Part shown: positions 1-64,000 of the stretch, one piece after another
Numbering within the stretch: the first letter of the stretch is position 1
Layout: every line of letters begins with the position of its first letter
Program-made: the position numbers and the translations under genes
NCBI GenBank assembly: GCA_965205505.1
Contig: CBDBHB010000009.1
Location: 480,001-544,000, forward strand
Length of the DNA stretch: 64,000 nt
From: Acidobacteriota bacterium
Lineage (GTDB): Bacteria > Acidobacteriota > UBA890 > WLXD01
Direction of reading: 5' to 3'
Notes under the pieces: model-generated
The model's database searches: none
Told to the model about the DNA's origin: nothing
What the model saw: the letters and a program-made list of their open reading frames with translations, nothing else

Positions 1-1226
1 CGCGGCCATAGCTCCTGCACGCGCTCGTACGCTTGAAGGACCATGTCGATGGTCACATCGCCGTTGGCGTGAATGGCCAGCTGCCAGCCGGCGCGGTGGG
101 CGTCCTCCACGGCCTCGTGGATCTCCTCCTGCGACATGTACAGGATGCCGTAGTCGTCGGCCCGTCCCATGTACGGCGTGCTCATGCGCATGGTGCGCTC
201 CGACGCTGAGCCGTCGGCGACGTACTTCACCGGTCCGAGGCGTAGCCACTCGTCGCCCAGGCCGCTGCGAATGCCTGATGCTCGGAAGCTCGGGTAGGCG
301 TTGGCGTTGGCAAACAGGTTGGCGCGGAAACCGAGCTCTCCGGCCGCTCGGGCGTCCTGGAAAGCAATGAATGCGGCCGACCCGACGCCGGCGGCGTGCA
401 CCGACGTCAACCCGGTGGCGTTCATCAGCTCGGAGATGAGCCTCACCGCCGCCTGCCGCTGCTCGCGGCTCGACGGATCGGGAAGCAAAGCCTGGAATGG
501 GTCGAGGGCGGGCCCGGCAAGCCTGCCGGTGAGCTCACCATTGTCCCGATAGATCGTGCCGCCGCGCGGATCCGGCGTGTCGCCGGTTATCCCGGCGGCG
601 TCGAACGCAGCGCTGTTGACCACCGCGGTGTGGCCGCCTCGGTGGCCGACGAACACCGGATGGTCAGGCACCTTCTCGTCGAGGTCACGGCGATCCAGCG
701 GGCGCCCTTCGCTGAGCTTGGTGTCGTCGTACATGAAGCCGACGACCCACTCGCCCGGCTCGGTCTCTCGGGCTCGTGCTGAGAGCGCATCCTGAATGCG
801 CTGAATGCTCCCGAGGTTGGTATCGACGCTGATCAGTGCCGCCAGACCACCCCAGAGCGGGTGTGAGTGGGCGTCGATGAAACCCGGCGTGACGCACATG
901 CCAGAGGCGTCGATCACTTCGGTGCGCGGCCCGATCAGGTTGGAGACCTCGTCGGTGCTGCCGACCGCGACAAACCTGTCCCGGTGAACAGCGAACGCCT
1001 CGGCGAGCGGCTGCCGCGTATCGCCGGTGAGCACGCGACCGTTTGTGACCACGAGATCCGGCCTCATGCGCGACCCCGTGCCCGGTGCCGCGCCCTGACC
1101 TGTACTTGTGCCGCTCGCTCCGCTGGTACGGGCGCTGGCGCCGCGGCCCGTTCCGATTGTGGCCGCGGCCGCTGCTGCGGCGGCAGCACCGAGGCCGAGG
1201 AACGCACCGCGAGTCATATCCGTCAT
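1..1226 (-). CDS. Amidohydrolase (Amidohydro_3/YtcJ-like), partial, runs off the left edge
   Basis: Hand translation from ATG 1226 (GAGGAG RBS): MTDMTRGAFLG.. Tat-like leader, PGFIDAHSH, HRGGH, VKYVADGS, QLAIHANGD motifs; frame open to position 1. Confidence 0.85.
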   Translation of the reverse strand, partial: MTDMTRGAFLGLGAAAAAAAAATIGTGRGASARTSGASGTSTGQGAAPGTGSRMRPDLVVTNGRVLTGDTRQPLAEAFAVHRDRFVAVGSTDEVSNLIGPRTEVIDASGMCVTPGFIDAHSHPLWGGLAALISVDTNLGSIQRIQDALSARARETEPGEWVVGFMYDDTKLSEGRPLDRRDLDEKVPDHPVFVGHRGGHTAVVNSAAFDAAGITGDTPDPRGGTIYRDNGELTGRLAGPALDPFQALLPDPSSREQRQAAVRLISELMNATGLTSVHAAGVGSAAFIAFQDARAAGELGFRANLFANANAYPSFRASGIRSGLGDEWLRLGPVKYVADGSASERTMRMSTPYMGRADDYGILYMSQEEIHEAVEDAHRAGWQLAIHANGDVTIDMVLQAYERVQELWP

Positions 1227-1348
1227 TGAAGCTCCTCACTCGGATTGGGCAAATAACGTATCGGCACCCTGCTAGGCTTGCACAGCTGGGCTGCCCCAGC
1301 CTCTCCGCTACCAGGAGGGCGCGTCAACCGAGGCGCGGCAGCGGATTC

Positions 1349-1364
1349 CTGACTCAGGACACTA

Positions 1365-1365
<1 letters not shown>
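1349..1365 (-). repeat. Solo MITE-like terminus CTGACTCAGGACACTAA (family A variant) abutting the ettA start
   Basis: Nearly identical to 33888-33904 CTGACTCAGGACACTAG; shares CAGGACACTAR with the MITE end at 18976-18986. Confidence 0.6.
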
Positions 1366-3044
<1,679 letters not shown>

Positions 3045-3045
3045 G

Positions 3046-3101
3046 CGGACTCAAAATCCGGTGGGCTTACGCTCGTGAGGGTTCGAGTCCCTCCCTCGGT
3101 A
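3046..3101 (+). pseudogene. 3' half of tRNA-Leu(CAA), probable att-site remnant
   Basis: CGGA-CTCAAAA-TCCG anticodon arm, long variable arm, GAGGG-TTCGAGT-CCCTC T-arm, CCTCGGT-A acceptor strand; no matching 5' half (ettA stop lies directly upstream). Confidence 0.8.
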
Positions 3102-3114
3102 CTTCTATGTTGTT

Positions 3115-3360
3115 TTATTTATTGAGGTTACGGGTCGCCTCCATACCCGTCTCCACAATGTCTCCAAAACGAGGGCCACTTTCGGGCCCTTCGAGCAGCC
3201 GTATTGTCGCCTCGACCGCTGCCGGAGACAGGTGCATGTAGCGCTGTGTTGTGCCCAGGTGGGCATGCCCGGCGAGCTCCTGGATGGCATGCACAGGCCC
3301 ACCCCTCATCGACAGATGCGAGCAGAACGTGTGCCTGAGGATATGCACCCCCTCGTGCTC
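3115..3360 (-). pseudogene. Tyrosine recombinase/integrase, C-terminal fragment
   Basis: HILRHTFCSHL...LAGH..LGTTQRYMH catalytic H-x-x-R, H and Y motifs; N-terminal part absent; converges on the tRNA fragment. Confidence 0.85.
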
Positions 3361-3633
3361 GAGGTTGGCGCGAGGATTTTCGCGACGGTCGAGGCTGAGG
3401 CTGGTCGGCTTCGGACCTTCCACTGCGCGAAGTGCGGCTCACTCGGCTTCCGGCTTGGGGGGTACGGGCGCGGCACCCGAAACTACTGCTCAAAGCCCTG
3501 CAACCGTTCGCACATCCCCGCGATCGATGCCGAGGCGAGCCCCGAGCGCTTCGCAGATACTGCGCTGACCCGAGATTGCCAACGAGCATCGAACCGGCTG
3601 CGCACCGCTATCGAGTCATTGGCGGCGATATAG
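3355..3633 (+). pseudogene. Phage/island-like small Zn-finger protein remnant
   Basis: CAKC...YCSKPC motif in ORF 3232-3633; the upstream part is only antisense integrase sequence. Confidence 0.35.
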
Positions 3634-4151
3634 GGCGACCGGATTCGTAACTCGACCGCCCGATCGCAAGCGGCTAGTAACAATCTCGAACGCGGGACTC
3701 CGACACCCCCCGGTACCCCTGCCCTCGGACGCCCGGCCATCCGTTGCGGGCTCTCGGCGCCGACGGCTCCGATCCGCTGGATGGGGCGAGAGCGGGTGCT
3801 ATCGTGCTACCGAGCCGACCAGGCGCGTGGGTCACCAGGGAGCTTTCGTCGCTTCCCAGCAGTCAGCAGGTGCGCCGCCCCACAACCAATCCTGCAGGTC
3901 CGTGACGTGGGGCCGACAGCGAAAACAGGGCCGTTTCAGGGGCGCAAACGGTCTGAGACGCTCTCCATAATCGTCGGCCCGTAGACGAACCCTTTAGTCA
4001 TGGGTACTTACGTCGCGATCTCTAGTTTCCACATCGGTAGTTATCATTAGAACCCCAGATCCGCACGGGCCCGGCGATCGTACCTGGTCAGCCCTACTGC
4101 GACCGAGCTTGCGATTGCTACGTGACCTCCGTGGACGCACGCGGTTGCCGA

Positions 4152-4457
4152 TTATCGCTCGACCTCCGCATGGCCATCCGGCCGCGAGCGGGCCTCGTCG
4201 GGTTCGATCACTAGGCGAGCACCGATCGCATCCATCAGCTTCAGCAGCGTTTCGATGGTCGTTACGCAGCGCCCGGTTACATATCCGTGGATCGAGCCCA
4301 TCGACCGGGTGAAGTTCCAGGCGTCGAGAAGGTCTGAGTATGAACGGCGGCCCTTTGCATCTAAAAAGACGCGGGACAGATCGACCGGCTGTCGGATCTC
4401 GTAACGGAGCCCTATCTGAGGTTTCTCCTGGGGCAGATTCGCAGGATCGCGCAGCAT
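4152..4457 (-). CDS. Putative XRE-like helix-turn-helix protein
   Basis: C-terminal TIETLLKLMDAIGARLVIEP resembles XRE HTH tails; ATG at 4457. Confidence 0.4.
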   Translation of the reverse strand: MLRDPANLPQEKPQIGLRYEIRQPVDLSRVFLDAKGRRSYSDLLDAWNFTRSMGSIHGYVTGRCVTTIETLLKLMDAIGARLVIEPDEARSRPDGHAEVER

Positions 4458-4715
4458 CTTGATACTCCTCGCGTCCCTGCGGGGCTTGGGATTTCTGGCA
4501 ATGCGGCCGCCAGATGAACGGGCCAAGTATCTCGCGGCGGCGAGGCGGAATGAAGCGGCGGAGGTCGGCCGCCTACCTGCGTGGATGCAAGGCGAACGGC
4601 CGAATCCGGGGTTTGGCCGAATCCGAAGACTCTGCGGCGTTGGAATGCCCAGGGTTGCTTCGCGGGTCTGCTCCTCGACCTGTGCAGCCCGTCGTGGGCA
4701 ATATCCTTCCACTAT

Positions 4716-4742
4716 TGACCTGACCCCACGGTTAGTACCACG
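4716..4742 (+). repeat. Orphan IS3-family terminal inverted repeat
   Basis: TGACCTGACCCCACGGTTAGTACCACG resembles the IS end at 4766 (TGACCCCACCCCGAAATCAGTACCAG). Confidence 0.55.
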
Positions 4743-4791
4743 TCTTATCTCAGTAACTCGGTGCTTGACCCCACCCCGAAATCAGTACCAG

Positions 4792-5646
4792 TCAGAGGTT
4801 TAGGATTCGGTGTTCCGAAGCCTCCGGTTGCCAGCCCCTGGCGAACTCCGTAGGAGTTCGATCGTTCAGTGAGCTGTGTGGTCTGTGGGTATTGTAATCA
4901 AGCCTCCAAGCCTCCAGTTTTCGGCGCGCGTCATCGATCGAGAAGAACAGGTTGGCGTTGAGGCATTCGTCGCGAAGCCGTCCGTTGAAACTCTCGATGA
5001 ACGCATTCTCCACGGGCTTTCCCGGCCGAATGAACTCCAACTGCACGCCTCTTCGGTACGCCCAGGAGTCCATCGCCTGGGAGTAGAATTCTGAGCCATT
5101 ATCGACGGTGATGACCCGTGGCAACGGCCCGGCAAACGACAGCCGCTCGAGTGCTCCAGCCACCGCCTTGCCGGTCATCGACACGCCCGGCTCAAGTAAC
5201 GGACATTCACGGCTAAACTGATCGACCACCGTCAGCACCCGAAACGGCCGGCCACTCTCGAGCCGATCGGTCACGAAGTCCATGCTCCAGCGCTCGTTGG
5301 GCCGCTCTGCGGGCGGCAGCACAAGCCGTATGTGACTCGCCCGCTTGCGCCGTCGCTTTTTGGTCCGTACCTCCAGCCCCTCCTCTCGATAGATCCGATA
5401 CACGCGCTTCTGGTTCACTACCCATCCCTCGCGGCGTAGCAACACGCACAACCTCCGATACCCGAACCGCGGACGCGCCGCGGCGAGCTCGCCAAGACGA
5501 CGCCGCAGCACGGGGTCGTCCGTCCTTGTGCTCTGATACCGATGGCTGGTGCGCGACAACTCGATCAGCCGACACGCTCGACGCTCACTGACACGGAACC
5601 CGTCCTGCAGGTACCGCACCACCTCGCGCTTGCGCGCCGGCTTCAC
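4792..5646 (-). CDS. IS3 transposase OrfB (DDE integrase core)
   Basis: [34 protein letters not shown] motifs. Confidence 0.95.
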
Positions 5647-5909
5647 ACCTTTTTTGACAGCACCTCCTGGAGCATGTGCTTGTCCAAGCTCAGATCTGCC
5701 ACCAGCTGCTTCAACTTCCGGTTCTCATGGCGGAGTTGTCGTAGCTCCCGAAGTTCGGCCACGCCCATCCCGGCGAACTTGCGGCGCCACGTGTAGAACG
5801 TCTGCTCGCTGACGCCCAGCTTGCGACACACCTCCTTGATCGGCGTGCCCGCCTCAGCCTGCCGCAGCGCGTAGGCGATCTGCTCGTCCGTGTACCTCTT
5901 CCGCTTCAT
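5643..5909 (-). CDS. IS3 transposase OrfA (HTH)
   Basis: [36 protein letters not shown]; leucine-zipper tail. Confidence 0.95.
5649..5655 (-). promoter_or_regulatory. -1 programmed frameshift slippery site AAAAAAG
   Basis: A6G heptamer at the orfA/orfB junction, canonical for IS3. Confidence 0.85.
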
Positions 5910-5986
5910 CTGTCCTCCTGCTTGGAGGACGACGGTACACCGATTTCCTAAACATCAACCTGGCACCGTTTTCGGGGTTTGGGTCA

Positions 5987-7188
5987 CTGGTCCGCCCTTC
6001 TCAAGAGCCGAGTACGCGGAACGATTGCGTCGCGTTCGAGAACGCATGGCGCACGACAACATCGACATGCTGTTGGTCACCATGCCCGAGGGCATGTGCT
6101 ACCTGCACGGTCTGCAGGTGAACTGGTATCAGCAGAACGATGGCAGGTCGAGGATGCTGAACGTGACCGCCGTGCATGTCGATCACGACAAGCTGATCCT
6201 CTTCGACAGCCATGCCGAGATCATGGCAACGACGTCCGTCGCCGAGGACATCCGCCCACCAGGCGGCGGCGCCCAGCGCTACGAATCTGTGGCCAAGGAG
6301 CTGAAGGCGGAAGGCTGGCTCGAGGGCACCGTCGGGCTCGAGTACTGGAGCTATCGTCCCAACCCGGGAAACTGCAAGCGCCTGGAGGCGGTGTACGAGG
6401 CCCACGGTTGCACCCTGGTCGACGGCTCCGACGTCTTGTCCGATGTGCGGGTGCAGAAATCGCCGGCGGAGATCGCCGTAATGGAGGAGGCCGGACGTAT
6501 CTGTGACCTCGGACTGCAAGCAATCACCGACAACCTGCGCCCCGGGGTCACCGAATTGCAGCTCTACGGGGCGATGATGCAGGCGATGGCAGATGCCGGT
6601 GGCGAGACCGCCGGCCTGTTGCAGGGGGTGAAGGCAGGCGGTTGCAAGTTTCTCCACGGCATCTCATCGACACGAGTGATCAAGCAGGGCGATCACGTCG
6701 TCGCCGATATCTGCGGGGTCAAACACCGATACCACACCAACACCTGCCGTGGCTGGTATGTCGGGGATCCGCCGGCAGCGCTGGTGGACATCTACAAGAA
6801 GAACGGCCACGCGTCGCAGGTGCTCCTGGATACCGCCAAGGCGGGCACTCCGGTCGCAGAGCTCACCAGGGCTCTACGTCGTTACTACAAGGAAGTCGGG
6901 GTGTGGGAGATGAAACAGAAGGGCGTGTTGCCCGGTTGGACCGGCGGCTACGAGCTCGGCCTCAGCTTTCCACCCAGTTGGGTCGGTTGGCATGGCTTCG
7001 CGGTCACCGACACGGACGTTCAGTCCACGTCTAGCCGCAGGCCCTACACCGCGTTCCAGGAGCGCCAGATCAGCAACTACGAGAGCTTTGCGACCGGCAG
7101 CACGGCGCTAATCGACACCTTTGTCTTCGAGGCCGACAGTGCGCGAGCGCTGACGGACGTTCCGGCGGAGTTGATCGTCGTCGGCTGA
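5987..7188 (+). CDS. M24-fold peptidase (creatinase/ectoine hydrolase-like), native start removed or abutted by the IS
   Basis: PFSRAEYAERLRRVRERM Creatinase_N start, KSPAEI, RYH, GYELGLSFPP; homologous part begins at the IS end. Confidence 0.8.
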
Positions 7189-7368
7189 TCCATTACCCGC
7201 CGGGATGTGTATCATCGGGTCAGTGCGTCAGAGGGCGAGCCGCGGAGCTGGCCTCACCCTTGCCAGACGCCCGTTCGCGCGTACAATCTGCGCGCGAGCC
7301 GCTGTCGCGACCGACGCCAGCCGGTATCGCTACCAACGCGACTCATTGCGAACGATCGGAGGTGGATC

Positions 7369-8502
7369 ATGTGGGTTCCCGAAGCGCTCCGTTCTTTGCC
7401 CATCGTCCTGACGGCCCTGGCCGTGGGGGCATGCGGGGGCGACGCCCAGCCGGAAGCTGGCACCGACTCGACTCCCTCTGTCGATCCTGCCGAGGTCACC
7501 GACCCAGTGCTGGGCGGCAACCTACCGAACCCAACTTCGGAGGTGATCAAGGGCTGGGGACCCCTGCCCGATGGGCGGTCGTGGGGGTCTACCGCGGGGG
7601 TGGATATCGATCCTATCGACGGGCACGTCTGGGCCTACGATCGGTGCGGCGCGTACGCCCTGGCCGGAGGCTGCGACGTCTCCGACGTCGACCCCATCCT
7701 CAAGTTCGATCGCCATACGGGTGAGGTCCTGGCCAGCTTCGGTGCGGGACTGTTCGTGCTGCCTCACGGGATTCACGTGGATCGGGAGGGCAACGTCTGG
7801 GTTACGGATTCGATGGGGAACGAGGCCGGGACCAAGGGACATCAGGTGATCAAGTTCAGCCCCGAGGGCGAGGTCCTCCTGACCCTGGGTCGGCCGGGCG
7901 TGAAGGGCAGCGAGCCCGACCTGCTGAGCGAGCCATGCGACGTGATCACCGCCCCGAACGGAGACATTTTCGTTTCGGATGGGCACAGCGGCCAGAACGC
8001 CAACCCTCCCGAGGGGACGACGGGCCGCATCATCAAGTTCAACGAGGACGGCGAGTACATCACCGAGTGGGGACGCATGGGCTCGGGTGCGGGTGAGTTC
8101 CGTACCCCGCACGCGCTTGCCTTCGATTCGCAAGGCCGGCTCTTCGTCGCGGACCGCGGCAACCACCGCATCCAGATCTACGATCAGGACGGCAACTACA
8201 TCGATTCGTACGATCAGTTCGGTCGCGTCAGCGGCCTGTTCATCGACGACGACGACACTCTGTACGCCATCGACTCCGAGTCCAGCCCGAACAGCCACGC
8301 CGACTGGTCCACCGGTATCCGGATCGGGCACGCCTCTCGTGACGAGGTGACGGCGTTCGTGCCTCCCCACGAGTCCGAGGACCCACAGGGCGAGGCTGGC
8401 GAGGGCGTGGCCCTGGACGCGGACGGCAACATCTACGCAGCCGAAGGGCCCAATTCGCGTGATGCGGCCGAGGGGGGCCTGACGAAGTACATCCGGCGCT
8501 AA
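7369..8502 (+). CDS. NHL-repeat beta-propeller lipoprotein (peptidyl-alpha-hydroxyglycine lyase-like)
   Basis: GGAGG RBS then ATG 7369; lipobox LAVGAC; PHGIHVD, PHALAFD..LFVADRGNHRIQ repeats. Confidence 0.85.
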   Translation: MWVPEALRSLPIVLTALAVGACGGDAQPEAGTDSTPSVDPAEVTDPVLGGNLPNPTSEVIKGWGPLPDGRSWGSTAGVDIDPIDGHVWAYDRCGAYALAGGCDVSDVDPILKFDRHTGEVLASFGAGLFVLPHGIHVDREGNVWVTDSMGNEAGTKGHQVIKFSPEGEVLLTLGRPGVKGSEPDLLSEPCDVITAPNGDIFVSDGHSGQNANPPEGTTGRIIKFNEDGEYITEWGRMGSGAGEFRTPHALAFDSQGRLFVADRGNHRIQIYDQDGNYIDSYDQFGRVSGLFIDDDDTLYAIDSESSPNSHADWSTGIRIGHASRDEVTAFVPPHESEDPQGEAGEGVALDADGNIYAAEGPNSRDAAEGGLTKYIRR

Positions 8503-8620
8503 CGGCCACGGGCCGACCTGTAGTTACAGAGATCCGATCGCGCCTCGTTGGGCCGCAAGGGGGCGATAGCCCCTCCCGTGGATACCGGCGTGCCCCGCAT
8601 GCCACCCCGGATCATGTTCG

Positions 8621-10036
8621 TCACGATCGATGCACGATGACCATCTTGAGCTCGGTCATCTCCTGCACCGCGTAGCGGGGCCCCTCCTTGCCCAACCCGC
8701 TGTCCTTGAGTCCGCCGTATGGCATGTGGTCGGCGCGGAACTGGGTGCCGCCGTTGATGTTGAGGTTCCCCGAGTCGACCTCGAGCGCGAATCGAAGGGC
8801 GTTGTCGAGGTTCTCGGTGAAGATCGCTGCCGACAAGCCGAAGCGGGTGTCGTTGGCGAGCGTGATCGCCTCGTCGATATCGGCGGCGGGAGTGACGCCC
8901 ACCGCGGGGCCGAACAGCTCCTCTCGCGAGAAGCGCATGTCCGGCGTGATGTCGGCCAGGATCGCCGGCTGAACGACGCCGCCATCTCTGCCGCCGCCGG
9001 TGACGATGCGGGCTCCCGCGCCGACCGCCTCGCCGATCCAGCTTTCGACCCGCACCGCATCGCCCTCGCGCACCATCGGTCCGACGTTGACGGTGTCGTG
9101 CATCGGGTCGCCGGTGGCCAGCGCCTCCACTTTCGGCGTCAAGGCGTCGAGATAGTCGCCATAGACCGACTGGTCGACGATGACGCGCTGGGTCGAGATG
9201 CACACCTGGCCGGCGTTGGAAAACCCGCTCATCACCGTGGCGGCAGCCACTTTGTCGAGGTCAGCGTCGGGCAGCACGATGAGCGGCGAGTTGGAGCCCA
9301 GCTCCATCGTCACTTTCTTCAGTCCAGCCGTGCACATGATGTGCTCGCCTACCTCCTGGCTACCGGTGAAGGTCACCTTGCGCACGGCCGGGTGCGACAC
9401 TAGCGCGTCGCCGATAGTGCCGCCGGAGCCGGTGAGGCACTGGATCGCCTCGGGCGGCAGACCGGCCTCGAGCAGTACCTCGGTCAGCTTCAGGGCCGAC
9501 AGCGGCGTGTCGCTGGCCGGCTTGATCACTACGGCGTTGCCGGCCGCCAGCGCCGGGCCGACCTTGTGGGCCACCAGGTTGAGCGGGAAGTTGAACGGTG
9601 AGATCGCCACCACCACGCCCACCGGTACCCGGATCGTGAAGCCGAACTTCATCTCGTTGCCGGGGGCCGCGTCGAGCGGAATGGTCTCGCCGCCGAGGCG
9701 TTTGGCCTCCTCGGCAGACAATGTCAGGGTCTGGACGCAGCGATCGGTTTCGAGCAGTCCCTCAGGGAGGATCTTGCCCTCCTCGCGCGTGATCGTCTCG
9801 CCGAAGTCCTGGCGGCGTGCTCGCACCAGCTCCGCAGCCCGCATCAGAATCTCGTAGCGCGCGTAGGCGCTCAGCTGGCGCATGGCGCGCGCGCCGCGCT
9901 CGGCGCTTTCCATCGCCTTGTGGACGTCGCCGAGCGTGGCCGCGGGAACCGTGTCGAACGCCTCGCCGCTGTACGGGTTGACGACATCCATCGAGGCGTC
10001 GCCGCTGATCCATTCGCCGCTGACGTGCATCTTCAT
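8621..10036 (-). CDS. Aldehyde dehydrogenase
   Basis: PFNFPLNL, FTGS, ELGSN, NAGQVC, EELFGP motifs; start MKMHVSGEW. Confidence 0.93.
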   Translation of the reverse strand: MKMHVSGEWISGDASMDVVNPYSGEAFDTVPAATLGDVHKAMESAERGARAMRQLSAYARYEILMRAAELVRARRQDFGETITREEGKILPEGLLETDRCVQTLTLSAEEAKRLGGETIPLDAAPGNEMKFGFTIRVPVGVVVAISPFNFPLNLVAHKVGPALAAGNAVVIKPASDTPLSALKLTEVLLEAGLPPEAIQCLTGSGGTIGDALVSHPAVRKVTFTGSQEVGEHIMCTAGLKKVTMELGSNSPLIVLPDADLDKVAAATVMSGFSNAGQVCISTQRVIVDQSVYGDYLDALTPKVEALATGDPMHDTVNVGPMVREGDAVRVESWIGEAVGAGARIVTGGGRDGGVVQPAILADITPDMRFSREELFGPAVGVTPAADIDEAITLANDTRFGLSAAIFTENLDNALRFALEVDSGNLNINGGTQFRADHMPYGGLKDSGLGKEGPRYAVQEMTELKMVIVHRS

Positions 10037-10079
10037 GGTCGGTCCTCTCGCTCGCTCGGTTTTAGTCGCAGATCGCGGC

Positions 10080-11501
10080 TCAGTGCCGTCTGACCGCGCG
10101 CCCCGGGCGCGCGTCGGGAACCAGCTCCCCGCCGTCGACAACGAGCGTCCCGTTCACCATGACGTAGGCGACACCATTGGATGGGATGGTGGGGTCGGTG
10201 TAGGTCGCACGATCGATCACCGTGGCGGCATCGAAGACGGTGATGTCGGCATCGGCGCCGGCCCGCAGGCGTCCCTTGTCGGCCATCGTCGGCACGTAGC
10301 TCTCAAGCCTCTGGGCGGGCTCGATGGTCATCTTGCGCAGCGCCTCCATCAACGTAAGCACCTCCTCCTCGCGAACGTACTTGCCGAGAACCCGGGAATA
10401 GGTTCCGGAGGTACGAGGGTGCCCTATTCCGGCGACGATGTAGCCGTCGCTGGCGATCATGGTGAGAGGGTTTCCGATGGCGATACGGGTCATCTCCGGA
10501 GTGCGACTGTGGATGATGACCTCGCCGCCCTCTTGTCTGAAGCGCTCGAAGCTGTCACGCGCCAGACGCTCACCGGTCCGCACCCACTGATAGGTCGCGA
10601 ACTCGTCGTCATCCCACGATTCCCAGTCGTCGAAGAGGGCAGACTCGATCTCGGTCATGCCCGCCTCGTAGGGGTACATCTCGGTGGTGACGTCCTGTCC
10701 GGTGGCGCGGGCCTCCTCGATCATGGCGAGGAACTCGGCGATGGAGGCGCCACCAATGGAGTTCGCATGCACCACGTGGAGCGCGGCTCCGGTTCGAGAA
10801 GCGCCCTCGATCGCCGCTCGCAGACCGTCGAGTCCGGCACCGACATGGATATGTGAGGAGGCACCGGGCGCGGCGGCGACCCGGAGCATGGCTTCGAACT
10901 CGGCCACGCTGGCTGCTGGCGTATACGCCATACCGAAGCCGACCGCGGCCGCTCCCTCCAGCAAGCCCTGCTCGATGCGGCTTGCCATCTCGGCGATCTG
11001 CTCGTCGGTGGCTCGCTCCTGGCCTCCCGGTCCGCTGGGCAGGAAATTCCCTTGGTCGCCCATCACCGCCATGCGCACCCGTATGTGCCCAATGCTCACG
11101 CCGTAGTTGACGATCTGACCTCCCTCACGCTCGGCGTACCAGCCGGGAACGTCCTCGGTGCCCACCTCGAGCTCCAGCGCGGTGGTCACACCGTCGCGCA
11201 CCATTAGACTAAAGGCTTCTTCGGACTGCCCGTGGACCTGCAGGTCGATGAATCCGGGGGCAACAACGAGCCCAGAGACATTGATGAGCCGCTCTGCGTC
11301 GAGGTCGCGTTCGCTGATCGTCTCGATACGGCCGCCCCGAATGCCGACGTTCCGTACCGCGTCCAGACCCGACTCCGGGTCCATTACTCGACCACCCAGC
11401 AACACAAGGTCGTAGCGTTCGGCGGGGGCGTCGGAGGGGGCGCAGCCGAACGCAGCGAGCACCAGCAGCCCCGCCACGCAACCGGCAGCCGACCGAGTCA
11501 T
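10080..11501 (-). CDS. N-acyl-D-amino-acid deacylase-like amidohydrolase, lipoprotein
   Basis: Lipobox AAFGC; PGFIDLQVH, IASDG, HPRTSGT, KMT..PA, GADADITVFD. Confidence 0.85.
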   Translation of the reverse strand: MTRSAAGCVAGLLVLAAFGCAPSDAPAERYDLVLLGGRVMDPESGLDAVRNVGIRGGRIETISERDLDAERLINVSGLVVAPGFIDLQVHGQSEEAFSLMVRDGVTTALELEVGTEDVPGWYAEREGGQIVNYGVSIGHIRVRMAVMGDQGNFLPSGPGGQERATDEQIAEMASRIEQGLLEGAAAVGFGMAYTPAASVAEFEAMLRVAAAPGASSHIHVGAGLDGLRAAIEGASRTGAALHVVHANSIGGASIAEFLAMIEEARATGQDVTTEMYPYEAGMTEIESALFDDWESWDDDEFATYQWVRTGERLARDSFERFRQEGGEVIIHSRTPEMTRIAIGNPLTMIASDGYIVAGIGHPRTSGTYSRVLGKYVREEEVLTLMEALRKMTIEPAQRLESYVPTMADKGRLRAGADADITVFDAATVIDRATYTDPTIPSNGVAYVMVNGTLVVDGGELVPDARPGRAVRRH

Positions 11502-11512
11502 CGTCGTCCTCC

Positions 11513-11908
11513 TCAGCCGCCGATCGGCGTGCAGAGCTCGAGAAGAATCCCCGACGGGGAGCGAACGTACGAGACCACCTGACCCCAGGGCTTTGTTTCG
11601 GGTGCCTTGAGCTCGGTGGCGCCGTTGTCCAGAGCTGCCCGGTGCGCCGCGTCGACGTCGTCGGTGACCAGCGCGATCTCGAGGCCCAGCGGCTTGTCGG
11701 AATCGGAGGCGCTGACGTACCCGTCCGGCAGGTTGGCTTGCCCCATCCCGTGCGAGGCAAAGGCCAACACGGTAGAGCCGGTGTCCATTTCGCCATAATC
11801 ACCGGACTCATGGAGAAAACGGCGAGTCAGGCCGAAGGCGCCCTCGTAGAACCGCAGGGCCGCTTCCACGTTGTCAACGTAGGCGATGGCGTATCCGAAC
11901 TTGATCAT
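11513..11908 (-). CDS. VOC/glyoxalase family protein
   Basis: YVDNVEAALRFYE..FG, KPWGQVVSYVRSPSGILLEL. Confidence 0.9.
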   Translation of the reverse strand: MIKFGYAIAYVDNVEAALRFYEGAFGLTRRFLHESGDYGEMDTGSTVLAFASHGMGQANLPDGYVSASDSDKPLGLEIALVTDDVDAAHRAALDNGATELKAPETKPWGQVVSYVRSPSGILLELCTPIGG

Positions 11909-11910
11909 GT

Positions 11911-13905
11911 TTAGTCATTTAGGTCGAACGCCAGCAACACGTTGCCTGGCGCGCCGCCGAGAATCGCGTACCCGGAGCCCACGTACAGCATTCCATCGAC
12001 GATCGACGGGCCGGCGCCGCCAAAGCCACCCCCGAAGCCCTCGATCCCGTTGATGGTCTCGTAGTCATGCAGCGTCTTGAACTCCCAGAGGATGCTGCCG
12101 TCTTCGGACGAGAACGAGCGCATGATGCCGTCGCGCGAGCCCGTGAAGACGGCGCCCTCGATAGCGCTCGCCGCGGCCCAGTTACCCGAGTGGCACGTTT
12201 CGGTCGACTCCGGATCCTCACAGTCGGTGCGCTGAGGAATCGGCGTGTGCCAGACGCGGGAGCCGTCTTCGACGCGGAGCGCGGCGATGCTGCCGCTGCC
12301 GTCCGCGAAGGGCAACGGCTTGAAGTAGTACTTGCCGTTGAAGGCTCCGCCGAACCCGGCGTTCGAGGCGGCCATCGTGTCGCCCGCCTGTGCAACCCAC
12401 AAGATGGCACCGTCGTTGTCGGGATCGAGTGCGGTGACCCGACCGCTCTCCTGCCCCTGGATCAGGATCCGTCGGCCGTCGGCGAGCGTGTGCAGCACGG
12501 GTGACCCTGACGGATCGTCGTCGGGACCGTTGACGAAGCCAGGGCAATTGACGCGTATCTCTTCTGCCGTCATCCCGCAGCCACCACCGTGCCGGTCGTA
12601 GACGACCCGCAGCAGCTGTGTCCACCAAAGCCGCTCGCCGGTGTCCATATCGAAAGCGAAGACGGCGTTGCAGGCGCCGTCGTCGTAACGGTTCTCGTCC
12701 TCGAAGAACTCGGTGATGTAACAGTTGCCCGCGGTCGCATAGAGCTTGCGGTTTTCGAGGTCGAGGGTCGGGGCGTTCCACACCGCCGCTCCGGCCGGCC
12801 CCCAGAGCTGCGTGCCGGCGGCGTTCGTGCCAAGCGGCTTCGCAGGTTCGGGGAACGTGTAGGTCGCCCAGATTTTCTCGCCCGTGTTTACGTCAACGGC
12901 GACGACGCTGCCCTGGAACTTGCAGCATCCGTACTCGAGCGCCATGCCGGGCATCTCCTCCCAGGAGGCCACTCCGACATACAGATGGCCGCCAGGCGAC
13001 GGATCGAGTGTCGGCGGACCGGTCATCTTCGAGGCGGGATGGTCGTCGGGCCGCATCGTCCACAGCTTCTCGCCGGTCTCGGCGTCGACCGCGCTGACGT
13101 AGCCCATGTAATCGCCGAACATTGCCGCGTAGCGCACGCCCGGCACCTCGGTCACCTCGCCGATGCTGATCGCGGTGCGCACCTGACCCGGTGCCTCGAA
13201 CGACCAGTGCACACAGCCCGTCTTGGCATCGAGCGCATAGACGAAATTGTTGTCGCTACCGATGAACAGTGCTCCGTCAACGACGGTCGGCTGCGCCCAT
13301 GCAGCCGACGCGGCGCCAGGGAACGCGAATGCCCATTTGAGCTTCAAGTTCGAGGCCTGGGCGCCGGTGAAGCCGGCGGCGGCCTGCGGCTGGAACCGGT
13401 ACGACCGCGTCGGGTCCGGAGCCCAACCGTTCCACGCTGGCTTCGAAAAGGGATCGTCCAGACGCAGCGGGCTGGCGCACGGGTTGCTCATGGCGTCGGC
13501 CGTCCGATCGGCGATGCCGCCTAACGGCTTGCCGCTCGCCAGCTCTGCCATCGCGCGTAGCTGCTCCTCGTTGAATTCCGGCACGAACTCTGCCATCGGC
13601 CCGGTGGTGAGCGCCTGCAGGATGCGCTCTGGATCCATGCGTCGCAGCGCCTCGCGGCTCGGGGCGCGCATTTCGGGGTCGTTGCTTTCGTGACAGTTGA
13701 TACAAAACCACTCGAAATACGGGACCATGCCGGCCATGGATGCGTCGCCTGGCCGTCGGAATTCCTCCTGCGGCTGCAGTGTGACGGTCGAACGGACCGT
13801 TGGCAGCGCGTCAGCGGCTGAAGGGACCGTGTACAGCGCCAGTGCGGTGAAAAAGATGAACGCAACGACGGCGCTCAATGACATCAAGGTGCGACTGAAC
13901 ATCAC
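11911..13905 (-). CDS. PQQ-dependent dehydrogenase with N-terminal cytochrome c (polyvinyl-alcohol-dehydrogenase-like), copy 1
   Basis: Signal peptide, CINCH heme motif, PQQ propeller repeats, vicinal CC (YGCCKFQGS), C-terminal LYVGSGY..GNVLLAF. Confidence 0.88.
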   Translation of the reverse strand: MMFSRTLMSLSAVVAFIFFTALALYTVPSAADALPTVRSTVTLQPQEEFRRPGDASMAGMVPYFEWFCINCHESNDPEMRAPSREALRRMDPERILQALTTGPMAEFVPEFNEEQLRAMAELASGKPLGGIADRTADAMSNPCASPLRLDDPFSKPAWNGWAPDPTRSYRFQPQAAAGFTGAQASNLKLKWAFAFPGAASAAWAQPTVVDGALFIGSDNNFVYALDAKTGCVHWSFEAPGQVRTAISIGEVTEVPGVRYAAMFGDYMGYVSAVDAETGEKLWTMRPDDHPASKMTGPPTLDPSPGGHLYVGVASWEEMPGMALEYGCCKFQGSVVAVDVNTGEKIWATYTFPEPAKPLGTNAAGTQLWGPAGAAVWNAPTLDLENRKLYATAGNCYITEFFEDENRYDDGACNAVFAFDMDTGERLWWTQLLRVVYDRHGGGCGMTAEEIRVNCPGFVNGPDDDPSGSPVLHTLADGRRILIQGQESGRVTALDPDNDGAILWVAQAGDTMAASNAGFGGAFNGKYYFKPLPFADGSGSIAALRVEDGSRVWHTPIPQRTDCEDPESTETCHSGNWAAASAIEGAVFTGSRDGIMRSFSSEDGSILWEFKTLHDYETINGIEGFGGGFGGAGPSIVDGMLYVGSGYAILGGAPGNVLLAFDLND

Positions 13906-14039
13906 TGTTCCTCCGTCGGACAGCTCCAGGTACCGTCGGGGCGGATCTTAGGGATGGTTCCGCAGTGAGACAAGAGGGGCGACAAGTTTGCGGCTGGGCG
14001 GTCAGGCGAGCCTGCTCAGAACGTTTTCCTGCCTCCTAC

Positions 14040-15983
14040 TCACTCCAAGCCGAACGCCAACAGGACGTTTCCCGGCGCGCCGCCGAGGATCGCGTAGCCG
14101 GAGCCCACATACAGCATGCCGTCGACGATCGACGGGGCGGCACCGCCGAAGCCGCCGCCGAAGCCCGCGACGCCGTTGATGGTGTCGAAGTCGCGCCTGC
14201 TGTTGAACTCCCACTGAACGCTGCCGTCCTCGGTCGAGAAGGAGCGCAGCACCCCGTCGCGTGAGCCGGTGAAGACGGCGCCAGGGATGGCGCTCGCCGC
14301 CGCCCAGTTGCCGGAGTGACACGTCTTGGTCGAGTCCGGATCCTCACAGTCGGTACGCTGCGGGACCGGCGTGTGCCAGACACGAGATCCGTCAGCTGCC
14401 CGGAGCGCCGCGATGCTGCCGCTGCCGTCCTCGAAGGGAAGCGGCTTGAAGTAGTACTCGCCGTCGAACGCGCCGCCGAAGCCGCCGTTCGCTGCCCCCA
14501 GTTCATCGCCGGCTTGCGCTACCCAGAGGATGGCGCCGTCGTTGTCGGGATCGAGGGCGGTGACCCGCCCGCTCTCCTGACCCTGGATCAGGATGCGGCG
14601 GCCATCCGCGAGCGTGTGCAGTATGGGCGATCCCGAGGGGTCATCGTCGCGACCGTCGACATAGCCGGGGCAGTTGATGCGCTGCTGCTCGGGAGTCATT
14701 CCACAGCCGCCCCCATGCGGATCATGGGCTAGGAGCTGTGTCCACCAGAGGCGCTCACCGCTGTCCATATCGAACGCGAAGACGGCGTCGCAGGCACCAT
14801 CGTCGAAGCCGAAGCGCTCCTCGAAAAACTCGGTGATGTAGCAGTTTCCGGCGGTCGCATAGAGCTTGCGGTTGTCGAGATCGAGCGTCGGCGCGTTCCA
14901 CACCGCCGCCCCTGCGGGCCCCCAGAGTTGTGTGCCGGCGGCGTTCTTGCGAAGCGGTTTCGGACGCTCGTGGAACGTGTAGGTCGCCCACACTTTCTCG
15001 CCCGTATTAACGTCGACCGCGACGACGCTGCCCTGGAACTTGCAGCACCCGTATTCGATCGCCATCCCGGGAATCTCCTCCCAGGACGCTACACCGACAT
15101 ACAGATGACCGCCCGGCGACGGGTCGAGCGTCGGCGGCCCGGTCATCTTGGCGGCCGGATGGTCGTCCGGACGCATCGTCCACAGCTTCTCGCCGGTCTC
15201 AGCGTTGACCGCCGTGACGTAGCCCATGTAGTCGCCGAACATCGCCGCGTAACGCACACCCGGCACCTCGGTCACCTCGCCGATGCTCACCGCGGTACGC
15301 ACCTGCCCGGGTGCCTCGAACGACCAGTGCACGCATCCGGTCTTTGCATCGAGCGCGTAGACGAAGTTGTTGTCGCTGCCGAGAAACAGCGCGCCGCCGA
15401 CGACGGTGGGTTGCGCCCAGGCAGCCGAAGCGGCACCGGGGATGGCGAACGCCCACTTGAGCTTCAGGTCGGAGACCTCGGCGCCGGTGAGGCCGGCGGC
15501 CTCCTGTGGCTGGAAGCGGTAGGACCTCGTCGGGTCAGGTGTCCAGCCGTTCCACCCTGGCTGGGCAAAGGGGTCGTCGAACCGCAACGGACTGGCGCAA
15601 GGGTTGCTCATTGCGGCGGCGGTGCGCTCGGCGACGCCGCCGAATGGCTTACCGCTCACCAGCTCCGCCATCGCCCGTAGCCTCTCGTCGTCGAAGTTCG
15701 GCACAAATTCGGCCATCGGCCCGGCGGTGAGCGCTTGAAGAACGCGCTCCGGGTCCATCAACCTGAGCGTCTCGCGGCTCGGTGCGCGATTGTCCGGATC
15801 CGTGCTCTCGTGGCAGGTGGCGCAGGCAAGCTCGAAGAACACCACCATGCCAGCCGTGGAGGCGTCGGGCAGTGGCCGTTGCCGCTGCGCCGATGCGATC
15901 GAAGGCGAGGCGTACAGCTCCAGCGCCAAGACAGCGCCAGGCATCATCACGGCACTTGTCGACAGCAGAACTCGTCTGAACAT
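14040..15983 (-). CDS. PQQ-dependent dehydrogenase with N-terminal cytochrome c, copy 2
   Basis: CATCH heme motif, same propeller motifs, long stretches identical to copy 1; ATG 15983. Confidence 0.88.
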   Translation of the reverse strand: MFRRVLLSTSAVMMPGAVLALELYASPSIASAQRQRPLPDASTAGMVVFFELACATCHESTDPDNRAPSRETLRLMDPERVLQALTAGPMAEFVPNFDDERLRAMAELVSGKPFGGVAERTAAAMSNPCASPLRFDDPFAQPGWNGWTPDPTRSYRFQPQEAAGLTGAEVSDLKLKWAFAIPGAASAAWAQPTVVGGALFLGSDNNFVYALDAKTGCVHWSFEAPGQVRTAVSIGEVTEVPGVRYAAMFGDYMGYVTAVNAETGEKLWTMRPDDHPAAKMTGPPTLDPSPGGHLYVGVASWEEIPGMAIEYGCCKFQGSVVAVDVNTGEKVWATYTFHERPKPLRKNAAGTQLWGPAGAAVWNAPTLDLDNRKLYATAGNCYITEFFEERFGFDDGACDAVFAFDMDSGERLWWTQLLAHDPHGGGCGMTPEQQRINCPGYVDGRDDDPSGSPILHTLADGRRILIQGQESGRVTALDPDNDGAILWVAQAGDELGAANGGFGGAFDGEYYFKPLPFEDGSGSIAALRAADGSRVWHTPVPQRTDCEDPDSTKTCHSGNWAAASAIPGAVFTGSRDGVLRSFSTEDGSVQWEFNSRRDFDTINGVAGFGGGFGGAAPSIVDGMLYVGSGYAILGGAPGNVLLAFGLE

Positions 15984-16020
15984 TGCTGAATCTCCCTTTG
16001 AACGGCCTGGCCCCAAAACT

Positions 16021-16051
16021 GGCCTGTTAGTGGCCTGTTACAGGCCACTAG
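16021..16051. repeat. Collapsed family A palindrome TAGTGGCCTGT-T-ACAGGCCACTA preceded by a family B end
   Basis: Perfect 11-bp inverted repeat made of two MITE termini; supplies the TAG stop of the upstream gene. Confidence 0.7.
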
Positions 16052-17262
16052 ACTAGCCTGGCCAGAACGCCTAGCAGCCTCGCCACGTCGGCCCGATTGT
16101 TGAACAGCGCCACCGCTGCGCGTAGTAGCCGGCCGTCTTCCTGGAACGTGACCGGGACGTGGTCCGCCCTGAGTGCTTTGAGCAATTTCTCAGGATCCAG
16201 CCCGTGGTAGAAGCTGACGATCGGCGAGGTATTGTCCGGCGGCGTAAATAGATCGAGGCCGAGCTCGGCGACTCCCGCGCGCAGCTCGCCAGCTAGCGCA
16301 ACGGTGTGTCGTTCGATGCGATCGAGCCCCACGTCCTCGAGCACGGTCAGCGCTGCGTCCATGGCGGCCATGGCGCCATACGACACGTTGGCGTATTCGA
16401 ACTTCTCGGCTGTCGTCTTGAGAAGAAAGTGATGATCCAGAAGGTTCTCGGCGACCTGACCGTGGCCGTAGCGGTCGGGTGTCATCCATTCGAGATGCTC
16501 CCGGCGAACGTACAGGGGCGCACAGCCGAAATCGGCGAACAGCCACTTGTAACCGTTGCCACAGGCGAAATCGGCGCCCTCGTCATGGAGATTGGTCGTG
16601 AAGGTACCGAAGGCGTGAATCGCGTCGGCGTAGAGGTAGGCGCCATTGGCGTGGGCAAGCTCACCGAGCGACGGCAGGTGGTGGCGAAATCCGTTGCGGT
16701 TCGAGACCCAGGCGACGCTGATCAATCGCGTGCGGCCGTCGACACGGGCCTCGAAGTCCTCGATGCGCGCCCGTCCGCCATGCGAAGGCACGATGCGCAA
16801 CTCGACTCCGGAGCGCTTCTGGAGCTCGCGATAGAGGACGAAGCTGGTGGTGAAATGAAGCTCATCGAGCACGACGTTGTCGCCCGCTTTCCAGTCAATG
16901 GCGCCGACCACGATGTTTTCGCCGTCGCTAGTGGCGTAGAGAAACGCGATCTCGTCCTCGTCGGCGCCGAAGAGCGCGGCGAACTTGGCACGGGCGCGCT
17001 CTTTTGCCGCGCGGCGGCTCGCCGGGTTCCGGTAGAGCATCTTCTCGTCCGCGTATGCCACCAGCGTGTTGCGAACGGTTCGCGACAGCGGGCCGAGCGA
17101 CGCGGTATTGAGATAGGCCAGCTCGTCGGTGACCGGGAACTCGGAACGCACCCCGAGCGGATCGTCCTCGGACGGCGACGCGAGCCCGCGTGTCGTCGGC
17201 AGCGCCGCGAGCCCGGTGATCGCGGTCGTTCTCAGGAAGTTGCGACGGCTCAGAGCATTCAC
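16048..17262 (-). CDS. Class V PLP-dependent aminotransferase/desulfurase-like enzyme with Tat signal
   Basis: SRRNFLR twin-arginine leader; YLNTASLGP, ADAIH, GYKWL (PLP lysine). Confidence 0.85.
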   Translation of the reverse strand: MNALSRRNFLRTTAITGLAALPTTRGLASPSEDDPLGVRSEFPVTDELAYLNTASLGPLSRTVRNTLVAYADEKMLYRNPASRRAAKERARAKFAALFGADEDEIAFLYATSDGENIVVGAIDWKAGDNVVLDELHFTTSFVLYRELQKRSGVELRIVPSHGGRARIEDFEARVDGRTRLISVAWVSNRNGFRHHLPSLGELAHANGAYLYADAIHAFGTFTTNLHDEGADFACGNGYKWLFADFGCAPLYVRREHLEWMTPDRYGHGQVAENLLDHHFLLKTTAEKFEYANVSYGAMAAMDAALTVLEDVGLDRIERHTVALAGELRAGVAELGLDLFTPPDNTSPIVSFYHGLDPEKLLKALRADHVPVTFQEDGRLLRAAVALFNNRADVARLLGVLARLV

Positions 17263-17406
17263 GAGGATCTCTCCCGACTGGGTACCTGGCTCGAGTTTCT
17301 ATCTACTAGATGAGATGAGAAGGCCAACCTCCTGAACGCAGTAGCCTGACGGCTCTGCAAACGTTTCTTCAAACGTAACGGGCTCGAAGCCCAAGGAGGT
17401 TGGCCG

Positions 17407-18449
17407 ATGAGGAGTGTAACGATTGGACTGGACGTAAGCGACCGGTACAGCCGTATGTGCGTGCTCGACAGTAAGGGCAGGGTGATGGAGGAAGGGCGGG
17501 TGAGGACGAGCCCGGAGGGGCTGGCGAGGCGGTTCGGGTGCGAGGAGCCCGCTCGAGTAGTGCTGGAGGTTGGAACGCACTCGCCGTGGATGAGTGAGCA
17601 GTTGAAGCAACTGGGTCATGAGGTGCTGGTGGCTAACCCGAGGCGGCTGAAGCTGATCTATGGCGAGCACGGACCGACCGGTTGGATGCCGAGCACCTGG
17701 CACGAGTGGGCAGAATGGACCCAAAGCTGCTTAAGACGGTGCAGCATCGAGGCAGACAAGCGCGAGCGGATCTAGCCGTGATTCGGAGCCGAGATGCTCT
17801 GGTAAAGAGCCGCACGCAGTTGGTGAGCCATGTGCGTGGTGCGGTCAAGTCGGCCGGTTGTCGTATTCCCAGGTGCTCGACGCCGGCGTTCGCGCGCACC
17901 GCGCCAGAGCACATACCGGAGCGGCTCAAGGGAGCGCTCGAGCCGGTGCTTGAAACGATCGCCATGCTGACGGGCAACATCCAGCAATACGAGCGTCAGA
18001 TCGTGCAGCTGTGCCAGGGGCGATACCCGGAGACACAGCAGCTCCAGCAAGTGGCCGGGGTCGGAGCTCTGACCGCACTGGCGTATGTGCTGACGCTCGA
18101 GGAGCCGGAACGGTTCAATACCTCCAGAGCCGTGGGCCCGTACCTGGGACTGAGACCGAAGAAACGGCAGTCGGGGGACAAGGACCCTGCGCTACGAATA
18201 ACCAAGGCGGGCGACAAAATGCTCCGACGCCTGTTGGTGGGCTCGGCGCATTACATCCTGGGCCCCTTCGGGCCCGATACTGAGCTCAGACGCTGGGGGC
18301 TCAAGCTGGCCGGACGCGGTGGTCCTCATGGCAACAAAAAGGCAGCAGTTGCTGTCGCCCGTAAGCTCGCCGTTGTGCTGCACCGACTGTGGCTGAGTGG
18401 AGACGAGTACGAACCGTTGCGCGCACCTGTAGAGGTTTCAGCAGCATGA
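17407..18449 (+). pseudogene. IS110 recombinase (DEDD + Tnp_20), frameshifted near 17670
   Basis: IGLDVS, VLEVGT, then frame change at GAGCACGGACCGACCGGTTGGAT where K-T-D-x-x-D-A is expected; GVG, YLGL.P..RQSG, ITKAG, AVARKLAV. Confidence 0.9.
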
Positions 18450-18695
18450 ACTAACCCGCAACCAGGAGGTCGGTAGGGCGACGCGACCCAACGGTTATCG
18501 ATCTGACCGCCCGGTCCGGGCGACTGCGAAGGTCACTACGAGCTTCGAGCTCGGCAGCTAGATTGCAGCGCCTCGAATCGGGACGGACCCCAGAATGCAC
18601 CGGACGACCTGAATCCTCGTCCACCAGAGTGCGAATAGGAGCATGGCGTGCAGATCGATTCTTCGCTGGGCACCACATTGCCCTTGACCGAACTA
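18450..18695 (+). ncRNA. Putative bridge/seek RNA of the IS1111 element
   Basis: Stem / 9+9-nt internal loop / stem-loop at 18519-18572 with target-matching segments; second stem-loop GCAC..GGACGA/TCGTCC..GTGC; boundaries approximate. Confidence 0.7.
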
Positions 18696-18711
18696 GGCCT
18701 TCTCATAGAAG

Positions 18712-18982
18712 TGGCCTGTAACAGAGGTTCGTTGCATATTGCTGGGACGAGATGGGGGCAAGCTCAAGGCGCGATGAGGATGGCGATGCGGTGCCCATCG
18801 TCGACGAATCGCAACGCTGAGATTGCCCCCATCTCGTCCCAGCCCTCCGGGTGGCCGCGGGACTGGCCACCTCCGGCGTCGGCTCTCCTCTGCGATACGC
18901 TCAGCATCGCCGTCGTCGGGCCTCCTTGGATTCGACTCAGTCGCGCGCGCCACAATATGCAACGAACCTCTGTTACAGGACA
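18712..18982. mobile_element. MITE (family A), 271 bp, ~30-bp terminal IRs, CTAG-flanked
   Basis: TGGCCTGTAACAGAGGTTCGTTGCATATTG ... CAATATGCAACGAACCTCTGTTACAGGACA; CTAG at 18983-18986 and at 17306-17309 once the IS is removed; no credible ORF. Confidence 0.85.
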
Positions 18983-19020
18983 CTAGCGGCCGAGTCGATC
19001 AGGGGTAACGGTCGCGCGCT

Positions 19021-20760
19021 CTAACGAGCCGGCTGCTGTTTGATGATCCACTCGACCAGTTTCGCCACGGCCTTCGAAGTTGCGGCGTCCAGAGCATCGA
19101 GGTCGTTCATGTCGTCGACACGGATGCGCTCGTCCGTGTCGGCGTCGCGCTGCGTGCTCCGTACCCTGAGGCGGAGATCCATTTCTCGGCGGGGCTCGTC
19201 CGCGAGCTCACGCAGCTCGATCCAGGCGGTGAAGTCGACCAAGGCCGGGTACCGCGCCAGCGCGATCGTGGGTTGTCGCTCCAGGTGGCGCGCTATGCGA
19301 CGGTGCACACTTCGCAGCGCCAGCTGCGCCGCGAGGTCGGGGACCATCGGCTTGAGAAACTCGATCACCGGCCCCTCATTCAGGGTAACGAGTCCCGCGG
19401 GTGGGTCCGACACGCGGCGTAGCCGGTCGATGATCTCCTCGGCGGGCACCCCTGCGCGCCGCGCCCGGATGGCGTGATTCTAGGCGGCCGGGTAGTCCAA
19501 CAGCCGGTACGCGACTTGGGCGATGCGCGCGTGCAGCTCACCGGAGCCTGGGGTCAGATCAAGCGCCTGCTCGTAGGCCTGGCGGGCCCCTGGCCACACG
19601 CCGGCGTCCTCGAGCACCCGGCCGCGACCCAGGTGCGCGGAGCTCAGCTGCGGATCGATGGCGGCGGCCGCCCGGAACATCGACAGGGCGGCCGTGGGGT
19701 CATCCGCGAGCAGGCGCGACGCCTGCCGTAACGCAGACCGCGCGCCAGCATAATCCACCGAGGTGCGGAAGACGCCAGGCTGCACCAACGGATCGGCATC
19801 GGCAACCTTGACCACTACGCTATGCCCACCTTGCTGTACCGGCGTGGGACCGCGGTAGGCGAGCACGTAGTAGCCGCGCACCAGCGCCAGCACTTTGTCG
19901 TAGCCGTCGCGTATGTCACGTTGCATGATCAACTGCCCGCCGGAGACGCGCGCCAGCTCTCCGAGCTGTTGCTGTAGCTGCTCGATGTAGGAGCGCTCAC
20001 GCTGGTAGCTGGCGAAATCCCATGAAAAGCTGGGCGCCAAGCGGCGGCCGGCCGCCAAGCCGACGGCGACCGCGAAGATCGGTGTCTCGGCCTGATGTGT
20101 CGCCAGCAGAACGTCGGCGTATTGTGCGTTGCCGCCGGTGTCTTCGCCGTCGGAGAGCAGCACCATCGCGGCACGTCGGCCAAGGGCCTCGGTCGCCGAC
20201 AGGGGCTCGGTGCAGCTGGCGTGGCCGGCGGCCCCATCGAGGCGCTCTTCATCTTCGGGCCGCCGCCTCCGCAGACCGCGGTAGGCGGCCTGAATGGCAT
20301 CGTAGAGGCGTGTCTCCGAGCCGTAGGGAATGGCGTCGACGATACGTCTCAGCAATGCATCCCGAGGCGATCCCCATCGGCCGGGCCCTACCGCCGAATG
20401 GAACGGCATGAGCAGGACACAGTCGTCGGGCGCCAGCGCGTCGAGAAGCGAGTGAATCGCCTCACGAGGTCTCGGGTCCGGCCACTCCTGTTCGATGCTC
20501 GCGCTGAAGTCCAGTACCAGCGCCAGGTCCAAGGGTGCGTTACTGGGTGCGAGCACCAACTGAATTTCCTGTTCGATCCCTTCTTCGAAAAGCCTGAAGT
20601 CGTCGACCCCGAGACCAGTGACGGGCTCGCCGTCGTCATCGAGTACTGCCACCTTGATGCGCGTCAGGTAGACAGCGGTGCGGTAGCTGTGCTGGTCCTG
20701 CGCGTCGAGCCGACCGCAGACCATCGCCACCAATGCCAGCAGGGCGAGCGTACGAACCAT
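19021..20760 (-). pseudogene. Secreted VWA (acidobacterial VWFA-type) + TPR protein, interrupted by an in-frame TAG at 19480-19482
   Basis: DFSAS MIDAS, TRLYDA, LLSDGED, TPR helices; frame continues LDYPAA*NHAIRARR into ORF 19021-19449. Confidence 0.8.
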
Positions 20761-20765
20761 CGAAC

Positions 20766-20777
20766 CTAGCAGGCCGT
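20766..20777 (+). repeat. Short family B terminus CTAGCAGGCCGT
   Basis: Identical to the first 12 nt of 36636-36661. Confidence 0.5.
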
Positions 20778-21007
20778 CCTACTCCTGTTTCCCCTGTACC
20801 CCAGGCGGCAAGGGGAGTCGCCGGCAAGTTGCCGAGCATAGTAGCGAGCTGCGCAAAGGTACCGTCGAACCTGCTTGTCTTCCACAGGCGGCCGTTGGTT
20901 TCCCGACCCGGAAGGTGCCCGATCGCGGCGCACGATCAGGACGTCTGTCGCCCTGTGTTCGCCAAACGCTGACTTCGACTCCGGTTTCCGGCGTAGCGAT
21001 ATCAATC

Positions 21008-21045
21008 TTAAATGTAGTTTAAATGTCTTTTAATGTGTTTTAAGG
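21008..21045 (+). promoter_or_regulatory. AT-rich phased direct repeats (TTWAATGT, 10-11 bp period), putative regulator boxes
   Basis: Copies at 21008, 21019, 21029 and degenerate at 21039, followed by AAGGAG. Confidence 0.5.
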
Positions 21046-21279
21046 AGTTATAACAGGTAGATGAAGGTGGCCGATGATCGGCAAGCGGCCTGGAGGAGCG
21101 TGTTTCGCGTGCGGCACACGGTCGAGCACCGCGCCCTCGGGCGGGGCTGTGCCTGCTCGGCCATCCCTGTCCGACAACTGCGGACGACGCTGGTGTTGGT
21201 CGTTGCGGCTGTGGCGTGGTCTTGGCTACTTTCTTGAAAGGCACCAGGAGCCAGTAGTGCGTGACCGGCAACGGCGCCG

Positions 21280-21597
21280 TTGGCCGGCTTCTCGAAACGA
21301 AACGTGCCCACGCTGCACGCCAACCGCCGAGACTACGGCGAGTTCTTGCAGGAAATGCTGGCGTTCCACACCACGGAGTACATGGCACTTGCCTTCGGCG
21401 GAGGCGGGCTGACCCGGGTGCCGGTGGTCAGCGTTGGCTCGTGGAATGAGGAATGGGAAGGGCATGCAGTGATGCCGTCCCGCTTCAATTTCACACTTTC
21501 GCCGCGCACGCAGCAGGGATTCGACTACGTGCTGGCGATCAAGCAGGCCTTCGGCTGGAACCACTACGCCGAGAAGAGCGTGCAACTGTCGTACTAG
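21280..21597 (+). pseudogene. C-terminal remnant of a GH99-like glycoside hydrolase
   Basis: SWNEEWEGHAVMP resembles the (S/A)WNEWxEG..IEP motif of GH99/GH71-like barrels; too short to be complete. Confidence 0.45.
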
Positions 21598-21759
21598 CAG
21601 GTTGGCGCTCGGCCAACCTCGCGCTTCGATCCTGTGCCGCATCTCGCTTGCGTATCCTTACGGCGCGACGAAGCGGCAGAGTAGGCTTGGCGCGGCTGGG
21701 GCTATCTGACGGCCATGTGACCGGCACAGCGTCGGCCGCCGATCCGCTCCGAGGAGACA

Positions 21760-23199
21760 GTGGTGAGTGTGCAACTGGGCCTGTTGATCGGCTACTCGGC
21801 GGCGTTGATCGTCATCGGCGCATGGGTTGGCCGGCGCGTCGGCAGCGCCCGACAGTTCTTCGTTGCCGGACGGCAGCTCGGGCCATTTCTGCTGTTCGCG
21901 ACCATCCTGGCGGCCAACATCGGCGCCGGTACCACAATGGGTGCTGCCAGCCTCGGATACCGTGACGGCGTCAGCGCCTGGTGGTGGGTCGGCTCGGCCG
22001 GCCTGGGCACGCTGCTGATGGCCTACTCGATCGGCCCCATAATTTGGCGACATGCGCGCAAGCACGACCTGCGGACCGTGGGTGACTATCTGGAGTGGCG
22101 ATACGGATCCGATGTGCGCGGTGTCACAGCGGTCCTTCTTTGGGTCGCCAGCCTGACGGCGTTGTCGGCTCAGTTGGTGGCGGTGGCGTTCGTGCTCAAC
22201 GTCGTCGCCGGCGTTCCAACCGCCGTTGGCTGTGTGCTCGGTGGCGTGGTGGTGACGACGTACTTTACCGCCGGCGGCCTGTTGACCTCGGCGTGGGTAA
22301 ACATGGTGCAGCTCGTAGTCTTGCTGACCGGCTTTGCGCTAGCGCTGCCGATTGCGATGACCGCGGCCGGTGGGTGGCAGTCGATCGTCGCGGCTGCACC
22401 GGTCGGCAACACGGACTTCTTCAGCTGGTCGCAGGGGGGAGCATCCGGCTGGCACTACATGACGTTGTTGATACCGCCATTCATGGTCTCGCCGGGGCTG
22501 TTGCAGAAGGTCTACGGAGCGCGCAGCGAGCGAACCGTTCGAATCGGCGTAGGAGCGAGCGCCTTGGGATTGCTGCTGTTCGCAGCTGTTCCGCCGCTGT
22601 TCGGGATGCTGGCGCGCGTTTACGACCCGGCGCTGACCGGCAATGCGATCAACATGGCTCTGCCCGTGGTGTTGACGGTGGGGCTGCCGCTGGCGATCGG
22701 CACCGTAGGGTTGGCGGCCGTCTTTTCCGCCGAGGTGAGCTCGGCGGACGCCGTGCTCTTCATGCTGTCCACCTCGTTGTCCGAGGATCTCTATCACAGG
22801 TTCCTGGCGCCGGATGCTGGGGAGCACCAGGTGTTGAAGATGGCGCGTCTCGGCGCCATCGCAGGCGGAGTGCTCGCCACGATGTTGGCCATCGCGCTGG
22901 GTTCGGTGATCGAATCCATCACCATTTTCTACTCGCTGTTGTCCATGAGCCTATTTGTTCCGATCGTTGGCGGGGTGTATTGGGCGCGGGCGGGCAGCCG
23001 TGATGCGATTGCGGCCATCGTCGTGGGAGTGGGAGTCTTCGTCGTTGCCCGATACGTCGCTGACATTCCCACCACCGGTTTGTGGAATCCTAACTTCGTC
23101 GGGCTGCTAGCATCCGCCGTGGCGTTCGCGGCCTCGGTATGGCTAACCACCGACCGCCGGTCGGGGGCACCACCTGAGGAGAGGAAACTAGATGTTTGA
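21760..23199 (+). CDS. Sodium:solute symporter
   Basis: FFVAGRQLG, TVGDYLEWRYG, AAVFSAEVSSADA; about 13 TM segments. Confidence 0.9.
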   Translation: MVSVQLGLLIGYSAALIVIGAWVGRRVGSARQFFVAGRQLGPFLLFATILAANIGAGTTMGAASLGYRDGVSAWWWVGSAGLGTLLMAYSIGPIIWRHARKHDLRTVGDYLEWRYGSDVRGVTAVLLWVASLTALSAQLVAVAFVLNVVAGVPTAVGCVLGGVVVTTYFTAGGLLTSAWVNMVQLVVLLTGFALALPIAMTAAGGWQSIVAAAPVGNTDFFSWSQGGASGWHYMTLLIPPFMVSPGLLQKVYGARSERTVRIGVGASALGLLLFAAVPPLFGMLARVYDPALTGNAINMALPVVLTVGLPLAIGTVGLAAVFSAEVSSADAVLFMLSTSLSEDLYHRFLAPDAGEHQVLKMARLGAIAGGVLATMLAIALGSVIESITIFYSLLSMSLFVPIVGGVYWARAGSRDAIAAIVVGVGVFVVARYVADIPTTGLWNPNFVGLLASAVAFAASVWLTTDRRSGAPPEERKLDV

Positions 23200-24934
23200 T
23201 CGGAGGCACTTCGTGGGCTTGTTCGCGGGCACGGCTTTCGCCAGCACTCGGTTGCCCGGAGCGCTCTGGGAGGCGGTGCAAGACGAGCCGGAATCGCCGA
23301 TCACCGTCGGCATGATCGAGGGCGCGGAGCAGATCGCGGGTCTGGAGATGACGCCGGACGAGCGCGAGATGATGCGTTCAGGTCTGGGTCGCTATCTCGA
23401 GTCGTACCGCGCCCTGCGTAGCATCGAGATTCCCAATGCGGTGCCGCCGGCCCTCGGCTTCGAGCCCGACATGCCTGGTGTGGGTGCAACACTGCCCGAG
23501 GGGCCGGATCGCGTGCGTCCGACACGCTGGCAGAGGGTAGGGCGGCCTGCCGATAGCGACGAGCTGGCGTTCATGCCGGTCACCCGGCTGGCCCGCTTGC
23601 TGCGCAGCCGAAAGGTCAGCTCAACCGAGCTGACGGACATCTATCTGCAGCGTTTGCAGCGCTACGACCCGGCGCTGCTCTTCACAGTCAGCCTCACCGC
23701 CGAGCGCGCCCAGCGCCAGGCCCGAGTCGCCGATCGTGAGATCGCAGCGGGCAACTACCGCGGGCCGCTACACGGTATTCCCTGGGGCGCCAAGGATCTG
23801 TTGGCGGTGAAGGGGTATCCGACCACCTGGGGAGCGGCTCCGTACCGCGAGCAGGTGATCTCCGAGGACGCCACCGTCGTGCGCCGCCTCGACGAGGCCG
23901 GTGCCGTGCTGGTTGCCAAGCTGACCTTGGGGGCGCTGGCGATGGGTGACTACTGGTTCGGCGGCCGCACCCGCAACCCATGGAATTCAGAGGAGGGGTC
24001 CAGCGGGTCGTCGGCCGGCCCCGGTTCAGCTACGGCCGCCGGCTGTGTGGGGTTCGGAATCGGTACCGAGACGCGCGGCAGCATCGTATCGCCAAGCACG
24101 CGCAATGGCGTGTCGGGCTTCCGACCCACGTTCGGTCGCGTCAGCCGCGCCGGCGCCATGGCGCTGTCGTGGAGCATGGACAAGATCGGCCCGATGTGCC
24201 GTAGCGTCGAGGACTGTGCCCTGGTCTTCGCAGCGATCCACGGGGCGGATGGTATTGACCCGAGCGCCCGCGACGTGCCGTTCTCGTGGGACGCGTACCG
24301 TGACGTGCAAGGCCTTCGGATCGGGTATCTGGAGGCGGCCTTCGAGGAGGACGACGACTACGCGAATCGCGCCTTCGATCTGGAGACGTTGCGGGTTCTT
24401 CGAGAGGATCTCGGAGTGTACATGGAGCCGGTGCAGATGCCCGACTTGCCGGTCGAGGCGATCGGCTTCGTGCTCATGGCCGAGGCTGCCGCGGCGTTCG
24501 ATGACCTCACACGCAGCGGTCGGGACGACGAGCTTACGCGGCAAACGCGCGGCTCGTGGCCGAACTCGTTTCGCACCGCCCGGCTGATTCCGGCCGTTGA
24601 GTACATTCAGGCGAACCGCGCCCGGACGCTATACATGCGGCAGTTCGCCGAGGCGCTCCGGGGCTTCGATGTCGTGGTCGCTCCGTCGTTCCGCAACGGT
24701 GTGGTCGGAGCCACGAACCTGACCGGGCATCCGTGCGTAGTGGTGCCGAACGGCTTCGAGGACGACGGCACGCCGGTCAGTATCTCGTTCATCGGCAATC
24801 TGTACCGCGATTCCGAAGCGCTGACGGTGGCGCACGCTTACCAGCAGGCGACCGATTTCCACCGGCGGCATCCGATTCTCGAAAGCTTGCCGGTCATCCT
24901 CACCACCCCGCCGACGTCCCGCAAGAGTTCATGA
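23192..24934 (+). CDS. Amidase-signature family enzyme with Tat-like leader
   Basis: RRHFVG; GPLHGIPWGAKDL, GSSGSSAG, GTETRGSI. Confidence 0.92.
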   Translation: MFDRRHFVGLFAGTAFASTRLPGALWEAVQDEPESPITVGMIEGAEQIAGLEMTPDEREMMRSGLGRYLESYRALRSIEIPNAVPPALGFEPDMPGVGATLPEGPDRVRPTRWQRVGRPADSDELAFMPVTRLARLLRSRKVSSTELTDIYLQRLQRYDPALLFTVSLTAERAQRQARVADREIAAGNYRGPLHGIPWGAKDLLAVKGYPTTWGAAPYREQVISEDATVVRRLDEAGAVLVAKLTLGALAMGDYWFGGRTRNPWNSEEGSSGSSAGPGSATAAGCVGFGIGTETRGSIVSPSTRNGVSGFRPTFGRVSRAGAMALSWSMDKIGPMCRSVEDCALVFAAIHGADGIDPSARDVPFSWDAYRDVQGLRIGYLEAAFEEDDDYANRAFDLETLRVLREDLGVYMEPVQMPDLPVEAIGFVLMAEAAAAFDDLTRSGRDDELTRQTRGSWPNSFRTARLIPAVEYIQANRARTLYMRQFAEALRGFDVVVAPSFRNGVVGATNLTGHPCVVVPNGFEDDGTPVSISFIGNLYRDSEALTVAHAYQQATDFHRRHPILESLPVILTTPPTSRKSS

Positions 24935-25959
24935 GTCCACAGGATCGAGAGAGTCAGATCCGCACGATCTGTCTGATCATCCTGACGGCGTTTGCCATCG
25001 GGGTAGTGCTCTATTGGTTGCGCCCGGTACTCGTGCCGGTCGTTCTAGCGGTGTTCGTGACCGTCGCGATGATGCCGTTGATCGACGTGCAAACGAGATC
25101 ATTGCGGGTGCCGTTGCCGCTGGCGGTGGCCAGCTCGGTAGTGTTTACCGTGCTGCTGCTCATGCTGGTGGGAATCATCGTGTCGGTGTCCGTAACGCGG
25201 CTCGTCGGCAACGTCGGCCTCTACCAGCAACAGATCGGACTACTGATCTCCAGCGCCCTGGATCGAATGCCGCTCGAGCAACTCGGGATCGATGAGTCGT
25301 ACCTGCTCAGACAGATGCCCAGCCAGGTAGGCGCGGCGCTGCTCGGCACCGGCAACGCCTTGATCGACATTCTCTCCAATGGGTTCCTGGTCGTCGTCTT
25401 CGTGATCTTTCTGTTGATCGGGCGCAGCGGCCAGGCGCCCACGAGCGCGGTGTTGGCGGAGGTCGAAGAGCGCGTCAAACTCTACGTCGGCGTCAAGTTC
25501 TTGATCTCGCTGGCGACGGCGTTCTCGGTCGGCACGGTGCTGCAGTTGCTCGGCATCCCGTTCGCCCTGATGTTTGGGCTGCTGGTCTTCTTATTGAATT
25601 TTATTCCCAGCGTCGGCTCGGTGATCGCGACGTTGCTGCCTCTGCCGGTCGTCCTGGTGCAGCCGGAGATCTCGAGCACGGCGGCGGTGCTCGCGATCGC
25701 TCTTCCCGCGGCCATCCAGATCATCATGGGCAACTTCATCGAGCCCAGGATTTACGGCGAATCACTGGACCTTCACCCCGTCGTAACGCTGATGTCGTTG
25801 GTCCTTTGGGGAACGCTCTGGGGGATCGTCGGAATGTTCCTCGCCGCGCCGATGGCGGCAGTGATCAAGATCTTCCTGGCACGTCTCGAGCACACGGCGC
25901 CGATCGCCGAGGCGATGGGCGGGCGGCTCGGCGCTCTCTTCGGTGACGAAACGACATAG
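24931..25959 (+). CDS. AI-2E family transporter
   Basis: FLLNFIPSVGS, GNFIEPRIYGESLDLHP, WGTLWGIVGMFLAAP; ATGA overlap with the amidase. Confidence 0.9.
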   Translation: MSPQDRESQIRTICLIILTAFAIGVVLYWLRPVLVPVVLAVFVTVAMMPLIDVQTRSLRVPLPLAVASSVVFTVLLLMLVGIIVSVSVTRLVGNVGLYQQQIGLLISSALDRMPLEQLGIDESYLLRQMPSQVGAALLGTGNALIDILSNGFLVVVFVIFLLIGRSGQAPTSAVLAEVEERVKLYVGVKFLISLATAFSVGTVLQLLGIPFALMFGLLVFLLNFIPSVGSVIATLLPLPVVLVQPEISSTAAVLAIALPAAIQIIMGNFIEPRIYGESLDLHPVVTLMSLVLWGTLWGIVGMFLAAPMAAVIKIFLARLEHTAPIAEAMGGRLGALFGDETT

Positions 25960-26007
25960 CGGTTTCGGGCATTGCTGCAGCTGCCGAGCCCAACAGGAGA
26001 GGTGTGA

Positions 26008-26610
26008 ATGCTTCAGCTGTATGACAACGCGGTCTCTGGCAACGCCTACAAGGTACGCCTGATGCTCGCCCATCTCGAACTGCCGTACGAGCGCATTCCG
26101 ATCAGCGTTACGGATCGCAGCAATCGCGAGGAGCTCTTCGCCGGCAAGAATCCTGCGCTACGTATTCCCGTCCTGCGGCTCGAAGACGGCCGCTTCCTGG
26201 GCGAGTCCAACGCCATCATCTGGTATCTCGCCGAACGCACCCCCTACTTGCCTGATGGTCGCTACGAGCGCGCGCAGGTCCTGCAATGGATGTTCTACGA
26301 GCAGTATGACCACGAGCCCGCTGTCGCAGTAGCGCGTTTCCTCTTGCACTATGGCGACGACCCGGAGCGCCACGCCGACCTCATAGCCCAGAAGCAAGAG
26401 CTCGGACGAAAGGCGCTACGCACAATGGATCGCCGCCTGGCCGAGTCCGAGTTCGTCGCTGGCGCTACCTACTCCATTGCCGACGTCGCCCTTTACGCCT
26501 ACACGCACGTCGCCGATGAGGCGGGCATCGACCTGCACGAGCACCCCAACGTCGAGTCGTGGATTGCTCGGGTCGCCGCGCAGCCAGGACATGTGACGAT
26601 CGACGCCTGA
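26008..26610 (+). CDS. Glutathione S-transferase family protein
   Basis: SGNAYKVRL, NPALRIPVL, ESNAII, YSIADVALYAYTH. Confidence 0.92.
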   Translation: MLQLYDNAVSGNAYKVRLMLAHLELPYERIPISVTDRSNREELFAGKNPALRIPVLRLEDGRFLGESNAIIWYLAERTPYLPDGRYERAQVLQWMFYEQYDHEPAVAVARFLLHYGDDPERHADLIAQKQELGRKALRTMDRRLAESEFVAGATYSIADVALYAYTHVADEAGIDLHEHPNVESWIARVAAQPGHVTIDA

Positions 26611-26638
26611 CGGCGGGGACGTCCGGTCGGCTATGGCC

Positions 26639-29332
26639 TCAGCTCTTCAATGCGTCGACCGAATCGACTCGGGTAGCGCGTAGCGCCGGAGAAAGGCAAG
26701 CTGCGGTCGCCACGGCGAGCAGCGTGAGTGCTACGGATAGAACCGTCACCGGATCGCCCGGAGCAACGCCGTAGAGCAAGCCGGCGAGCAGCCTCGACAC
26801 GGCGAGACTGGCCGCGGTACCAAAAACGACGCCGAGTACCGTCATCCGGAGGCCGCCGCCGATTACCAGCGTCAGCACGTCTTGGCGATCGGCACCGAGG
26901 GCCATGCGCACGCCCATCTCCTGGGTGCGCCGCGATACCGTGTACGTCAACACGGCGTAGATTCCGGCGGTCCCGAGAATCAGCGCCAGGCCAGCGAAGA
27001 TCGCCAACAGTTGCATGGCGAAGCGCGATTGCCACATCAAGTTGCCGAGTCGCTGCTGCAGCGTTTCCACGCTATAGACGTTCATGCGCGTGCCGAGCGA
27101 CCAGATTGCCTGCTCTGCTGGCCGCAACATGCTCTCTGGAGCTTCGCGAGTGCGCGCCACCAGGTTCATGATCGGTAGCGGTAAATGCGCCGCGGACACG
27201 TACACCATGGGGAACGGTGCGGGGTCGGTGCCGGCACCTCGGACGTTGGCCACCAGACCGACGATCTCCCATTCCATGTCAGGAAAGCGTCGCAGCGTCG
27301 CGGCGGTTCCGGTCAACTCGGGGACGATGCGTTGTCCAATTGGGTCACGGTCGCCGAAATAGCGCCGCGCGAACTCCGCGTTGACCACCAGTACCGGTGC
27401 CGCCTCGACGGTGTCATATTGGTCGATCGTGCGGCCGCTCAGCAGCGCGATCCCCATGGTCTCGAAGTAGCCGCGCATCACGATACGCGCCACGACGTTG
27501 GGGTTGCGCGCCGCGTCGGGCGCATCGCCGGGCCCATGGAACCGGATCGGGGCATTGGCGAACTCGGGCGGCACGAAGCTCACAGCGCTGGCAGACTCGA
27601 TGCCCGGTAACTCCTCCAAGGCCGCTGCAGCCTGCTCGAAATGCGATGTCCAGGCTTCCGGATCGGGTCCGATGCGCAGCGAGTTGCGAAGCGTGATGAG
27701 CCGGTTGGCGTCGTAACCGAGCTCCACATTCTGCAGGTTGCGGAAGCTCTGAAGAAGCAAGCTCGCTCCCACCAGAAGCACCACCGAGACCGCTGTTTCG
27801 GTGATCACCAAGAGACCGCGCAGTCGTCCTGCGCGCCCGCCGGTGGTGCTGCCCCGACTCCCATCTTGGAGTGCCGAGGACAAAGTTTGGCGCCCGGCGA
27901 CGCGCGCCGGGGCCAGCGCCGCGACGATTCCTGTCAGAACGCACAGCACGGCAGCGAACCCGAGCACGGTGCTGTTGACTCCTACGTGCTCGAGGAACGG
28001 CACGGCGGCGAGCCCGCCGATGGTCGTCGACCCGCCCGCGCCGGTGCCGGGAATTAGCCGCAGGAGGACTGGCAGCGCCGCGAACGCGACGAGCACGCCC
28101 ACGCCACCGCCCAACGTGGCGAGCACCAACCCCTCGCTGACCATCTGTCGCAGCAGCCGTCCGCGGCCGGCTCCCAGGGCGCTTCGCAGCGCCACCTCGC
28201 GTGATCGCTCGATTGCGTGCGCCAGGCCGAGGTTGGCGACATTGGCGCATGCGATGAGCAGAACCAGCCCAACAGCCAGCAGCAAGAATCCGAAGGTCTG
28301 CCGGTAGGCGCCGACCGTATTGTCTCGAACCGGCGTGACCTTGACGCTCCAGCCGCTGTTGGACTCCGGCAATTCGGCCTCGGCGTCGGCAGCGATCGCC
28401 GACATCTCTTGCTGCGCCTGAGCTACCGTCACGCCGGGCTTGAGGCGCGCAAAGACTGCATTGTTGCGGGTCGCGCGGTCCTGCTCGCGGCCGGCGAAAA
28501 CGGTAGGCATCCACAGATCTGGTTGAACCGGTAGCTGATGCGTCGAGTAGAAGTCGGGGCGCAGGATACCGATCACGACGAAGGGCTCGTCATCGAGCAC
28601 AACCGTCTTGCCGATGAGGGCCGGGTCGCCGCCCAGGGACCGTTGCCAGATCCGGTGGCTGACGACGACAACCCCTGTACCGGTCGCGTCGCCCGCCTCG
28701 AACGTGCGCCCGAGGTACGGCTCGACCCCCAGCACGTCGAAGTAGTTTTCCGTAACCACGTGCGTCAACGGCACGAGCGGCTCGTCGAATTGCGTGAATG
28801 CCACGCTGTTGTTCGACAGGGCGGCCATGCCGGTGAACGACGAGGCGCGCGCCGTCCATGCCAAGAACTCGGCCGGGGGTGCTCCGGCAAAGGTCGTCAG
28901 TCCACGCCGGCTGCCGTCGCCCCACAGCAGCATGAGGCGGTCGGGCTCCGCGTACGGTAGGGGATGGAACAGCACCCCGTGGACGATGCTGAAGATGGCG
29001 GTGTTGGCACCGATACCAAGCGCCAGGGCGAAGACTGCTCCAGCGACGTATGCGGGCCGACGCACCAGGGCCCGCACCGCGTAGCGCAGATCCTGGGCAC
29101 TCCCCTCCACGAAGCTCGCCAAGGGTCGGCGGATGCCGCGGCGCAGTCCCAGGCGGATGGCGTCCTCGGCGGCGTTGAGCAGGCGTCGGGCGCGGAACAC
29201 GCGGCCATGGCCCTCGGCGCGGGCCTGCGCCAGCTCCCCCTCCCACTCTGCATACCAATCCTGACGACGCGCAGCTGGCACGACTCGGCGGAGGATTTGC
29301 AGCGAGTACAATCCGGCGATCCGCCTAGACAT
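26639..29332 (-). CDS. ADOP duplicated MacB/FtsX-type permease
   Basis: LALGIGANTAIFS, LLIACANVANL, RRTQEMGVRMALGA. Confidence 0.92.
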   Translation of the reverse strand: MSRRIAGLYSLQILRRVVPAARRQDWYAEWEGELAQARAEGHGRVFRARRLLNAAEDAIRLGLRRGIRRPLASFVEGSAQDLRYAVRALVRRPAYVAGAVFALALGIGANTAIFSIVHGVLFHPLPYAEPDRLMLLWGDGSRRGLTTFAGAPPAEFLAWTARASSFTGMAALSNNSVAFTQFDEPLVPLTHVVTENYFDVLGVEPYLGRTFEAGDATGTGVVVVSHRIWQRSLGGDPALIGKTVVLDDEPFVVIGILRPDFYSTHQLPVQPDLWMPTVFAGREQDRATRNNAVFARLKPGVTVAQAQQEMSAIAADAEAELPESNSGWSVKVTPVRDNTVGAYRQTFGFLLLAVGLVLLIACANVANLGLAHAIERSREVALRSALGAGRGRLLRQMVSEGLVLATLGGGVGVLVAFAALPVLLRLIPGTGAGGSTTIGGLAAVPFLEHVGVNSTVLGFAAVLCVLTGIVAALAPARVAGRQTLSSALQDGSRGSTTGGRAGRLRGLLVITETAVSVVLLVGASLLLQSFRNLQNVELGYDANRLITLRNSLRIGPDPEAWTSHFEQAAAALEELPGIESASAVSFVPPEFANAPIRFHGPGDAPDAARNPNVVARIVMRGYFETMGIALLSGRTIDQYDTVEAAPVLVVNAEFARRYFGDRDPIGQRIVPELTGTAATLRRFPDMEWEIVGLVANVRGAGTDPAPFPMVYVSAAHLPLPIMNLVARTREAPESMLRPAEQAIWSLGTRMNVYSVETLQQRLGNLMWQSRFAMQLLAIFAGLALILGTAGIYAVLTYTVSRRTQEMGVRMALGADRQDVLTLVIGGGLRMTVLGVVFGTAASLAVSRLLAGLLYGVAPGDPVTVLSVALTLLAVATAACLSPALRATRVDSVDALKS

Positions 29333-29660
29333 GCTGTCGCTCGCCCGCCGAGGCGAGATGCTGGGCTGGGAAACGGTCCCGAGCCTGGGCGATAAGCGGC
29401 GTGGCGCGCCTCGTGAGCTCGTAGTACTTGCGAGCCGGTCGGTTGCTCGAGCGTGTTACGCGCACCGGTTCCCAGCGCGATCGAAGCATACCGGCCTCCT
29501 CGAGTCGTCGCAGCAGCGGATAAACGGTCCCGCTGCGTACGCCCACCACCTCGATGATCTCGAAACCGTATCGATAGCCGGCGTCGAGCGCTTGCAACAC
29601 CATGGCGGTGGCGTATGTCATACGCATCGCCTGCTCTCCGGTGAGTGCTTCGGCTGTCAT
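29325..29660 (-). CDS. PadR family regulator
   Basis: YGFEII..GTVYPLLRRLE..RPARKYYELT. Confidence 0.88.
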   Translation of the reverse strand: MTAEALTGEQAMRMTYATAMVLQALDAGYRYGFEIIEVVGVRSGTVYPLLRRLEEAGMLRSRWEPVRVTRSSNRPARKYYELTRRATPLIAQARDRFPAQHLASAGERQHV

Positions 29661-30844
29661 CGTTCGGTGTCTGGCGTCGCCTCGGCGTCGGGCAGCCGCG
29701 CGACAAACCCCCATCCGAAGCGTAGGTCGTCGCTTACTGCCAGCACGAGCTCATTGGTGCCAACGCGCAGTGGTAGGAAGACGGTATCGTTGCCCAGGGC
29801 CACATGTCCAAGATAACCAGGATAGCGGCTTTGCCAGCTGTTAATGCCGGAGTACAGCGGCCTGCCGTTGAGAAACACCGTGACCTCGTCGCTATAGCCA
29901 ATGTCCATCCGCGCCAGGTACTCGCGCTCGGCCTCAATCGAGGTGCGAGCGAGGGCGGTCCATCGCCCGCGGCCCGGGCGTCCAAGCAGTCGGTTGAGGT
30001 TTACCAGGCCCGACTCCTCGGTCTCTGCTGATTGCCAGCCGGTGCCCGGCGGTATCGTCGCGACCGTCCCGTCGGCCGTCTGGAACGTGTCTGAGACCTG
30101 CCACTGCCTAATCAGGCCGGTGGACTCGACCGGTTCCTCAGCGGCTGGCGTGTCGAGAGCCGGGGCAGGAGTAACACGGATACGCGATAGCACCGCCGCC
30201 CAGGTATCGGGCTCGTTGTTCACCCGTGCCCAGAAACCGACCGCCCCTTGCGGTGACAAGCCACGCAAGCGCGATACCTGCAGCGCAGGCTCGACGCCGT
30301 CGTTGACGAACAGCTCCATGCGCATGCCGTTAACCTCAATGCGGATGTGTGTCCATTCCTTGCGTGGCAGCTCGGCGCCGGTCTGAAACTCCGGGCACAG
30401 CTGCCATGTCGACCCGTTGATTCGCGGAGCGTACTGGACAGCATCGAACTCGCCACTCTTGAAGGGTCGCAGGTAGACGTTCTCTTGGTTCTGAAAGGCC
30501 GTGCGACGAAACATCACGGCGGCGAAATGGCCGGCATCGGTGGGCGCTACGTCGAACTCGATGGTGCCAGAGGTGAAATCGGTGTCAGCAAGGACAACAT
30601 GGGTGTTGTTGCGCAACCACAACCCCTCCCTGCCGAGAAACGGTGCAACCCGCGCGTCCTGTGGCCGGTCGAATCGGGGGTTGTTGATGATCAGCTTCCA
30701 GCGGCCGTCTGATCCCTCTACGTCGAGGGTCTCGACAGCAGGCTGGGCTTGGCCAAGGGGCGGCGGCGCACTGTTCAGGCCAGCGAGGAGACACCCGACC
30801 GCGGCGAGTCTCGTCACCGACCGTCGGCCGGATGTGTTTCGCAT
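29657..30844 (-). CDS. Secreted hypothetical protein (DUF1080-like lectin fold plus beta-sandwich)
   Basis: Signal peptide; GTIEFDV, ENVYLRPF, WTHIRIEV; translationally coupled to padR. Confidence 0.6.
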   Translation of the reverse strand: MRNTSGRRSVTRLAAVGCLLAGLNSAPPPLGQAQPAVETLDVEGSDGRWKLIINNPRFDRPQDARVAPFLGREGLWLRNNTHVVLADTDFTSGTIEFDVAPTDAGHFAAVMFRRTAFQNQENVYLRPFKSGEFDAVQYAPRINGSTWQLCPEFQTGAELPRKEWTHIRIEVNGMRMELFVNDGVEPALQVSRLRGLSPQGAVGFWARVNNEPDTWAAVLSRIRVTPAPALDTPAAEEPVESTGLIRQWQVSDTFQTADGTVATIPPGTGWQSAETEESGLVNLNRLLGRPGRGRWTALARTSIEAEREYLARMDIGYSDEVTVFLNGRPLYSGINSWQSRYPGYLGHVALGNDTVFLPLRVGTNELVLAVSDDLRFGWGFVARLPDAEATPDTER

Positions 30845-30914
30845 TGTCGTCGATCCTCGGGGAGCGAGGATGTGTCGGCTGCCGCGGCCCCCGAACTCGC
30901 CAGGTGCGCAGCTT

Positions 30915-30946
30915 ATCTATCTAAGTCTAAATCGACATAGATAGAT
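30915..30946. promoter_or_regulatory. Palindromic operator upstream of the hypothetical-padR-ADOP operon
   Basis: ATCTATCTA.GTC-N6-GAC.TAGATAGAT, AT-rich island in GC-rich DNA. Confidence 0.65.
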
Positions 30947-30953
30947 TTGCATG

Positions 30954-31286
30954 TCACCCGTCGCGTGAGATTCTGACTACTCGGGGGTGCGGCTTTCGGC
31001 GAGGAGCGCGTCGACCTTGTATGAACAGGTCGTCGCCGCGGACATCCAACGCCCGCCCGCGACCGTGTCGGTCGAGCAGCAGATTGGTCGGCAACCGGTC
31101 GATGCCGAACTCCAGCGCGATGGTGCCGTCCAAGGCGTGCGCGTCGAGGTTGATCAGAGCCCGCACGAGTTGGGCCCGATTAACGCTCCGTTGAGCAGCG
31201 CTGGTCGCTGCCGCGACCGTCAAACCAACCATGGCGATAACCAGACCGGTGACCAGACGGGCGCTGTCGGGGCGGGCGTTGCGCAT
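30954..31286 (-). pseudogene. Internally deleted TlpA/thioredoxin-like gene remnant
   Basis: Signal peptide joined to FGIDRLPTNLLLDRHG..DVRGDDL tail; no CxxC. Confidence 0.45.
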
Positions 31287-31528
31287 TAGCAGTCGATCCG
31301 CGCTTCGAGACGGATGATAGGAGGGAAACGTGGCCCGCATACGTAGCTCGCATCACGAAGGGGCCGCGATCCAGGTCACCCTGGCATTGATCGGTGATGT
31401 TCCGACTCGAAGGCTGCAACACCAACAGTCGGCCGTTCGAGAGCAGTGGCCTGGAAGCCGAGACATCCGCGGTCAGGAACGGCCGTGAGGCCTCGATGTC
31501 GGGAGGCCTGCCGCGGACGCAGTCTACG

Positions 31529-31768
31529 TCAGGTGACGTCCTTCAACGTGAGGCCGTTCTTCTTCAGGTAGCGCAGCAAGCCGTCGCGGTCGATGCTCTT
31601 GAGCGCCGTGGTCGACAGCTTGAGGCGTACCGACCTTCCGAGCTCGGGTATCCACACTTTCTTGCGCGCCAGGTTCGGGCGGAACCACCGCTTGGTGCGG
31701 TTGTTCGCATGCGAGACATTGTTGCCCGAGCGGGGCCCCTTACCAGTTATCGCACACCTTCTGGCCAT
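31529..31768 (-). CDS. rpmB: 50S ribosomal protein L28
   Basis: [33 protein letters not shown]. Confidence 0.96.
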
Positions 31769-31897
31769 GATTTTGATCTCTGAAATCATTCGGATGTTGC
31801 CGTGATCATCCGGGCGCTCACAGACAAGGAGCGTCACCGGAACGGCGAGAAACGCAAGGATAGCACAGCGACCCGCGTTCAGTGCGGGCCGTTGCGT

Positions 31898-31923
31898 GCC
31901 ACACTTCCACCACGGCCTGCTAG
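31898..31923 (-). repeat. Solo family B terminus
   Basis: GCCACACTTCCACCACGGCCTGCTAG is the exact reverse complement of 36636-36661. Confidence 0.8.
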
Positions 31924-31950
31924 GTAACCCCGTCCCCTGGCTGCTCAAGG

Positions 31951-33855
31951 ATGGACCCGATGCTCCGTCTTGGAACCCGCATGCTGCTGCCCCTCCCGTT
32001 CACTGTGCTGATGCTGGTCATGCTGGCGCCGGGCGCACCCTCCGCCGCGCCGGAGCAATCGCACTCGCAGTGGGTGCGAGAGCACTATTCCAAGACCGAG
32101 CTCATGGTTCCCATGCGTGACGGGATCCGCTTATACACCGTTGTCTATGCTCCGCGAGACAGGTCACAGGAAGTCCCTATCCTGCTTCTGAGGACGCCGT
32201 ACTCTGCCGGACCGTACGGGCCCGACAGCTACCGCGCCTTGCTGGGCCCCTCGGCGCAGTTCGACCGTGCCGGCTACGTGTTCGTGTTCCAAGACGTGCG
32301 CGGCAAGTTCCGTTCCGAGGGGGAGTTCGAGGTGATCCGGCCGCTTGCGTCACGCCCGCTCGGTCGCCTGGACACCGACGAGAGCACCGATAACTACGAC
32401 ACCATCGAGTGGCTGCTGCGCAACCTCGGCGGGCACAATGGGCGCGTTGGCCAGTGGGGCATCTCTTACCCGGGCTGGCAGACTGTCTTGGGTCTGGTGG
32501 AGCATCACCCGGCACTGCGTGCCGCCTCTCCCCAAGCATCGCCGGCCGACATGTTCATCGGCGACGATTGGCACCATAACGGTGCCTTCCGCATCATGTA
32601 TGCCTTCTCGTGGCTGGCCGGCAACGCACGTCGTCGTGACGGGCCTACCGACCAGCGTCCCGAAGCCTTCGACTACGGCACTCCGTGGGGGTACGAGTTC
32701 TTCTTGCGAGCCGGATCGGCGGCCAATATCGACGAGATGTTCTTCGGAGGCGATGTCCCAGCGTGGCGTGACTTCATGCGACATCCTGACTACGACGAGT
32801 ATTGGCAACGTCAGAACGTCTTGGCCGACCTGCGCAATATCGACCTGCCGGTGCTGAACGTTGCCGGCTGGTTCGACACCGAAGACTTCTACGGTCCGAT
32901 GGCCACCTATCGCGCCATAGAGATGGCCAATCCGGGGATCGAAAACACCCTCGTTGTGGGGCCTTGGCTACACGGTGGCTGGCGCAGCATGGATGGCGAC
33001 CATCTCGGCTGTGTCGACTTTGGTTCCAAGACATCCCACACCTTCCAGCAGGAGATACAGCTGCCCTTCTTCGAGCATCATCTGCGCGGCGTTGGCGAGT
33101 GGGGCGCCACCGAGGCGGTGGTGTTTGTCACCGGGGCCAACGAATGGCGACGGCATCATCGTTGGCCGCCGGCCGGAATCGAGCCGCGGGCGCTGTATCT
33201 GCATGCCGGAGGGCGATTGGAGTTCCGCCCACCCGATGTTGAGGACGGAGCCGACCGCTACGTCAGCGATCCTGACAGACCGGTGCCATTCTCGACCGAG
33301 CTGCGCACCACACTAGGCCATCTATGGAAGGTCGAGGACCAGCGGTTCGCTTCCACCCGGCCCGATGTGCTGGTGTACGAATCGGACGTACTGGATGAGG
33401 ATCTCACCATTGCCGGGCCCATTCTCGCCAGCATGTTCGTTTCGACCACGGGCACCGATTCCGACTGGGTCGTGAAGCTCATCGATGTGTACCCGGGCGA
33501 CGCGCCAGACAGCAACACCTGCGATGTGCGCATGGGCGGTTACCAGATGCATCTCGCCGGCGAGGTCATGCGAGGTCGATATCGCAACGGTCTCACGAAG
33601 CCGGAAGCGATGGTGCCGGGTGAGATCACACCGATCACGATCGACCTGCGCGATCGATACCATACATTCAAGGCCGGGCATCGGTTCATGGTTCAGGTGC
33701 AGAGCTCATGGTTCCCGGCCTACGATCGGAATCCGCAGAGCTTCGTCGATATCTACCACGTCCGAGCGGAGGACTATCAGGTTGCCACGCAGGCGGTCTT
33801 TCGCTCGGCCGAGCACCCGTCGCACCTGGTTCTCGGCGTTCTCGACGCCCGATAA
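31951..33855 (+). CDS. CocE/NonD family hydrolase (alpha-amino-acid ester hydrolase-like)
   Basis: VPMRDG, RTPY, QDVRGK..SEG, GISYPG, GWFD.ED, GPWLHG. Confidence 0.93.
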
Positions 33856-33887
33856 CGGAGCAAAGCGCCGACGCCCCGTCGGGAGCC

Positions 33888-33904
33888 CTGACTCAGGACA
33901 CTAG
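33888..33904 (-). repeat. Solo family A variant terminus CTGACTCAGGACACTAG
   Basis: Matches 1349-1365. Confidence 0.6.
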
Positions 33905-33944
33905 TGAATCGAATGCGGAAAGTGGTGCAGGCTAGAATCCAACC

Positions 33945-34574
33945 ATGACCGAGCTGGTTCTGGAACGTAGCGCGCTGGTGCGGCGCGGGCTGCTGCTGAG
34001 CTGGGCGACGCTGGCGTACAACGGCATTGAGGCCGGGTTGGCGCTGGCGGCCGCCGCCATTGCAGGGTCGGTTGCCCTGGTGGGCTTCGGAGCCGACAGC
34101 ACCATCGAGGTCTCGGCGGCCGCCGTAGCCCTCTGGCGTTTGCACGCCGATGGCGACCCCGATCGCCGCGCGCACGCCGAGAGAGTCTCATTACGGCTAA
34201 TCGGTGGGAGCTTTTTGGTGCTGGCCGTCTATGTGACCGTCGAGGCGCTGCGTATGTTGTGGCTTCGCCATGCGCCGGAGCAGAGCTTGCTAGGTATCGC
34301 TGTGGCCGCCGGCTCGGTACTGGTGATGCCGCTGCTGGCGCGTGCCAAGCGCAAGGTAGCGTTGGCGATGTCCAGTAGCGCACTGCACCTCGAGGCGAAC
34401 CAGACGATGCTGTGTACGTACCTGTCGGCCATTCTCCTCGGCGGGCTGCTGTTGAACGCGCTGTTCGGCTGGTGGTGGGCAGATCCAGTGGCCGCCCTCG
34501 TGATGGCGCCAATCATCGTACGCGAGGGATGGCACGCCTTCCGCTGCCACTCGTGCCCGTGCTGTCCTCGCTAG
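33945..34574 (+). CDS. Cation-efflux-type (TMEM163-like) metal transporter
   Basis: YNGIEA, SVALVGFGADSTIEV, GWWWADPVAAL, Cys/His-rich tail. Confidence 0.85.
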   Translation: MTELVLERSALVRRGLLLSWATLAYNGIEAGLALAAAAIAGSVALVGFGADSTIEVSAAAVALWRLHADGDPDRRAHAERVSLRLIGGSFLVLAVYVTVEALRMLWLRHAPEQSLLGIAVAAGSVLVMPLLARAKRKVALAMSSSALHLEANQTMLCTYLSAILLGGLLLNALFGWWWADPVAALVMAPIIVREGWHAFRCHSCPCCPR

Positions 34575-35269
34575 GGGGCTCGCGCACGATCGACGTATGG
34601 TCGTTCTCCCTCGACGGAGCCCTGGCGGCGCCCGATACGCTCGACCGCGTCGAGCACGCTCGTCTGCGGCGAATGCGCTCACCGTCGAAGCGACTCGAGT
34701 TCCTCGTCGGGCGGTCAATGTTGCGGCGCATTCTCGGCGAGGTTCTCGACATCAATCCAGGCGAAGTGCAGCTTGCCTACGGGGCGCCCGGCAAGCCGCT
34801 ATTGCCCGGCGATGAGCTGACGTTCAATCTCTCGCACTCCGGACACCGCGCCCTGGTGGCCGTAGCGGCGGGTGGACGAGTGGGTGTGGACATCGAACAG
34901 CGGCAAGTGCGGCGACCGTTCCAACAGCTGTCGCGGCGCTTCTTCTCGGAGGCGGAGGATCGCTGGCTGCGCGCGCTGCCGGCGCCCGCCCGTGCCGAGG
35001 GCTTCTATCGGGCCTGGACGTTGAAAGAGTCGTACCTGAAGGCGATCGGTACGGGGCTGGCCTTCTCGTCTCGCGGCTTCACCTTGGACCTGATGTGCGC
35101 ACCGCCACGTCTGATTGCGACGGAGTACCCGGGCGACGAGCCCGCCCGGTGGCGCTTTGCCACCCCCGAGCTGTGCGGCAGCTACGCCGCCGCGCTGTGC
35201 TGGGACGGCGAGGGGCGCCGGGTCTGTCCGCACGATATTTCGGAGTTGTCCCGGCGCGGCGGCGTATGA
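34529..35269 (+). CDS. Sfp-type 4'-phosphopantetheinyl transferase (start approximate)
   Basis: GKP, FNLSHS, VGVDIE, WTLKESYLKAIGTGL. Confidence 0.9.
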   Translation: MARLPLPLVPVLSSLGGSRTIDVWSFSLDGALAAPDTLDRVEHARLRRMRSPSKRLEFLVGRSMLRRILGEVLDINPGEVQLAYGAPGKPLLPGDELTFNLSHSGHRALVAVAAGGRVGVDIEQRQVRRPFQQLSRRFFSEAEDRWLRALPAPARAEGFYRAWTLKESYLKAIGTGLAFSSRGFTLDLMCAPPRLIATEYPGDEPARWRFATPELCGSYAAALCWDGEGRRVCPHDISELSRRGGV

Positions 35270-35336
35270 GGTTTGCCACCCGCTACACTTGCAAGACAAG
35301 CTGCTGGGGACACCTCGGATGGCGCAAGGAGGGGAC

Positions 35337-35918
35337 ATGAAGTGGCTCAAACCGCTGCTGTTGCTTGCCGCGCTCGGCCATATAGCGGTCGGGCTTTACT
35401 TTCTCTATGCGGTCGATGCGGTTGCGCGCCTGGTGGGGTTTGACCTGCTCAACACCGGTTCCCGCGGCGAGCTCCGCTCGATGGAAGGCGGCCTCGTAGT
35501 GGCGATCGGCGCAATGATACTGAGGGGCGCTTTCGGAGGGAGGTTCGGGCGGCAGTGGCTCTATGCCGCAGGGATTATCTATACGGGGTTGCTCGCTGGC
35601 CGCGTCGTCAGCCTCGGTATGGATGGGTTGGCCGCCCACACTGTGTTCGCCGGGCTATTCGAGGCGGCGCTGGTGGTGTTGTTCTTCTGGTCCGGAGCCG
35701 AGGTCGGTCGATCTGCAACCATCGCCGGAGATGCCCCCGAACTGGGGGGCTCCAGCGAGTCGGTTGAGACGCCGGCGACGCCCAGGTCGCTCGTACCACC
35801 GCTGCAGGCGGAGACCCTACCGGAGTCGCCGCCGATAGCGAAAGACGATGTGGCGCCGGACGTTGACGGGCAGGACGCATCGGACCGCCCGCCGGGGTCA
35901 GCTGGGAGCGGCGAGTAG
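35337..35918 (+). CDS. DUF4345-like membrane protein with acidic Pro-rich tail
   Basis: GGAGG RBS; ELRSMEGG, GRVVSLGMDG; four TM segments. Confidence 0.65.
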   Translation: MKWLKPLLLLAALGHIAVGLYFLYAVDAVARLVGFDLLNTGSRGELRSMEGGLVVAIGAMILRGAFGGRFGRQWLYAAGIIYTGLLAGRVVSLGMDGLAAHTVFAGLFEAALVVLFFWSGAEVGRSATIAGDAPELGGSSESVETPATPRSLVPPLQAETLPESPPIAKDDVAPDVDGQDASDRPPGSAGSGE

Positions 35919-36626
35919 TTCCGTCACGAACGTCAGAATCTGCCGCGGGTGCTCGGCGCGGTAGTGGGGTTCGGCGGACCAGTGCGAGTCGTCTGACCAA
36001 GGCCCATAGACGGCACTGATGCCGATCACCTCGACCGGAACCTTCTGGCTGGCGTAGTGGAGGTTGGTGTTGTGAACGCACTCGATATCCGATTCGTGAT
36101 CACCGACGTAGATGATGCGGCCGGGCCGAGTTCCGGTCAGCCGGTCGACGCACGCCACCAGCGCGTCCGGCTTAGGTTTTTGTCGCCCGGCATCGACGGT
36201 TTCGAACCCCATTACTTCGTCGAAGTGTGCTCTCAGCTGCAGTCGTTCGAGAAAGCGGATGATGTTTTGAGTTGCGTTGAGCGACACGATGCCGTGCGGT
36301 AGGTGCGCCAGCCCTTCCAGGACCTCGAGAATGCCGTCGTAGGAGGTCGTAGCAGTCTCGTCGGCGAGTTGCTCATCCAGCCAACTCGCCTCGGCCAGCC
36401 GGATCTGATCGTCCGTCATTTCAAGTTCCTGTCGATAGAAGTCCTTCCAATGCCGGTGCCGATGGAGGGCGCGCTCGTAGCGCTGCAGTGAGCGCAGCGC
36501 ATCAAAGACGTCGGGCGGCTCTCCCTTGATGCGCTCGACCAGCGCCCGCGTGACGTTGAAGTTCTTCTGGCGCGTGTCGACCAGCGTGCCGTCGAAATCC
36601 CAGATGACTGCCTGCACCTCGCGCAT
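35898..36626 (-). CDS. HAD family hydrolase (phosphoglycolate phosphatase-like)
   Basis: WDFDGTLVD, KPKPD, YVGDHESD. Confidence 0.9.
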   Translation of the reverse strand: MREVQAVIWDFDGTLVDTRQKNFNVTRALVERIKGEPPDVFDALRSLQRYERALHRHRHWKDFYRQELEMTDDQIRLAEASWLDEQLADETATTSYDGILEVLEGLAHLPHGIVSLNATQNIIRFLERLQLRAHFDEVMGFETVDAGRQKPKPDALVACVDRLTGTRPGRIIYVGDHESDIECVHNTNLHYASQKVPVEVIGISAVYGPWSDDSHWSAEPHYRAEHPRQILTFVTELLAAPS

Positions 36627-36635
36627 GCGGTGAGC

Positions 36636-36661
36636 CTAGCAGGCCGTGGTGGAAGTGTGGC
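36636..36661 (+). repeat. Solo family B terminus CTAGCAGGCCGTGGTGGAAGTGTGGC
   Basis: Copies at 31898, 47391, 61283 and 20766. Confidence 0.8.
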
Positions 36662-36725
36662 GGGCCTGGTTACGGCAATACGGTCTGCCGATCGCCCGGC
36701 GCGCTTGACGGGAGATTGGCGTGTG

Positions 36726-36744
36726 TATTAAACGATGTTTAATA
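36726..36744. promoter_or_regulatory. Perfect palindrome TATTAAAC-GAT-GTTTAATA, putative PadR operator over the promoter
   Basis: TTGACG at 36705-36710 upstream; padR ATG at 36769. Confidence 0.7.
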
Positions 36745-36768
36745 AATCAGGAGACCGAAGCGATCCCA

Positions 36769-37107
36769 ATGGGCAAGAAGGGCTATCTAGGGGAGTTTGA
36801 GCACATCGTCTTGTTGGCGCTAGTGCGTCTCCACGGTGAGGCCGCTGGCCGAGCCATCTACGAGGAGATCGACCGGCTGGCCAGCACTTCGGTGGCCATC
36901 ACGGCGGTTTATGTGACCCTCTCGCGGCTCGAAAAGAAGAGCTATGTCTCCGCGAAGCTCTCCGCGCCCACCCCCGTGCGCGGCGGGCGAGCCACCAAGA
37001 ACTTTCGGATCGAGGCCGCCGGCCTGGCGGCGCTGCGGCGCTCACGCCAACAGCTCGAACGGTTCTGGGATGGGGTCGAGATCGGCTCCGAGGCCGAAGG
37101 TCGATGA
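36769..37107 (+). CDS. PadR family regulator
   Basis: LGEFEHIVLLAL..AVYVTLSRLEKK..PTPVRGGR. Confidence 0.88.
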   Translation: MGKKGYLGEFEHIVLLALVRLHGEAAGRAIYEEIDRLASTSVAITAVYVTLSRLEKKSYVSAKLSAPTPVRGGRATKNFRIEAAGLAALRRSRQQLERFWDGVEIGSEAEGR

Positions 37108-39812
37108 TGCCGCCGGTGTGGGCTGGCTGCCTGAGGGTCTTATTGCCGCCGAGACTGCGCTTTGCGGTGATGCGGGATACCGGCACGACGTTCGAGAACC
37201 TCGAGGCGCGCCTCGGGCGTCGAGCAGCGCTGCGATGGCTACGCAGCCAGGTGCGTGGCGCGGTCGGGCCCTCCCTGCGATATCGGCTCGAATCGGGCGC
37301 TGCATCGATGCGGCATATCGGGTGCGCCGTAACGAGTCTCGGCGCGGATGTTCGCCAGGCGGTGCGCGGTGCAGTGCATCAGCCAGGCTTCGGCGTTGCA
37401 GTCGTGCTCACCCTCGGTCTGGGAATTGGGGGCACCGTTGCAATCTTCAGTGTTGTCGACGCGGTGTTGTTGCGCCCGCTGCCGTATCTGGACGCCGAAC
37501 GGCTTGTTCGGGTCTGGGAGTCGAACGCCACGCTCGGATTTCTCGAAGATGGCCCGTCGCCGGCCAATTTCCTCGACTGGGAAGCGCGCAACGAGGTGTT
37601 CGACGGCATTGCGGCGTGGTGGCCGGAGACCGCGATATACAAGTCCGCCAACCGCGCCGAACAGGTAGAGGTAGCTCATGTTTCTGGCGATTTCTTTCGC
37701 CTTCTAGGCACCGAGCCGCTAGTCGGTCGCCTGCTCTCGCCCGACGATGCGGTCGGCTCGTGGTACGACAACAGCGGCAATCATTACGGCGCTGAGCCGG
37801 TGATCGCGGTGAGCCACCAGTTCTGGAGCTCCCGCCTCGGGGCTGACCCGCAGACCGTCGGACGAGTCATCGAGGTGAATCGGGTGCTGTGGCGGATCAT
37901 CGGCGTGATGCCGGCGAGCTTCGCCCTACCCAGGGCGGATATCGACCTGTGGAACTCTTGGGATCTCGGGGCGCGCGCCGAATCGACGGACGGCCAGCCT
38001 TCACGTGACTCGCGGTTTCTTGGTGTGGTCGCGCGGCTTCGTGAGGGGTTGGACATGTCGGCAGCCCAACTAAGGCTGGACGGTCTTGCTGCCGCGCTCG
38101 CCACCGAATATCCGGCCACCAACGCTGGTTGGGGTATCCGCGTTACGCCGCTCATCGGTCAACTGATCGACCCGGCGCGGCGGCCGCTCGGGGTGCTGTC
38201 GGGCGCTGTCGGACTTCTTTTGTTGACGGCCTGCGCGAACGTTGCGGGATTGCTGTTGGCGCGGTCCACGGCGCGCCGCGGCGAGATCAGCGTGCGGCGC
38301 GCACTCGGCGCCACGCGGGCGCGATTGGTACGCCTGCCGGTTACCGAGAGCGTGTCGCTGGCGCTTGTTGGTGGTTTAGTCGGTATCGGCGTGGCGATCA
38401 TCGGCGTCGATGCGCTCATGGCGCTCCAGCCCGGAAACCTTCCCCTCGCTGCAGAGATCGGCATCGATCGCCGGGCGCTCGCCTTCGGGTTGGTGCTGTC
38501 GCTGGTGGCCGGGGTATTGGCGGGCGGGGTGCCGGCGTGGATAGCGTCGAGCGCTGCCGGCGTCGATCGAAGCACCCGGCGGAGCTCCGACGGCGTGCGC
38601 CGGACACGGCTGCGCGCCTCCCTGGTGGTGGCAGAGATCGCCGTAACGCTGGTGCTCCTCGTCGGCGCGCTGTTGCTCGCCCGGAGCTTCGCTCGTCTGA
38701 TGGCGGTGGATCCCGGCTTCGATCTCGACAACGTGATCGTCATACGTGTGCCGCTGGAGAGCGGTGTGGCCTCGTCTTCGGGAAACGGCCGCGTGGCGTT
38801 CTTCGAGCAGCTCACGCAACGCCTCGGCGAGATGCCCGGCGCCGAGGCGGTCGGTGCCACGACGGCACTGCCGATGAGCTCGGTCGGAGCGGACTTCGAT
38901 CGTCCGTTCTGGCGCTTCGGCGAGCCCGATCCCGGGGCGGCGGCAGCTGAGGCTTGGATTCGCATGACCACGCCCGGATACTTCCGCGCCCTGGGCCGGC
39001 CCCTGATGGCGGGGCGCGACTTCGCGGTCGACGATCGCTTTGATTTCAGCGACTCCGATTGGCGGCAGGCCGAGCGTGTCATTATCGTCAGCGCTGGCCT
39101 GGCCGCGTCGAGTTGGCCAAACGAGGATCCGCTCGGCAAGCGGCTCGAGATGAGCTATCCAGGCGGCGTCTATGCATACCGGGTCGTCGGTGTAGTAGGT
39201 GACGTTCGCCACCACGACTTGCGCCAGGGGCCACAGCCCGAGATTTTCCTTCCCTACGCCCAGAACTCCTATCCAGCGCTCAACGTGGTGTTGCGCACCC
39301 GCCCGGGTGAGGCGCCCAGTGTCGCCGGGATCGAGGCGCTGGTGACGGAGATCAATCCGGATCAACCTGTGCACAGCGTGGTGGCGATGCGCGACTTGGT
39401 CGCTGCCACGCTGGCACGGCAACGCTTTGCCGCCACGCTGCTGATCGTCTTCGCTGGCATCGCGCTGCTGTTGACGACCGTCGGGACCTACGGGCTCGTC
39501 GCCTGGTCGGTGAGCCGTCGCGTGCGTGAGCTGGGTATCCGATCGGCGCTCGGCGCACGCTCCTCGGAGGTGCGCGCGATGGTCGTCCGCGAGGGCCTGG
39601 GTCTTGGCGTGATGGGTGTGCTTGTGGGTCTCGGTACCTCGCTGTTGCTCATCCGGTCGCTAGACGGATTGCTGTACGAAGTGCGCAGTGACGACGCTGC
39701 GGCGCGCTTCATAGTGGGTGCGGGACTGCTTGTGGTCACCGCCGTCGCGAGCTACTTGCCGGCGCGGCGTGCCTCGGCGGTGGAACCGATCGAGGCCCTG
39801 CGGTCGGAGTAG
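37104..39812 (+). CDS. ADOP duplicated permease
   Basis: LGLGIGGTVAIFSVVD, ACANVAGL, RRVRELGIRSALGA. Confidence 0.92.
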   Translation: MMPPVWAGCLRVLLPPRLRFAVMRDTGTTFENLEARLGRRAALRWLRSQVRGAVGPSLRYRLESGAASMRHIGCAVTSLGADVRQAVRGAVHQPGFGVAVVLTLGLGIGGTVAIFSVVDAVLLRPLPYLDAERLVRVWESNATLGFLEDGPSPANFLDWEARNEVFDGIAAWWPETAIYKSANRAEQVEVAHVSGDFFRLLGTEPLVGRLLSPDDAVGSWYDNSGNHYGAEPVIAVSHQFWSSRLGADPQTVGRVIEVNRVLWRIIGVMPASFALPRADIDLWNSWDLGARAESTDGQPSRDSRFLGVVARLREGLDMSAAQLRLDGLAAALATEYPATNAGWGIRVTPLIGQLIDPARRPLGVLSGAVGLLLLTACANVAGLLLARSTARRGEISVRRALGATRARLVRLPVTESVSLALVGGLVGIGVAIIGVDALMALQPGNLPLAAEIGIDRRALAFGLVLSLVAGVLAGGVPAWIASSAAGVDRSTRRSSDGVRRTRLRASLVVAEIAVTLVLLVGALLLARSFARLMAVDPGFDLDNVIVIRVPLESGVASSSGNGRVAFFEQLTQRLGEMPGAEAVGATTALPMSSVGADFDRPFWRFGEPDPGAAAAEAWIRMTTPGYFRALGRPLMAGRDFAVDDRFDFSDSDWRQAERVIIVSAGLAASSWPNEDPLGKRLEMSYPGGVYAYRVVGVVGDVRHHDLRQGPQPEIFLPYAQNSYPALNVVLRTRPGEAPSVAGIEALVTEINPDQPVHSVVAMRDLVAATLARQRFAATLLIVFAGIALLLTTVGTYGLVAWSVSRRVRELGIRSALGARSSEVRAMVVREGLGLGVMGVLVGLGTSLLLIRSLDGLLYEVRSDDAAARFIVGAGLLVVTAVASYLPARRASAVEPIEALRSE

Positions 39813-40022
39813 CATCCCGGCCGGCGTTCGACTCTCCCCTGAAACCAGCATACTGGGTGGTGTCGGCGGCGTAGCGGAACGAAACGCGGATGCCCGCCGA
39901 CACGCTTGGCACGGCGTGTGCTTTACATTCTGTGTGTTTGCCCGAGTATTGCCGGATCTCTCAGGCCTCCGGTGTCGAGTATATCGTCCGCGTTGCGGCG
40001 GCACGGGTGATCCCGGGAAGCC

Positions 40023-40613
40023 ATGATTGAATCGCTCGCACATTGGATCGAGGGTTCGGGGGCCCTCGTGTACGCGCTCGCACCGCTGTTTACCTTGCTC
40101 GTGGCAATCTTGCCGATTCCGGCCGAGATCCCCGCCCTGCTGAACGGCATGGTATTCGGCCCGCTTTGGGGCACGCTCATCACCTGGTTCTTCGCTCTTG
40201 CGGGGGCACAGATCAGCTTTGAGCTAGCCCGTCGCTTCGGACGCCCCCTGGGCGACCGGCTCGTGCCGGCAGGCGTTCTGCACCGTGCCGATCGCGCCGT
40301 GCAGTCGGCTGGCTGGCCAATGCTGTTGACCCTGCGCCTCCTCCCTACAGTTGCTTTCACCGCGGTCAACTGGGCCGCCGGGCTGACGATGGTTCCCCGG
40401 TCGACGTTCGTGTGGACCACCGCGCTAGGCATTCTCCCCGGCGCGATTGTCTTCACTCTTACTGGGACGGGGCTCGGCGCGCTACTTCGCGGCGGCTCCG
40501 CAGAGCCCATGGGCGTCTGGCTGTGGATCGCCGCCGCCATGCTGACGGTGGTACTGACGGCGTGGCTCTGGCGCCGCAGGGGGCGTTCGGATGCGGACAC
40601 GTCGTCCCGCTAG
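40023..40613 (+). CDS. VTT/TVP38 (DedA superfamily) membrane protein
   Basis: PIPAE, GMVFGPLWG, LRLLPTVAF..VNWAAG. Confidence 0.85.
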   Translation: MIESLAHWIEGSGALVYALAPLFTLLVAILPIPAEIPALLNGMVFGPLWGTLITWFFALAGAQISFELARRFGRPLGDRLVPAGVLHRADRAVQSAGWPMLLTLRLLPTVAFTAVNWAAGLTMVPRSTFVWTTALGILPGAIVFTLTGTGLGALLRGGSAEPMGVWLWIAAAMLTVVLTAWLWRRRGRSDADTSSR

Positions 40614-40656
40614 TGGAACAGTCGCGACCAAGTGCTCTTCTGTGTCGCGCGGCAGA

Positions 40657-43324
40657 CTACTCGCCGCGTAATGACACCGCCGGGTCGATTGAGGCCGCGC
40701 GTCGCGCCGGGAGCGCCGAGGCCACAACAGCGGCGACCAAGAGACAGGACACGACGGCGAGGTAGGTTTTGGGCTCCGTCGGACTCACGCCGAACAGTAG
40801 TGCCGCGATCCAGCGCGACGCGACGACGGCGAGCAACAGGCCAATCACCAGCCCGCCCCCGACCATCCAGCTGCTCTGGCCTACCACCATGCGCACCACA
40901 TCGCTGCTGCTTGCCCCGAGCGCCATCCGCACGCCGACTTCGTGCTGTCGCTGCGACACTAGGTAGCTGAGGACCCCGTACACTCCGAGAGCTGCCAGAA
41001 ACAGCGCAATGAGCGAGAAGATCCCCAGGATCATCGACGCGAAGCGCTCACGCGCCACCGAGTTCGCCAGCGTCGACGTCATCGTGTCGATGTTGTAGAC
41101 GGCGAGCTCTCTGTCGAGCGACCAGATACGCGAGCGCACCGACGCAACTGCATCGAGCGGGTCGCCGTTGGTGCGCACCATCAGAGTGACCACTCCGACC
41201 GCCGGTGCTTGTAGCAGGTTCACATACATCGCCGGAGGCGCGTCGCGATCCAGTCCCAGCGTTCTTTCGTTCTCGATCACGCCGAGGACGCGGCGTGGTA
41301 TCCCGGCCCACGGCAGCTCGAGCTGGTGCTCGAGTGGCTCGAGTCCGTCGAAGTAGCGCTCTCGGGCGGCGCGGTTGATGACCACCACGGGCTCGCTTTG
41401 CGCGTCGTCGGTCGCATCCATCAGTCGACCGTGGAGAAGCGTTGCACCGACCGTGTCGAAGTAGGTCGGGGTCACGAGGCGTAGGGTGATCTCGCCTTGC
41501 CCTACGTCGTAGGGGATGCCGACGATCCCGAAGCTGTTGGTGAAGCCAGCCTGGAGTGGGTGATTCGAGGCCAGCGCGGCCGCACGCACGCCCGGCAGAG
41601 CCTGTACGCGCGCCAACAGAGCATCGTAGAAGTTGAGTCGTTCGGGCCAGCTGGGCCAATTCCGGAAGTCGCGCGGATAGCGGGAGTCGGGAAGCTGGAG
41701 ATCGGCTCGGAGCACGTTTGCGGCACGAAACCCAGGGTCGACTCCTTGGAGGTTCCACAACGTTCCGACGAGCAACGCGGCAGCGACCAGCAACACCACC
41801 GCCAGAGCGGTCTGCCCCGCTACCAGGCAGCGACGCATGAACAGCTTCAACACGGCCGCCGCTTCGGCCTGTGAACGCCCCGCCTTGAGGGCGTTCTGTA
41901 TGTCTACCCGGCGCGCTTGGAGGGTGGGTAGCAGCCCGCAACCGACGCCGATGAGCGCACTCGTCGCGGCTGCAAACAGCAACACTCGGGAGTCGATGCC
42001 GACTACTGCCTGGCCGAGCAACTGCGGCGGTGCCAACGCCAGGAGCGCGCCCAAGCCGACGGTCGATAGCATTCCGCCGGCCAACAGCGCCAAGCCCGTC
42101 AGCAGCAACCCCTCTGCCAGGAAGCGGCGTGCCAGACGCGCATCGCTGGCCCCGAGCGCCACGTAGACGGCGGTCTCCTGTGCTCGTGCTGCGCCCCGTG
42201 CCAGCAACAGGTTGGCGACGTTGGCGCAAGCGATCGCTAGCACGGTTGTCACAGCCGCAAACAGCAGCCACAACGTCGTCTCGGCACCGCCACGCCGATA
42301 GTCGGTCAGGGGCTCTACGAAGACGCCACGATTGGCGTTCTCCCGGTAGCTGGCCTCCAGATCTGCCGCAATCGACGCGAGCTCCTCAGAAGCGTTGGCG
42401 AACGACGATGCGGCGGCAAGTCGCCCGAGCACTCTCACGTCGTGTCGGGCGCGCGCCGAGTTGGTTGAGTCGGCGCTGCAACGGTATCCACAGGTCGTAG
42501 TCGAGGTCGGGAAAGTCGAAACCGGGTGGAAGGACGCCGATGACCGTATGACTTCGATCGTTGAGCTCGATTAACGTGCCGATCACCTCCGGCGCCGCGG
42601 CGAACGCGTCCTGCCAAAAGGCGTGGGTGAAGAGCGCAACCGGCTCCCCGCCCGGGACGTCCTCGGCCGCCGTGATCGCTCGCCCGAGAGCAGGGGCTAC
42701 ACCGAGCACCCTCAAGAGATCTGCGCTCGCCGTTACTACCCTGAGCCGCCGTGGCTCGCCGCCGGCTCGCGTCAGGTTGAGGCTGCCAGTGGCGTACATC
42801 GCCATGCCGTCGAAGGCCTGGCTACGCTCGCGGAAGTCGAAGAAATCCAGTACCGACGCCGGCTCGCGGACAGTTCCGGTGGCGCGGTCGTTCTCCCAGA
42901 TCATTGCTAATCGGGCAGCGTCCTCGTAGGGAAGCGGGCGCAGCAGAACACCGTTGACGACACTGAAGATAGCGGTTGTCGTACCGATTCCGAGCGCCAG
43001 CGTGAGCACAATCACGGCGCTCAGGCCAGGCTGCCTGCTCAAGGATCGGCCTGCCATACGTACGTCATGCCAGAGATTGTCGATCACCATGCTCCATTCC
43101 TCGCGCTCGATTCGTTGCAGGCCCATCCGATGGCAGTCTTCACGCACCTGCGTCCGATCGCCGAACCTTTTCATCACCTCGTGCCGCGCCTTTTCTCCGG
43201 TCAGCCCGCGTCGTATGAGCTCCGCTACGCGCCCGTCGATGTGGAAGTCGAGCTCGTCGTCGATATCAGACCGAAGCACTTGACGTGGGAACAGACGGCG
43301 CCAGACATCGCGCCAATCACGCAT
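40657..43324 (-). pseudogene. ADOP duplicated permease, frameshifted near 42470
   Basis: N-half 42386-43324 (DDELDFH, LALGIGTTTAIFS) and C-half 40657-42438 in different frames. Confidence 0.85.
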
Positions 43325-43327
43325 GCC

Positions 43328-43675
43328 TCAGACGCTCCATTCCGGAGCAACGTCGAGCACGGCCGCGACCGCGTTGGCGTGGCGTAGCCAGCGGCGCGTA
43401 TCGCGGCGCAGCCGCTCGTGACCCGTTTTGGTGAGCTCATAGAGCTTGGCTCGTCTTTGCGTATCCGACATTCCCCACGAGCTGATCAACAAACCGTCGC
43501 GTTCCAACCGGTGCAGCGCCGGGTAAAGGGCCCCCTCCTCTATGCGCAGGGCATTGCCGGCAAGTTCTTCGATGCGACGGCTGACCCCCAGTCCGTGCGA
43601 CGGGCCGTGGGTCAGCGCCTGAAGGATGAGTAGGCTCAGGGAGCCGTAAAGCGTTCCCGCGTCGACGTTGCCCAT
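43328..43675 (-). CDS. PadR family regulator (acidobacterial type)
   Basis: GSLSLLILQAL..HG..EEGALYPALHRLE..RRAKLYELT. Confidence 0.92.
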   Translation of the reverse strand: MGNVDAGTLYGSLSLLILQALTHGPSHGLGVSRRIEELAGNALRIEEGALYPALHRLERDGLLISSWGMSDTQRRAKLYELTKTGHERLRRDTRRWLRHANAVAAVLDVAPEWSV

Positions 43676-43717
43676 GGTCTCCTCCTGCGAACTCCGGCTG
43701 CCGCCAGCGTCCTTTTA

Positions 43718-43765
43718 CCTAATCTGTTTAGGAGATAGAAAAATAGCATACCTAAGCTGCTGAGG
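43718..43765. promoter_or_regulatory. Two CCTAA-N5-TKAGG palindromes, putative PadR operators
   Basis: 43718-43732 and 43751-43765, 33 bp apart, upstream of padR. Confidence 0.6.
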
Positions 43766-43844
43766 ACAGATGCTGGCGCGAGCGATCCCGCGCGTACCCT
43801 GCTGCGGCGCGTCGCCCACACGACCAGCGACGTAGACTGATGAG

Positions 43845-44870
43845 ATGATCGGCGAATCAGTGTTGATTCCAGAACTGGAGGGCGTCGACGGGCTGGTGTT
43901 CGACTTGGAGGGGACCCTGTACGTGGGGGACCGTCCGGTCGCCGGCGCTGCCGCATCGATTGCCACGCTTCGCGCCCGCGGCATGCCGCTGCGCTTCCTT
44001 ACCAACACCACCACGTGCGCCCACGATGCGCTGACCGTCAAGCTCGAGGGCATGGGATTCGAGGTATCGGGCGACGAGGTGTTCTGTGCTCCCACCGTCG
44101 CCGGCCGTTTCCTGCTAGAGAACGACGCAAGCGCCTGGCTACTCGTGTCGCCGGCCGCGCTGCCGGACTTCGATGGCGTGCGCACCGACCCCGACAATCC
44201 CGACTACGTGGTGGTGGGCGATCTGGGCGATGATTGGACGTTTGCGCTGCTGAACCGCGCCTTCGTCCTGGTGCGTGAGCGTGGCGCAGGTCTCATCGGA
44301 TTGGTACGAAGCCGATACTGGCTGTCGGCAGATGGCGCGCGACTCGACGTGGGGCCCTTCGTCGTAGCGCTGGAGTACGCCACGGGGCGGGCCGCCACGA
44401 TCTTCGGCAAGCCGGAGCGCGCCATCTTCGAGACCGTGCTTCGCACGATGGGGCTACAGGCAGGATCGGTTGCCATGGTCGGCGACGATCCGATCACCGA
44501 CGTCGCCGCCGCGGCGGCAGTCGGGATGCGGACCGTGCTCGTACGTACCGGCAAGTATCGGGAAGGGGCCGAGGACCCGAGTGAGTCGGCTGGTGAGGCC
44601 ATTGGTAGTGCCGACGTAGTGGTCGACTCGGTGGCCGGCCTGCTAGCGTCAGCTCGTCTGCGGCGCCTTCAGAGCAGCCTTGCGGTTCCGGTAAAGCTGC
44701 TGGTCCACGACCGCAGCCATCGCCTCGGCGTCGAGCCCGTGCTCGAGGAATTCGTCGATCGCGCGAACGAATGTGGCTGGATCCTCGAGCGCGTCCTTGT
44801 AGTGCACCTCGATCATCTGGAAGTTGGGGCGATCGCGCACCAGGAACTGGACCTGCACCAGATGTCGTAG
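43845..44870 (+). CDS. HAD-IIA hydrolase (LHPP/HDHD2-like); homology ends about 44645
   Basis: FDLEGTLY, LTNTT, GKP, MVGDD..D, LVRTGKY; tail overlaps the opposite-strand gene. Confidence 0.85.
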   Translation: MIGESVLIPELEGVDGLVFDLEGTLYVGDRPVAGAAASIATLRARGMPLRFLTNTTTCAHDALTVKLEGMGFEVSGDEVFCAPTVAGRFLLENDASAWLLVSPAALPDFDGVRTDPDNPDYVVVGDLGDDWTFALLNRAFVLVRERGAGLIGLVRSRYWLSADGARLDVGPFVVALEYATGRAATIFGKPERAIFETVLRTMGLQAGSVAMVGDDPITDVAAAAAVGMRTVLVRTGKYREGAEDPSESAGEAIGSADVVVDSVAGLLASARLRRLQSSLAVPVKLLVHDRSHRLGVEPVLEEFVDRANECGWILERVLVVHLDHLEVGAIAHQELDLHQMS

Positions 44871-45287
44871 GAAGAACTGTTTCGTTTGCAGATCGTCGAG
44901 CGGATTGTCCTCGGCGCGCCGCTCGAGCATCTTGTTCTGCGATGCGACGACCTCGTCGAGGTCGCGACGCATGAAGATCACCTTGTAGAAGTGCTCCGCC
45001 GGCAAGTCCTTGAGCAAGTGCGAGATGACCTTCAAGACCTTGCCGCGCGCCTCACCGACCCACGATTTATCGGTCTCGCTCTCGAGGTCCTTGACCCGCT
45101 CGTGCTCGTAGTAGCCCTTGGGATTGTCGACATCGGCGGCGCGCTCGTTGTCCGTGAGGATGGGCAGTCCGGCGGCATCGAGCATGCGCATCATCATCGA
45201 GGTGCCAGAACGCGGTAGCCCGGACACGATGATGACCTCGTTGCCGTACTTGCGACGGCGGAGAGCTCTCTTGATCGACGTCAGCAA
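44649..45287 (-). CDS. Sulfotransferase-family protein
   Basis: IIVSGLPRSGTSMMM PAPS loop, DNPKGYYE, FMRR..EVVASQ. Confidence 0.85.
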   Translation of the reverse strand: MLTSIKRALRRRKYGNEVIIVSGLPRSGTSMMMRMLDAAGLPILTDNERAADVDNPKGYYEHERVKDLESETDKSWVGEARGKVLKVISHLLKDLPAEHFYKVIFMRRDLDEVVASQNKMLERRAEDNPLDDLQTKQFFLRHLVQVQFLVRDRPNFQMIEVHYKDALEDPATFVRAIDEFLEHGLDAEAMAAVVDQQLYRNRKAALKAPQTS

Positions 45288-45425
45288 GCGAATCTCTCAA
45301 CACACAGGAGTGAATAATCGGGTCATTGTAGCAAGGCGACCACTCCGGTCCTTGCGGCGCCCTCGCCCATCTTCGTGGTCGCGGCGAGCGTCAGGGACCG
45401 TGTCGTTACGTGTACACTGCGGCCC

Positions 45426-46610
45426 ATGAAATGGGCCTCGTTCTTGTCGGAGGAAGCCTGTCTCGACGTCGCCGTGCAGCAAGCGTCTGGCGAGATCGAT
45501 CGGGCTCTGGGGGGGCGCCAGCCCAACTTACTATTGCTGTTCGCCTCCGAACATCACGCCGATGACTATCCGGAGGTGCCTCAGGAAGTCCGGCGATATT
45601 TCCCGTCCGCACGCCTGTTGGGTTGTTCCGGCGGCGGAGTAGTGGGCGGTGGGCGCGAGATCGAGCACTCTCCCGCATTGTCGATGACCGCCGCCGTCCT
45701 TCCGGATGTGCGCATAGAGCCTTTTCACCTGGACTCTGACGAGAGCGACCAGTTGATCGAGGAGCCCCTGCGGTGGCATCGGTGTCTCGACGTTGACGTG
45801 TCTCGGCCGGCGCACTTCGTGCTGCTGGCCGACCCCTTCAGCTGTGATGTGCGCGGGCTACTGGCATCGCTCGACTCGGTGTATCCGGAGAGTCGCAAGG
45901 TGGGTGGGCTTGCCAGCGGCGCGAGCCGTCCCGGCGACAACGCACTGTTCATCGATGACGGCGTGCGGACCGAGGGAGTTGCCGGCCTGTTGCTCAACGG
46001 CGACATCGCTATGGACACGATAGTTGCGCAGGGCTGCCGACCGATCGGTCCGCTGCTGTTCATCACCAGCGCCGTACGTAATCGGATTCTCGAGCTTGAT
46101 GGAAGACGTCCGACAGAGCTGCTCGGTGAGCTCTACGACGAGCTGCCGGTAGCAGACCGGAAGCTCTTTCGCCACTCATTGTTCATCGGCGTAGTGATGA
46201 CGGAGGGGCGCGACGTCTATTCCCGCGGTGATTTCCTGGTGCGCAATCTCGTGGGGGTGGAGCCCGAGACTGGCGTCATTACAGTGGGCGAGCTCGTGAA
46301 GCCGGGGCAGGTGGTGCAGTTTCACCTGCGTGATGCCGACACATCGGCAGAGGATCTCGATGCTTTGCTGCGTGAATACAAGACCAGCAATGGTGCGACG
46401 CCCGACGGAGCGCTGCTGTTCTCTTGCCTGGGTCGCGGCGAGACACTCTATGGGGAGCCTGATCACGACAGCCGCATGATCAATACTCGTTTGGGTGAGA
46501 TGCCTATCGGTGGTTTCTTCTGCAGTGGCGAGATCGGCCCGGTTGACCGCCGCACGTTCGTACATGGTTACACCAGCTCGATCGCTCTGTTCCGGCAGCA
46601 GGAGCGCTGA
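45426..46610 (+). CDS. FIST N/C domain protein
   Basis: GCSGGGV, GGLASG, VAQGCRPIG, FSCLGRG, GFFCSGEIGP, HGYT. Confidence 0.9.
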   Translation: MKWASFLSEEACLDVAVQQASGEIDRALGGRQPNLLLLFASEHHADDYPEVPQEVRRYFPSARLLGCSGGGVVGGGREIEHSPALSMTAAVLPDVRIEPFHLDSDESDQLIEEPLRWHRCLDVDVSRPAHFVLLADPFSCDVRGLLASLDSVYPESRKVGGLASGASRPGDNALFIDDGVRTEGVAGLLLNGDIAMDTIVAQGCRPIGPLLFITSAVRNRILELDGRRPTELLGELYDELPVADRKLFRHSLFIGVVMTEGRDVYSRGDFLVRNLVGVEPETGVITVGELVKPGQVVQFHLRDADTSAEDLDALLREYKTSNGATPDGALLFSCLGRGETLYGEPDHDSRMINTRLGEMPIGGFFCSGEIGPVDRRTFVHGYTSSIALFRQQER

Positions 46611-46613
46611 GAC

Positions 46614-47390
46614 GTGGGCCCGTCGGCGATCGGGACGCTGGTGGCGGCGTTGTGCTGCGGCGCCAGCGCGATACAGGCGACGCTGTCCATCGAGTACATC
46701 GCTCACGCCAGCTTCTTGATCGAGTCACCGGGCGGCGCCCGCGTCCTGGTGGATCCGTTCGCCAGCCGTGTGTGGATCGGCTACGATTTTCCTGAGGGTC
46801 TGCATCCCGACGCGGTCGTGATCACCCATCCGCACTATGACCACGACGCCGGGCGGTTCCGTGGATCGCCGTTCCCGTGGCCTGAGGCGCGCGTCTTCGA
46901 CGCGCCCGGCGAGTTCTTGGTCGACGACGTCCGTCTGATCGGGCTGCGCGGAAAGCACGCTGATCCGTACGGCGAGGAGTTCGGCCAGCGCAACACGATC
47001 TGGGTGATCGAGACGGCCGGGCTCCGAATCGCACACATCGGCGACAACGGCCCACTGACGCGCGACAACGTTCGCGATCTCGGCGCCATCGACATTCTCA
47101 TGTTGCCGATCGATGCCCAGTACCACATCCTGGCGCGCGAGGAGGCCGCCGCGATCGTCACGGAGGTGCAACCACGGCATCTGGTACCGATGCACTATCG
47201 GCTGCCGGAGCTGGAGCCGGATCCCGACTCGCCCGATGACCTCGGCACCATCGAGCCCTGGCTGCAGAGCCGCGCCGGAGTTGTGCGGCTCGGTTCTCAC
47301 CGGTGGCAGGTGGGGCTCGATACGCTGCTCCCTGCCGGCAGCACAATCGTCTTCGAGCCTTCGCCGCTGATGGCACGGCCATCGCGCTAG
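46614..47390 (+). CDS. Secreted MBL-fold metallohydrolase
   Basis: HASFLI, THPHYDH, HIGD, VPMHY. Confidence 0.85.
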   Translation: MGPSAIGTLVAALCCGASAIQATLSIEYIAHASFLIESPGGARVLVDPFASRVWIGYDFPEGLHPDAVVITHPHYDHDAGRFRGSPFPWPEARVFDAPGEFLVDDVRLIGLRGKHADPYGEEFGQRNTIWVIETAGLRIAHIGDNGPLTRDNVRDLGAIDILMLPIDAQYHILAREEAAAIVTEVQPRHLVPMHYRLPELEPDPDSPDDLGTIEPWLQSRAGVVRLGSHRWQVGLDTLLPAGSTIVFEPSPLMARPSR

Positions 47391-47423
47391 CTAGCAGGCC
47401 ATACTTCCACCACGGCCTGCTAG
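47391..47423. repeat. Collapsed family B element CTAG-CAGGCC...GGCCTG-CTAG
   Basis: Short left end joined to a full right end; follows the MBL stop and shares CTAG with the next element. Confidence 0.75.
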
Positions 47424-47590
47424 TGTCCTGTAACAGAGGTTCGTTGCATATCGCTCCTGCCCTCCGGGTGGCCGCGGGACCGGCCACCTTGGGCGTCGCG
47501 GCGCCTCGACCTTGGGCGTCGCGGCGCCGATACACCCAGCATCGCCCTCGCCGCCGCTCCTACAATTCGCCCCGGTCGCGCGCGCCACAA
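47424..47590 (+). mobile_element. Partial family A MITE copy
   Basis: TGTCCTGTAACAGAGGTTCGTTGCATAT, internal GGTGGCC-N8-GGCCACC hairpin and GTCGCGCGCGCCACAA shared with 18712-18982; 20-bp duplication at 47486/47509; right IR missing. Confidence 0.8.
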
Positions 47591-47617
47591 ACGTCACCGT
47601 ACTTATGATCAGGAGCA

Positions 47618-48348
47618 CTAGGGATCGGAGTCGAACGGCGCTCCCAGTGCTGTCGCGAACGCGCGGATGCGCGCCGCGTTCGCTCCCAGATCGCTTCGGC
47701 CCACGCGCGACGTCGAGCGTACGTCAACGACCGATCCCGACGAGGCCGGACGGACGCGCACGACGAAATCGTCCACGAAAGCGAAAACACCCGATACCGC
47801 ATAAGCCTCGATGCGGCCGTCGGCACGGTTGCTGAAGGCAATGGTTAGGCCGATCTCCTCCACTGCCCGGATGGCCGCCGCGTGAGCGGCACCGGGGTCG
47901 AGGTCGAGCTCGATGGGTCGCAAATCGGGATAAGCGCGTCGTTGCTCGACGATGACCTCGGCGCCGCCGTGCGGATAGGTCAAATCGCGGCTGGCGTTAT
48001 CGTCGTGGTCGAGGGCGACACGGTAAGCGGGCGCGTCGTCGGGTGACGTGGTGATGTCGTGAATCGGCGGCGCGTTCATCTGCAGAATGGTGGCCAGCAG
48101 CGCAATGATCAGCGCCGTGCCGCCGAAGAGTCCGCGTTGGCCTGCCGCCGGCGAGCGCGAATCCCTCCGTGCTCTTCGCCAGGCGAGCAGGCCGAGGGCG
48201 ATGCTGAGCAGCCCCCTAGGGCCCAAGTGAGCACGAAGACTCCGACCCCGCTCAACGGCCTGGCGGCGCCGACATGGATCGCGGCAATTGCGCCCGCCAT
48301 GATACCGACGGTAACGATGGGGGAGTATGCTGCACTCTGCGTCAACAT
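47618..48348 (-). pseudogene. DUF1499 membrane protein, frameshifted near 48215
   Basis: PPIHDITT, FVDDFVVRV, VDVRSTSRVGRSDLGANAARI; N-terminal TM segments in another frame. Confidence 0.75.
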
Positions 48349-48541
48349 TCTTTGCTCCTGCAGCGTCGGCAGACGCGCCGAGAATGCGTTTCAGAGTCTT
48401 GATCGGCTCGCTATCGAGCTCCTCGAGTCCGACCTCGACGAGACGTCCGCCGGCATTGCCGGCCCGCTGTCGACGTACGCAGAGTACAAGAGCCTCTGCC
48501 GCCGCGCCCCTGCCAGCTCGTTCGACTCCAGGTAGACTCTT

Positions 48542-49294
48542 GTGATGGCTGAAGACTGCGAAGAGCTCGTGGCGATCATTGCGGCGAGGGAGGACGAGCT
48601 CGTGCCGCTGCGCGAGCGTGTACTAGTTTCCGAGGAAATCAAGGACGGGCCCCGCTACTACGTACGAGGCACGTTGCGCGGCGTGCAGGTCGTACTCGCG
48701 GTGACCGGCGATGGCAAGCGTAACGCCGATCTCGGAATCCGACGGTTGATCCAGGTGTGCGCGCCGACGCGCGTCCTGGCGGTCGGGATGGGAGGTGCGC
48801 TATCGGCGGACCTTGCGGTTGGCGACCTGGTGGTTTCCAGCGAGGTGATGGAGGGAGAACGCACGCTGGCCTGTCCGGATCTGCAGTGGCTGGAGGAGGC
48901 GTCGCTTCATCTGGACTATGACCTCGGGCGGCTGGTTACCGTCGACGAGATACTGGCGACGCCATCCAGCAAGTCGGAGTGGTACGGAAGGACATGGCGC
49001 GATCAGCCCGCTGCCGCTGATATGGAGTCAGCCTGCTTCGCCAGGGTGGCCGTGGCCTACAAGCTTCCATACTTGATCGCGCGGGCTATCAGCGACGCCG
49101 CCAACGAGGTGCTGCCAGACTACCTTGAGGACTGCCGTGCGCAGGACGGCAGCATCGACAAGCGGCAGGTGTTTTGGAAGACAGTCTGGCGACCACGCTC
49201 GTGGGGCAGCATCGTACGCTTGCGCTCGCGCATGCGGCGGTGCGCTAGCACACTGGCCGATTTCGCCGAAGGGCTCGTTGCCGCATTGGCGTAG
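48542..49294 (+). CDS. Nucleoside phosphorylase/nucleosidase, HpnG-like
   Basis: GMGGAL..L.VGDLVV, ADMES, RAISD, C-terminal DG.....WRP helix typical of hopanoid-associated phosphorylases. Confidence 0.75.
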   Translation: MMAEDCEELVAIIAAREDELVPLRERVLVSEEIKDGPRYYVRGTLRGVQVVLAVTGDGKRNADLGIRRLIQVCAPTRVLAVGMGGALSADLAVGDLVVSSEVMEGERTLACPDLQWLEEASLHLDYDLGRLVTVDEILATPSSKSEWYGRTWRDQPAAADMESACFARVAVAYKLPYLIARAISDAANEVLPDYLEDCRAQDGSIDKRQVFWKTVWRPRSWGSIVRLRSRMRRCASTLADFAEGLVAALA

Positions 49295-49341
49295 GTAGCT
49301 ACGTTCCCACCGTTCACGGTGCGCGTCGCCAGTATGCGGCA

Positions 49342-49363
49342 TTGACATGCCCCGAGGTGTCAA
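49342..49363. promoter_or_regulatory. TTGACA-N10-TGTCAA inverted repeat upstream of the mevalonate operon
   Basis: Perfect 6-bp IR whose left arm is a consensus -35. Confidence 0.55.
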
Positions 49364-49471
49364 GGACACTCGGAACCCTACGCCCTCAGTGCGCTGCGCT
49401 GGTCTTGAACGCCGCGCGCCCGCCTCTCGTGCGTCGCTATTGCCGGCGCCGATGCCGCGTTGCGAGTACGC

Positions 49472-50518
49472 ATGAGCAGTACCGATTCACCGGCCGCCAA
49501 GCCACCGGCGGCGCGCGACCGCAAGGCCGAGCACATCCAACTGGCGCTCGAAGAGCGAATGCAACACGGCAGTCGCGGCTTCGATGCCTGGCAGCTCGAG
49601 CATTGCGCGCTTCCCGAGCTCGACCTGGCCGAGGTCGACCTCAGCACCGAATTCCTCGGCAAGCAGCTGATGGCGCCGCTGCTTATCTCCTGCATGACCG
49701 GTGGCACCGCTGACGCGGCCGGGATCAACCGCAACCTGGCAGTCGGGGCCGAGCGTGCGGGTGTTGCGGTTGGCGTGGGGTCGCAGCGCAAGGCGCTGGA
49801 GGATCCTACGCTCCAAGCTACCTTCCAGGTTCGCGAGCACGCCCCCACGGTACCCCTGTTGGCCAATCTGGGTGCGGTGCAACTGAACTGCGGGTACGGC
49901 GTCGCCGAGTGTCGGGCGGCCGTTCGTATGATCGATGCGGACGCTCTCGTGTTGCACCTGAACCCTCTGCAGGAGGCAATTCAGCCCGAGGGCGATGTCA
50001 ACTTCGCCAACCTGTTGCCCAAGATCGAAGCGATTGTTCATCAACTCGAGGTGCCGGTCATCGTCAAGGAGATCGGCATGGGCATATCGCTGTCGGTGGC
50101 CGAGCGGCTCGCCGAAGCCGGCGTCCGTATCATCGACACGGCGGGACATGGGGGCACCAACTGGGCCCGTATCGAAGCACAGCGTGCCGACGATCTCGAG
50201 CTCGGCGCGATGTTCGCCGACTGGGGAATTCCAACGCCCGACAGCATCCGCGCCGTCGCCAGCGTGCCGGGAGTCACCGTTATTGGCAGCGGCGGGGTCC
50301 GTACTGGAATCGACGTGGCCAAGGCGGTAGCGCTCGGCGCTGACATGGTCGGCCTGGCGTATCCGTTCCTCAAAGCGGCCCTGGAGTCGGCCGATGCGGT
50401 GGTGGCGCGGATCGACCGTACTCTGACCGAGCTCAGGGTGTCGATGTTCTGCGCCGGCATCCGTACAATGGCCGATCTGCGTGCGGCGAATCTGACCGAC
50501 CGAGCGCCCCGCCGATGA
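49472..50518 (+). CDS. fni: Type 2 isopentenyl-diphosphate isomerase
   Basis: RKAEHI, MTGG, GVGSQR, HLNPLQEAIQPEGD, VKEIG.G, GGTNW, WGIPT. Confidence 0.95.
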   Translation: MSSTDSPAAKPPAARDRKAEHIQLALEERMQHGSRGFDAWQLEHCALPELDLAEVDLSTEFLGKQLMAPLLISCMTGGTADAAGINRNLAVGAERAGVAVGVGSQRKALEDPTLQATFQVREHAPTVPLLANLGAVQLNCGYGVAECRAAVRMIDADALVLHLNPLQEAIQPEGDVNFANLLPKIEAIVHQLEVPVIVKEIGMGISLSVAERLAEAGVRIIDTAGHGGTNWARIEAQRADDLELGAMFADWGIPTPDSIRAVASVPGVTVIGSGGVRTGIDVAKAVALGADMVGLAYPFLKAALESADAVVARIDRTLTELRVSMFCAGIRTMADLRAANLTDRAPRR

Positions 50519-51762
50519 ACGACACGGCCGAGCCGGTCGACCAGGACGCCCTCGTCGACGAGATTGCAGCCGGTACCCGGCGCTTTCATCAGCTGCCGCC
50601 CGAGCTCAGCGCTGCTGATGCAGCAGCCATTCGACGGCAGGCCCTCGAGCGCCTCGCCGGAGCAACTCTGACACACACCGGCAAGTACTCGTTCGACGCG
50701 ACGCGCGCCGCCGGCAGCCATTGCGAGAATCTGATCGGTGTGACACAGGTGCCGGTCGGCATAGCAGGGCCACTGCTCGTGCGGGGTGATTACGTCGACG
50801 GTGAGGTCTATGTCCCTCTGGCCACGACGGAGGGAGCGCTCGTCGCCAGCATAAACCGAGGCTGTGCGGCCATCCGGGCCGCTGGCGGGGCCACCGTGTA
50901 TGTGGAGGACGTCGGCATGACCCGGGCGCCGGTGTTTCGCTCCAGCGGGCTGGCGCAGACACGTGAATTCCTCCGGTGGGTTACCGACAACGAGGATGAG
51001 ATCCGCTCCGTGGCAGAGGGCACGAGCCGTTTCCTGCAGCTCGTGGATATCCGCCCCTATGCTTTCGGTACCACGATCTTCCTGCGCTTCAGGTTCCGCT
51101 CAGGCGACGCGATGGGAATGAACATGGCAACCATCGCCTGCGATCAGCTAGTACGCGAGCTGATCGAGCCAGCGACCGGCGTGCGTTGCGTCGCTCTTTC
51201 CGGAAACTACTGTACCGACAAGAAGCCCGCAGCGATCAACTTTCAGGAAGGCCGCGGCAAGCGCATACATGCGCAGGTCAGACTCGACGCCGATGTGCTG
51301 GCGCGCCTGAAGACGAGCTCGGCCGAGCTGCTCGAGGTGCAGTACCGCAAGAACCTGCTGGGCTCGATCGCTGCCGGTTCGATAGGTTTCAACGCCCACG
51401 TCGCCAATGTCCTCGCGGCAGTGTTTCTCGCCACTGGGCAGGATCCGGCACACGTAGTGGAAGGGTCGATGGGAATCACCTCCATCGAGCCTGGCGACGA
51501 GGGTGGCGTGGTGGCATCGATGTACCTGCCTGCTGTCCCGCTGGCGGCGATCGGCGGTGGTACTGCGCTCGATACGCAACGCGAGGCGCTCGCTTTGCTC
51601 GGCGTCGCGCCGGAGCCGGACCGGCCTGGCGTCGCGGTGTTGCGATTGGCCGAGATCCTCGGCGCCGCCGTTCTCGCAGGCGAGCTGTCGCTGCTGGCCG
51701 CCCTTACCTCTCAGGACCTCGCCGGCGCCCACAAGCGGCTGGGGCGCGCCCAGGCCGGCTAG
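50515..51762 (+). CDS. hmgA: HMG-CoA reductase, class I (NADPH, archaeal/eukaryote-like)
   Basis: CENLIG, PLATTEGALVAS, GDAMGMNM, GNYCTDKK, GQDPAH, GELSLL..H. Confidence 0.93.
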   Translation: MNDTAEPVDQDALVDEIAAGTRRFHQLPPELSAADAAAIRRQALERLAGATLTHTGKYSFDATRAAGSHCENLIGVTQVPVGIAGPLLVRGDYVDGEVYVPLATTEGALVASINRGCAAIRAAGGATVYVEDVGMTRAPVFRSSGLAQTREFLRWVTDNEDEIRSVAEGTSRFLQLVDIRPYAFGTTIFLRFRFRSGDAMGMNMATIACDQLVRELIEPATGVRCVALSGNYCTDKKPAAINFQEGRGKRIHAQVRLDADVLARLKTSSAELLEVQYRKNLLGSIAAGSIGFNAHVANVLAAVFLATGQDPAHVVEGSMGITSIEPGDEGGVVASMYLPAVPLAAIGGGTALDTQREALALLGVAPEPDRPGVAVLRLAEILGAAVLAGELSLLAALTSQDLAGAHKRLGRAQAG

Positions 51763-51774
51763 GCGGTCACACCG

Positions 51775-52893
51775 ATGGATGCAGCGCGGTCGCTCGAACG
51801 GCGCTTGCTAGCACGCGTTTCAGTGCCTGGAAAGCTCATCCTCATGGGTGAACATGCCGTCGTCTACGGTCGACCGGCGCTGGTGGCCGCCACCAGCCTG
51901 CGCCTACGGATCGACCTGTACCGCAGCCACCGGGCCGGCGTGGAAGTGGAGCTGCCGGAGCTCCAGTACCAAGACCATGTCTCGTGGCAGGAGATCCTGC
52001 GTTATGCGAGCCGAATGCGGCAACGGTGGGAACGCTACGATGCGAGCCCGACGCCCGAGGTGTTCGCTAGCCTTCAGGACGACCGCGCCGACCGGCTGGT
52101 GCTGCTCGCACTGGGCGAGGCCATCACGGCGCTGGGTGAGGATCCGGGCGCGAAGGGCCATCCGCTGAGCGCGCTGCGGCTTCGGGTGGACTCGGCGGTG
52201 CCGATGCAGGCCGGCTTCGGGAGCTCCGCCGCCATCGCTGTGGCGGTGGTGACGGCGGTTTGTGCGCTCTTCGGCCGGGCGGAGAGGTGGTCGCTGATCG
52301 GGCCGATCGCGGGCGAGGTGGAGCGCCGGCAGCATGGCGCGCCGTCTGGTGTAGACGTCGCGACCGTGTTTCACGGCGGCATGTTGCGCGCCCGCCGCGC
52401 CGGCGAAGAGCTATCGATCGAGCCGCTGGCGGCGCGCCCTGACACCCTGCGGCGGCTGCGCCTCTTCGATACGGGTCGCTCGGCCGAGCCGACCGGCACG
52501 GTGGTCGCGGCAGTACGAGCACAGCATGACCTTCACCCAGGCAGCTTCGAGGAGTCGTTGGACGCCGCCGAAACCGCAACCCTGGCCTTCCAGGCTGCGG
52601 TTACCGCCTCGGCCGACCGGATCGACTTAGTGCCACCGATCCGCGATGCTCAGCGCTACCTGGAGTCTCTCGGGGTGGTGCCCGAGCCAGTATGCGACGC
52701 TGTCCGCGCTATCGAAGCGCTGGGTGGCGCTGCCAAAATCTCTGGTTCGGGTTCGCTCGCAGGTCCAGGGGCCGGGTCCTTGTTGGTACTGCTGCCGGAT
52801 GGCATCGAGAATCTCCCCGAGCCGCTGGCGAGGTTTCCGGAGCACGAAGTGTCGCTGGGCGCCGAGGGTGTGTGGGTAGAGGTGGTGTCATGA
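51775..52893 (+). CDS. mvk: Mevalonate kinase
   Basis: PGKLILMGEHAVVYG, PMQAGFGSSAA, HGAPSGVD, AKISGSG. Confidence 0.9.
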   Translation: MDAARSLERRLLARVSVPGKLILMGEHAVVYGRPALVAATSLRLRIDLYRSHRAGVEVELPELQYQDHVSWQEILRYASRMRQRWERYDASPTPEVFASLQDDRADRLVLLALGEAITALGEDPGAKGHPLSALRLRVDSAVPMQAGFGSSAAIAVAVVTAVCALFGRAERWSLIGPIAGEVERRQHGAPSGVDVATVFHGGMLRARRAGEELSIEPLAARPDTLRRLRLFDTGRSAEPTGTVVAAVRAQHDLHPGSFEESLDAAETATLAFQAAVTASADRIDLVPPIRDAQRYLESLGVVPEPVCDAVRAIEALGGAAKISGSGSLAGPGAGSLLVLLPDGIENLPEPLARFPEHEVSLGAEGVWVEVVS

Positions 52894-53915
52894 GTCGCAG
52901 CGCCACCGTCGAAGCACCTTCCAATATTGCGTTTGTGAAGTACTGGGGTGCCGCTGACCTGGAGAAGGCCATCCCACTCAACGCCTCGATCTCGATGTCG
53001 TTGCGGGCGTGCGTTACAAGGACGAGCGTCGAGACGCTCGCGGCCGGCGCCGACGACGAGATCTGGATATGTGTCGAGGGTCAATGGCGTCGCGCCGAAG
53101 GGGCGTTCGAGCATCGCGCCGCAGCGCATCTGGAGGGTATGCGGCGCTGGGCCAAAGTCGACGTGGGTTTTAGGGTTGCCACGGAGAACAGCTTTCCCGC
53201 CGCCGCCGGTATTGCCTCGTCGGCTTCCGGCTTTGCGGCACTTACCATGGCAGTGCTGGCGGCGCTCGAGCGAGAGCCGGCGGGCGATGAGCTATCGAAT
53301 CTGGCGCGGTTGTCTGGCTCGGGCTCCGCATCGCGGTCGGTTTTCGGCGGCTACGTGCAGTGGCCGCACGGCGACGAGGCGGACCCGTGGCGCGCCGCGC
53401 CGCTGGCGACAGCCTCGCATTGGGACCTGCGCGACGTAATCGCCATTGTGCAGACCGGTCCCAAGGCAGTGTCGTCTCTCGAGGGGCACGCCGGTGCCAC
53501 CACCAGCCCCCATTTCGCGCGCCGGCAGGAGCTGATCCCGTCGCGACTTCAACGGGTGCGCGACGCCATCGCGGCGCGCGACCTGGACCGACTCGGTCCG
53601 GTCGTCGAAGAAGACGCAATTGAGCTCCACCTGGTAGCGATGTCCTCGCAGCCCCCGATCTTCTACTGGCGGCCGGCGACGCTTCGCGTGCTGGACCATG
53701 TTCGCGTTCTGCGCAACGGCGGCACGTCGGCGTGGGCAACGATGGACGCCGGGGCGAACGTGCATGTGATTTGCTCTGCCGATGACGAGGAGGACGTCGC
53801 CGCCGGGCTGGAGGCGCTGGATGGTGTCCAAGCCGTGATCCGCGACGGCGTGGGCTCGGGCCCGCGGGCCCTGCCGGTATCGTTGTTCGACGCTCTCGAT
53901 CGAGCGCGACCGTGA
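52890..53915 (+). CDS. mvaD: MvaD-family decarboxylase, probably phosphomevalonate decarboxylase
   Basis: NIAFVKYWG, NSFP.AAGIASSASG, GSGSASRS, VSS, TMDAGANVH; substrate inferred from the adjacent IPK. Confidence 0.88.
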   Translation: MSRSATVEAPSNIAFVKYWGAADLEKAIPLNASISMSLRACVTRTSVETLAAGADDEIWICVEGQWRRAEGAFEHRAAAHLEGMRRWAKVDVGFRVATENSFPAAAGIASSASGFAALTMAVLAALEREPAGDELSNLARLSGSGSASRSVFGGYVQWPHGDEADPWRAAPLATASHWDLRDVIAIVQTGPKAVSSLEGHAGATTSPHFARRQELIPSRLQRVRDAIAARDLDRLGPVVEEDAIELHLVAMSSQPPIFYWRPATLRVLDHVRVLRNGGTSAWATMDAGANVHVICSADDEEDVAAGLEALDGVQAVIRDGVGSGPRALPVSLFDALDRARP

Positions 53916-54712
53916 ACGATCTGGTGGTGATCAAGCTGGGCGGCAGCTTGATCACCCACAAGCGCCGCCATCGAACGGTAAGGCGGGCTGAGCTTTCGCG
54001 ACTCGCCGGCGAGATCGCGGCGCTGACCCGCGGCTCTCGATTCCCGGTGCTGCTAGGGCACGGCAGCGGGTCCTTCGGGCACGTCGCGGCAGCGCAGTCG
54101 GGCGTCCATGAGGGGATGGCCGGGCGTGGCGCGCGGGTCGGTGTTTCGCAGACGCAGGCTGCCGCTTCCGAGCTGCACGCGATTGTCATGAGCGCTCTGC
54201 GTGAGGCCGGCGTGGCTGCCTACTCGGTGGCTCCGTCGAGCGCCATTGTTGCCCGAGGCCCCGGTCTTCGGCCGAGCGTGCACCTGGAGCCAGTGCGGCG
54301 AGCGCTCGACAGTGGACTGCTACCCGTTATGTATGGCGACATCGTCATGGACCGGCAACGTGGCTGTTCGATCTGCTCCACCGAAACGGCACTGCTTGCA
54401 TTCGCTCGCTCGCTAGGCTCGTCGAATCGGTGTGTCTCCGATGCCATCTGGCTCGGAGACACCGACGGCATTCTTGATGGAGATGGGGTGAGCGTTGCTC
54501 GCGTCCGCTTGCGAGATGCCAGGCGCGTCCGTCGCCTGGTGAGCGGCGCGGCCGCGACCGATGTGACCGGCGGCATGCGCCATCGCCTCGAGGCTGCGTT
54601 GGCGCTAGCCCGCATCGGCGTGCGGTCCTATCTGCTCGATGGCCGTCGGCCGGGCATCCTGCGACGTGCGCTGCGAGGCGCCACGGTGCCGGGGACGATC
54701 GTCGAGCCCTGA
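53912..54712 (+). CDS. ipk: Isopentenyl phosphate kinase
   Basis: KLGGSLIT.K, HGSGSFGH signature histidine, GDIV, STE, DVTGGM. Confidence 0.88.
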   Translation: MNDLVVIKLGGSLITHKRRHRTVRRAELSRLAGEIAALTRGSRFPVLLGHGSGSFGHVAAAQSGVHEGMAGRGARVGVSQTQAAASELHAIVMSALREAGVAAYSVAPSSAIVARGPGLRPSVHLEPVRRALDSGLLPVMYGDIVMDRQRGCSICSTETALLAFARSLGSSNRCVSDAIWLGDTDGILDGDGVSVARVRLRDARRVRRLVSGAAATDVTGGMRHRLEAALALARIGVRSYLLDGRRPGILRRALRGATVPGTIVEP

Positions 54713-54793
54713 GCAGCGGCGGCTTTCGTCGCCTGGGCCGCGCCGCCGCCAAGGTGGATAATGGTCCTCGGCCAGCCAAAGCCAGGCGCACGC

Positions 54794-55714
54794 ATGGACC
54801 GCATCGAAGACCTTCTCGAGAAGACCAGCCGCACGTTCGCGCTATCGATCCCGTTGCTGCCGGAGCCGACCCGCCGCGAGCTCGGGATCGCCTACCTGCT
54901 ATTCCGCATTGCGGACACCTTCGAGGATGCGTCCGAATGGGGCCGACAGCGGCGGATCGATGCCCTCGAGGAGTTCATGAGCCTGGTTCGACATCCAGAC
55001 GAGCAGCGAGCCGCGAAGCTCGGACGCAGCTGGGCCACTTCCGTACCGATTGATCATCCCGGCTATCTCGAGCTACTCCGCGAATCGGCAACCGTGATCC
55101 GGGAGTACCAGCGTCTGCAGCCTGGCGCACGGGGGATCATCCGCAAGCACACGTTGCGGACCGCTGCCGGCATGGCCGGATTCGTCAATCGCTCTGTCGA
55201 TGGTGTGCTCAAGCTCGAGTCTCTAGCTGACCTACGCGAGTATTGTTACGTGGTTGCCGGTATTGTCGGTGAGCTCAGCACCGACTTGTTCCTTCTCGAG
55301 CGCCCGCAGCTGGCGTCGTCGATCGAGTTCTTGCAACAGCGCGCTGCGCGGTTTGGTGAGGCGCTGCAGCTGGTCAACATCCTCAAGGATGCTGCCGACG
55401 ACCGGCGTGAGGGGCGGTGTTACCTGCCCGCGGCGCTGAAGCGCAGGGAGATCTTCCGGTTGGCCCATGAAGATCTCCGAGTAGCGGCGCACTACACCAA
55501 CGCACTGCAGGCGGCGAGCGCGCCGCGCGGCATCATCGCGTTCTGCGCCCTGCCGACACGGCTTGCCGTCGTTGCCCTCGACGTCGTCGAGCGATGCGGG
55601 CCCGGCGCAAAGATCTCCCGCGAAGAGGTTGCCGAGATCGTCCAGGCCATGAACCTAGATCTCGAGGCCGGTGCTCCAGCGGTGCCGATTCCAGCAACCG
55701 CGAAACCGACGTGA
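54794..55714 (+). CDS. Squalene synthase-like head-to-head prenyltransferase
   Basis: TSRTFALSI, YLLFRIADTFED, YCYVVAGIVGE, LQLVNILKD..D..EGRCYLP. Confidence 0.88.
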   Translation: MDRIEDLLEKTSRTFALSIPLLPEPTRRELGIAYLLFRIADTFEDASEWGRQRRIDALEEFMSLVRHPDEQRAAKLGRSWATSVPIDHPGYLELLRESATVIREYQRLQPGARGIIRKHTLRTAAGMAGFVNRSVDGVLKLESLADLREYCYVVAGIVGELSTDLFLLERPQLASSIEFLQQRAARFGEALQLVNILKDAADDRREGRCYLPAALKRREIFRLAHEDLRVAAHYTNALQAASAPRGIIAFCALPTRLAVVALDVVERCGPGAKISREEVAEIVQAMNLDLEAGAPAVPIPATAKPT

Positions 55715-55743
55715 CCAAGCCGGCGGCTGGCGCGGTTGCGAGA

Positions 55744-56565
55744 TCATTTTCCGGCGCCTTCGGGGTTAGCTCTCGTGGCGCGGTCGATCCAGGCGTCGGC
55801 GTCCGGATGGCCGCGTTGCTGCCATTCCCGGGCTCGATCGATGGTCCGCCGATAAGCGTCGCGGCTTGCCGCGTCGTCTTCGACTTCGGCGTAGGCCTCG
55901 GCTAGCGCGAGGAGGTTTGGCGGGTACTCGGGGTAGAGCTCGACGGCCCGTTGCGCCTGCTCCAGGCCCTCGTCCGCGTTGCCGGGACCGGTGGGCCAAC
56001 CGGGCGCTTGCACCAGCATCTGCGATAGCACGCGTCGGGGTCCGGCGTAGTCGAGGCGTTCGTGCCCGGCGATGGCAGCGCGGAGCTCGCGTTCCATTAT
56101 GCGTAGCCCGTCCGAAGCCGTGGCGCGACGCTGGTTGGCTTGTACGCCGATGGCGATCGCCAGCCAGTAATGACAGTCCGGGTTTGTTGGCTCCCGTCTT
56201 CGACACCACTGGGCTGTTTGCACTGCCTCGGTGGCCTTGTCCCTGCGTGCCTGCGGATCGTCCAGATGCTCCCCAAGCCAGGTCTGTGCCCTCACGGCAC
56301 CGATGACTGCCAGCGCGCTGGACGGACGGGCGATGGCAGATCGGATCCAAAGAGCCTCGGCCTGGCGCACCGCGTCGACATTGGGGCGTCGCCCGAATTC
56401 TCCCTCGGCGTCGGCCGCCAGACGGGCAGCCTCCTGCGCGTCGACGCGTTCCGGATCGACGTGGCCGAGCGCCGAACTCGTGTCAAGCGGCTGGAGTGCA
56501 GCGGCACACGCGGACGAAGTAAGGGCTGCGGCAGCTAGCAAGGCGGCGCCACGACGAAGCCTCAT
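55744..56565 (-). CDS. TPR-like lipoprotein (TatT/BstC-like)
   Basis: Lipobox TSSAC; helical repeats, HYWLAIAIG, DYAGPRRVL..L.QAPGWP. Confidence 0.7.
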   Translation of the reverse strand: MRLRRGAALLAAAALTSSACAAALQPLDTSSALGHVDPERVDAQEAARLAADAEGEFGRRPNVDAVRQAEALWIRSAIARPSSALAVIGAVRAQTWLGEHLDDPQARRDKATEAVQTAQWCRRREPTNPDCHYWLAIAIGVQANQRRATASDGLRIMERELRAAIAGHERLDYAGPRRVLSQMLVQAPGWPTGPGNADEGLEQAQRAVELYPEYPPNLLALAEAYAEVEDDAASRDAYRRTIDRAREWQQRGHPDADAWIDRATRANPEGAGK

Positions 56566-57455
56566 TGAGCCGCCGAGTATGCCGCCCGGGCAAGGCCCAG
56601 CGCCTCAGCGTCCAGGGCTTCGAAGCGCTGTAGCTGCATGGTTTCGAGCACGTCAGCGAAGCTCGCCGACTCGTGGACACCGAGTAGCCCCTTGACCAGC
56701 TGCTGGCGCACCGGCTCGGGGACGCGGTCGCCCAGGGCGACGACGAGCCAGGCCAAGAGAGGCGGCGACGTTGCCACCACCTCGAGCGACTCCGCGCCCG
56801 GAAACGAAGCCAACGCGGCGGTCTGGGGGCCATCGAGAAGTACGGCAACTTCCTCGCCGGCGGCCACTCGGCGTATGCCGGCAAGCACCCGCCGCGTGAA
56901 CTTGACCGAAAGCGAATCCGGGAGCGCTCCCCAATCCGCCAGCGCCGGCCCGCGTACGAAACTGGGTGCGTATGCCGGAAGCCCTAATAGCTCCCAGCCA
57001 GCGAGCGACTCGGGCCCGGTGATCACCCCGGCGGAAGCCACCAGGCTCCAACGCTCGGTAGCGCTCCCGGACGCCTGCACCGCCTGCGCCACCGCGGTGA
57101 GCGCCAGCTCCTGCTCGTACTTCAGATACAAGGGCAGTGGCACCAGCGCCAACGACGTGGCGTTGTCGCGTAGACGACTCACCCCGGCTTCCTCGCTCGG
57201 ATGGTATTCGGCCGTCAAGGTCCCTGCCGGCCACCCGGAGGCGTCCGAGACCATCGCCGCGAAATCGTTCATCGTCGGCTGCGCCTGCTCGGTGTTGCTC
57301 GGATACCCTGGCGCGCAGGCCACCAGCCGCAGAGTGTCCAGGCCGGCGAATGCGCCACCCCGACTCCCGCCGCCGGCCGGCGGTACAGTTGCCGTCGTTG
57401 CAAACAGCGCCACCGCGAAGAGAAGCTTGTTCATCGTCGGCGCGGATCCGTTCAC
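56562..57455 (-). CDS. Periplasmic substrate-binding protein (PhnD-like/BstB-like)
   Basis: Signal peptide; LVACAPGYP.., two alpha/beta lobes; stop overlaps the start of the downstream lipoprotein (ATGA). Confidence 0.65.
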   Translation of the reverse strand: MNGSAPTMNKLLFAVALFATTATVPPAGGGSRGGAFAGLDTLRLVACAPGYPSNTEQAQPTMNDFAAMVSDASGWPAGTLTAEYHPSEEAGVSRLRDNATSLALVPLPLYLKYEQELALTAVAQAVQASGSATERWSLVASAGVITGPESLAGWELLGLPAYAPSFVRGPALADWGALPDSLSVKFTRRVLAGIRRVAAGEEVAVLLDGPQTAALASFPGAESLEVVATSPPLLAWLVVALGDRVPEPVRQQLVKGLLGVHESASFADVLETMQLQRFEALDAEALGLARAAYSAAQ

Positions 57456-57502
57456 CTGTGGCGAAGGTTGTCAGTAGTCTTCGAAAGAATACCCGCGACC
57501 CT

Positions 57503-60196
57503 TCAGCGGCGCGCGATCCCGCTCACGATCAGCAGGTTCGGCAGCACGATCAAGGCGGCGATCGTGCAAGCGCCGACCCCCAGCAACAGCAGGGCCCCGA
57601 GGCTCGCCATGCCACGATGTGTAGCGAACACGAGGCTCCCGAATCCCACCATGGTCGTAAGCGAAGCGATGAGGATCGCCCGCCCGGTATGCGAAACGAC
57701 CGTCATGATGCCGGCGCTGCCCTCCAGTCGCAGTCGGTGGATGATGTGGACTCCGGCATCGATGCCAACACCCAGGACGATCGGTACCGCCACCAGGTTG
57801 GCGAAATTGAACGACAGGCCGAGTGCCCACATGAGTCCGAGCATCCATACCGTCCCGAAGAAGACGGGTACGAGTGCCAGGGCCGTGTGTTGCGTGTTAC
57901 GCAGATCCAGTAGCAACACCAGGAACACGAGCAACGCGGCGCTCGCGAATGCTAGCCCGAACCCCGAGGTGATCAAGGCAGAATGGCTCTCGAAAAGCAC
58001 CGGAAAGCCGATGGCATTGCTGGCGACGCGGCGCGACGCGACGTTGAACTGTCCCAGGAAGCCGGTGTCATAGATGTCGCCCGCCGGGAACAGATAGCCG
58101 ACGTATCGACCGTCCTCGGTCATGAACCGATCGACGATCTCGGAAGGCAAGGATGCGCGGGTCGGGAGCGGCACGCTGGCGGCGTCGCGCAGCTGCTGTA
58201 GGGCGCTGAACGCCACGACGCGCAGCGCCTCCTGCGCTTCGGCCCACTCGGCGAGCCTCTCCGGGCTCGCCGCCATCGCTAGCTCGATGGCTCCTGCGGT
58301 CGCCTGACGGGCCTTCTCCAGGGCTCCGGACACCCCTCCCAGCCCGGCAACGAATGCGTCGTCGGCGGCGGTGGCGAGGGCAGACTCGAGTCGCAACAGC
58401 GAGTCACTCAGTCGGCGCCCGTCGAACGCGGCCACGGTCAGCTCGATGACTTCCAGAGTCCTACGGGCGCGCGCCGCGGCGGCCTCCGACGCGAGCGGTT
58501 GATCGGGCAGGAATGTGAGTATCGATTCGAACCGACGGATGCTGGCCTCGTCCTCGGCGCGCGAGCGTAGCGCGCGGAGCTGCTCCAGATCCTCGGCGAC
58601 GACGAGGTTGAAGTCGTGGCTGAGCGCCGACTCGTCGTTGATGATCTCCAGATAATGGATTGACTCGGAACCTGCCGGGAGAAGCTCTAGCAGGCTCGGC
58701 TCCAGCTCCACGCGGCTCGCTGCGAGCCCGGCGATCGCGGTCAGGCCGATCGCCAGCGCGACGACGAGGCCCGGTGACGCGCAGACCCAACGGGCCGCCC
58801 GATCGTCCCAGATCTGGTCAACGGCGGCACGCGCTGCCGCGTTGTCGTGTTCGGGGGCACCGCGCAACAGCAGCAGTGCCGGTAGCACTAGCAGGGCGGC
58901 AAGCAGGCACAGCAGCACGCCGACGCTGGTAACCAGGCCCAGCTGGGAAAAACCACGAAAATCCATGAGCAGCAGACAGGCGAACGCGGCCGAGGTGGTG
59001 AACGCAGACGCGACGACCGCGGCACTCGTCGTTCGAAGCGTGGCGCGCACGGCCTCCCGGCGACCCTTGTTCTGCCGTTCGAGCTCGTACTGCGATAGGG
59101 GGTGCACTGCGTAGTCGATACCCATGCCGACGAGAATGGGGATCAGTGCCGTGGTGATGATGTTGAGCGACCCGATCTCCAGCTGCACCGCGCCAATCGA
59201 CCAGGTGACTCCGGCCGCCAGGGTCGCCAGGCCGAGCAGAGCGTGGCGTCGCCGGCGGAACACCAGCAACGAGATTCCGAGCACGCCGACGATGGCGATC
59301 AACGAGGTGCGGCGGGTGTCCCGTCCTATGGCATTCATCTCTTCCACGGCCATCGCGGCCGGGCCGGTGAGTCCATAGCGAACGCCTGCACGCTCCGACA
59401 ACACGGCCGCGACGGCCACCCGGACGCTATCCACCAGCGCCCGCTGAGCTTCCAGGCTGTCATCGAAATACGCAGGGCTGACCAGTACGAACACGACACG
59501 CTCATCGCTGGTCGACAGGTAGCCATCGCCGGTCAACGATCCGCGCCGCCCGCTGTCTATCAGCATTAGCGGCACCTGCTTCAGCCGATCGACAAACCCA
59601 TGAGGATCGGTGAGGAAGTCGCGCTCGGCGTCGACGAGGTCGAGCAGCCAGGCGGCCGCTACGGCGGCATCGTCGGACGGCAAGACACTGCCTGATTCGA
59701 GCGAATCCTCGATGTCAGTGGCGCTGCGCAGGTTCAGATCGGCCCAGCTCGTCAGGATCAGCTTGCCGTCGACGGCAAGTAGCCGCTGCACCATCTCGAA
59801 CGCTTGTTCGACCATGTCCGCCGGTGCCAGGGCAAGCGCATGATCGGCAAGCCAATCGAAGTCGACGCGGTAGAACACGCTACGTACCTGCGGGTCCGCT
59901 TGCAGGTGCTCGGCGATCTCGCGTGCTGTGGTTTCCAGGTCCTCGACCGATACGCCGCTTGCGCTTGCTTCCAGCGCGATAATGAGCGGCTCGGCGCTGG
60001 CGAACTGTGAGCGCAGCGAGTTCCATCGCGCCTGGCTCACGTCATCTTCCGGCACCAGCTCTTGTCGGGAGGTCAGAAGCTCGATTCCCGTCCCCAGCCA
60101 AATGGAGATCGCGCCCAGCGCTAGAGCGACGGTAAGCACGGCGCGTGGATGGTCCAGAACCAGCGACTCGGCGCGCCTGAGCACAAGGCGTATCAT
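57503..60196 (-). CDS. MMPL/RND lipid transporter (HpnN/BstA-like)
   Basis: 897 aa, two MMPL halves: LTG, ILVGMGIDYAVH, FSQLG, IVLGVGIDAGVH, TTMVGFGSL..HRGMASLG. Confidence 0.9.
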   Translation of the reverse strand: MIRLVLRRAESLVLDHPRAVLTVALALGAISIWLGTGIELLTSRQELVPEDDVSQARWNSLRSQFASAEPLIIALEASASGVSVEDLETTAREIAEHLQADPQVRSVFYRVDFDWLADHALALAPADMVEQAFEMVQRLLAVDGKLILTSWADLNLRSATDIEDSLESGSVLPSDDAAVAAAWLLDLVDAERDFLTDPHGFVDRLKQVPLMLIDSGRRGSLTGDGYLSTSDERVVFVLVSPAYFDDSLEAQRALVDSVRVAVAAVLSERAGVRYGLTGPAAMAVEEMNAIGRDTRRTSLIAIVGVLGISLLVFRRRRHALLGLATLAAGVTWSIGAVQLEIGSLNIITTALIPILVGMGIDYAVHPLSQYELERQNKGRREAVRATLRTTSAAVVASAFTTSAAFACLLLMDFRGFSQLGLVTSVGVLLCLLAALLVLPALLLLRGAPEHDNAAARAAVDQIWDDRAARWVCASPGLVVALAIGLTAIAGLAASRVELEPSLLELLPAGSESIHYLEIINDESALSHDFNLVVAEDLEQLRALRSRAEDEASIRRFESILTFLPDQPLASEAAAARARRTLEVIELTVAAFDGRRLSDSLLRLESALATAADDAFVAGLGGVSGALEKARQATAGAIELAMAASPERLAEWAEAQEALRVVAFSALQQLRDAASVPLPTRASLPSEIVDRFMTEDGRYVGYLFPAGDIYDTGFLGQFNVASRRVASNAIGFPVLFESHSALITSGFGLAFASAALLVFLVLLLDLRNTQHTALALVPVFFGTVWMLGLMWALGLSFNFANLVAVPIVLGVGIDAGVHIIHRLRLEGSAGIMTVVSHTGRAILIASLTTMVGFGSLVFATHRGMASLGALLLLGVGACTIAALIVLPNLLIVSGIARR

Positions 60197-60326
60197 GCGC
60201 GGCAGTCTACCGAATGCGGCTGGCGGCGACTGGCGAGCGAAGAGCGCGCAACCGGCACTATGCCGTGTCCACGAGCACCTGTAGCATCGCTCACCTGGCC
60301 AGCCCCGCCGCTCTTGCGAGAATGCC

Positions 60327-61286
60327 GTGAAGTCACTGATCCTGACCCAGTCCGATATTCACTCCGTGGTGAAGATGAGCGCCGTAGTGCCCGCGATCGA
60401 GGCAGCGTTCGAAGCGCACGGGCGCGGCGAAACGCAAATGCCGGTCAAGGTCTACCTCGATCTACCTGAGTACCACGGCGACTTCCGGGCCATGCCCGCC
60501 TACCTGGACGGATCGGCGGGGGTGAAGTGGGTCAACTCGCACCCGCGGAACCCGGAGGACCACGGGTTGCCATCGGTTCTCGGCATGTACATTCTCAGCG
60601 ACCCGTCCACTGCTGTGCCGTTGGCGGTCATGGATGCAACGCTGCTGACCGCGCTGCGCACCGGCGCGGCTGCGGCTGTCGCCGCCAAGCACCTGGCGCG
60701 GCCGGATGCCCGCACCGTCGGCTTCGTCGGCTGTGGCGTGCAGGCGCGTGCGCTGCTCGACGCACTACGCGTTGTTTTCGGCAATCTACAGATCGTGGCT
60801 GCCGATCAACACCCCGACGCGGCTGCTACTTTTGCCGCTGAGATTGGCGGAACTGTCGGCGACGTGGCGGATGCGTCAGGCTGCGACATCGTCTGCACCG
60901 CAACCCCTTCGCGCACACCGATCGTGCGTCACGAGTGGGTTAAGCCGGGCACACACATCAATGCCGTGGGTGCCGATGCGCACGGCAAACAGGAGCTCGA
61001 GTCGAGCCTGATGACGGCCGCCAAGGTGGTCATTGACGACTGGCAGCAGGCCTGTGAGAGCGGCGAGGTGAACGTGCCCTTGCACGAAGGCTCGCTTGCT
61101 CGAGACGACATTCACGCCGCCCTGGGGGAGATTGTTGCGGGGTTGGCGCCGGGCCGCGAGACGGATGACGAGATTACGGTATTCGATTCCACCGGGCTCG
61201 CCGTGCAAGACGTCGCGTTGGCACGCCTGGTATACGAACAAGCCCGCGCCGCCGAGGTCGGTCTGGAGGTCGATTTTCTCGGCTAA
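60327..61286 (+). CDS. Ornithine cyclodeaminase/mu-crystallin family (archaeal alanine dehydrogenase-like)
   Basis: GDFRAMPA, GVKWVNSHP.N, TALRTGAA, GCGVQA, FDSTGLAVQD. Confidence 0.9.
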   Translation: MKSLILTQSDIHSVVKMSAVVPAIEAAFEAHGRGETQMPVKVYLDLPEYHGDFRAMPAYLDGSAGVKWVNSHPRNPEDHGLPSVLGMYILSDPSTAVPLAVMDATLLTALRTGAAAAVAAKHLARPDARTVGFVGCGVQARALLDALRVVFGNLQIVAADQHPDAAATFAAEIGGTVGDVADASGCDIVCTATPSRTPIVRHEWVKPGTHINAVGADAHGKQELESSLMTAAKVVIDDWQQACESGEVNVPLHEGSLARDDIHAALGEIVAGLAPGRETDDEITVFDSTGLAVQDVALARLVYEQARAAEVGLEVDFLG

Positions 61287-61307
61287 CAGGCCGTGGTGAA
61301 AGTGTGG
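61283..61307 (+). repeat. Solo family B terminus CTAACAGGCCGTGGTGAAAGTGTGG overlapping the TAA stop
   Basis: Two mismatches to 36636-36660. Confidence 0.75.
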
Positions 61308-61361
61308 TGGGGGCCGGCCGTACAGGTGGACCCGGCGCGTACCCATACGAGTGAAGGAGCG

Positions 61362-62492
61362 ATGGCCATGAAAACGCGCGGATTTCAACCGACCAGCCGG
61401 TGGTTTGCCCTGTTGCTGCTCGTCGCCACGGCATGCGGGCCGACGACCGTCGCTGCTCCGGCAGCGATGCAGTACGCGCAGCTGCATCACTCCGAGTACG
61501 GAGCCGCCATCGAGGCTGCGCGCGCTGTTGTTCAGGAGCGCCTGCTCGAGTACCCCGGACTGTCGATCGCCGTTGGAATCGACGACCGGATCGTCTGGGC
61601 AGAGGGATTCGGCTGGGCCGATATCGAGCAGCGTGTTCCGGTGCGACCCACGTCTCGGTTTCGCGTCGGCAGCGTCGCCAAGCCGATGACCGCGTCGCTT
61701 CTCGGCCTGCTCTACGAGGAAGGCAAGATCGATCTCGACGCGCCGGTGCAGACGTACGTGCGGACGTTTCCAGAGAAGAGCCACCCGATCTCTACGCGCC
61801 TGCTCGCCGAGCACCTGGCCGGCATTCGCGACTACGAAGGCGACGAGTTCCTCAGTGCCGTTCGCTACGACACCGTGTCGGATGGGCTGGAAATCTTCGC
61901 TGCCGACCCGTTGCGGTTCGAGCCGAGCACCGAGTACTTGTACTCGAGCTACGGATGGAACCTGATCAGCGCCATCATCGAGGGTGAGAGCGGCGAGGAG
62001 TTTCTATCGCAAATGCAGAGCCGCGTATTCGAGCCGCTCGGCATGCTCGACACAACTTCGGATCAGAATGCCTTGATTGTCCGCGAGCGGGTACGACCTT
62101 ATGAGCGCGGGGATGACGGACTCCTGTACAACGCCCCTCATGTCGACAACAGCTACAAGTGGGCCGGCGGGGGCTTTCTCTCTACTGCACAGGACCTCGT
62201 GCGCTTCGGTATGGCGCACATGAAGCCCGGCTTCTTGCAGATGGCGACCCTGCAGGAGTGGCAGACGTCGCAGCGAACGAACGATGGCGTGGAGACCGGC
62301 TACGGAATGGGTTGGAGCGTTGGCACGGACGCGTCGGGCCGCCGAAGCGTCGGTCACGGCGGCGGCTCGGTGGGTGGAACCACCGGGCTCATGCTGCTGC
62401 CGGATGACTGCTTGGTGATTGCCATCACCAGCAACATGAGCGGCGCGCCAGGTTTTCCCACTCAGGAAATCGTCGATCTGTTCCTGCAGTAG
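61362..62492 (+). CDS. Serine hydrolase, beta-lactamase family lipoprotein
   Basis: GAAGGAG RBS; lipobox VATAC; SVAK (SxxK), YSS, HGG. Confidence 0.9.
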   Translation: MAMKTRGFQPTSRWFALLLLVATACGPTTVAAPAAMQYAQLHHSEYGAAIEAARAVVQERLLEYPGLSIAVGIDDRIVWAEGFGWADIEQRVPVRPTSRFRVGSVAKPMTASLLGLLYEEGKIDLDAPVQTYVRTFPEKSHPISTRLLAEHLAGIRDYEGDEFLSAVRYDTVSDGLEIFAADPLRFEPSTEYLYSSYGWNLISAIIEGESGEEFLSQMQSRVFEPLGMLDTTSDQNALIVRERVRPYERGDDGLLYNAPHVDNSYKWAGGGFLSTAQDLVRFGMAHMKPGFLQMATLQEWQTSQRTNDGVETGYGMGWSVGTDASGRRSVGHGGGSVGGTTGLMLLPDDCLVIAITSNMSGAPGFPTQEIVDLFLQ

Positions 62493-62656
62493 CCGCCGCG
62501 ATCATGGCTGATCCCGAGGTCGGCTACGTCGTTCCGGCAGAAAATGCTGGAAAAACAGCAAATGCTCTTGATCGTCTCCGCGAAAATGCTAGATTTGCAG
62601 CAGTTTCAGCGCGCCATCGAGCGCGCACCCGCCCGATTCCCCTCGTGGCTTTCAGC

Positions 62657-63043
62657 GTGGCCGGCCGATCTCACGACCATTTGACGCGGCGCGAGCGTCA
62701 GATCATGGACGTCGTCTTTCGAACGGGGAGCGCCACGGCCGCGGAGATCCACGCGGAGATGCCGGATCCGCCGAGCTACTCTGCCGTGCGCGCCGCCCTT
62801 CGGGTGCTCGAGCAGAAGGGGCACCTGCGCCACGAACGTCGCAGTCATCACTACGTGTTCTGGCCAACCGTCTCGCGGCGCTCGGCGCAGCAGGATGCGG
62901 CACGCCGGCTGCTGACGACGTTCTTCGAGGGTTCCGCGAGCGGTGCGGTGGCGGCGCTGCTCGAGTGTGCCGACGATCTCCCTGACGAGGAGATCGAGGA
63001 ACTGCGAAAGATGATCGCCGTGGCGCGGCGCGAGGGTCGCTGA
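62657..63043 (+). CDS. BlaI/MecI/CopY family repressor (start approximate)
   Basis: LTRRERQIMD, PSYSAVRAALRVLEQKG, TFFEGS. Confidence 0.9.
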   Translation: MAGRSHDHLTRRERQIMDVVFRTGSATAAEIHAEMPDPPSYSAVRAALRVLEQKGHLRHERRSHHYVFWPTVSRRSAQQDAARRLLTTFFEGSASGAVAALLECADDLPDEEIEELRKMIAVARREGR

Positions 63044-63044
63044 G

Positions 63045-64000
63045 ATGTTCCTGCTGGCCGATCTGACCGTCAAGGCAACGGTGGTGCTGGCTACCACTGC
63101 TGGTATCGTCTGGGCGATGCGTCGCAGCTCGTCCGGAGCCCGAGCTTTGGTCTGGAGCTGCGGGATCGTGGCGGTACTGGCGCTGCCGGTGGTGTCGGCG
63201 CTGGTTCCAGCCTGGCAGATTCCGCTGCTCCCGGCGTCGGCGATCGCGAGCCCGTCAGCCGGCCCACTGGCGGCAGTGCCGCCCGGGGAGGCATCGCGCT
63301 TGCAGAAGCCTCCCGAGCTGTTGAGGGCGACGCTACATGGTGCCGGCGAAGCGCTTCGGCCCGATACCCCATCGGAGCCCGCACGGCGCGCCGCACTGAT
63401 TGGCCTGCGTGCTACCGGCGTGGACGGAGCACCGCCAACCGAGGGTGAGCAGGCACATCGCGGAGAGCTCCTTCTGGTGGCGTGGGCCACCGGCGCCGTA
63501 CTGCTGCTTGGGCAGCTGCTTGCTGGGCTCGCTCGAGTCGCCTGGATCGATCGCCGGGCTTGCCCGGTGACCAACGGGCCACTCCACTCGCGTCTGCGCA
63601 GTGCGGCGCGGCGCCTCGGCATCCGGCAGCGCGTGATCTTGCTCGAGAGCGACGCGATCGCGGTACCGGTGACCTGGCAGCTATTCCATCCGCGTGTGCT
63701 CGTGCCGCGTGGAATGCAGAGCTGGTCCGCGGACTGTCAGACCGCTGTGCTGTTGCACGAGCTCGCGCACGTGCGTCGCCGCGACTACGGCACGCAGCTG
63801 GCCGCGCATCTTGCCGTCACGCTCTACTGGTTCAACCCCTTGGTCTGGCTGGCGCGCCGCGGCCTGTACAGCGAGCGCGAGCACGCCTGCGACGACGCCG
63901 TGCTACACGCCGGTGTCAGACCGTCGACGTACGCCGCCCATCTTGTCGAGGTGGCGCGGTCGGTGCGACAGGACCCGCAGCCGAGCGTCGCCATCGCGCT
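63045..64000 (+). CDS. M56 family metallopeptidase (BlaR1-like), partial, runs off the right edge
   Basis: ATG 63045, TM segments, in-frame LLHELAHVRRRD, YWFNPLVW, EREHACDD. Confidence 0.9.
   Translation, partial: MFLLADLTVKATVVLATTAGIVWAMRRSSSGARALVWSCGIVAVLALPVVSALVPAWQIPLLPASAIASPSAGPLAAVPPGEASRLQKPPELLRATLHGAGEALRPDTPSEPARRAALIGLRATGVDGAPPTEGEQAHRGELLLVAWATGAVLLLGQLLAGLARVAWIDRRACPVTNGPLHSRLRSAARRLGIRQRVILLESDAIAVPVTWQLFHPRVLVPRGMQSWSADCQTAVLLHELAHVRRRDYGTQLAAHLAVTLYWFNPLVWLARRGLYSEREHACDDAVLHAGVRPSTYAAHLVEVARSVRQDPQPSVAIA

What the first reader, a model, noticed from the sequence alone, without database searches (positions are those of the whole stretch)
18519..18645. Readable bridge-RNA guide programmed against the MITE family
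Seen: outer stem GGCG-A-CTGCGA / TTGCAG-CGCC, inner hairpin CGAGC-TTCGA-GCTCG, and a symmetric 9+9 internal loop. AGGTCACTA (18530-18538) pairs with target TAGTGGCCT with one G-U, at the position where target copies vary (G/T). GCAGCTAGA (18554-18562) contains the left-target CTAG. Downstream ATAGGAG resembles the donor end ATAGAAG. Known: IS110/IS1111 recombinases use such RNAs. Inference: a new natural specificity; the frameshifted recombinase would need repair or a trans copy. The second donor guide was not found.
Basis: partly seen in the sequence, partly recalled or inferred. Interest (0 to 1): 0.75.

Follow-up and report, generated by a model that had tools for sequence, protein, structure and literature searches.

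The report
Bridge RNA of an IS1111-type element
The hairpin is the target-reading part of a guide RNA carried by a jumping gene of a known RNA-guided family, aimed at the ends of a small repeat element, so it is a correct reading of a new member of a known kind.

Summary
Window 17310-18711 is a 1402-bp IS1111-type insertion sequence, one of 28 near-identical full copies in this genome. It has 11-bp subterminal inverted repeats, a DEDD transposase gene and a 262-nt non-coding region downstream of that gene.

The stem and loops at 18519-18572 fold as described. The 5' loop (18530-38) pairs with the top strand of T-AG-TGGCCT. The 3' loop carries CUAG, which is the left flank plus the core.

On its own this complementarity is weak (222 of 2000 shuffles do as well). 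It becomes convincing across relatives:
- In 14 related elements with different flanks, loops match their own flanks far better than others' (0 of 20000 permutations, both loops).
- Six held-out elements found with a covariance model agree, 5 of 6.
- The nearest relative has both loops reprogrammed to a different site.

AUAGGAG (18635-41) is the right-end donor guide; it tracks the element end in 14 of 14 relatives. A weaker candidate for the missing second donor guide lies at 18588-92.

Occupied sites are TGGCCT (30) or TGACCT (1). Only one short-pattern match was seen beside the 87 empty TGTCCT sites.

This copy's transposase is frameshifted, but 10 of 28 copies have an open frame. Expression and activity are not shown. 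It is a new member of a known kind.

The parts
17306..17309 (+). Left junction: CT (left target) plus AG (core dinucleotide copy)
   Evidence: Among 26 distinct left flanks, C is at -4 in 24, T at -3 in 25, and A and G at -2 and -1 in 26. Further upstream is unconserved.
17310..18711 (+). IS1111-type insertion sequence, 1402 bp, counting the core AG once at the right end (18710-18711)
   Evidence: 28 full copies at 98-100% identity in the genome. The boundaries come from where flanks diverge and from empty sites that read CTAGTGGCCT.
17315..17325 (+). Left subterminal inverted repeat ATGAGAAGGCC, preceded by the 5-nt extension ATGAG (17310-17314)
   Evidence: It is an exact 11-bp inverted repeat with 18696-18706. 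The same repeat is conserved in relatives.
17407..18449 (+). Transposase gene (DEDD N-terminal domain plus PF02371 C-terminal domain), broken in this copy: frames 17407-17775 and 17682-18449, with four bases absent after 17671
   Evidence: ORFs; Pfam PF01548 and PF02371. The indel is present in 16 and absent in 12 of 28 copies. The intact form is 348 aa and includes GLRPKKRQSG. NCBIfam NF033542 'IS110 family RNA-guided transposase' scores 205.5 bits against a cut-off of 140.
18506..18653 (+). Bridge RNA (long seekRNA) region as delimited by the family alignment and the covariance model
   Evidence: Alignment A1 of 14 elements. Model R1 hits every own copy listed at 110.2 bits over 148 nt. The transcript ends are not determined.
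18507..18515 (+). Basal stem, 5' strand; pairs with 18577-18586
   Evidence: Single-sequence minimum-energy fold only. It was not tested by covariation because the alignment is out of register there.
18519..18529 (+). Outer stem of the target-binding loop, 5' strand; pairs with 18563-18572
   Evidence: 9 pairs, 96.8% of cells paired, 6 pairs with compensatory changes (helix 1).
18530..18538 (+). Target guide T: AGGUCACUA pairs with the top strand of T-AG-TGGCCT (one U.G)
   Evidence: In-register cognate mean is 7.9 against 4.3 for non-cognate, with 0 of 20000 permutations as high. Invariant in all 28 copies.
18539..18553 (+). Inner hairpin of the target-binding loop; variable in length among relatives
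   Evidence: Its 4 base pairs in the alignment are 89.3% paired, 3 of them with compensatory changes (helix 2).
18554..18562 (+). Target guide B loop: CUAG (18558-18561) equals left target CT plus core AG, so it pairs with the bottom strand; it is followed by A
   Evidence: The fixed-register score is 6.1 for cognate pairs against 2.3 for non-cognate. No permutation of 20000 did as well, and the cognate flank is best in its row for 13 of 14.
18588..18592 (+). Candidate donor guide for the element's left end: CCCCA against T-G-A-G of ATGAG, with a C.A mismatch in this element
   Evidence: Position-conserved CCCA, 4 nt upstream of UGCAC. It changes in step with the left end in L013, L020 and L030, but not in this element or in L027 (read by eye).
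18596..18600 (+). Stem of the donor-binding part: UGCAC pairs with GUGCG (18629-18633) and encloses the hairpin 18602-18622
   Evidence: 5 pairs, 97.1% paired, one compensatory case (helix 3). The single-sequence fold of this element pairs 18596-18600 elsewhere.
18635..18641 (+). Donor guide for the element's right end plus core: AUAGGAG against ATAGA-AG (one G.T)
   Evidence: The A/G position and the core agree with the element's own right end in 14 of 14 relatives (L016 left out) and in 6 of 6 held-out elements.
18684..18689 (+). TTGACC, a -35-like hexamer at a fixed distance from the core
   Evidence: In the computed circle junction it lies 18 nt before GAAGAT, which spans the right end, the core and the left end. 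TTGAC(N)-N17/18-GAAGAT or GAAAAT was top-ranked in 13 of the 14 elements. This element's own top hit was TTGACC-N16-TAGAAG, and the N18-GAAGAT reading for it is by eye. No promoter-like site is found in the integrated copy.
18696..18711 (+). Right subterminal inverted repeat GGCCTTCTCAT (18696-18706), extension AGA (18707-18709), core AG (18710-18711)
18712..18982 (+). Target: a 271-bp MITE whose first six bases TGGCCT (18712-18717) are the right target; the far end reads TGTCCT and is followed by CTAG (18983-18986)
   Evidence: Its terminal motif occurs 159 times in the genome. The commonest spacing between facing ends is 250-300 bp.

Best explanation
Window 18506-18653 encodes the bridge RNA (seekRNA) of an IS1111-type insertion sequence that occupies 17310-18711.

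Proposed mechanism:
1. The element excises as a circle that joins its right end to its left end through the core AG. This join also assembles a sigma-70-like promoter, TTGACC-N18-GAAGAT.
2. The transposase mRNA is transcribed with its 3' non-coding region, and that region folds into two modules.
3. In the target module (18519-18572), the 5' loop AGGUCACUA pairs with the top strand of T-AG-TGGCCT. The 3' loop CUAG pairs with the bottom strand of CT-AG. The two matches overlap at the insertion point.
4. In the donor module (about 18588-18641), AUAGGAG pairs with the bottom strand of the right end ATAGA-AG. CCCA probably pairs with TGAG of the left end.
5. A DEDD/serine recombinase of 348 aa then exchanges strands at AG. 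For this frameshifted copy it must come from one of the intact copies. The element lands between CTAG and TGGCCT, which is the outer edge of a MITE's terminal repeat.

Shown here: the anatomy, the complementarity, the conserved structure with compensatory changes, the covariation of loops with flanks and ends across relatives, and the skew in site occupancy.

Inferred: transcription, processing, protein binding and catalysis.
For: Family membership
- Pfam PF01548 and PF02371; NF033542 at 205.5 bits.
- A 348-aa intact form with GLRPKKRQSG.
- An 11-bp subterminal inverted repeat.
- Non-coding regions of 97 nt upstream and 262 nt downstream.

Target definition
- 26 distinct left flanks end in CTAG. 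The 19 distinct right flanks of the 28 full copies start TGGCCT in 18 and TGACCT in 1; counting partial copies too, one search gives 21 (20 TGGCCT, 1 TGACCT).
- 109 empty CTAGTGGCCT sites exist, against about 13 expected from base composition.

Structure
- 18 pairs, 95.2% of cells paired, 10 pairs with compensatory changes.
- 0 of 500 shuffles reach this, and slid controls give 24-47% pairing (RNAalifold).

Guide-target covariation
- In 14 elements of 43-58% transposase identity, the T loop scores 7.9 on its own flank and 4.3 on others'. The B loop scores 6.1 and 2.3. For each loop, 0 of 20000 permutations do as well.
- Further copies of three relatives keep the matched flank.
- Six held-out elements found with covariance model R1 score 7.1 cognate against 3.7 non-cognate. 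The cognate flank is best in its row for 5 of 6.
- The nearest relative, in a genome of the same order, has an RNA that aligns along its whole length with this one. By eye, the mismatches cluster in the two loops and the inner hairpin. Its loops CGGACUCUA and GAGUAG fit its own site GAGT-AG-AGTCCG.
- Elements whose core is AA carry the matching change in the T loop, the B loop and the right-end guide.

Donor guide
- AU(A/G)GAAG equals the element's own right end in 14 of 14 relatives and 6 of 6 held-out elements.

Site occupancy
- TGGCCT has 30 occupied and 109 empty sites. TGTCCT has 1 short-pattern match and 87 empty sites (Fisher p = 1.9e-6).
- With the stricter 10-nt end signature, there are 20 distinct TGGCCT flanks and none with TGTCCT (p = 2e-5).
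- U pairs with G or A but not with T, which fits this pattern.

Agreement with the literature
- The layout matches published IS1111 seekRNAs. The top-strand match lies 5' of the bottom-strand match and the two overlap in the target. Short forms are 70-100 nt and long forms 145-170 nt (PMC11187229, sections 9 and 14).
Against: - No direct evidence of the RNA. The only RNA-library data are assembled contigs from four metatranscriptome runs of one study. They cover the region but cannot show transcription, strand or ends.
- Taken alone, the 9-nt match is not significant (222 of 2000 shuffles).
- The B guide of this element matches only 4-5 nt.
- The left-end donor guide is 4 nt with a C.A mismatch here, and it rests on by-eye reading of three compensatory cases against two exceptions.
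- The right-end guide has a G.T wobble here.
- Three of the 14 training elements (L020, L029, L030) and one of the 6 held-out (L034) have T-loop scores at background. The cognate flank is best in its row for only 9 of 14 T loops.
- The single-sequence fold pairs the donor-module stem differently from the family consensus.
- No Rfam family matched.
- Variants among the 28 copies are in mosaic association, so whether this particular copy is truly the frameshifted one is uncertain.
Confidence: 0.88

Rival explanations
1. Only the target module is a guide. The RNA is a short seekRNA (about 18507-18586) that finds the target. The element's ends are recognised by the protein through the subterminal inverted repeats. 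The downstream motifs (CCCA, AUAGGAG) would then be conserved for RNA folding, processing or protein binding, not for pairing with the ends.
For: An 82-nt seekRNA that contains only the target matches was sufficient for ISEc11 movement (PMC11187229, sections 10 and 14). The left-end guide here is 4 nt with a mismatch, with two exceptions to covariation. The ends vary little in this clade, so donor covariation has few independent events.
Against: The right-end motif follows the element's end at the A/G position in 14 of 14 relatives and 6 of 6 held-out elements. It also follows the core change AG to AA, which is hard to explain without pairing. Durrant et al. report donor-complementary nucleotides in IS1111 RNAs, often in a multi-loop (PMC11208160, passage in 'Diverse IS110s encode bridge RNAs').
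Confidence: 0.2
2. The RNA gene is real but the family is a relic in this genome. The copies are no longer moving, and the match to MITE ends records past activity only.
For: 18 of 28 copies lack a full-length frame. No expression was shown, and no promoter-like site exists in the integrated copy.
Against: The 28 copies are 98-100% identical and the guides are invariant. Ten copies have open frames. 109 unoccupied perfect targets remain. Metatranscriptome contigs carry the intact-frame version (table 4).
Confidence: 0.12
3. The hairpin is an ordinary 3' structure of the transposase mRNA, such as a terminator or stabiliser, and its complementarity to the flank is coincidence.
For: The single-sequence shuffle test is not significant. 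Folding gives only z = -2.05.
Against: No U tract follows the hairpin, and no + strand terminator-like site was found. Loops covary with flanks in relatives while the stems keep pairing.
Confidence: 0.02

Closest known systems
seekRNA / bridge RNA of IS1111-group elements (ISEc11, ISKpn4, ISPa11, ISXne4; Siddiquee et al. 2024, PMC11187229; Durrant et al. 2024, PMC11208160)
   Same: - The RNA is encoded in the long non-coding region downstream of a roughly 340-aa DEDD transposase.
- The element has subterminal inverted repeats.
- The top-strand match lies 5' of the bottom-strand match, and the two overlap at the insertion point.
- Close relatives are naturally reprogrammed to other sites, as with ISEc11 and ISXne4.
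- A promoter is formed by joining the ends.
   Different: - The sequence and the target are different.
- I could not compare secondary structures, because figures and supplements were not available to me.
- The clade here shows a readable right-end donor guide and a core that changes from AG to AA in step at three RNA positions.
- Whether this element or its clade is already catalogued in ISfinder or in those papers' supplementary tables could not be checked.
IS621 bridge RNA (IS110 group; PMC11208160, PMC11208158; PDB 8wt6)
   Same: Two modules, each with two guides that read opposite strands on either side of a core dinucleotide. The recombinase has DEDD and serine domains. Sequence similarity to the solved IS621 and ISCro4 transposases is weak (E = 6e-8 and 6e-9, C-terminal half).
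   Different: The RNA lies at the 3' rather than the 5' end of the element. The order of the strand matches is reversed. The inverted repeats are long. The donor part is not a simple internal loop. The core is AG rather than CT; the CT core of IS621 is recalled, not from a call.
IS1111 of Coxiella burnetii inserting into QMITE2 (Wachter et al. 2018, PMC5896051, abstract)
   Same: An IS1111-type element whose preferred target lies in a MITE family present in tens of copies.
   Different: There the target is a GTAG REP inside the MITE. Here it is the outermost six bases of the terminal repeat plus the flanking CTAG. The host is a different organism.
[quoted passage not shown]
   Same: An IS1111 member aimed at the terminal repeat of another transposon.
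   Different: The targeted transposon is of a different class. The paper itself was not read.

Membership tests
IS1111 group of the IS110 family | DEDD (RuvC-like) N-terminal domain plus PF02371 C-terminal domain | tested here: met
   PF01548 and PF02371 on the two fragments. NF033542 scores 205.5 bits against a cut-off of 140 on the intact copy.
IS1111 group of the IS110 family | Subterminal inverted repeats of 7-17 bp with short terminal extensions | tested here: met
   An 11-bp exact repeat at 17315-17325 and 18696-18706, with extensions of 5 and 3 nt. The criterion is from PMC11208160 (passage) and PMC11187229 section 6.
IS1111 group of the IS110 family | The longer non-coding region lies downstream of the transposase gene | tested here: met
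   97 nt upstream (17310-17406) against 262 nt downstream (18450-18711).
IS1111 group of the IS110 family | Transposase of 330-350 aa with a GL-P----S(t)G motif | tested here: met
   348 aa with GLRPKKRQSG in the translation. The criterion is from PMC11187229 section 6.
IS1111 group of the IS110 family | Transposase branches with IS1111-type rather than IS110-type enzymes in a phylogeny | not tested
   No reference set of ISfinder transposases was available.
Bridge RNA / seekRNA | Two segments complementary to opposite strands of the target, overlapping at the insertion point, displayed in an internal loop | tested here: met
   18530-18538 pairs with the top strand and 18558-18561 with the bottom strand. 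They share TAG of the target.
Bridge RNA / seekRNA | Guide sequences covary with targets among relatives while the scaffold is conserved | tested here: met
   0 of 20000 permutations; scaffold; nearest relative; held-out set, 5 of 6.
Bridge RNA / seekRNA | Segments complementary to both ends of the element (donor) | tested here: inconclusive
   The right-end guide is met (14 of 14 and 6 of 6). The left-end guide is only 4-6 nt, with three compensatory cases and two exceptions, one of them this element.
Bridge RNA / seekRNA | The RNA is expressed and co-purifies with the transposase | not testable with these tools
   Only assembled contigs from RNA libraries were available.
Bridge RNA / seekRNA | The RNA is required for, and reprograms, recombination | not testable with these tools
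   This needs an experiment.

The most novel reading that the evidence does not exclude
This may be an uncatalogued clade of IS1111-type bridge recombinases, found in 34 of 401 sampled genomes of the phylum at E <= 1e-30. Its RNA code would be unusually legible: both target guides, the right-end donor guide and the core dinucleotide all change in step, including a concerted AG-to-AA core switch. In this genome, a single U opposite a polymorphic base would let the element accept G- and A-variant MITE ends and avoid the T variant. That would confine it to one subset of MITE ends, a natural single-base specificity experiment across about 200 sites.
Probability: 0.4. Interest if true: 0.5.

Novelty: new member of a known kind. 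Interest (0 to 1): 0.35.

Why it matters
It confirms that a guide RNA of an RNA-guided recombinase can be read directly from raw sequence. It also supplies a clean natural data set: 28 insertions, about 200 empty sites that differ at one base, and some 20 relatives with other targets. That data set bears on how many base pairs these systems need, on wobble tolerance, and on whether the core dinucleotide is itself programmable.

For genome biology, it shows one mobile element living on the ends of another. This has precedent (IS1111 in QMITE2; IS4321 in Tn21 ends).

It does not open a new class of mechanism.

Tried and rejected
- Rfam. A permissive search of 17200-19100 gave 10 weak matches. 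Eight or nine of them are microRNA or sRNA models on the MITE's internal palindrome (18741-18843). One is Yar_2 at 18632-18691 on the minus strand (E = 6.6). All are far below gathering scores and were treated as chance.
- Whole-region matching. Comparing loops with flanks over the entire non-coding region was too noisy (cognate 8.2 against 6.1). It was replaced by the in-register test.
- The search for related loci. With the single protein it returned only one locus, so relatives were obtained with the genome search instead.
- RNA-library contigs. Runs X1-X4, all from one study, cover the element, and the 3' half lies on deeper contigs than the 5' half. The tool states that contig depth cannot rank parts of a gene and that DNA may be present. 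No circle-junction joint was reported. I draw no conclusion about expression or excision from this.
- Promoter. No sigma-70-like promoter was found in the integrated copy.
- Autonomous partner of the MITE. The only pair of facing ends between 0.6 and 4 kb that looked long enough (G000 C2, 1999 bp) has no evident transposase-like ORF by inspection; no family search was run. This line was dropped.
- Clonal frameshifted lineage. I first read the 12 copies without the four bases as a clonal, trans-mobilised lineage. One search shows the variable sites are in mosaic association, so the deletion is not shown to mark a clonal lineage. Gene conversion or mixing of repeat copies during assembly or polishing are equally possible.
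- Elements left out. Four homolog loci lacked a recognisable right end in the fetched DNA (L014, L021, L022, L026), and L024 lacked a left-end match there. Three more had no usable right end (L054, L058, L061). All were left out of the guide tests. L024 entered the held-out test through its right end, found. L016 was left out of all statistics because its genome is unpublished.
Full report
**What is at the coordinates**

- GGCG-A-CTGCGA (18519-18529) pairs with TTGCAG-CGCC (18563-18572).
- The hairpin CGAGC-TTCGA-GCTCG lies at 18539-18553.
- The stems enclose two nine-base loops, AGGTCACTA (18530-18538) and GCAGCTAGA (18554-18562).

ViennaRNA gives this hairpin as the minimum-energy fold in both a 251-nt and a 148-nt context. 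Both have z = -2.05, with 5 and 6 of 200 shuffles folding as well. It adds a basal stem, 18507-18515 with 18577-18586.

**The element around it**

ORFs at 17407-17775 and 17682-18449 carry PF01548 (DEDD_Tnp_IS110) and PF02371. The genome in which the window lies holds 28 full-length copies at 98-100% identity, plus fragments.

Aligning the junctions shows where the flanks diverge:
- The left side reads flank-CTAG then ATGAG-ATGAGAAGGCC.
- The right side reads GGCCTTCTCAT-AGA-AG then TGGCCT.

Uninterrupted sites read CTAGTGGCCT, so AG is the shared core. The element is therefore 17310-18711 (1402 bp).

It has an exact 11-bp subterminal inverted repeat. Its non-coding regions are 97 nt upstream and 262 nt downstream. 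The intact transposase is 348 aa and contains GLRPKKRQSG. NCBIfam names it 'IS110 family RNA-guided transposase' at 205.5 bits against a cut-off of 140.

These are the features by which Siddiquee et al. (PMC11187229, section 6) and Durrant et al. (PMC11208160, passage read) separate the IS1111 group from the IS110 group. Both place the guide RNA of the IS1111 group in the downstream non-coding end.

**The broken gene**

This copy lacks four bases after 17671. Sixteen of 28 copies have them and 12 lack them. Five copies have a further one-base gap at 17812. Ten of 28 have an uninterrupted frame of 367-369 codons from stop to stop, and one search lists five places with a full-length match and no stops.

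A trans supply of enzyme therefore exists in the same genome. The variable sites are in mosaic association among the copies. I therefore cannot say that the frameshifted copies form a lineage, nor be sure which physical copy carries which variant.

**The target**
- Among 26 distinct left flanks, the last four bases are C (24), T (25), A (26) and G (26). Nothing is conserved further out.
- Among the 28 full copies there are 19 distinct right flanks, 18 TGGCCT and 1 TGACCT. Counting partial copies too, one search gives 21 distinct right flanks behind the 10-nt end signature: 20 begin TGGCCT and one TGACCT.
- 16 of those 21 continue as the MITE terminal repeat by pattern. One more does so with a one-base insertion.
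- The window's own MITE runs 18712-18982. It has terminal repeats of about 30 bp and CTAG on both sides.

**Complementarity in this element**

AGGUCACUA pairs with the top strand of TAGTGGCCT, with eight Watson-Crick pairs and one U.G. CUAG (18558-18561) is identical to the top strand of the left flank plus core, so it pairs with the bottom strand. The two matches overlap on TAG.

This is the IS1111 arrangement described by Siddiquee et al.: the top-strand match lies 5' of the bottom-strand match, and the two overlap in the target (section 9).

On its own the match is weak evidence. 222 of 2000 shuffles of the non-coding region reach the same score against the target.

**Relatives**

A protein search of 401 genomes sampled from the phylum found matches at E <= 1e-30 in 34, counting the window's own genome.

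Fifteen elements of 43-58% identity had both ends readable. All share the same end architecture: flank, AG, ATG(G/A)G, repeat ... repeat, (A/G)GA, AG, flank. One of them has AA as its core. Their flanks all differ.

Their downstream regions contain the same scaffold:
- a stem GGCG-A-CUGCG with AU(U/G)GCAG-CGCC;
- a first loop, a variable hairpin, and a second loop ending in the core;
- then GGACCCCA, UGCAC, a hairpin, GUGCG-N-AU(A/G)GAAG.

I left out L016 because its genome is unpublished. The alignment of the other 14 gives 18 pairs in three helices. 95.2% of cells are paired and 10 pairs show compensatory changes. No shuffle of 500 does as well, and slid controls reach 24-47% pairing.

**Covariation of loops with flanks**

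I scored the first 14 nt after the 5' stem against each element's core plus right flank. I scored the last 10 nt before the 3' stem, in fixed register, against each element's left flank plus core.

| Loop | Cognate mean | Non-cognate mean | Permutations as high | Cognate best in row |
|---|---|---|---|---|
| T (5' loop) | 7.9 | 4.3 | 0 of 20000 | 9 of 14 |
| B (3' loop) | 6.1 | 2.3 | 0 of 20000 | 13 of 14 |

Three T loops are at background: L020, L029 and L030. In L029 the right flank repeats the start of its own non-coding region. In L030 a 9-nt complement lies 8 nt further out than expected. Both are unexplained.

Extra copies of three relatives keep the matched flank:
- GCGATTA in three copies of one relative.
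- CAGGT(C/T)G in three copies of another.
- GTCGGCTT in two copies of a third.

**Held-out test**

Covariance model R1 was built from the 14 elements. It found the RNA in 9 of 151 sampled genomes, counting the window's own. It also found it in loci that were not used to build it.

Six of these had a readable right end and an intact first module. Cognate scores average 7.1 against 3.7 for non-cognate. The cognate flank is best in its row for 5 of 6; L034 fails.

The most telling case is the nearest relative, in a genome of the same order. Its transposase fragments are 63-68% identical to this one. The two RNAs align along their whole length, and by eye the mismatches cluster in the two loops and the inner hairpin. 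Its loops CGGACUCUA and GAGUAG fit its own junctions GAGT-AG and AG-AGTCCG. This is natural reprogramming of the kind reported for ISEc11 and ISXne4 (PMC11187229, section 10).

**Donor side**

The motif before the 3' tail, AU(A/G)GAAG, equals the element's own right end plus core in 14 of 14 relatives. Six have A and eight have G at the variable position. The AA-core element has GAAA. All 6 held-out elements agree, including a second AA-core element. In the window this motif is AUAGGAG (18635-18641), one G.T wobble away from ATAGAAG.

For the left end, CCCA sits at a fixed distance upstream of UGCAC and can pair with TGGG of ATGGG.
- It reads CCUUA where the end is ATAAGG, CUCA where one relative has ATGAG, and UCCA where one has ATGGA.
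- It stays CCCA in this element and in its nearest relative (ends ATGAG, a C.A mismatch).
- It does not follow the change in L027.

This is, read by eye. I call it a candidate at 18588-18592.

**Specificity within the genome**

| Site variant | Empty | Occupied |
|---|---|---|
| TGGCCT | 109 | 30 |
| TGACCT | 2 | 1 |
| TGTCCT | 87 | 1 |
| TGCCCT | 6 | 0 |

The single TGTCCT 'occupied' match is to a short pattern and lacks the fuller end signature. Fisher's test for G against T gives p = 1.9e-6. With 20 distinct flanks against none it gives p = 2e-5.

The loop base opposite this position is U, which pairs with G or A but not with T. Insertions are not fully independent events, so the p-values are indicative only.

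**Expression**

No sigma-70-like promoter is found in the integrated copy.

In the computed circle junction, a TTGAC(N) hexamer at a fixed distance from the core is followed after 17-18 nt by GAAGAT (GAAAAT in the AA-core element). That hexamer spans the right end, the core and the left end. This pair was top-ranked in 13 of the 14 elements. The window's own top hit was TTGACC-N16-TAGAAG, and the N18-GAAGAT reading for it is mine by eye. This agrees with the junction promoter invoked by Siddiquee et al. (section 14).

Four metatranscriptome runs of one study contain contigs covering the region. Contigs cannot show transcription.

**Comparison and verdict**

The element meets every IS1111-group criterion that I could test. 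The RNA meets the sequence-level criteria of a seekRNA or bridge RNA. The left-end donor guide is inconclusive, and expression and function are untested.

Similarity to the solved IS621 and ISCro4 transposases is weak and mostly C-terminal. No Rfam model matched.

Aiming at a MITE has precedent in IS1111 itself (PMC5896051, abstract). Aiming at another transposon's terminal repeat has precedent in IS4321/IS5075 (title only).

I searched the literature three times. I did not look for this particular element by name, and I could not consult ISfinder or the papers' supplements.

The finding is correct and well read. It is a new member of a known kind.

Noticed in passing
window 18712-18982 (internal palindrome 18741-18843): A 271-bp MITE with terminal repeats of about 30 bp, TGGCCT at one end and TGTCCT at the other, flanked by CTAG on both sides. 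Its terminal motif occurs 159 times in the genome, and the commonest element size is 250-300 bp. Its long internal palindrome draws spurious microRNA-model hits from Rfam. No autonomous partner was identified.
   Followed up: partly
window 18684-18711 joined to 17310-17311 (computed junction): A promoter-like pair, TTGAC(N)-N17/18-GAAGAT, is assembled only when the element's ends are joined. It was top-ranked at the same position in 13 of the 14 related elements. This element's own top hit was TTGACC-N16-TAGAAG.
   Followed up: partly
28 copies of the element in G000 (variable sites 17411-12, 17671 indel, 17811-12, 18004, 18110, 18670, 18705): The variants occur in almost free combination among copies. 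This points to gene conversion between copies, or to mixing of repeat copies during assembly or polishing.
   Followed up: no
G000 C6:513839 and C6:423084; C6:13163 and C6:189952: Two copies share an identical 60-nt left flank but have different right flanks. Two others share a right flank but have different left flanks. This suggests rearrangements between copies or assembly problems.
   Followed up: no
G000 C9:2702236 copy, left end: This copy has three ATGAG units at the left end instead of two.
   Followed up: no
L029 (G266), right junction and start of its non-coding region: The 20 nt or so after the element's right end repeat the sequence just after its own transposase stop codon, and its first loop does not match that flank. 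It may be a nested or tandem arrangement.
   Followed up: no
L030 (G302), right flank: A 9-nt complement of the first loop lies 8 nt further downstream than the expected register (read by eye). It is unexplained.
   Followed up: no
L025/L046 (G209) and L024 (G259): Relatives whose core dinucleotide is AA instead of AG. The matching change appears in the first loop, the second loop and the right-end guide.
   Followed up: partly
L058 and L061 (G053): RNA-model hits of 51-57 bits that lack the 5' half of the target module. L061 also has an altered right end. They look like decayed or solo copies.
   Followed up: no
window 17379-17393 and 18541-18549: A 9-nt stretch (GCTCGAAGC) in a hairpin upstream of the transposase start is the reverse complement of part of the inner hairpin of the target module. 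The upstream hairpin is also the only terminator-like site found, on the minus strand. This may be chance.
   Followed up: no

Follow-up and report, generated by a model that had tools for sequence, protein, structure and literature searches.

The window, a 64,000-nucleotide stretch of an Acidobacteriota genome, contains two converging operons (Table 1). ORF, Pfam and NCBIfam searches located all seven plus-strand genes named in the original prediction, an HpnG-like gene followed by fni-hmgA-mvk-mvaD-ipk and a squalene synthase gene (SQS), and also bore out the predicted 29 bp spacing from an exporter operon on the opposite strand, with stop codons at 55714 and 55744. Several neighboring genes overlap: that for HMG-CoA reductase shares 4 bp with fni, the ATG of the decarboxylase overlaps the mvk stop (ATGA), and bstB likewise shares 4 bp with bstC. 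As predicted, the window contains no cyclase, HMG-CoA synthase or FPP synthase; genes for the last two lie elsewhere on the same contig. Beyond the exporter, an ornithine cyclodeaminase-family gene is a conserved divergent neighbor of the RND gene, found beside bstA in G001-G007 (G numbers denote the genomes compared).

Table 1. Features of the two operons and their flanks, in window coordinates
Feature	Position	Strand	Evidence
Possible hpnA relic (weak evidence)	48374..48529	+	tblastn
HpnG-like PNP/UDP-family nucleosidase, first gene of operon	48542..49294	+	PF01048 85.5 bits
fni, type-2 isopentenyl-diphosphate isomerase	49460..50518	+	TIGR02151 396 bits, cut-off 281
Class I NADPH HMG-CoA reductase	50515..51762	+	PF00368 385 bits; TIGR00533 444.4 bits, cut-off 441.8
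Mevalonate kinase	51775..52893	+	TIGR00549 132 bits (below cut-off 163); GHMP_kinases_N 52.5 bits
Mevalonate-phosphate decarboxylase, probable PMD	52890..53915	+	TIGR01240 220 bits, cut-off 171
Isopentenyl phosphate kinase	53912..54712	+	NF040647 153 bits, cut-off 120
Squalene-synthase-type (FDFT1-like) head-to-head prenyl synthase	54761..55714	+	PF00494 129 bits
BstC-like helical-repeat outer-membrane lipoprotein	55744..56565	-	NF045602 81 bits, cut-off 350
BstB-like periplasmic substrate-binding protein	56562..57455	-	PF12974 42 bits; NF045601 65 bits, cut-off 350
RND/MMPL inner-membrane transporter, BstA/HpnN-like	57503..60196	-	TIGR03480 372 bits; NF045600 350 bits
Ornithine cyclodeaminase / archaeal-type alanine dehydrogenase family gene	60327..61286	+	PF02423 325 bits

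Isoprenoid Precursors and Squalene

The precursor genes correspond to the PMD/IPK form of the mevalonate pathway: HMG-CoA reductase (HMGR), mevalonate kinase, the decarboxylase and isopentenyl phosphate kinase are present, and a survey of the five GHMP kinases in the genome (mevalonate kinase, the decarboxylase, ThrB, a heptose-kinase-like protein and GalK) found no phosphomevalonate kinase of this type. The best solved relative of the decarboxylase is 6N0X, the PMD of Anaerolinea thermophila (PMC9254496), with an E-value of 1.4e-62 and 215 bits, whereas no diphosphomevalonate decarboxylase exceeds 154 bits; against the MvaD model NF040704 it scores 153 of 475 bits. IPP and DMAPP would be supplied by mevalonate kinase, phosphomevalonate decarboxylase and isopentenyl phosphate kinase acting in turn, together with the type-2 isomerase. 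In its mevalonate kinase, its isopentenyl phosphate kinase (above cut-off), its isomerase, its PMD-like decarboxylase and its lack of a GHMP-type phosphomevalonate kinase, this set resembles the alternative pathway of Chloroflexota and haloarchaea. Unlike that pathway, it is here the sole route of a member of the Acidobacteriota and shares one operon with squalene synthase; the substrate of its decarboxylase is predicted. For this route, earlier described as archaeal-style, the Chloroflexota/haloarchaeal PMD+IPK variant is the better label.

Profile searches of the genome gave no dxs match above cut-off and no ispH. In the family, ispH was found in none of the 11 genomes, compared with 12 of 15 from the sister family and 44 of all 61 examined, and HMGR was found in 9 of the 11. 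At the level of the assembly, the mevalonate route is the only isoprenoid-precursor pathway. It is therefore housekeeping rather than dedicated to triterpenoids, and the specialized triterpenoid feeder implied by the original prediction is not supported.

The genome has a single SQS_PSY gene, the squalene synthase gene of the operon. Its product scores 94 bits against TIGR01559 (cut-off 287, not reached), above its HpnD, HpnC and CrtB scores. The best solved relatives, eukaryote-type squalene synthases, align from residue 18 to residue 235; the alignments with CrtM and phytoene synthase span residues 152-232 only. The protein carries D52-T-F-E-D56 and D210-A-A-D-D214, which we take to be the catalytic Asp-rich motifs. 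The same gene is the only SQS_PSY gene in G005 and G008, which encode a squalene-hopene cyclase (SHC), and is the only visible source of squalene for that enzyme. The product predicted from these similarities is most likely squalene, which this last enzyme of the operon would make with FPP from the unlinked FPP synthase.

A Predicted BstABC-Type Exporter

The three adjacent genes of the second operon encode an MMPL/RND protein, a PhnD-fold binding protein and a TatT-like lipoprotein. At E 0.01 or better, each of the two small proteins has a single match in the PDB: BstB (7T1M, E 3.7e-9) and BstC (7T1S, E 9e-16), from the sterol transport system BstABC of Methylococcus capsulatus, whose defining trait is 4-methylsterol binding (PMC10942540). 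The N terminus of the BstC-like protein ends ...LTSSAC at Cys20. Among 17 aligned relatives, at least 90% share this residue, and C121, C131 and an APGWPxGPG stretch are invariant. The likelier start of the BstB-like gene is the ATG at 57434, with a hydrophobic leader from Met8. The RND protein, which has no close paralogue in the genome, is about equally similar to HpnN (TIGR03480, 372.5 bits, cut-off 751.85, residues 229-889; NF052374, 233 of 1100 bits) and to BstA (NF045600, residues 13-887).

By these similarities, the exporter is a real BstABC homologue, which upholds the predicted kinship of the three-part lipid exporter. Like the M. capsulatus system, it has three parts in the same order and adjoins triterpenoid synthesis genes. 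It differs in its low scores (350 of 1400, 65 of 350 and 81 of 350 bits for the A, B and C components), in belonging to a genome without oxidosqualene cyclase, and in lying beside a mevalonate-SQS operon and, in sister genera, shc-hpnH. HpnN, known from Burkholderia multivorans (5KHN/5KHS) and Rhodopseudomonas palustris, provides the best solved relatives of the RND protein (6WU0 and 5KHN, E about 1e-44, residues 235-888), and in sister genera the pump shares its locus with shc and hpnH. However, the protein falls below the HpnN cut-offs, and its first 230 residues match the BstA model and not that of HpnN. Its partners are BstB- and BstC-like, rather than resembling HpnM, HpnS and HpnT, the HpnN partner candidates proposed for Proteobacteria in the available text of PMC12324291, and its genome lacks a hopanoid cyclase.

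Family Linkage and the Missing Hopanoid Genes

The association between the mevalonate-SQS operon and the exporter, which the original prediction had proposed to check in relatives, is conserved in each of the family's five genera. The converging operons are present, in full or as far as the contigs reach, in G001-G005 and G007-G009, an 8 kb insert separates the two in G006, and identity of the exporter proteins to those in the window falls as low as 45-58%. In two sister genera, the operon begins with hopanoid genes. G008 encodes, on one strand, SHC (737 bits), HpnH (362), HpnA (469), PNP and fni; its shc lies on another contig, which overlaps the start of the operon. G005 has SHC (670), HpnH (373), hpnA fragments split by IS481, PNP and fni at the same locus as the exporter. 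The locus therefore belongs to triterpenoid biology and resembles a beheaded hopanoid supercluster; in the sister genera, the cargo should be hopanoids.

In the genome studied here, the site of shc-hpnH-hpnA is contiguous, and DUF1499 is separated from the hpnG-like gene by only 316 bp. No cyclase domain exceeds its cut-off anywhere in the genome (best PF13243 score, 22 bits), and tblastn searches of it with the family's own SHC and the HpnH of G005 returned nothing at E 1e-4 or better; another HpnH query gave a generic radical-SAM match only. A full cyclase is likewise absent from the four other genomes of the genus and from G006, G007 and G009. The hopanoid or sterol precursor role originally suggested for the operon is therefore not supported here, because neither cyclase nor hpnH was found in a 96% complete genome. 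The absence of a cyclase had been named as telling against the prediction if the operons were also unlinked in relatives; the cyclase is absent, but the operons are linked.

Just upstream of 48542, a stretch collinear with HpnA and on the operon strand matches residues 32-80 of the G008 protein (19/49 identical, E 7e-4) and residues 38-88 of the G038 protein (E 0.046); HpnA of G033 gave no match (tblastn, search space 16.5 kb). This weak similarity may be what remains of hpnA, which in G008 lies ahead of the hpnG-like gene. The hpnG-like gene itself occupies the position where hpnG follows shc-hpnH-hpnA in G008, G005, G033 and G038. Its product scores below cut-off with both the HpnG model (89.7 bits, cut-off 187) and the MtnN model (92.2 bits, cut-off 169), and the genome has five other PNP-family genes. 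It is strongly conserved though hpnH is missing, an observation that we count against our best explanation, given below.

Within the cyclase-less genus, dN/dS is 0.04-0.10 for the nucleosidase, 0.12-0.20 for sqs, 0.19-0.22 for bstA, 0.19-0.32 for bstB, 0.12-0.16 for bstC and 0.08-0.20 for the mevalonate genes. SQS, exporter and nucleosidase are thus under purifying selection (0.04-0.32). Judging by the direction of change that we infer, this genus and two others probably lost shc-hpnH-hpnA and kept the rest under selection; alternatively, G005 and G008 may have gained these genes later. In an outgroup-rooted tree, the cyclase holders form a basal grade (support 74/88 and 75/89), and a tree forcing them into one clade is not rejected (p-AU 0.153), so the trees do not settle loss versus gain.

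Discussion

The explanation that we favor, with about even confidence, is that the first operon supplies IPP/DMAPP and squalene, or a derivative, and that the BstABC/HpnN-type exporter moves the product to the outer membrane. Because the cyclase is missing, what this soil acidobacterium synthesizes and transports is probably squalene, not hopanoids; a derivative would come from enzymes that we do not recognize. The proton-driven RND pump would extract the neutral isoprenoid lipid from the inner membrane, the BstB-like protein would carry it through the periplasm, and the BstC-like lipoprotein would receive it at the outer membrane. Transport direction and contacts among the three proteins are predicted, and the cargo, proposed from its gene neighborhood only, is the most likely one. 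The scores of SQS and all three exporter proteins, far under the NCBIfam equivalog cut-offs, count against this explanation.

A rather unlikely alternative is that the cargo does not come from the neighboring operon, adjacency being synteny inherited from a hopanoid-making ancestor, and that the exporter handles some other hydrophobic molecule, for instance an imported lipid, a different envelope lipid, or a quinone or polyprenol. BstB/BstC-like pairs, 205 relatives in several phyla, often occur in other surroundings: of the 75 loci outside the family, 67 lie more than 10 kb from any gene for hopanoids or squalene. The other 8 have a gene for SHC (6 loci), HpnH or an SQS-family protein within that distance, which speaks for our favored explanation. 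Of the 50 genomes searched that carry such pairs, 33 encode a cyclase, again in its favor, and 17 lack one, 3 of which also lack any SQS_PSY gene, implying that the module is not strictly tied to triterpenoids. Just 11 of 80 loci combine the pair with a BstA-like RND gene, so that BstB- and BstC-like proteins can function in other contexts, and TatT, a distant BstC relative, binds fatty acids according to the available text of PMC11713862. Against this, convergence with sqs has been kept across five genera despite the divergence of the exporter, and the nearest characterized relatives carry sterols and hopanoids. In a phylum sample of 61 genomes, squalene-synthesis capacity, scored as an SQS_PSY gene, is present in all 14 that have a BstB-like gene versus 22 of the 47 others, although this count is weak because the 14 span only 4 families; 7 strong cyclase holders in the sample have no BstB-like gene.

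That squalene is a mere intermediate, and that unrecognized enzymes yield an exported end product such as C30 carotenoid-like pigments (through CrtI-family desaturases) or the product of a non-canonical cyclase, we consider improbable. The genome encodes several CrtI/CrtO-like flavoproteins (CrtO 205-310 bits, crtI_fam 84-136 bits, all under cut-off), but their genes adjoin those of amine and acyl-CoA metabolism, not carotenoid genes. Two proteins of 420-435 aa, with counterparts across the genus, weakly match cyclase repeats (about 22-26 bits), but they match no Pfam family at E 1e-5 and are presumably too short for a two-domain triterpene cyclase.

It is very improbable that the organism makes hopanoids in the usual way, with its shc and hpnH hidden in the unassembled 4%: at 96.3% completeness in 9 contigs absence is not proven, but the contiguous head site, the lack of a full cyclase in the related genomes and the empty tblastn searches all argue otherwise. 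Equally hard to credit is functionless decay of sqs, the exporter and the hpnG-like gene, a reading that we disfavor: some relatives have bstB (G002) or the last part of bstA (G003) in two reading frames, which could reflect decay or assembly error, but all genes here are intact and their dN/dS, at dS up to about 1, matches that of the essential mevalonate genes.

Part of the gene combination, which the original prediction did not recognize as described, has been in print since 2017. According to the available text of PMC5462960, the SD22 acidobacterium 'Mor1' (Sinninghe Damste et al. 2017) has mevalonate genes without the MEP pathway, and a squalene-synthase-type gene in place of hpnCDE, plus shc and hpnH. 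This is the gene content of the sister genera G005 and G008, whereas the genus in the window lacks shc and hpnH. The same text describes SD6 Acidobacteria with squalene-synthesis genes and no shc, like our genome, but using hpnCDE and the MEP pathway and with no linked exporter described; the word 'transporter' does not occur in it. What appears to be new is the link to the exporter and its retention without a cyclase.

More generally, this group is a clear example of reliance on the PMD/IPK mevalonate route, in place of the MEP pathway, by an entire bacterial family. For the passage of hopanoids and neutral isoprenoids across the periplasm, HpnN is the sole established component, with partner candidates only for Proteobacteria. 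At this locus, a BstABC-type system, a kind previously known from the sterols of methanotrophs, is tied to a squalene/hopanoid operon of Acidobacteriota, and the BstB/BstC module is far more widespread than the clusters of 16 and 13 sequences found in PMC10942540. Since the same exporter and SQS occur with and without hopanoid synthesis, the family offers a natural comparison for squalene as a trafficked bacterial membrane lipid. As a tentative extension, BstB/BstC-like pairs, with an HpnN/BstA-like pump where linked, might be a general diderm route for neutral triterpenoids across the periplasm, kept here after loss of the cyclase so that uncyclized squalene itself reaches the outer membrane and serves there as a structural lipid. 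If true, such pairs would supply the periplasmic and outer-membrane partners so far missing from hopanoid transport outside Proteobacteria.

The locus and its precursor route

Every gene named in the original prediction was recovered where it had been placed, using the open reading frame list together with Pfam and NCBIfam scans, and we conclude that the locus is real and coherent. Only 29 bp separate the sqs stop codon from the converging minus-strand exporter operon. Four-base overlaps join fni to hmgr, mvk to the decarboxylase gene, the decarboxylase gene to ipk, and bstB to bstC, consistent with two tightly packed operons. A promoter and terminator consensus scan of the locus gave a site count not above that of shuffled sequence. 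The genome (G000) comprises 5.98 Mb in 9 contigs, with an estimated completeness of 96.3%; the window spans positions 480001-544000 of contig 9.

Genes of the two converging operons, in window positions
Feature	Position	Strand	Basis
PNP/UDP-family nucleosidase (hpnG-like)	48542-49294	+	Pfam, NCBIfam
Type-2 IPP isomerase (fni)	49460-50518	+	Pfam/NCBIfam scans
Class I HMG-CoA reductase (hmgr)	50515-51762	+	Pfam/NCBIfam scans
Mevalonate kinase (mvk)	51775-52893	+	Pfam/NCBIfam scans
Mevalonate-(di)phosphate decarboxylase	real start ATG 52890, overlapping mvk stop	+	
Isopentenyl phosphate kinase (ipk)	53912-54712	+	Pfam/NCBIfam scans
SQS_PSY protein (sqs)	54761-55714	+	Pfam/NCBIfam scans
BstC-like gene	55744-56565	-	Pfam/NCBIfam scans
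BstB-like gene	56562-57455	-	Pfam/NCBIfam scans
MMPL/RND gene (bstA-like)	57503-60196	-	Pfam/NCBIfam scans

Elsewhere in the window, a large MacB/FtsX-type permease gene occurs in three copies (26639-29332, minus; 36721-39812, plus; 40657-43675, minus), two of them preceded by small PadR regulators; the third consists of two reading frames (42386-43324 and 40657-42438) and may be split or frameshifted. On the plus strand at 61293-63998, a serine beta-lactamase-family gene precedes genes for a BlaI-like repressor and a BlaR1/M56-like sensor, the latter crossing the window end.

Rather than a dedicated triterpenoid feeder, the mevalonate pathway is a housekeeping route, of a type already known. 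Across the whole genome, dxs gave sub-threshold transketolase-like matches only, and ispH gave no match. None of the family's 11 genomes yielded ispH, compared with 12 of 15 in the sister family and 44 of 61 in the phylum sample; HMG-CoA reductase was detected in 9 of the 11, compared with 17 of 61 overall (both phylum totals include one unpublished genome, G047). HMG-CoA synthase and FPP synthase (324.7 bits, above cut-off) are encoded elsewhere on contig 9.

The top solved relative of the decarboxylase is 6N0X (215 bits, versus at most 154 for diphosphomevalonate decarboxylases), described as the phosphomevalonate decarboxylase of Anaerolinea thermophila (PMC9254496). Because all five GHMP kinases of the genome are otherwise accounted for (mevalonate kinase, the decarboxylase, homoserine kinase, a heptose-kinase-like protein and galactokinase), a phosphomevalonate kinase of the GHMP type, the type that this search covered, is absent. 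On this sequence evidence, the route most likely runs from mevalonate kinase through phosphomevalonate decarboxylase to isopentenyl phosphate kinase, a variant that Chloroflexota and haloarchaea are known to use.

In another family of the phylum (f8; G031 and G049), ispH was found in neither genome and HMG-CoA reductase in one of the two. In G029, from yet another family, the genes for HMG-CoA reductase and for an SQS of this type are separated by about 3 kb (G029:C85:45877-50766); this genome has ispH, and the phylum-sample search found no BstB-like gene in it.

The squalene-synthase-like gene and the missing cyclase

The sqs gene is the sole SQS_PSY gene of the genome. On its product the eukaryote-type squalene synthase model (94 bits) outscores those of HpnD, HpnC and CrtB, all of them under cut-off. 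Among solved structures its best relatives are squalene synthases, which align over residues 18-235, compared with residues 152-232 only for dehydrosqualene and phytoene synthases; two aspartate-rich motifs are present. The best indirect evidence that the product is squalene is that the orthologue is also the sole SQS_PSY gene in G005 and G008, two sister genera that possess a hopene cyclase.

A cyclase and hpnH were not found in the genome: the cyclase C-terminal domain gave two matches only, of 22 bits, and SHC and HpnH sequences from within the family drew no tblastn match. C30 carotenoid-type conversion of squalene by CrtI-family enzymes is a minor alternative; such genes occur in the genome, but we demoted this route because genes for amine and acyl-CoA metabolism surround them.

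The two cyclase-domain matches lie in proteins of 420-435 amino acids that match no Pfam family and weakly resemble the last triterpene-cyclase repeats (22-26 bits; G000:C8:1121771-1121983 and G000:C9:1747092-1747298). Their genes lie at L001 1468-2775 (minus) and L002 484-1746 (plus), and each of the other four genomes of the genus has comparable matches. A gene of the linalool dehydratase/isomerase family (264 bits; G000:C6:305564-307210, or L182 10564-12210, plus strand) has genes for a CrtI-family flavoprotein, an alcohol dehydrogenase and an AMP-binding enzyme in its vicinity.

Full-length cyclases (E <1e-100) are present in 9 of 61 phylum genomes, and within the family in 2 of 11, G005 and G008. 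In G008, genes for SHC (737 bits), HpnH (362) and HpnA (469) precede the PNP gene and fni on a single strand. The order in G005 is SHC (670), HpnH (373), an hpnA in three pieces that surround an IS481-family transposase gene, PNP and fni, followed by the remaining genes of the cluster, which converge on bstCBA. With hpnA broken up (L127 1110-2562), shc and hpnH alone are intact upstream of hpnG. Among other Acidobacteriota, G038 has the like order shc-hpnH-hpnA-PNP and G033 has shc-hpnA-PNP. The shared order in these four genomes implies that the first gene of the window's operon corresponds in position to hpnG in a hopanoid operon.

The product of that gene scores 89.7 bits with the HpnG model and 92.2 bits with the MtnN model, both below cut-off. 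We rejected the possibility that it is the cell's sole nucleosidase, since the genome has five other PNP_UDP_1 genes, and also its orthology with PNP-like genes of the sister family, in whose loci tblastn gave no match at E <=1e-6. It is strongly conserved even though hpnH is missing.

Conservation of the linkage and direction of the change

Searching with the BstB-like protein gave a match in 9 of the family's 10 other genomes and in none of 15 from the sister family. The linkage of the two operons is conserved: the full order, from PNP to sqs converging on bstC-bstB-bstA and then an ocd-family gene, is seen in G001-G005 and G007, and the arrangement is truncated by contig ends in G008 and G009. 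In G006, an 8 kb insert with OmpA-family and Ser/Thr kinase genes lies between sqs and bstC. The possibility that the operons are unlinked in relatives therefore fails.

An rpoB species tree could not polarize the change in shc-hpnH-hpnA, because rpoB was not found in G005 and G008, and the cluster's own proteins were used instead. In a tree built from ten proteins of the cluster, the two cyclase holders separate from the three cyclase-less genera with support of 100/99, a single change. In the BstABC tree, rooted on four other Acidobacteriota, G005 branches first and G008 next in a basal grade, implying loss, with support of only 74/88 and 75/89; an alternative tree with G005 and G008 as one clade was not rejected (p-AU 0.153).

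Synteny also favors loss. The gene at the hpnG position is retained in every cyclase-less genome, and the locus is bordered by FIST and DUF1499 genes in the window genome, G005, G006 and G007. A sulfotransferase gene, the neighbor of shc in G005 and G008, directly adjoins hpnG in G007 and is followed by four transposase genes. In the window, tblastn found a weak, collinear, same-strand HpnA match within the 150 bp upstream of hpnG (two of three HpnA queries, at E 7e-4 and 0.046 for a search space of 16.5 kb); no relics of shc or hpnH were found in this spacer. Overall, we consider it quite likely that the change was a loss. The G007 sulfotransferase gene reads in two frames, and its site corresponds to the shc-hpnH-hpnA position of G005 and G008 (L129 840-10324).

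The retained genes are under selection and show no decay. Pairwise dN/dS within the cyclase-less genus, between window genes and four relatives at dS 0.2-1.1, was 0.12-0.20 for sqs, 0.19-0.22 for bstA, 0.19-0.32 for bstB, 0.12-0.16 for bstC, 0.04-0.10 for the hpnG-like gene and 0.08-0.20 for the mevalonate genes. Counting against this, bstB of G002 and the terminal part of G003 bstA read in two frames, which may be assembly error.

The exporter and its wider family

At E <=0.01, the sole solved relative of the BstB-like protein is BstB (7T1M, E 3.7e-9), and that of the BstC-like protein is BstC (7T1S, E 9e-16). The RND protein is closest to HpnN among solved structures (E ~1e-44); on NCBIfam models, BstA matches its full length and HpnN from residue 229 onward. 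All three proteins score far below the equivalog cut-offs, implying that the exporter is a distant branch and not a BstABC orthologue. The BstC-like protein has a lipoprotein-type leader up to Cys20, a residue shared by 90% or more of the 17 relatives aligned, and the BstB-like protein has a hydrophobic leader starting at Met8.

A BstB/BstC pattern search (one genome per species; query alignment of 9 sequences) returned 216 stretches, 205 of them encoding relatives, of which the best 80 loci were taken forward. Their hosts are Acidobacteriota, Myxococcota, Steroidobacteraceae and other Gammaproteobacteria, Binatia and NC10. Among these best 80, bstB is followed by bstC in 76, and 11 have a BstA-like gene (at least 42% identity). 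Unbiased neighbor clustering revealed no further widely shared gene. Neighbor families that recur in several lineages include SHC, HpnH, HpnA-like, HpnL-like, DXP synthase and a carotenoid-synthesis protein.

By tblastn, an SHC, HpnH or SQS-family gene flanks 13 of the best 80 loci (9 of 45 among loci of at least 18 kb). Five of the 13 belong to the window's own family; outside it the count is 8 of 75, with SHC itself in 6. A whole-genome search covered 50 of these 75 loci (the 25 excluded being mostly further Steroidobacteraceae/Gammaproteobacteria loci plus one genome's second locus) and found a cyclase (E <=1e-20) in 33 of 50, including two unpublished genomes, G086 and G109; 14 of the 17 without one have an SQS_PSY gene. 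In the 61-genome phylum sample, an SQS_PSY gene accompanies a BstB-like match (E <=1e-10) in 14 of 14 genomes, versus 22 of 47 of the rest, a modest support because the 14 come from four families only. Two observations count against the link: most BstB/BstC pairs lie away from triterpenoid genes, and seven genomes of the phylum sample that hold a strong cyclase match carry no BstB-like gene.

The f8 genomes contain a much more distant RND/BstB-like/BstC-like trio (L044 2513-7642 in G031; L045 3804-11146 in G049), with 24-29% full-length identity to the window's proteins and a BstC-like match of about 40% over only 74-78 residues. In G027, an acidobacterium with hopanoid genes, shc lies at most about 2 kb from a BstB-like match that is very weak (27% identity, E 2e-5), and the distance from shc to an HpnN-like RND gene is about 3 kb (L046 7634-14025).

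Relation to published systems

BstABC is described as a methanotroph system, with sequence clusters of 16 BstB and 13 BstC members (PMC10942540, PMC11713862). For hopanoid transport, a preprint from 2025 puts forward HpnM, HpnS and HpnT as HpnN partners in Proteobacteria (PMC12324291). Its main text lacks the terms phosphonate, tetratricopeptide and PhnD and has "Bst" only inside a reference-list DOI; the same terms are absent from its text supplement, and its large tables may bear on the point. Sinninghe Damste et al. (2017) report that the genome of the SD22 acidobacterium Mor1 lacks MEP genes and carries mevalonate genes, a gene resembling squalene synthase, shc and hpnH; SD6 genomes in the same study are squalene-capable but lack shc, and the word "transporter" is absent from the article text (PMC5462960). 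The combination of mevalonate route, squalene synthase and shc is thus already published for one acidobacterium, whereas the window genome lacks shc and hpnH.

The locus is best read as a hopanoid supercluster, comprising precursor supply, squalene synthase, side-chain genes and exporter, from which cyclase, hpnH and hpnA were probably lost in the window's genus. What appears to be new is the conserved coupling of a mevalonate-SQS locus to a BstABC-like system, the wide spread of BstB/BstC relatives and their recurrent but partial association with hopanoid genes, and an exporter kept without a cyclase. Squalene synthesis and a BstABC/HpnN-type exporter have been retained under selection, and we infer that the cargo is squalene or a derivative.

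Follow-up and report, generated by a model that had tools for sequence, protein, structure and literature searches.

A distant relative of the BstABC transport system in an acidobacterium is probably a lipid relay encoded beside isoprenoid biosynthesis genes

Introduction

We know of no bacterial sterol-transport trio other than BstABC. A locus from an acidobacterial genome was originally predicted to encode a homologous relay, comprising an MMPL/RND transporter, a secreted binding-protein-like component and a coupled TPR lipoprotein, that would carry either sterols or a different triterpenoid. This proposal, in which homology had been judged from architecture, raises the question of whether the three genes are truly related to BstABC and, if they are, what class of molecule their products move. 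We address this question using the locus itself, the surrounding 64 kb of DNA (hereafter called the window) and related loci from other species.

Results

Three genes with the order of bstABC

The region from 55744 to 60196 is filled exactly by three ORFs on the minus strand:

57503-60196, minus strand: HpnN/BstA-subtype RND/MMPL (HAE3-type) inner-membrane transporter, 897 aa (P0001)
56562-57455, minus strand: BstB-like secreted periplasmic PhnD-fold lipid-carrier candidate, 297 aa from GTG (P0002)
55744-56565, minus strand: BstC-like, TPR-like (TatT/RMD-type) lipoprotein, 273 aa (P0003)

The HMM E-values and high-confidence folds described below place these genes far beyond chance ORFs. The stop codon of P0002 and the start codon of P0003 share four bases (ATGA), which suggests translational coupling, and the pump gene is separated from the BstB-like gene by about 47-68 bp. 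Comparison with relatives indicates that the true start of P0002 is likely the ATG at 57434 (M8). The three genes probably constitute a single operon, and the predicted order of components is confirmed.

The pump P0001 matches Pfam MMPL (4.3e-34) and obtains its top NCBIfam score with HpnN (TIGR03480; 372.5 bits, 3.9e-111, cut-off 751.85). BstA is matched about equally well (NF045600; 350.2 bits, 2.1e-104, residues 13-887, cut-off 1400), and a second HpnN model scores 233.4 bits (NF052374; cut-off 1100). One N-terminal hydrophobic segment is followed by a loop of ~255 aa, a hydrophobic block at 295-443 and a segment at 476-494, and the second half carries a loop of ~250 aa and a second hydrophobic block at 745-884, a pattern that corresponds to the layout of an RND protein. 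Among solved structures, the best match is the hopanoid transporter HpnN, known from Burkholderia multivorans (5KHN/5KHS/6WU0) and Rhodopseudomonas palustris, with 6wu0/5khn giving sequence matches of about 1e-44, and residues aligned with HpnN D344 and T818 are retained (D361 and T847, respectively). However, the HpnN alignment begins only at residue 229-235, whereas the BstA match spans the full length. The partners also differ, in that a preprint proposes HpnM (MlaC-like), HpnS (MlaA-like) or HpnT (lipocalin-like) as periplasmic partners of proteobacterial HpnN (bioRxiv 10.1101/2025.07.29.667474, section 9), unlike the PhnD-fold/TPR pair that accompanies the pump examined here. Moreover, shc or hpn genes are absent from the 64 kb window.

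The two small proteins have BstB and BstC folds

P0002 begins with a Sec-type signal peptide that has no N-terminal Cys (no lipobox), and it matches Pfam Phosphonate-bd (8.5e-11, 42 bits, above the gathering score). Its sole NCBIfam match is BstB (4.6e-18, 65.4 bits, cut-off 350) and its sole PDB sequence match is 7t1m_A (3.7e-9). The same structure is the top Foldseek result for the AlphaFold model (pLDDT 92), with an E value of 1.1e-17, a TM score of 0.83 and 21% identity, versus TM scores of 0.64-0.75 for ArrX and PtxB. Bst residue equivalents were mapped by hand from PDB sequence alignments to the numbering of PMC10942540, and the cavities of P0002 and P0003 were judged solely from the residues that align with the lining. 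The site at which the polar head was docked in BstB (Glu118/Tyr120/Asn192) corresponds to E134/W136/D208 in P0002, so that the Glu is kept while Tyr is replaced by Trp and Asn by Asp; these residues are conserved in 99, 108 and 102 of 108 relatives, respectively. All 13 mapped positions of the BstB cavity lining are hydrophobic or small in P0002.

For P0003, Pfam TPR matches are weak and fall below gathering scores. Its best NCBIfam match is BstC (8.9e-23, 81 bits, cut-off 350), its best PDB sequence match is 7t1s_A (9.2e-16), and its AlphaFold model (pLDDT 92.6) most closely resembles 7t1s_B/A (TM 0.75-0.76, 26% identity). A TPR-like all-helical fold with a central hydrophobic cavity is also common to TatT, the TPAT T-component (Tp0956; Es_TatT 8G52/8G53), and to the eukaryotic TPR lipid-transfer domain of RMD/PTPIP51 (7CC7). 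Although 8G52/8G53 and 7CC7 come third, fourth and eighth among the fold matches, P0003 is nearer to BstC than to either protein, and TRAP P/Q/M genes are absent at the locus. The domain PF21033 occurs in relatives of P0003, some clusters of which also have PF16811. The hydrophobic leader of P0003 ends in Cys20, a column occupied by Cys in 42 of 46 relatives, and the protein is therefore a lipoprotein. Glu86 of BstC, found by mutagenesis to be important for sterol binding (PMC10942540), is equivalent to E99, a column that is acidic (D or E) in 34 of the 46 relatives. None of the 46 departs from the BstC loop A-P-x-W-P, Tyr121, Gly128 or Arg166, and a family-specific Cys121/Cys131 pair (45 of 46 for each residue) is missing at the aligned BstC positions.

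The homology with BstABC of Methylococcus capsulatus (Zhai et al., eLife 2024, PMC10942540; 7T1M, 7T1S) is thus confirmed by alignment and fold, and both small proteins possess the folds whose absence would have undermined the proposal. The systems share the three protein types and their order, and counterparts of Glu118 and Glu86 are retained together with the A-P-x-W-P loop and several residues of the cavity. However, the two small proteins are just 21-26% identical to BstB and BstC in the solved structures, and NCBIfam scores are far below the equivalog cut-offs for all three components (350/1400, 65/350 and 81/350), so the trio are not BstABC orthologues. The sequences and models indicate instead that they are distant but genuine relatives. 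Also unlike BstABC, the genes reside in an acidobacterial host without nearby sterol genes and next to a mevalonate cluster and a squalene-synthase-like gene.

Isoprenoid genes adjoin the trio

The plus strand at lower coordinates than the trio carries the following genes, the mevalonate-pathway cluster (Pfam, NCBIfam) extending from 49460 to 54712:

48542-49294, plus strand: ambiguous PNP_UDP_1 nucleosidase/phosphorylase heading the isoprenoid cluster (NCBIfam, all below cut-off)
49460-50518, plus strand: type-2 IPP isomerase (IPP_isom_2 396.2, above cut-off)
50515-51762, plus strand: class-I HMG-CoA reductase (HMG_CoA_R_NADP 444.4, above cut-off)
51775-52893, plus strand: mevalonate kinase (132.3, below the cut-off of 163)
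52692-53915, plus strand: mevalonate (di)phosphate decarboxylase (mevDPdecarb 220.5, above cut-off)
53912-54712, plus strand: isopentenyl phosphate kinase (IPPK_Arch 153.2, above cut-off)
54761-55714, plus strand: SQS_PSY-family head-to-head prenyl-diphosphate synthase, closest to squalene synthase (Pfam SQS_PSY 3.2e-37)

The synthase gene converges on the relay genes and ends 29 bp away. Its product best matches squalene synthase in NCBIfam (TIGR01559; 94.3 bits, cut-off 286.75), and HpnD is next with 64 bits. Its best PDB matches are eukaryotic squalene synthases (about 2e-11), which align over residues 18-235 and cover both Asp-rich motifs. Given a score of 94 versus 287 bits and a C-terminal third (residues 236-317) that does not align to squalene synthases, the product of this enzyme is putative. 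The PNP_UDP_1 protein, which is 92-93% identical to its counterparts in the related loci L001 and L002, scores 92.2 bits as MTA/SAH nucleosidase (cut-off 169), 89.7 bits as the hopanoid-associated phosphorylase HpnG (cut-off 187.1) and 59.9 bits as futalosine hydrolase. Neither a squalene-hopene nor an oxidosqualene cyclase is present in the 64 kb window, where every ORF of at least 550 aa is otherwise annotated by Pfam, and a Pfam scan of 79 neighbour ORFs from related loci likewise revealed no cyclase.

The module is widespread and its contexts vary

A search of species genomes uncovered the BstB/BstC-like pair in at least 239, from Acidobacteriota, Thermoanaerobaculia, Steroidobacteraceae and Myxococcota, and neighbourhoods were inspected for a sample of 80 loci. 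A BstC-like ORF is present in 76 of these, and an RND gene directly adjoins the pair in 74 (11 colinear, 62 divergent and one across fn3 and barrel genes). Two loci are ambiguous, and each of the four that have no RND gene is situated at the end of a contig. The paired small proteins, their invariant motifs and an adjacent RND gene are therefore common to the window and the wider set of modules. The pumps are distinct, however: those of the 62 divergently transcribed loci are HAE3-type proteins of roughly 780 aa that score just 27-84 bits on the HpnN/BstA models, whereas the window and 11 others have an upstream, same-strand HpnN/BstA-type pump of roughly 900 aa.

The window and L001, L002, L003 and L004 form a single clade (quick tree, SH-aLRT 98), and adjacency to the synthase gene is confined to these five. 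Each carries an orthologue of the squalene-synthase-like gene (62-86% identity) next to the module or no more than 9 kb away; it adjoins the BstC-like gene in L001, L002 and L004, and lies 9 kb off in L003. The mevalonate cluster is syntenic in L001 and L002, being directly upstream in these two loci and in the window. However, L001-L003 show equal synteny for an unrelated ornithine-cyclodeaminase gene, and so the synthase adjacency may merely reflect shared ancestry of the genomes. Contexts outside the clade are very different, with fn3, TonB-receptor-like barrel and HEAT genes in the sister clade, and a phospholipid-head-group operon in some Steroidobacteraceae. It follows that the family overall has no fixed link to triterpenoids.

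Discussion

It is very likely that the trio is a lipid relay of the BstABC type. With a probability of roughly 55%, we favor an envelope-spanning relay, homologous to BstABC, that moves an endogenous isoprenoid lipid from the inner to the outer membrane. We infer the direction, hand-over order and cargo as follows. The HpnN/BstA-type pump, driven by the proton gradient, would pull a hydrophobic lipid out of the inner membrane via its two periplasmic domains and pass it to the soluble, bilobed BstB-like carrier. The domain-A cavity of this carrier would accommodate the hydrophobic body and the conserved Glu-Trp-Asp site the polar head, and the carrier would then deliver its load to the BstC-like TPR lipoprotein, anchored at the outer membrane. 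The cargo may be synthesised from what the adjacent squalene-synthase-like gene and mevalonate cluster produce. An isoprenoid or triterpenoid cargo, considered by itself, is a tentative assignment at slightly under even odds; the isoprenoid genes are convergent with the relay genes and not co-transcribed, which counts against it. The original alternative of a different triterpenoid is plausible, the evidence being the conserved adjacency to these isoprenoid genes.

A general envelope-lipid transporter, for phospholipid, fatty acid, aminolipid or another amphiphile, would make the isoprenoid synteny an inherited and functionally meaningless feature. We regard this as unlikely but deserving of serious weight, given that 75 of 80 related loci have no SQS_PSY orthologue within 10 kb, that neighbours vary (e.g. 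MFS transporters, PE-binding protein, Ysc84 in Steroidobacteraceae), that the genes directly downstream of the RND gene in L066 encode a CDP-alcohol phosphatidyltransferase, a flippase-like protein of the HpnL family and a nucleotidyltransferase, and that synteny is no stronger for the synthase gene than for the cyclodeaminase gene. In addition, Enhygromyxa Es_TatT, whose structures are among the P0003 fold matches, binds palmitate and long-chain fatty acids (PMC11713862). However, the window pump belongs specifically to the HpnN/BstA subtype (372 and 350 bits), unlike the rest of the family, synthase adjacency holds down to 51-58% BstB-like identity (L003, L004), and the nearest solved structures of both small proteins are sterol binders rather than the fatty-acid binder. 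Inward transport of an exogenous or outer-membrane lipid seems improbable. NPC1, an RND relative, moves sterol into a membrane, and a TonB-dependent-receptor-like barrel follows the sister-clade module in L005, L008, L015 (partial), L017, L019, L032 and L072. PhnD-fold binding proteins and TatT proteins classically work in importers (Pfam; PMC11713862). Yet homologues of the barrel, fn3 and HEAT proteins are absent from the window (tblastn, E below 0.01), as are nearby ABC or TRAP membrane components (Pfam), the neighbours are biosynthetic genes, and outward movement is the direction of HpnN and the one proposed for BstA, the nearest pumps to have been characterised.

A true sterol transporter, functionally equivalent to BstABC in an acidobacterium that makes or acquires sterols, is highly improbable despite the matches to all three Bst proteins, the identical gene order, the retained E99 and E134, the resemblance of the adjacent enzyme to eukaryote-type squalene synthase and the mevalonate pathway at the locus. 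The sterol portion of the original prediction gains no support, in that equivalog cut-offs are missed 4- to 5-fold and osc, smo and sdmA/B are absent from the window (Pfam), as are sterol synthesis genes from the 79 scanned neighbour ORFs of a pair found so broadly. The Tyr120-to-Trp and Asn192-to-Asp changes are invariant or nearly so across the family, in lineages not known for sterols, and none of the best 148 BstC-like-profile relatives scanned reaches the BstC cut-off (top score 188 bits). In passages of two triterpenoid-cyclase surveys, Acidobacteria are named under SHC, 'SHC-like' and other cyclase clades and not under OSC. It is scarcely credible that the middle gene encodes a conventional ABC-importer binding protein for phosphonate, phosphite or an oxyanion and that the three genes are unrelated neighbours. 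The Pfam Phosphonate-bd match and strong fold matches to ArrX, PtxB and PhnD fit this description, but BstB and 7T1M are the sole NCBIfam match and the top fold match, ABC permease or ATPase genes are absent alongside, the ATGA overlap couples the gene to its BstC-like neighbour, and the pair is kept with an RND gene in nearly all 80 loci.

For the favored outward relay, a polar-headed lipid of the hopanoid type, or another derived from squalene, is more likely to be the cargo than a sterol. The trio probably forms part of a large and uncharacterised family of carriers for envelope lipids, and what this family carries is probably not a sterol.

A three-gene unit related to BstABC

The interval highlighted by the original prediction holds exactly three open reading frames (ORFs), all encoded on the minus strand:

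57503-60196 (-): P0001, RND pump, ORF of 897 amino acids (aa)
56562-57455 (-): P0002, BstB-like protein with a PhnD fold, ORF of 297 aa counted from GTG
55744-56565 (-): P0003, BstC-like TPR lipoprotein, ORF of 273 aa

The genes for P0002 and P0003 share an ATGA overlap, and the gap between the P0001 and P0002 genes is approximately 47-68 bp, depending on whether P0002 is taken to start at GTG or at ATG. Comparison with relatives suggests that the start is the ATG located eight codons past the GTG. Pfam assigns P0001 to MMPL (4.3e-34) and P0002 to Phosphonate-bd (8.5e-11), and yields only TPR matches for P0003, all of them sub-threshold. One promoter-like and two terminator-like sites were called between positions 55500 and 60500, which is not above what shuffled sequences give. 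No hairpin terminator was called within the 29-bp convergent gap beyond the P0003 stop codon, and Rfam (gathering thresholds) and tRNA scans of the entire window returned no matches.

P0001 has the layout of an RND protein. From the N terminus, it comprises one hydrophobic segment, a loop of ~255 residues, a hydrophobic block at residues 295-443, a single segment at 476-494, another loop (~250 residues) and a second hydrophobic block at 745-884. By Pfam and by this hydrophobicity layout it is, like BstA, an RND/MMPL protein with two large periplasmic domains. The relation of the three proteins to true BstA, BstB, BstC and HpnN was gauged by NCBIfam scores, which serve as a proxy in place of placement in a tree.

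NCBIfam scores of the three proteins and the equivalog cut-off of each model
Protein; model; E value; bits; cut-off
P0001; HpnN TIGR03480; 3.9e-111; 372.5; 751.85
P0001; BstA NF045600; 2.1e-104; 350.2; 1400
P0001; HpnN NF052374; not listed; 233.4; 1100
P0002; BstB NF045601 (sole NCBIfam match); 4.6e-18; 65.4; 350
P0003; BstC NF045602; 8.9e-23; 81; 350

The BstA model aligns over its full length, with residues 13-887 of P0001 matching model positions 12-892 of 903, and the top match of P0001 among all PDB sequences is HpnN (~1e-44). P0001 nevertheless falls under the equivalog cut-offs of BstA and both HpnN models, and P0002 and P0003 fall below those of BstB and BstC, respectively. Judged by these curated scores, the three proteins are not equivalogs of BstA, BstB or BstC. 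Residues D361 and T847 of P0001 align with D344 and T818 of HpnN, which the HpnN structure paper of Kumar et al. from 2017 is said to describe as conserved charged or polar transmembrane residues. Regarding an HpnN-type neighborhood, Pfam detected no SQHop_cyclase or hpnH-type gene within the window.

For the two smaller proteins, searches by sequence and by structure lead to the same relatives. P0002 carries a Sec-type leader, which fits a periplasmic protein, and its sole match among all PDB sequences is BstB (7T1M, 3.7e-9). An AlphaFold2 model built on 108 relatives (pLDDT 92.0) has a predicted bilobed PhnD-like fold closest to 7T1M, which ranks first in Foldseek (E 1.1e-17, TM 0.83, rmsd 3.0, 21% identity), ahead of ArrX, PtxB and PhnD (TM 0.64-0.75). 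The hydrophobic leader of P0003 ends at Cys20, a column occupied by Cys in 42 of 46 relatives, which fits a lipoprotein. Among all PDB sequences its first match is BstC (7T1S, 9.2e-16), and a model built on the 46 relatives (pLDDT 92.6) has the all-helical, TPR-like ring fold for which 7T1S chains B and A take the first two Foldseek ranks (TM 0.75-0.76, 26% identity). Lower ranks go to the TPR lipid-transfer domain of PTPIP51 and to TatT (8G52, 8G53). The original prediction had proposed homology to BstABC from gene architecture. Because curated models, PDB sequences and folds now converge on the same proteins, this architectural guess reflects real homology.

Other settings known for these folds were also considered. 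No permease or ATPase of the kind that accompanies PhnD adjoins P0002, whose neighbors are the RND pump and the TPR lipoprotein, and the sole ABC_tran protein found in the window (1365-3044) is of the ABC-F type and lies 53 kb away. Likewise, no TRAP P, Q or M component, as expected in a TatT/TPAT context, occurs among the 50 scanned ORFs, and P0003 does not match PF16811 at E <=1 in Pfam. A search for fused BstB-like forms longer than 520 aa found none at E <=1e-10, which is weak evidence. Prediction of a complex between P0002 (residues 38-297) and P0003 (21-273) from separate alignments gave a score of 0.20 against a mark of 0.32, a result that speaks neither way on binding.

Conservation of the putative ligand sites

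Residues were mapped by hand from printed phmmer alignments and the numbering in the eLife paper, with offsets of +20 for BstB and +14 for BstC, each verified on more than 10 residues. In that paper, docking and molecular dynamics place the polar head of the BstB ligand at Glu118, Tyr120 and Asn192, and BstB has a hydrophobic cavity in domain A (PMC10942540). These residues appear to correspond to E134, W136 and D208 of P0002, such that Glu is kept, Tyr is replaced by Trp and Asn by Asp. Among BstB-like relatives the columns are strongly conserved (E in 99/108, W in 108/108, D in 102/108), and all 13 cavity-lining positions mapped in this manner are hydrophobic or small in P0002.

In BstC, Glu86 contacts the sterol hydroxyl and is the sole residue whose mutation is described as strongly reducing sterol binding (PMC10942540). 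It aligns with E99 of P0003, a column that is acidic in 34 of 46 relatives (D 18, E 16, with R in 7). Positions matching Tyr121, Gly128, Arg166 and the A-P-x-W-P loop by the cavity entrance of BstC are invariant in 46/46 relatives. P0003 also carries Cys121 and Cys131 (window positions ~56173-56205), each present in 45/46 relatives and absent at the aligned positions of BstC, which may form a periplasmic disulfide specific to the BstC-like subfamily.

A large family with two pump types

Word-based searches recovered 139 relatives of P0002 and 30 of P0003, and the few that carry names are from Acidobacteriota, plus one with a Saccharimonadales label. A pattern scan derived from a nine-sequence alignment, run across GTDB species with one genome each, recovered 239 loci that encode a relative. 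The best 80 of these were fetched with flanks of up to 10 kb and come from Acidobacteriota (Thermoanaerobaculia, Polarisedimenticolaceae, Vicinamibacterales, Holophagae), from Steroidobacteraceae and other Gammaproteobacteria, and from Myxococcota. Of the 80 loci, 76 contain a BstC-like ORF, which usually comes immediately after the BstB-like gene.

Pump genes at the 80 fetched loci, assigned by phmmer with five pump queries
Arrangement; loci
~900-aa HpnN/BstA-type pump, same strand, upstream; 11/80 (3 cut by contig ends)
HpnN/BstA-type pump separated from the pair by fn3 and barrel genes; 1/80 (L005)
~780-aa HAE3-type pump, divergent, directly upstream; 62/80
Ambiguous RND gene; 2/80 (L013, L048)
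No pump seen; 4/80 (every one at a contig end)

The HAE3-type pumps match TIGR00921 (1e-33 to 1e-47), and their scores on the models for HpnN and BstA are low (27-84 bits). Among 1.84 billion representatives, a BstC-like profile matched 202 clusters (50% identity) at E <=1e-30 and 2076 at E <=1e-10. None of 148 sequences scanned from the best 150 clusters, with two long multi-repeat proteins omitted, reaches the BstC cut-off of 350 (maximum 188.3 bits), and Methylococcus BstBC proper falls outside the profile's nearest 150 clusters. The genes of the window are accordingly part of a separate, larger subfamily.

In a quick tree of 81 BstB-like proteins (SH-aLRT support only), the window groups with loci L001 and L002 (100) and then with L003 and L004 (98), and every locus with a same-strand HpnN/BstA-type pump lies within one group of 16 rows (93). 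The sister clade of the window's five-row clade has additional genes downstream of the BstC-like gene, which encode a protein with fn3 (665-970 aa), a barrel resembling TonB-dependent receptors (domains OMP_b-brl_4 and CarboxypepD_reg) and a HEAT-repeat protein. The extension occurs in L005, L008, L010, L015, L017, L019, L032 and L072, with the HEAT-repeat protein in three loci, and suggests that these lineages build a larger envelope machine. Because tblastn found no homologue of the fn3 protein, the barrel, the HEAT protein or the HAE3-type pump in the window, the window holds the minimal three-gene form.

Other genes recur near the module in particular lineages. In several Thermoanaerobaculia (L012, L014, L016, L028), a conserved protein of ~781 aa that matches neither Pfam nor NCBIfam is encoded downstream of the BstC-like gene. 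Steroidobacteraceae loci L074 (13752-19382, minus strand), L047, L061 and L066 (4119-7613, directly downstream of the divergent pump) carry an operon for an Omp85-like protein, a nucleotidyltransferase, an HpnL-family protein (TIGR03476, 315.7 bits, above the cut-off of 195.65) and a CDP-alcohol phosphatidyltransferase. Three of these operons (L047, L061 and L074) also encode a Rieske oxygenase that scores highest against SdmA, the sterol C-4 demethylase (139.6 bits, cut-off 600).

The adjacent isoprenoid genes

A plus-strand block of isoprenoid genes lies upstream and ends 29 bp from the stop codon of the BstC-like gene. In order, it encodes a PNP_UDP_1 nucleosidase, a type-2 IPP isomerase, a class-I HMG-CoA reductase, mevalonate kinase, mevalonate (di)phosphate decarboxylase, isopentenyl phosphate kinase and an SQS_PSY (squalene-synthase-like) enzyme:

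48542-49294 (+): PNP_UDP_1 nucleosidase
49460-54712 (+): mevalonate cluster
54761-55714 (+): SQS_PSY enzyme

No gene in the region is better conserved than that of the nucleosidase (92-93% identical in L001 and L002). The identity of the protein is ambiguous, as it scores 92.2 bits as an MTA/SAH nucleosidase, 89.7 as HpnG and 59.9 as a futalosine hydrolase, with the MTA nucleosidase and HpnG scores both under cut-off. The mevalonate cluster includes mevalonate kinase, the decarboxylase and an isopentenyl phosphate kinase that exceeds its cut-off (IPPK_Arch, 153 bits), and lacks phosphomevalonate kinase and HMG-CoA synthase. It looks like the alternative archaeal/Chloroflexi-type route via isopentenyl phosphate, here in an acidobacterium.

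The best NCBIfam match of the SQS_PSY enzyme is squalene synthase (TIGR01559; 94 bits, cut-off 287). It aligns with squalene synthases in the PDB (~2e-11) over residues 18-235, including both Asp-rich motifs, with the last 80 residues unaligned, and the Atlas cluster closest to it is acidobacterial and named 'phytoene synthase family'. A carotenoid link was set aside, since no desaturase or other crt gene is found among the 50 window ORFs. The window also contains no triterpene cyclase, epoxidase, Rieske oxygenase or carotenoid desaturase, and every ORF of at least 550 aa has another assignment. Within the tree, a squalene-synthase-like gene occurs nearby only in the five-row clade, where it directly adjoins the relay genes in convergent orientation in the window, L001, L002 and L004 and lies ~9 kb away in L003 (62-86% identity).

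Further features of the window

Several other features of the window were noted:

4792-5646 (-): rve/HTH_21 integrase-type transposase
11911-13905 and 14040-16016 (-): tandem paralogous PQQ-type beta-propeller proteins of ~660 aa, adjoining a class-V aminotransferase
17682-18449 (+): IS110-family transposase fragment
26639-29332 and 37104-39812: intact duplicated MacB/FtsX permeases, 897 and 902 aa
40657-42438 and 42386-43324 (-): overlapping same-strand ORFs of 593 and 312 aa, both with MacB_PCD, the first also with FtsX
61293-63998 (+): serine beta-lactamase-fold protein, BlaI-type repressor and BlaR1/M56 sensor, in that order

The two transposase entries are insertion-sequence genes. Because the two overlapping MacB_PCD ORFs sum to the length of an intact permease, they probably represent a single gene that a frameshift or an error in sequencing has divided. 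Every NCBIfam match of the beta-lactamase-fold protein is far under cut-off, and the BlaR1/M56 gene crosses the window end.

Mechanism and cargo

A relay modeled on BstABC is the best-supported reading of the gene content, targeting signals and homology documented for the trio. For its direction, order of hand-over and cargo, we infer the following. The RND pump, driven by protons, would extract a lipid from the inner membrane; the soluble bilobed carrier would ferry it across the periplasm; and the TPR lipoprotein would take it up at the outer membrane.

The original prediction had allowed for sterols as the cargo, and this part of it is not supported. BstABC is characterized by binding of 4-methylsterols, and a strictly sterol-specific role is unlikely for this trio. 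The Bst genes co-localize with the sterol synthesis genes osc, smo and sdmA/sdmB (PMC10942540). No cyclase, squalene epoxidase or Rieske oxygenase was detected by Pfam among the 50 window ORFs, and the SdmA-like protein of the Steroidobacteraceae locus L074, used as a tblastn query, found no match in the window.

We favor instead a polar-headed lipid derived from squalene or isoprenoids, given that the pump is of the HpnN/BstA subtype and not of the HAE3 type found in other members of the family, that adjacency to the synthase gene is conserved down to 51-58% identity, and that the Glu-Trp-Asp site is polar. Against such a cargo, the isoprenoid genes are convergent with the relay genes, an unrelated cyclodeaminase gene is equally syntenic, no cyclase is seen in the window, and other family members occur in unrelated or phospholipid-type contexts. 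In addition, a TatT relative binds palmitate, and an Accounts review treats TatT proteins as fatty-acid binders (PMC11713862). Among such isoprenoid-derived lipids, hopanoids are the obvious candidates. One preprint reports that SHC is strongly conserved across Acidobacteriota, and describes the proposed periplasmic partners of HpnN, namely HpnM/S and HpnT, for proteobacteria only (bioRxiv 10.1101/2025.07.29.667474).

In its broadest form, our tentative proposal, to which we assign a probability of only about 0.3, is that an undescribed family of conveyors composed of an RND pump, a PhnD-fold carrier and a TPR lipoprotein moves membrane lipids to the outer membrane in Acidobacteriota and, more widely, in at least 239 species of three phyla, with BstABC as one specialized offshoot. 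The HpnN/BstA-type version in the lineage of the window would then be the missing periplasmic route for hopanoid-type or other squalene-derived lipids, replacing the MlaC/MlaA-like HpnM/HpnS or the lipocalin-like HpnT proposed for proteobacteria, and the invariant Glu-Trp-Asp would be a head-group reader that sets specificity.

Implications

BstABC is the sole described bacterial system of this three-part design. In its published description, BstB and BstC each form a small, isolated cluster (16 and 13 sequences, respectively) drawn mostly from Methylococcaceae, and the abstract states in general wording that 'similar transporters' are widespread (PMC10942540). Within the literature covered, which excludes preprint supplements and subscription journals, we found no account of an RND, BstB-like and BstC-like family in Acidobacteriota, Steroidobacteraceae or Myxococcota. 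The window thus presents a divergent version of BstABC in another phylum and leads to a family at least an order of magnitude larger than the published BstB and BstC clusters, in which the B-C pair and an RND pump are kept together. The conserved residues E134, W136 and D208 of P0002 and E99 of P0003 are suited to mutagenesis.

These genes are not evidence for sterols in Acidobacteriota, and 'BstABC-like' genes in metagenomes should not be taken as a sign of bacterial sterol use. The preprint presents as an open question the means by which hopanoids and further lipids other than phospholipids traverse the periplasm in bacteria outside the proteobacteria (bioRxiv 10.1101/2025.07.29.667474), and this operon is a concrete candidate for such a crossing. 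Its main interest is therefore as an entry to a broad, uncharacterized family of lipid conveyors and as a candidate for triterpenoid trafficking outside proteobacteria.
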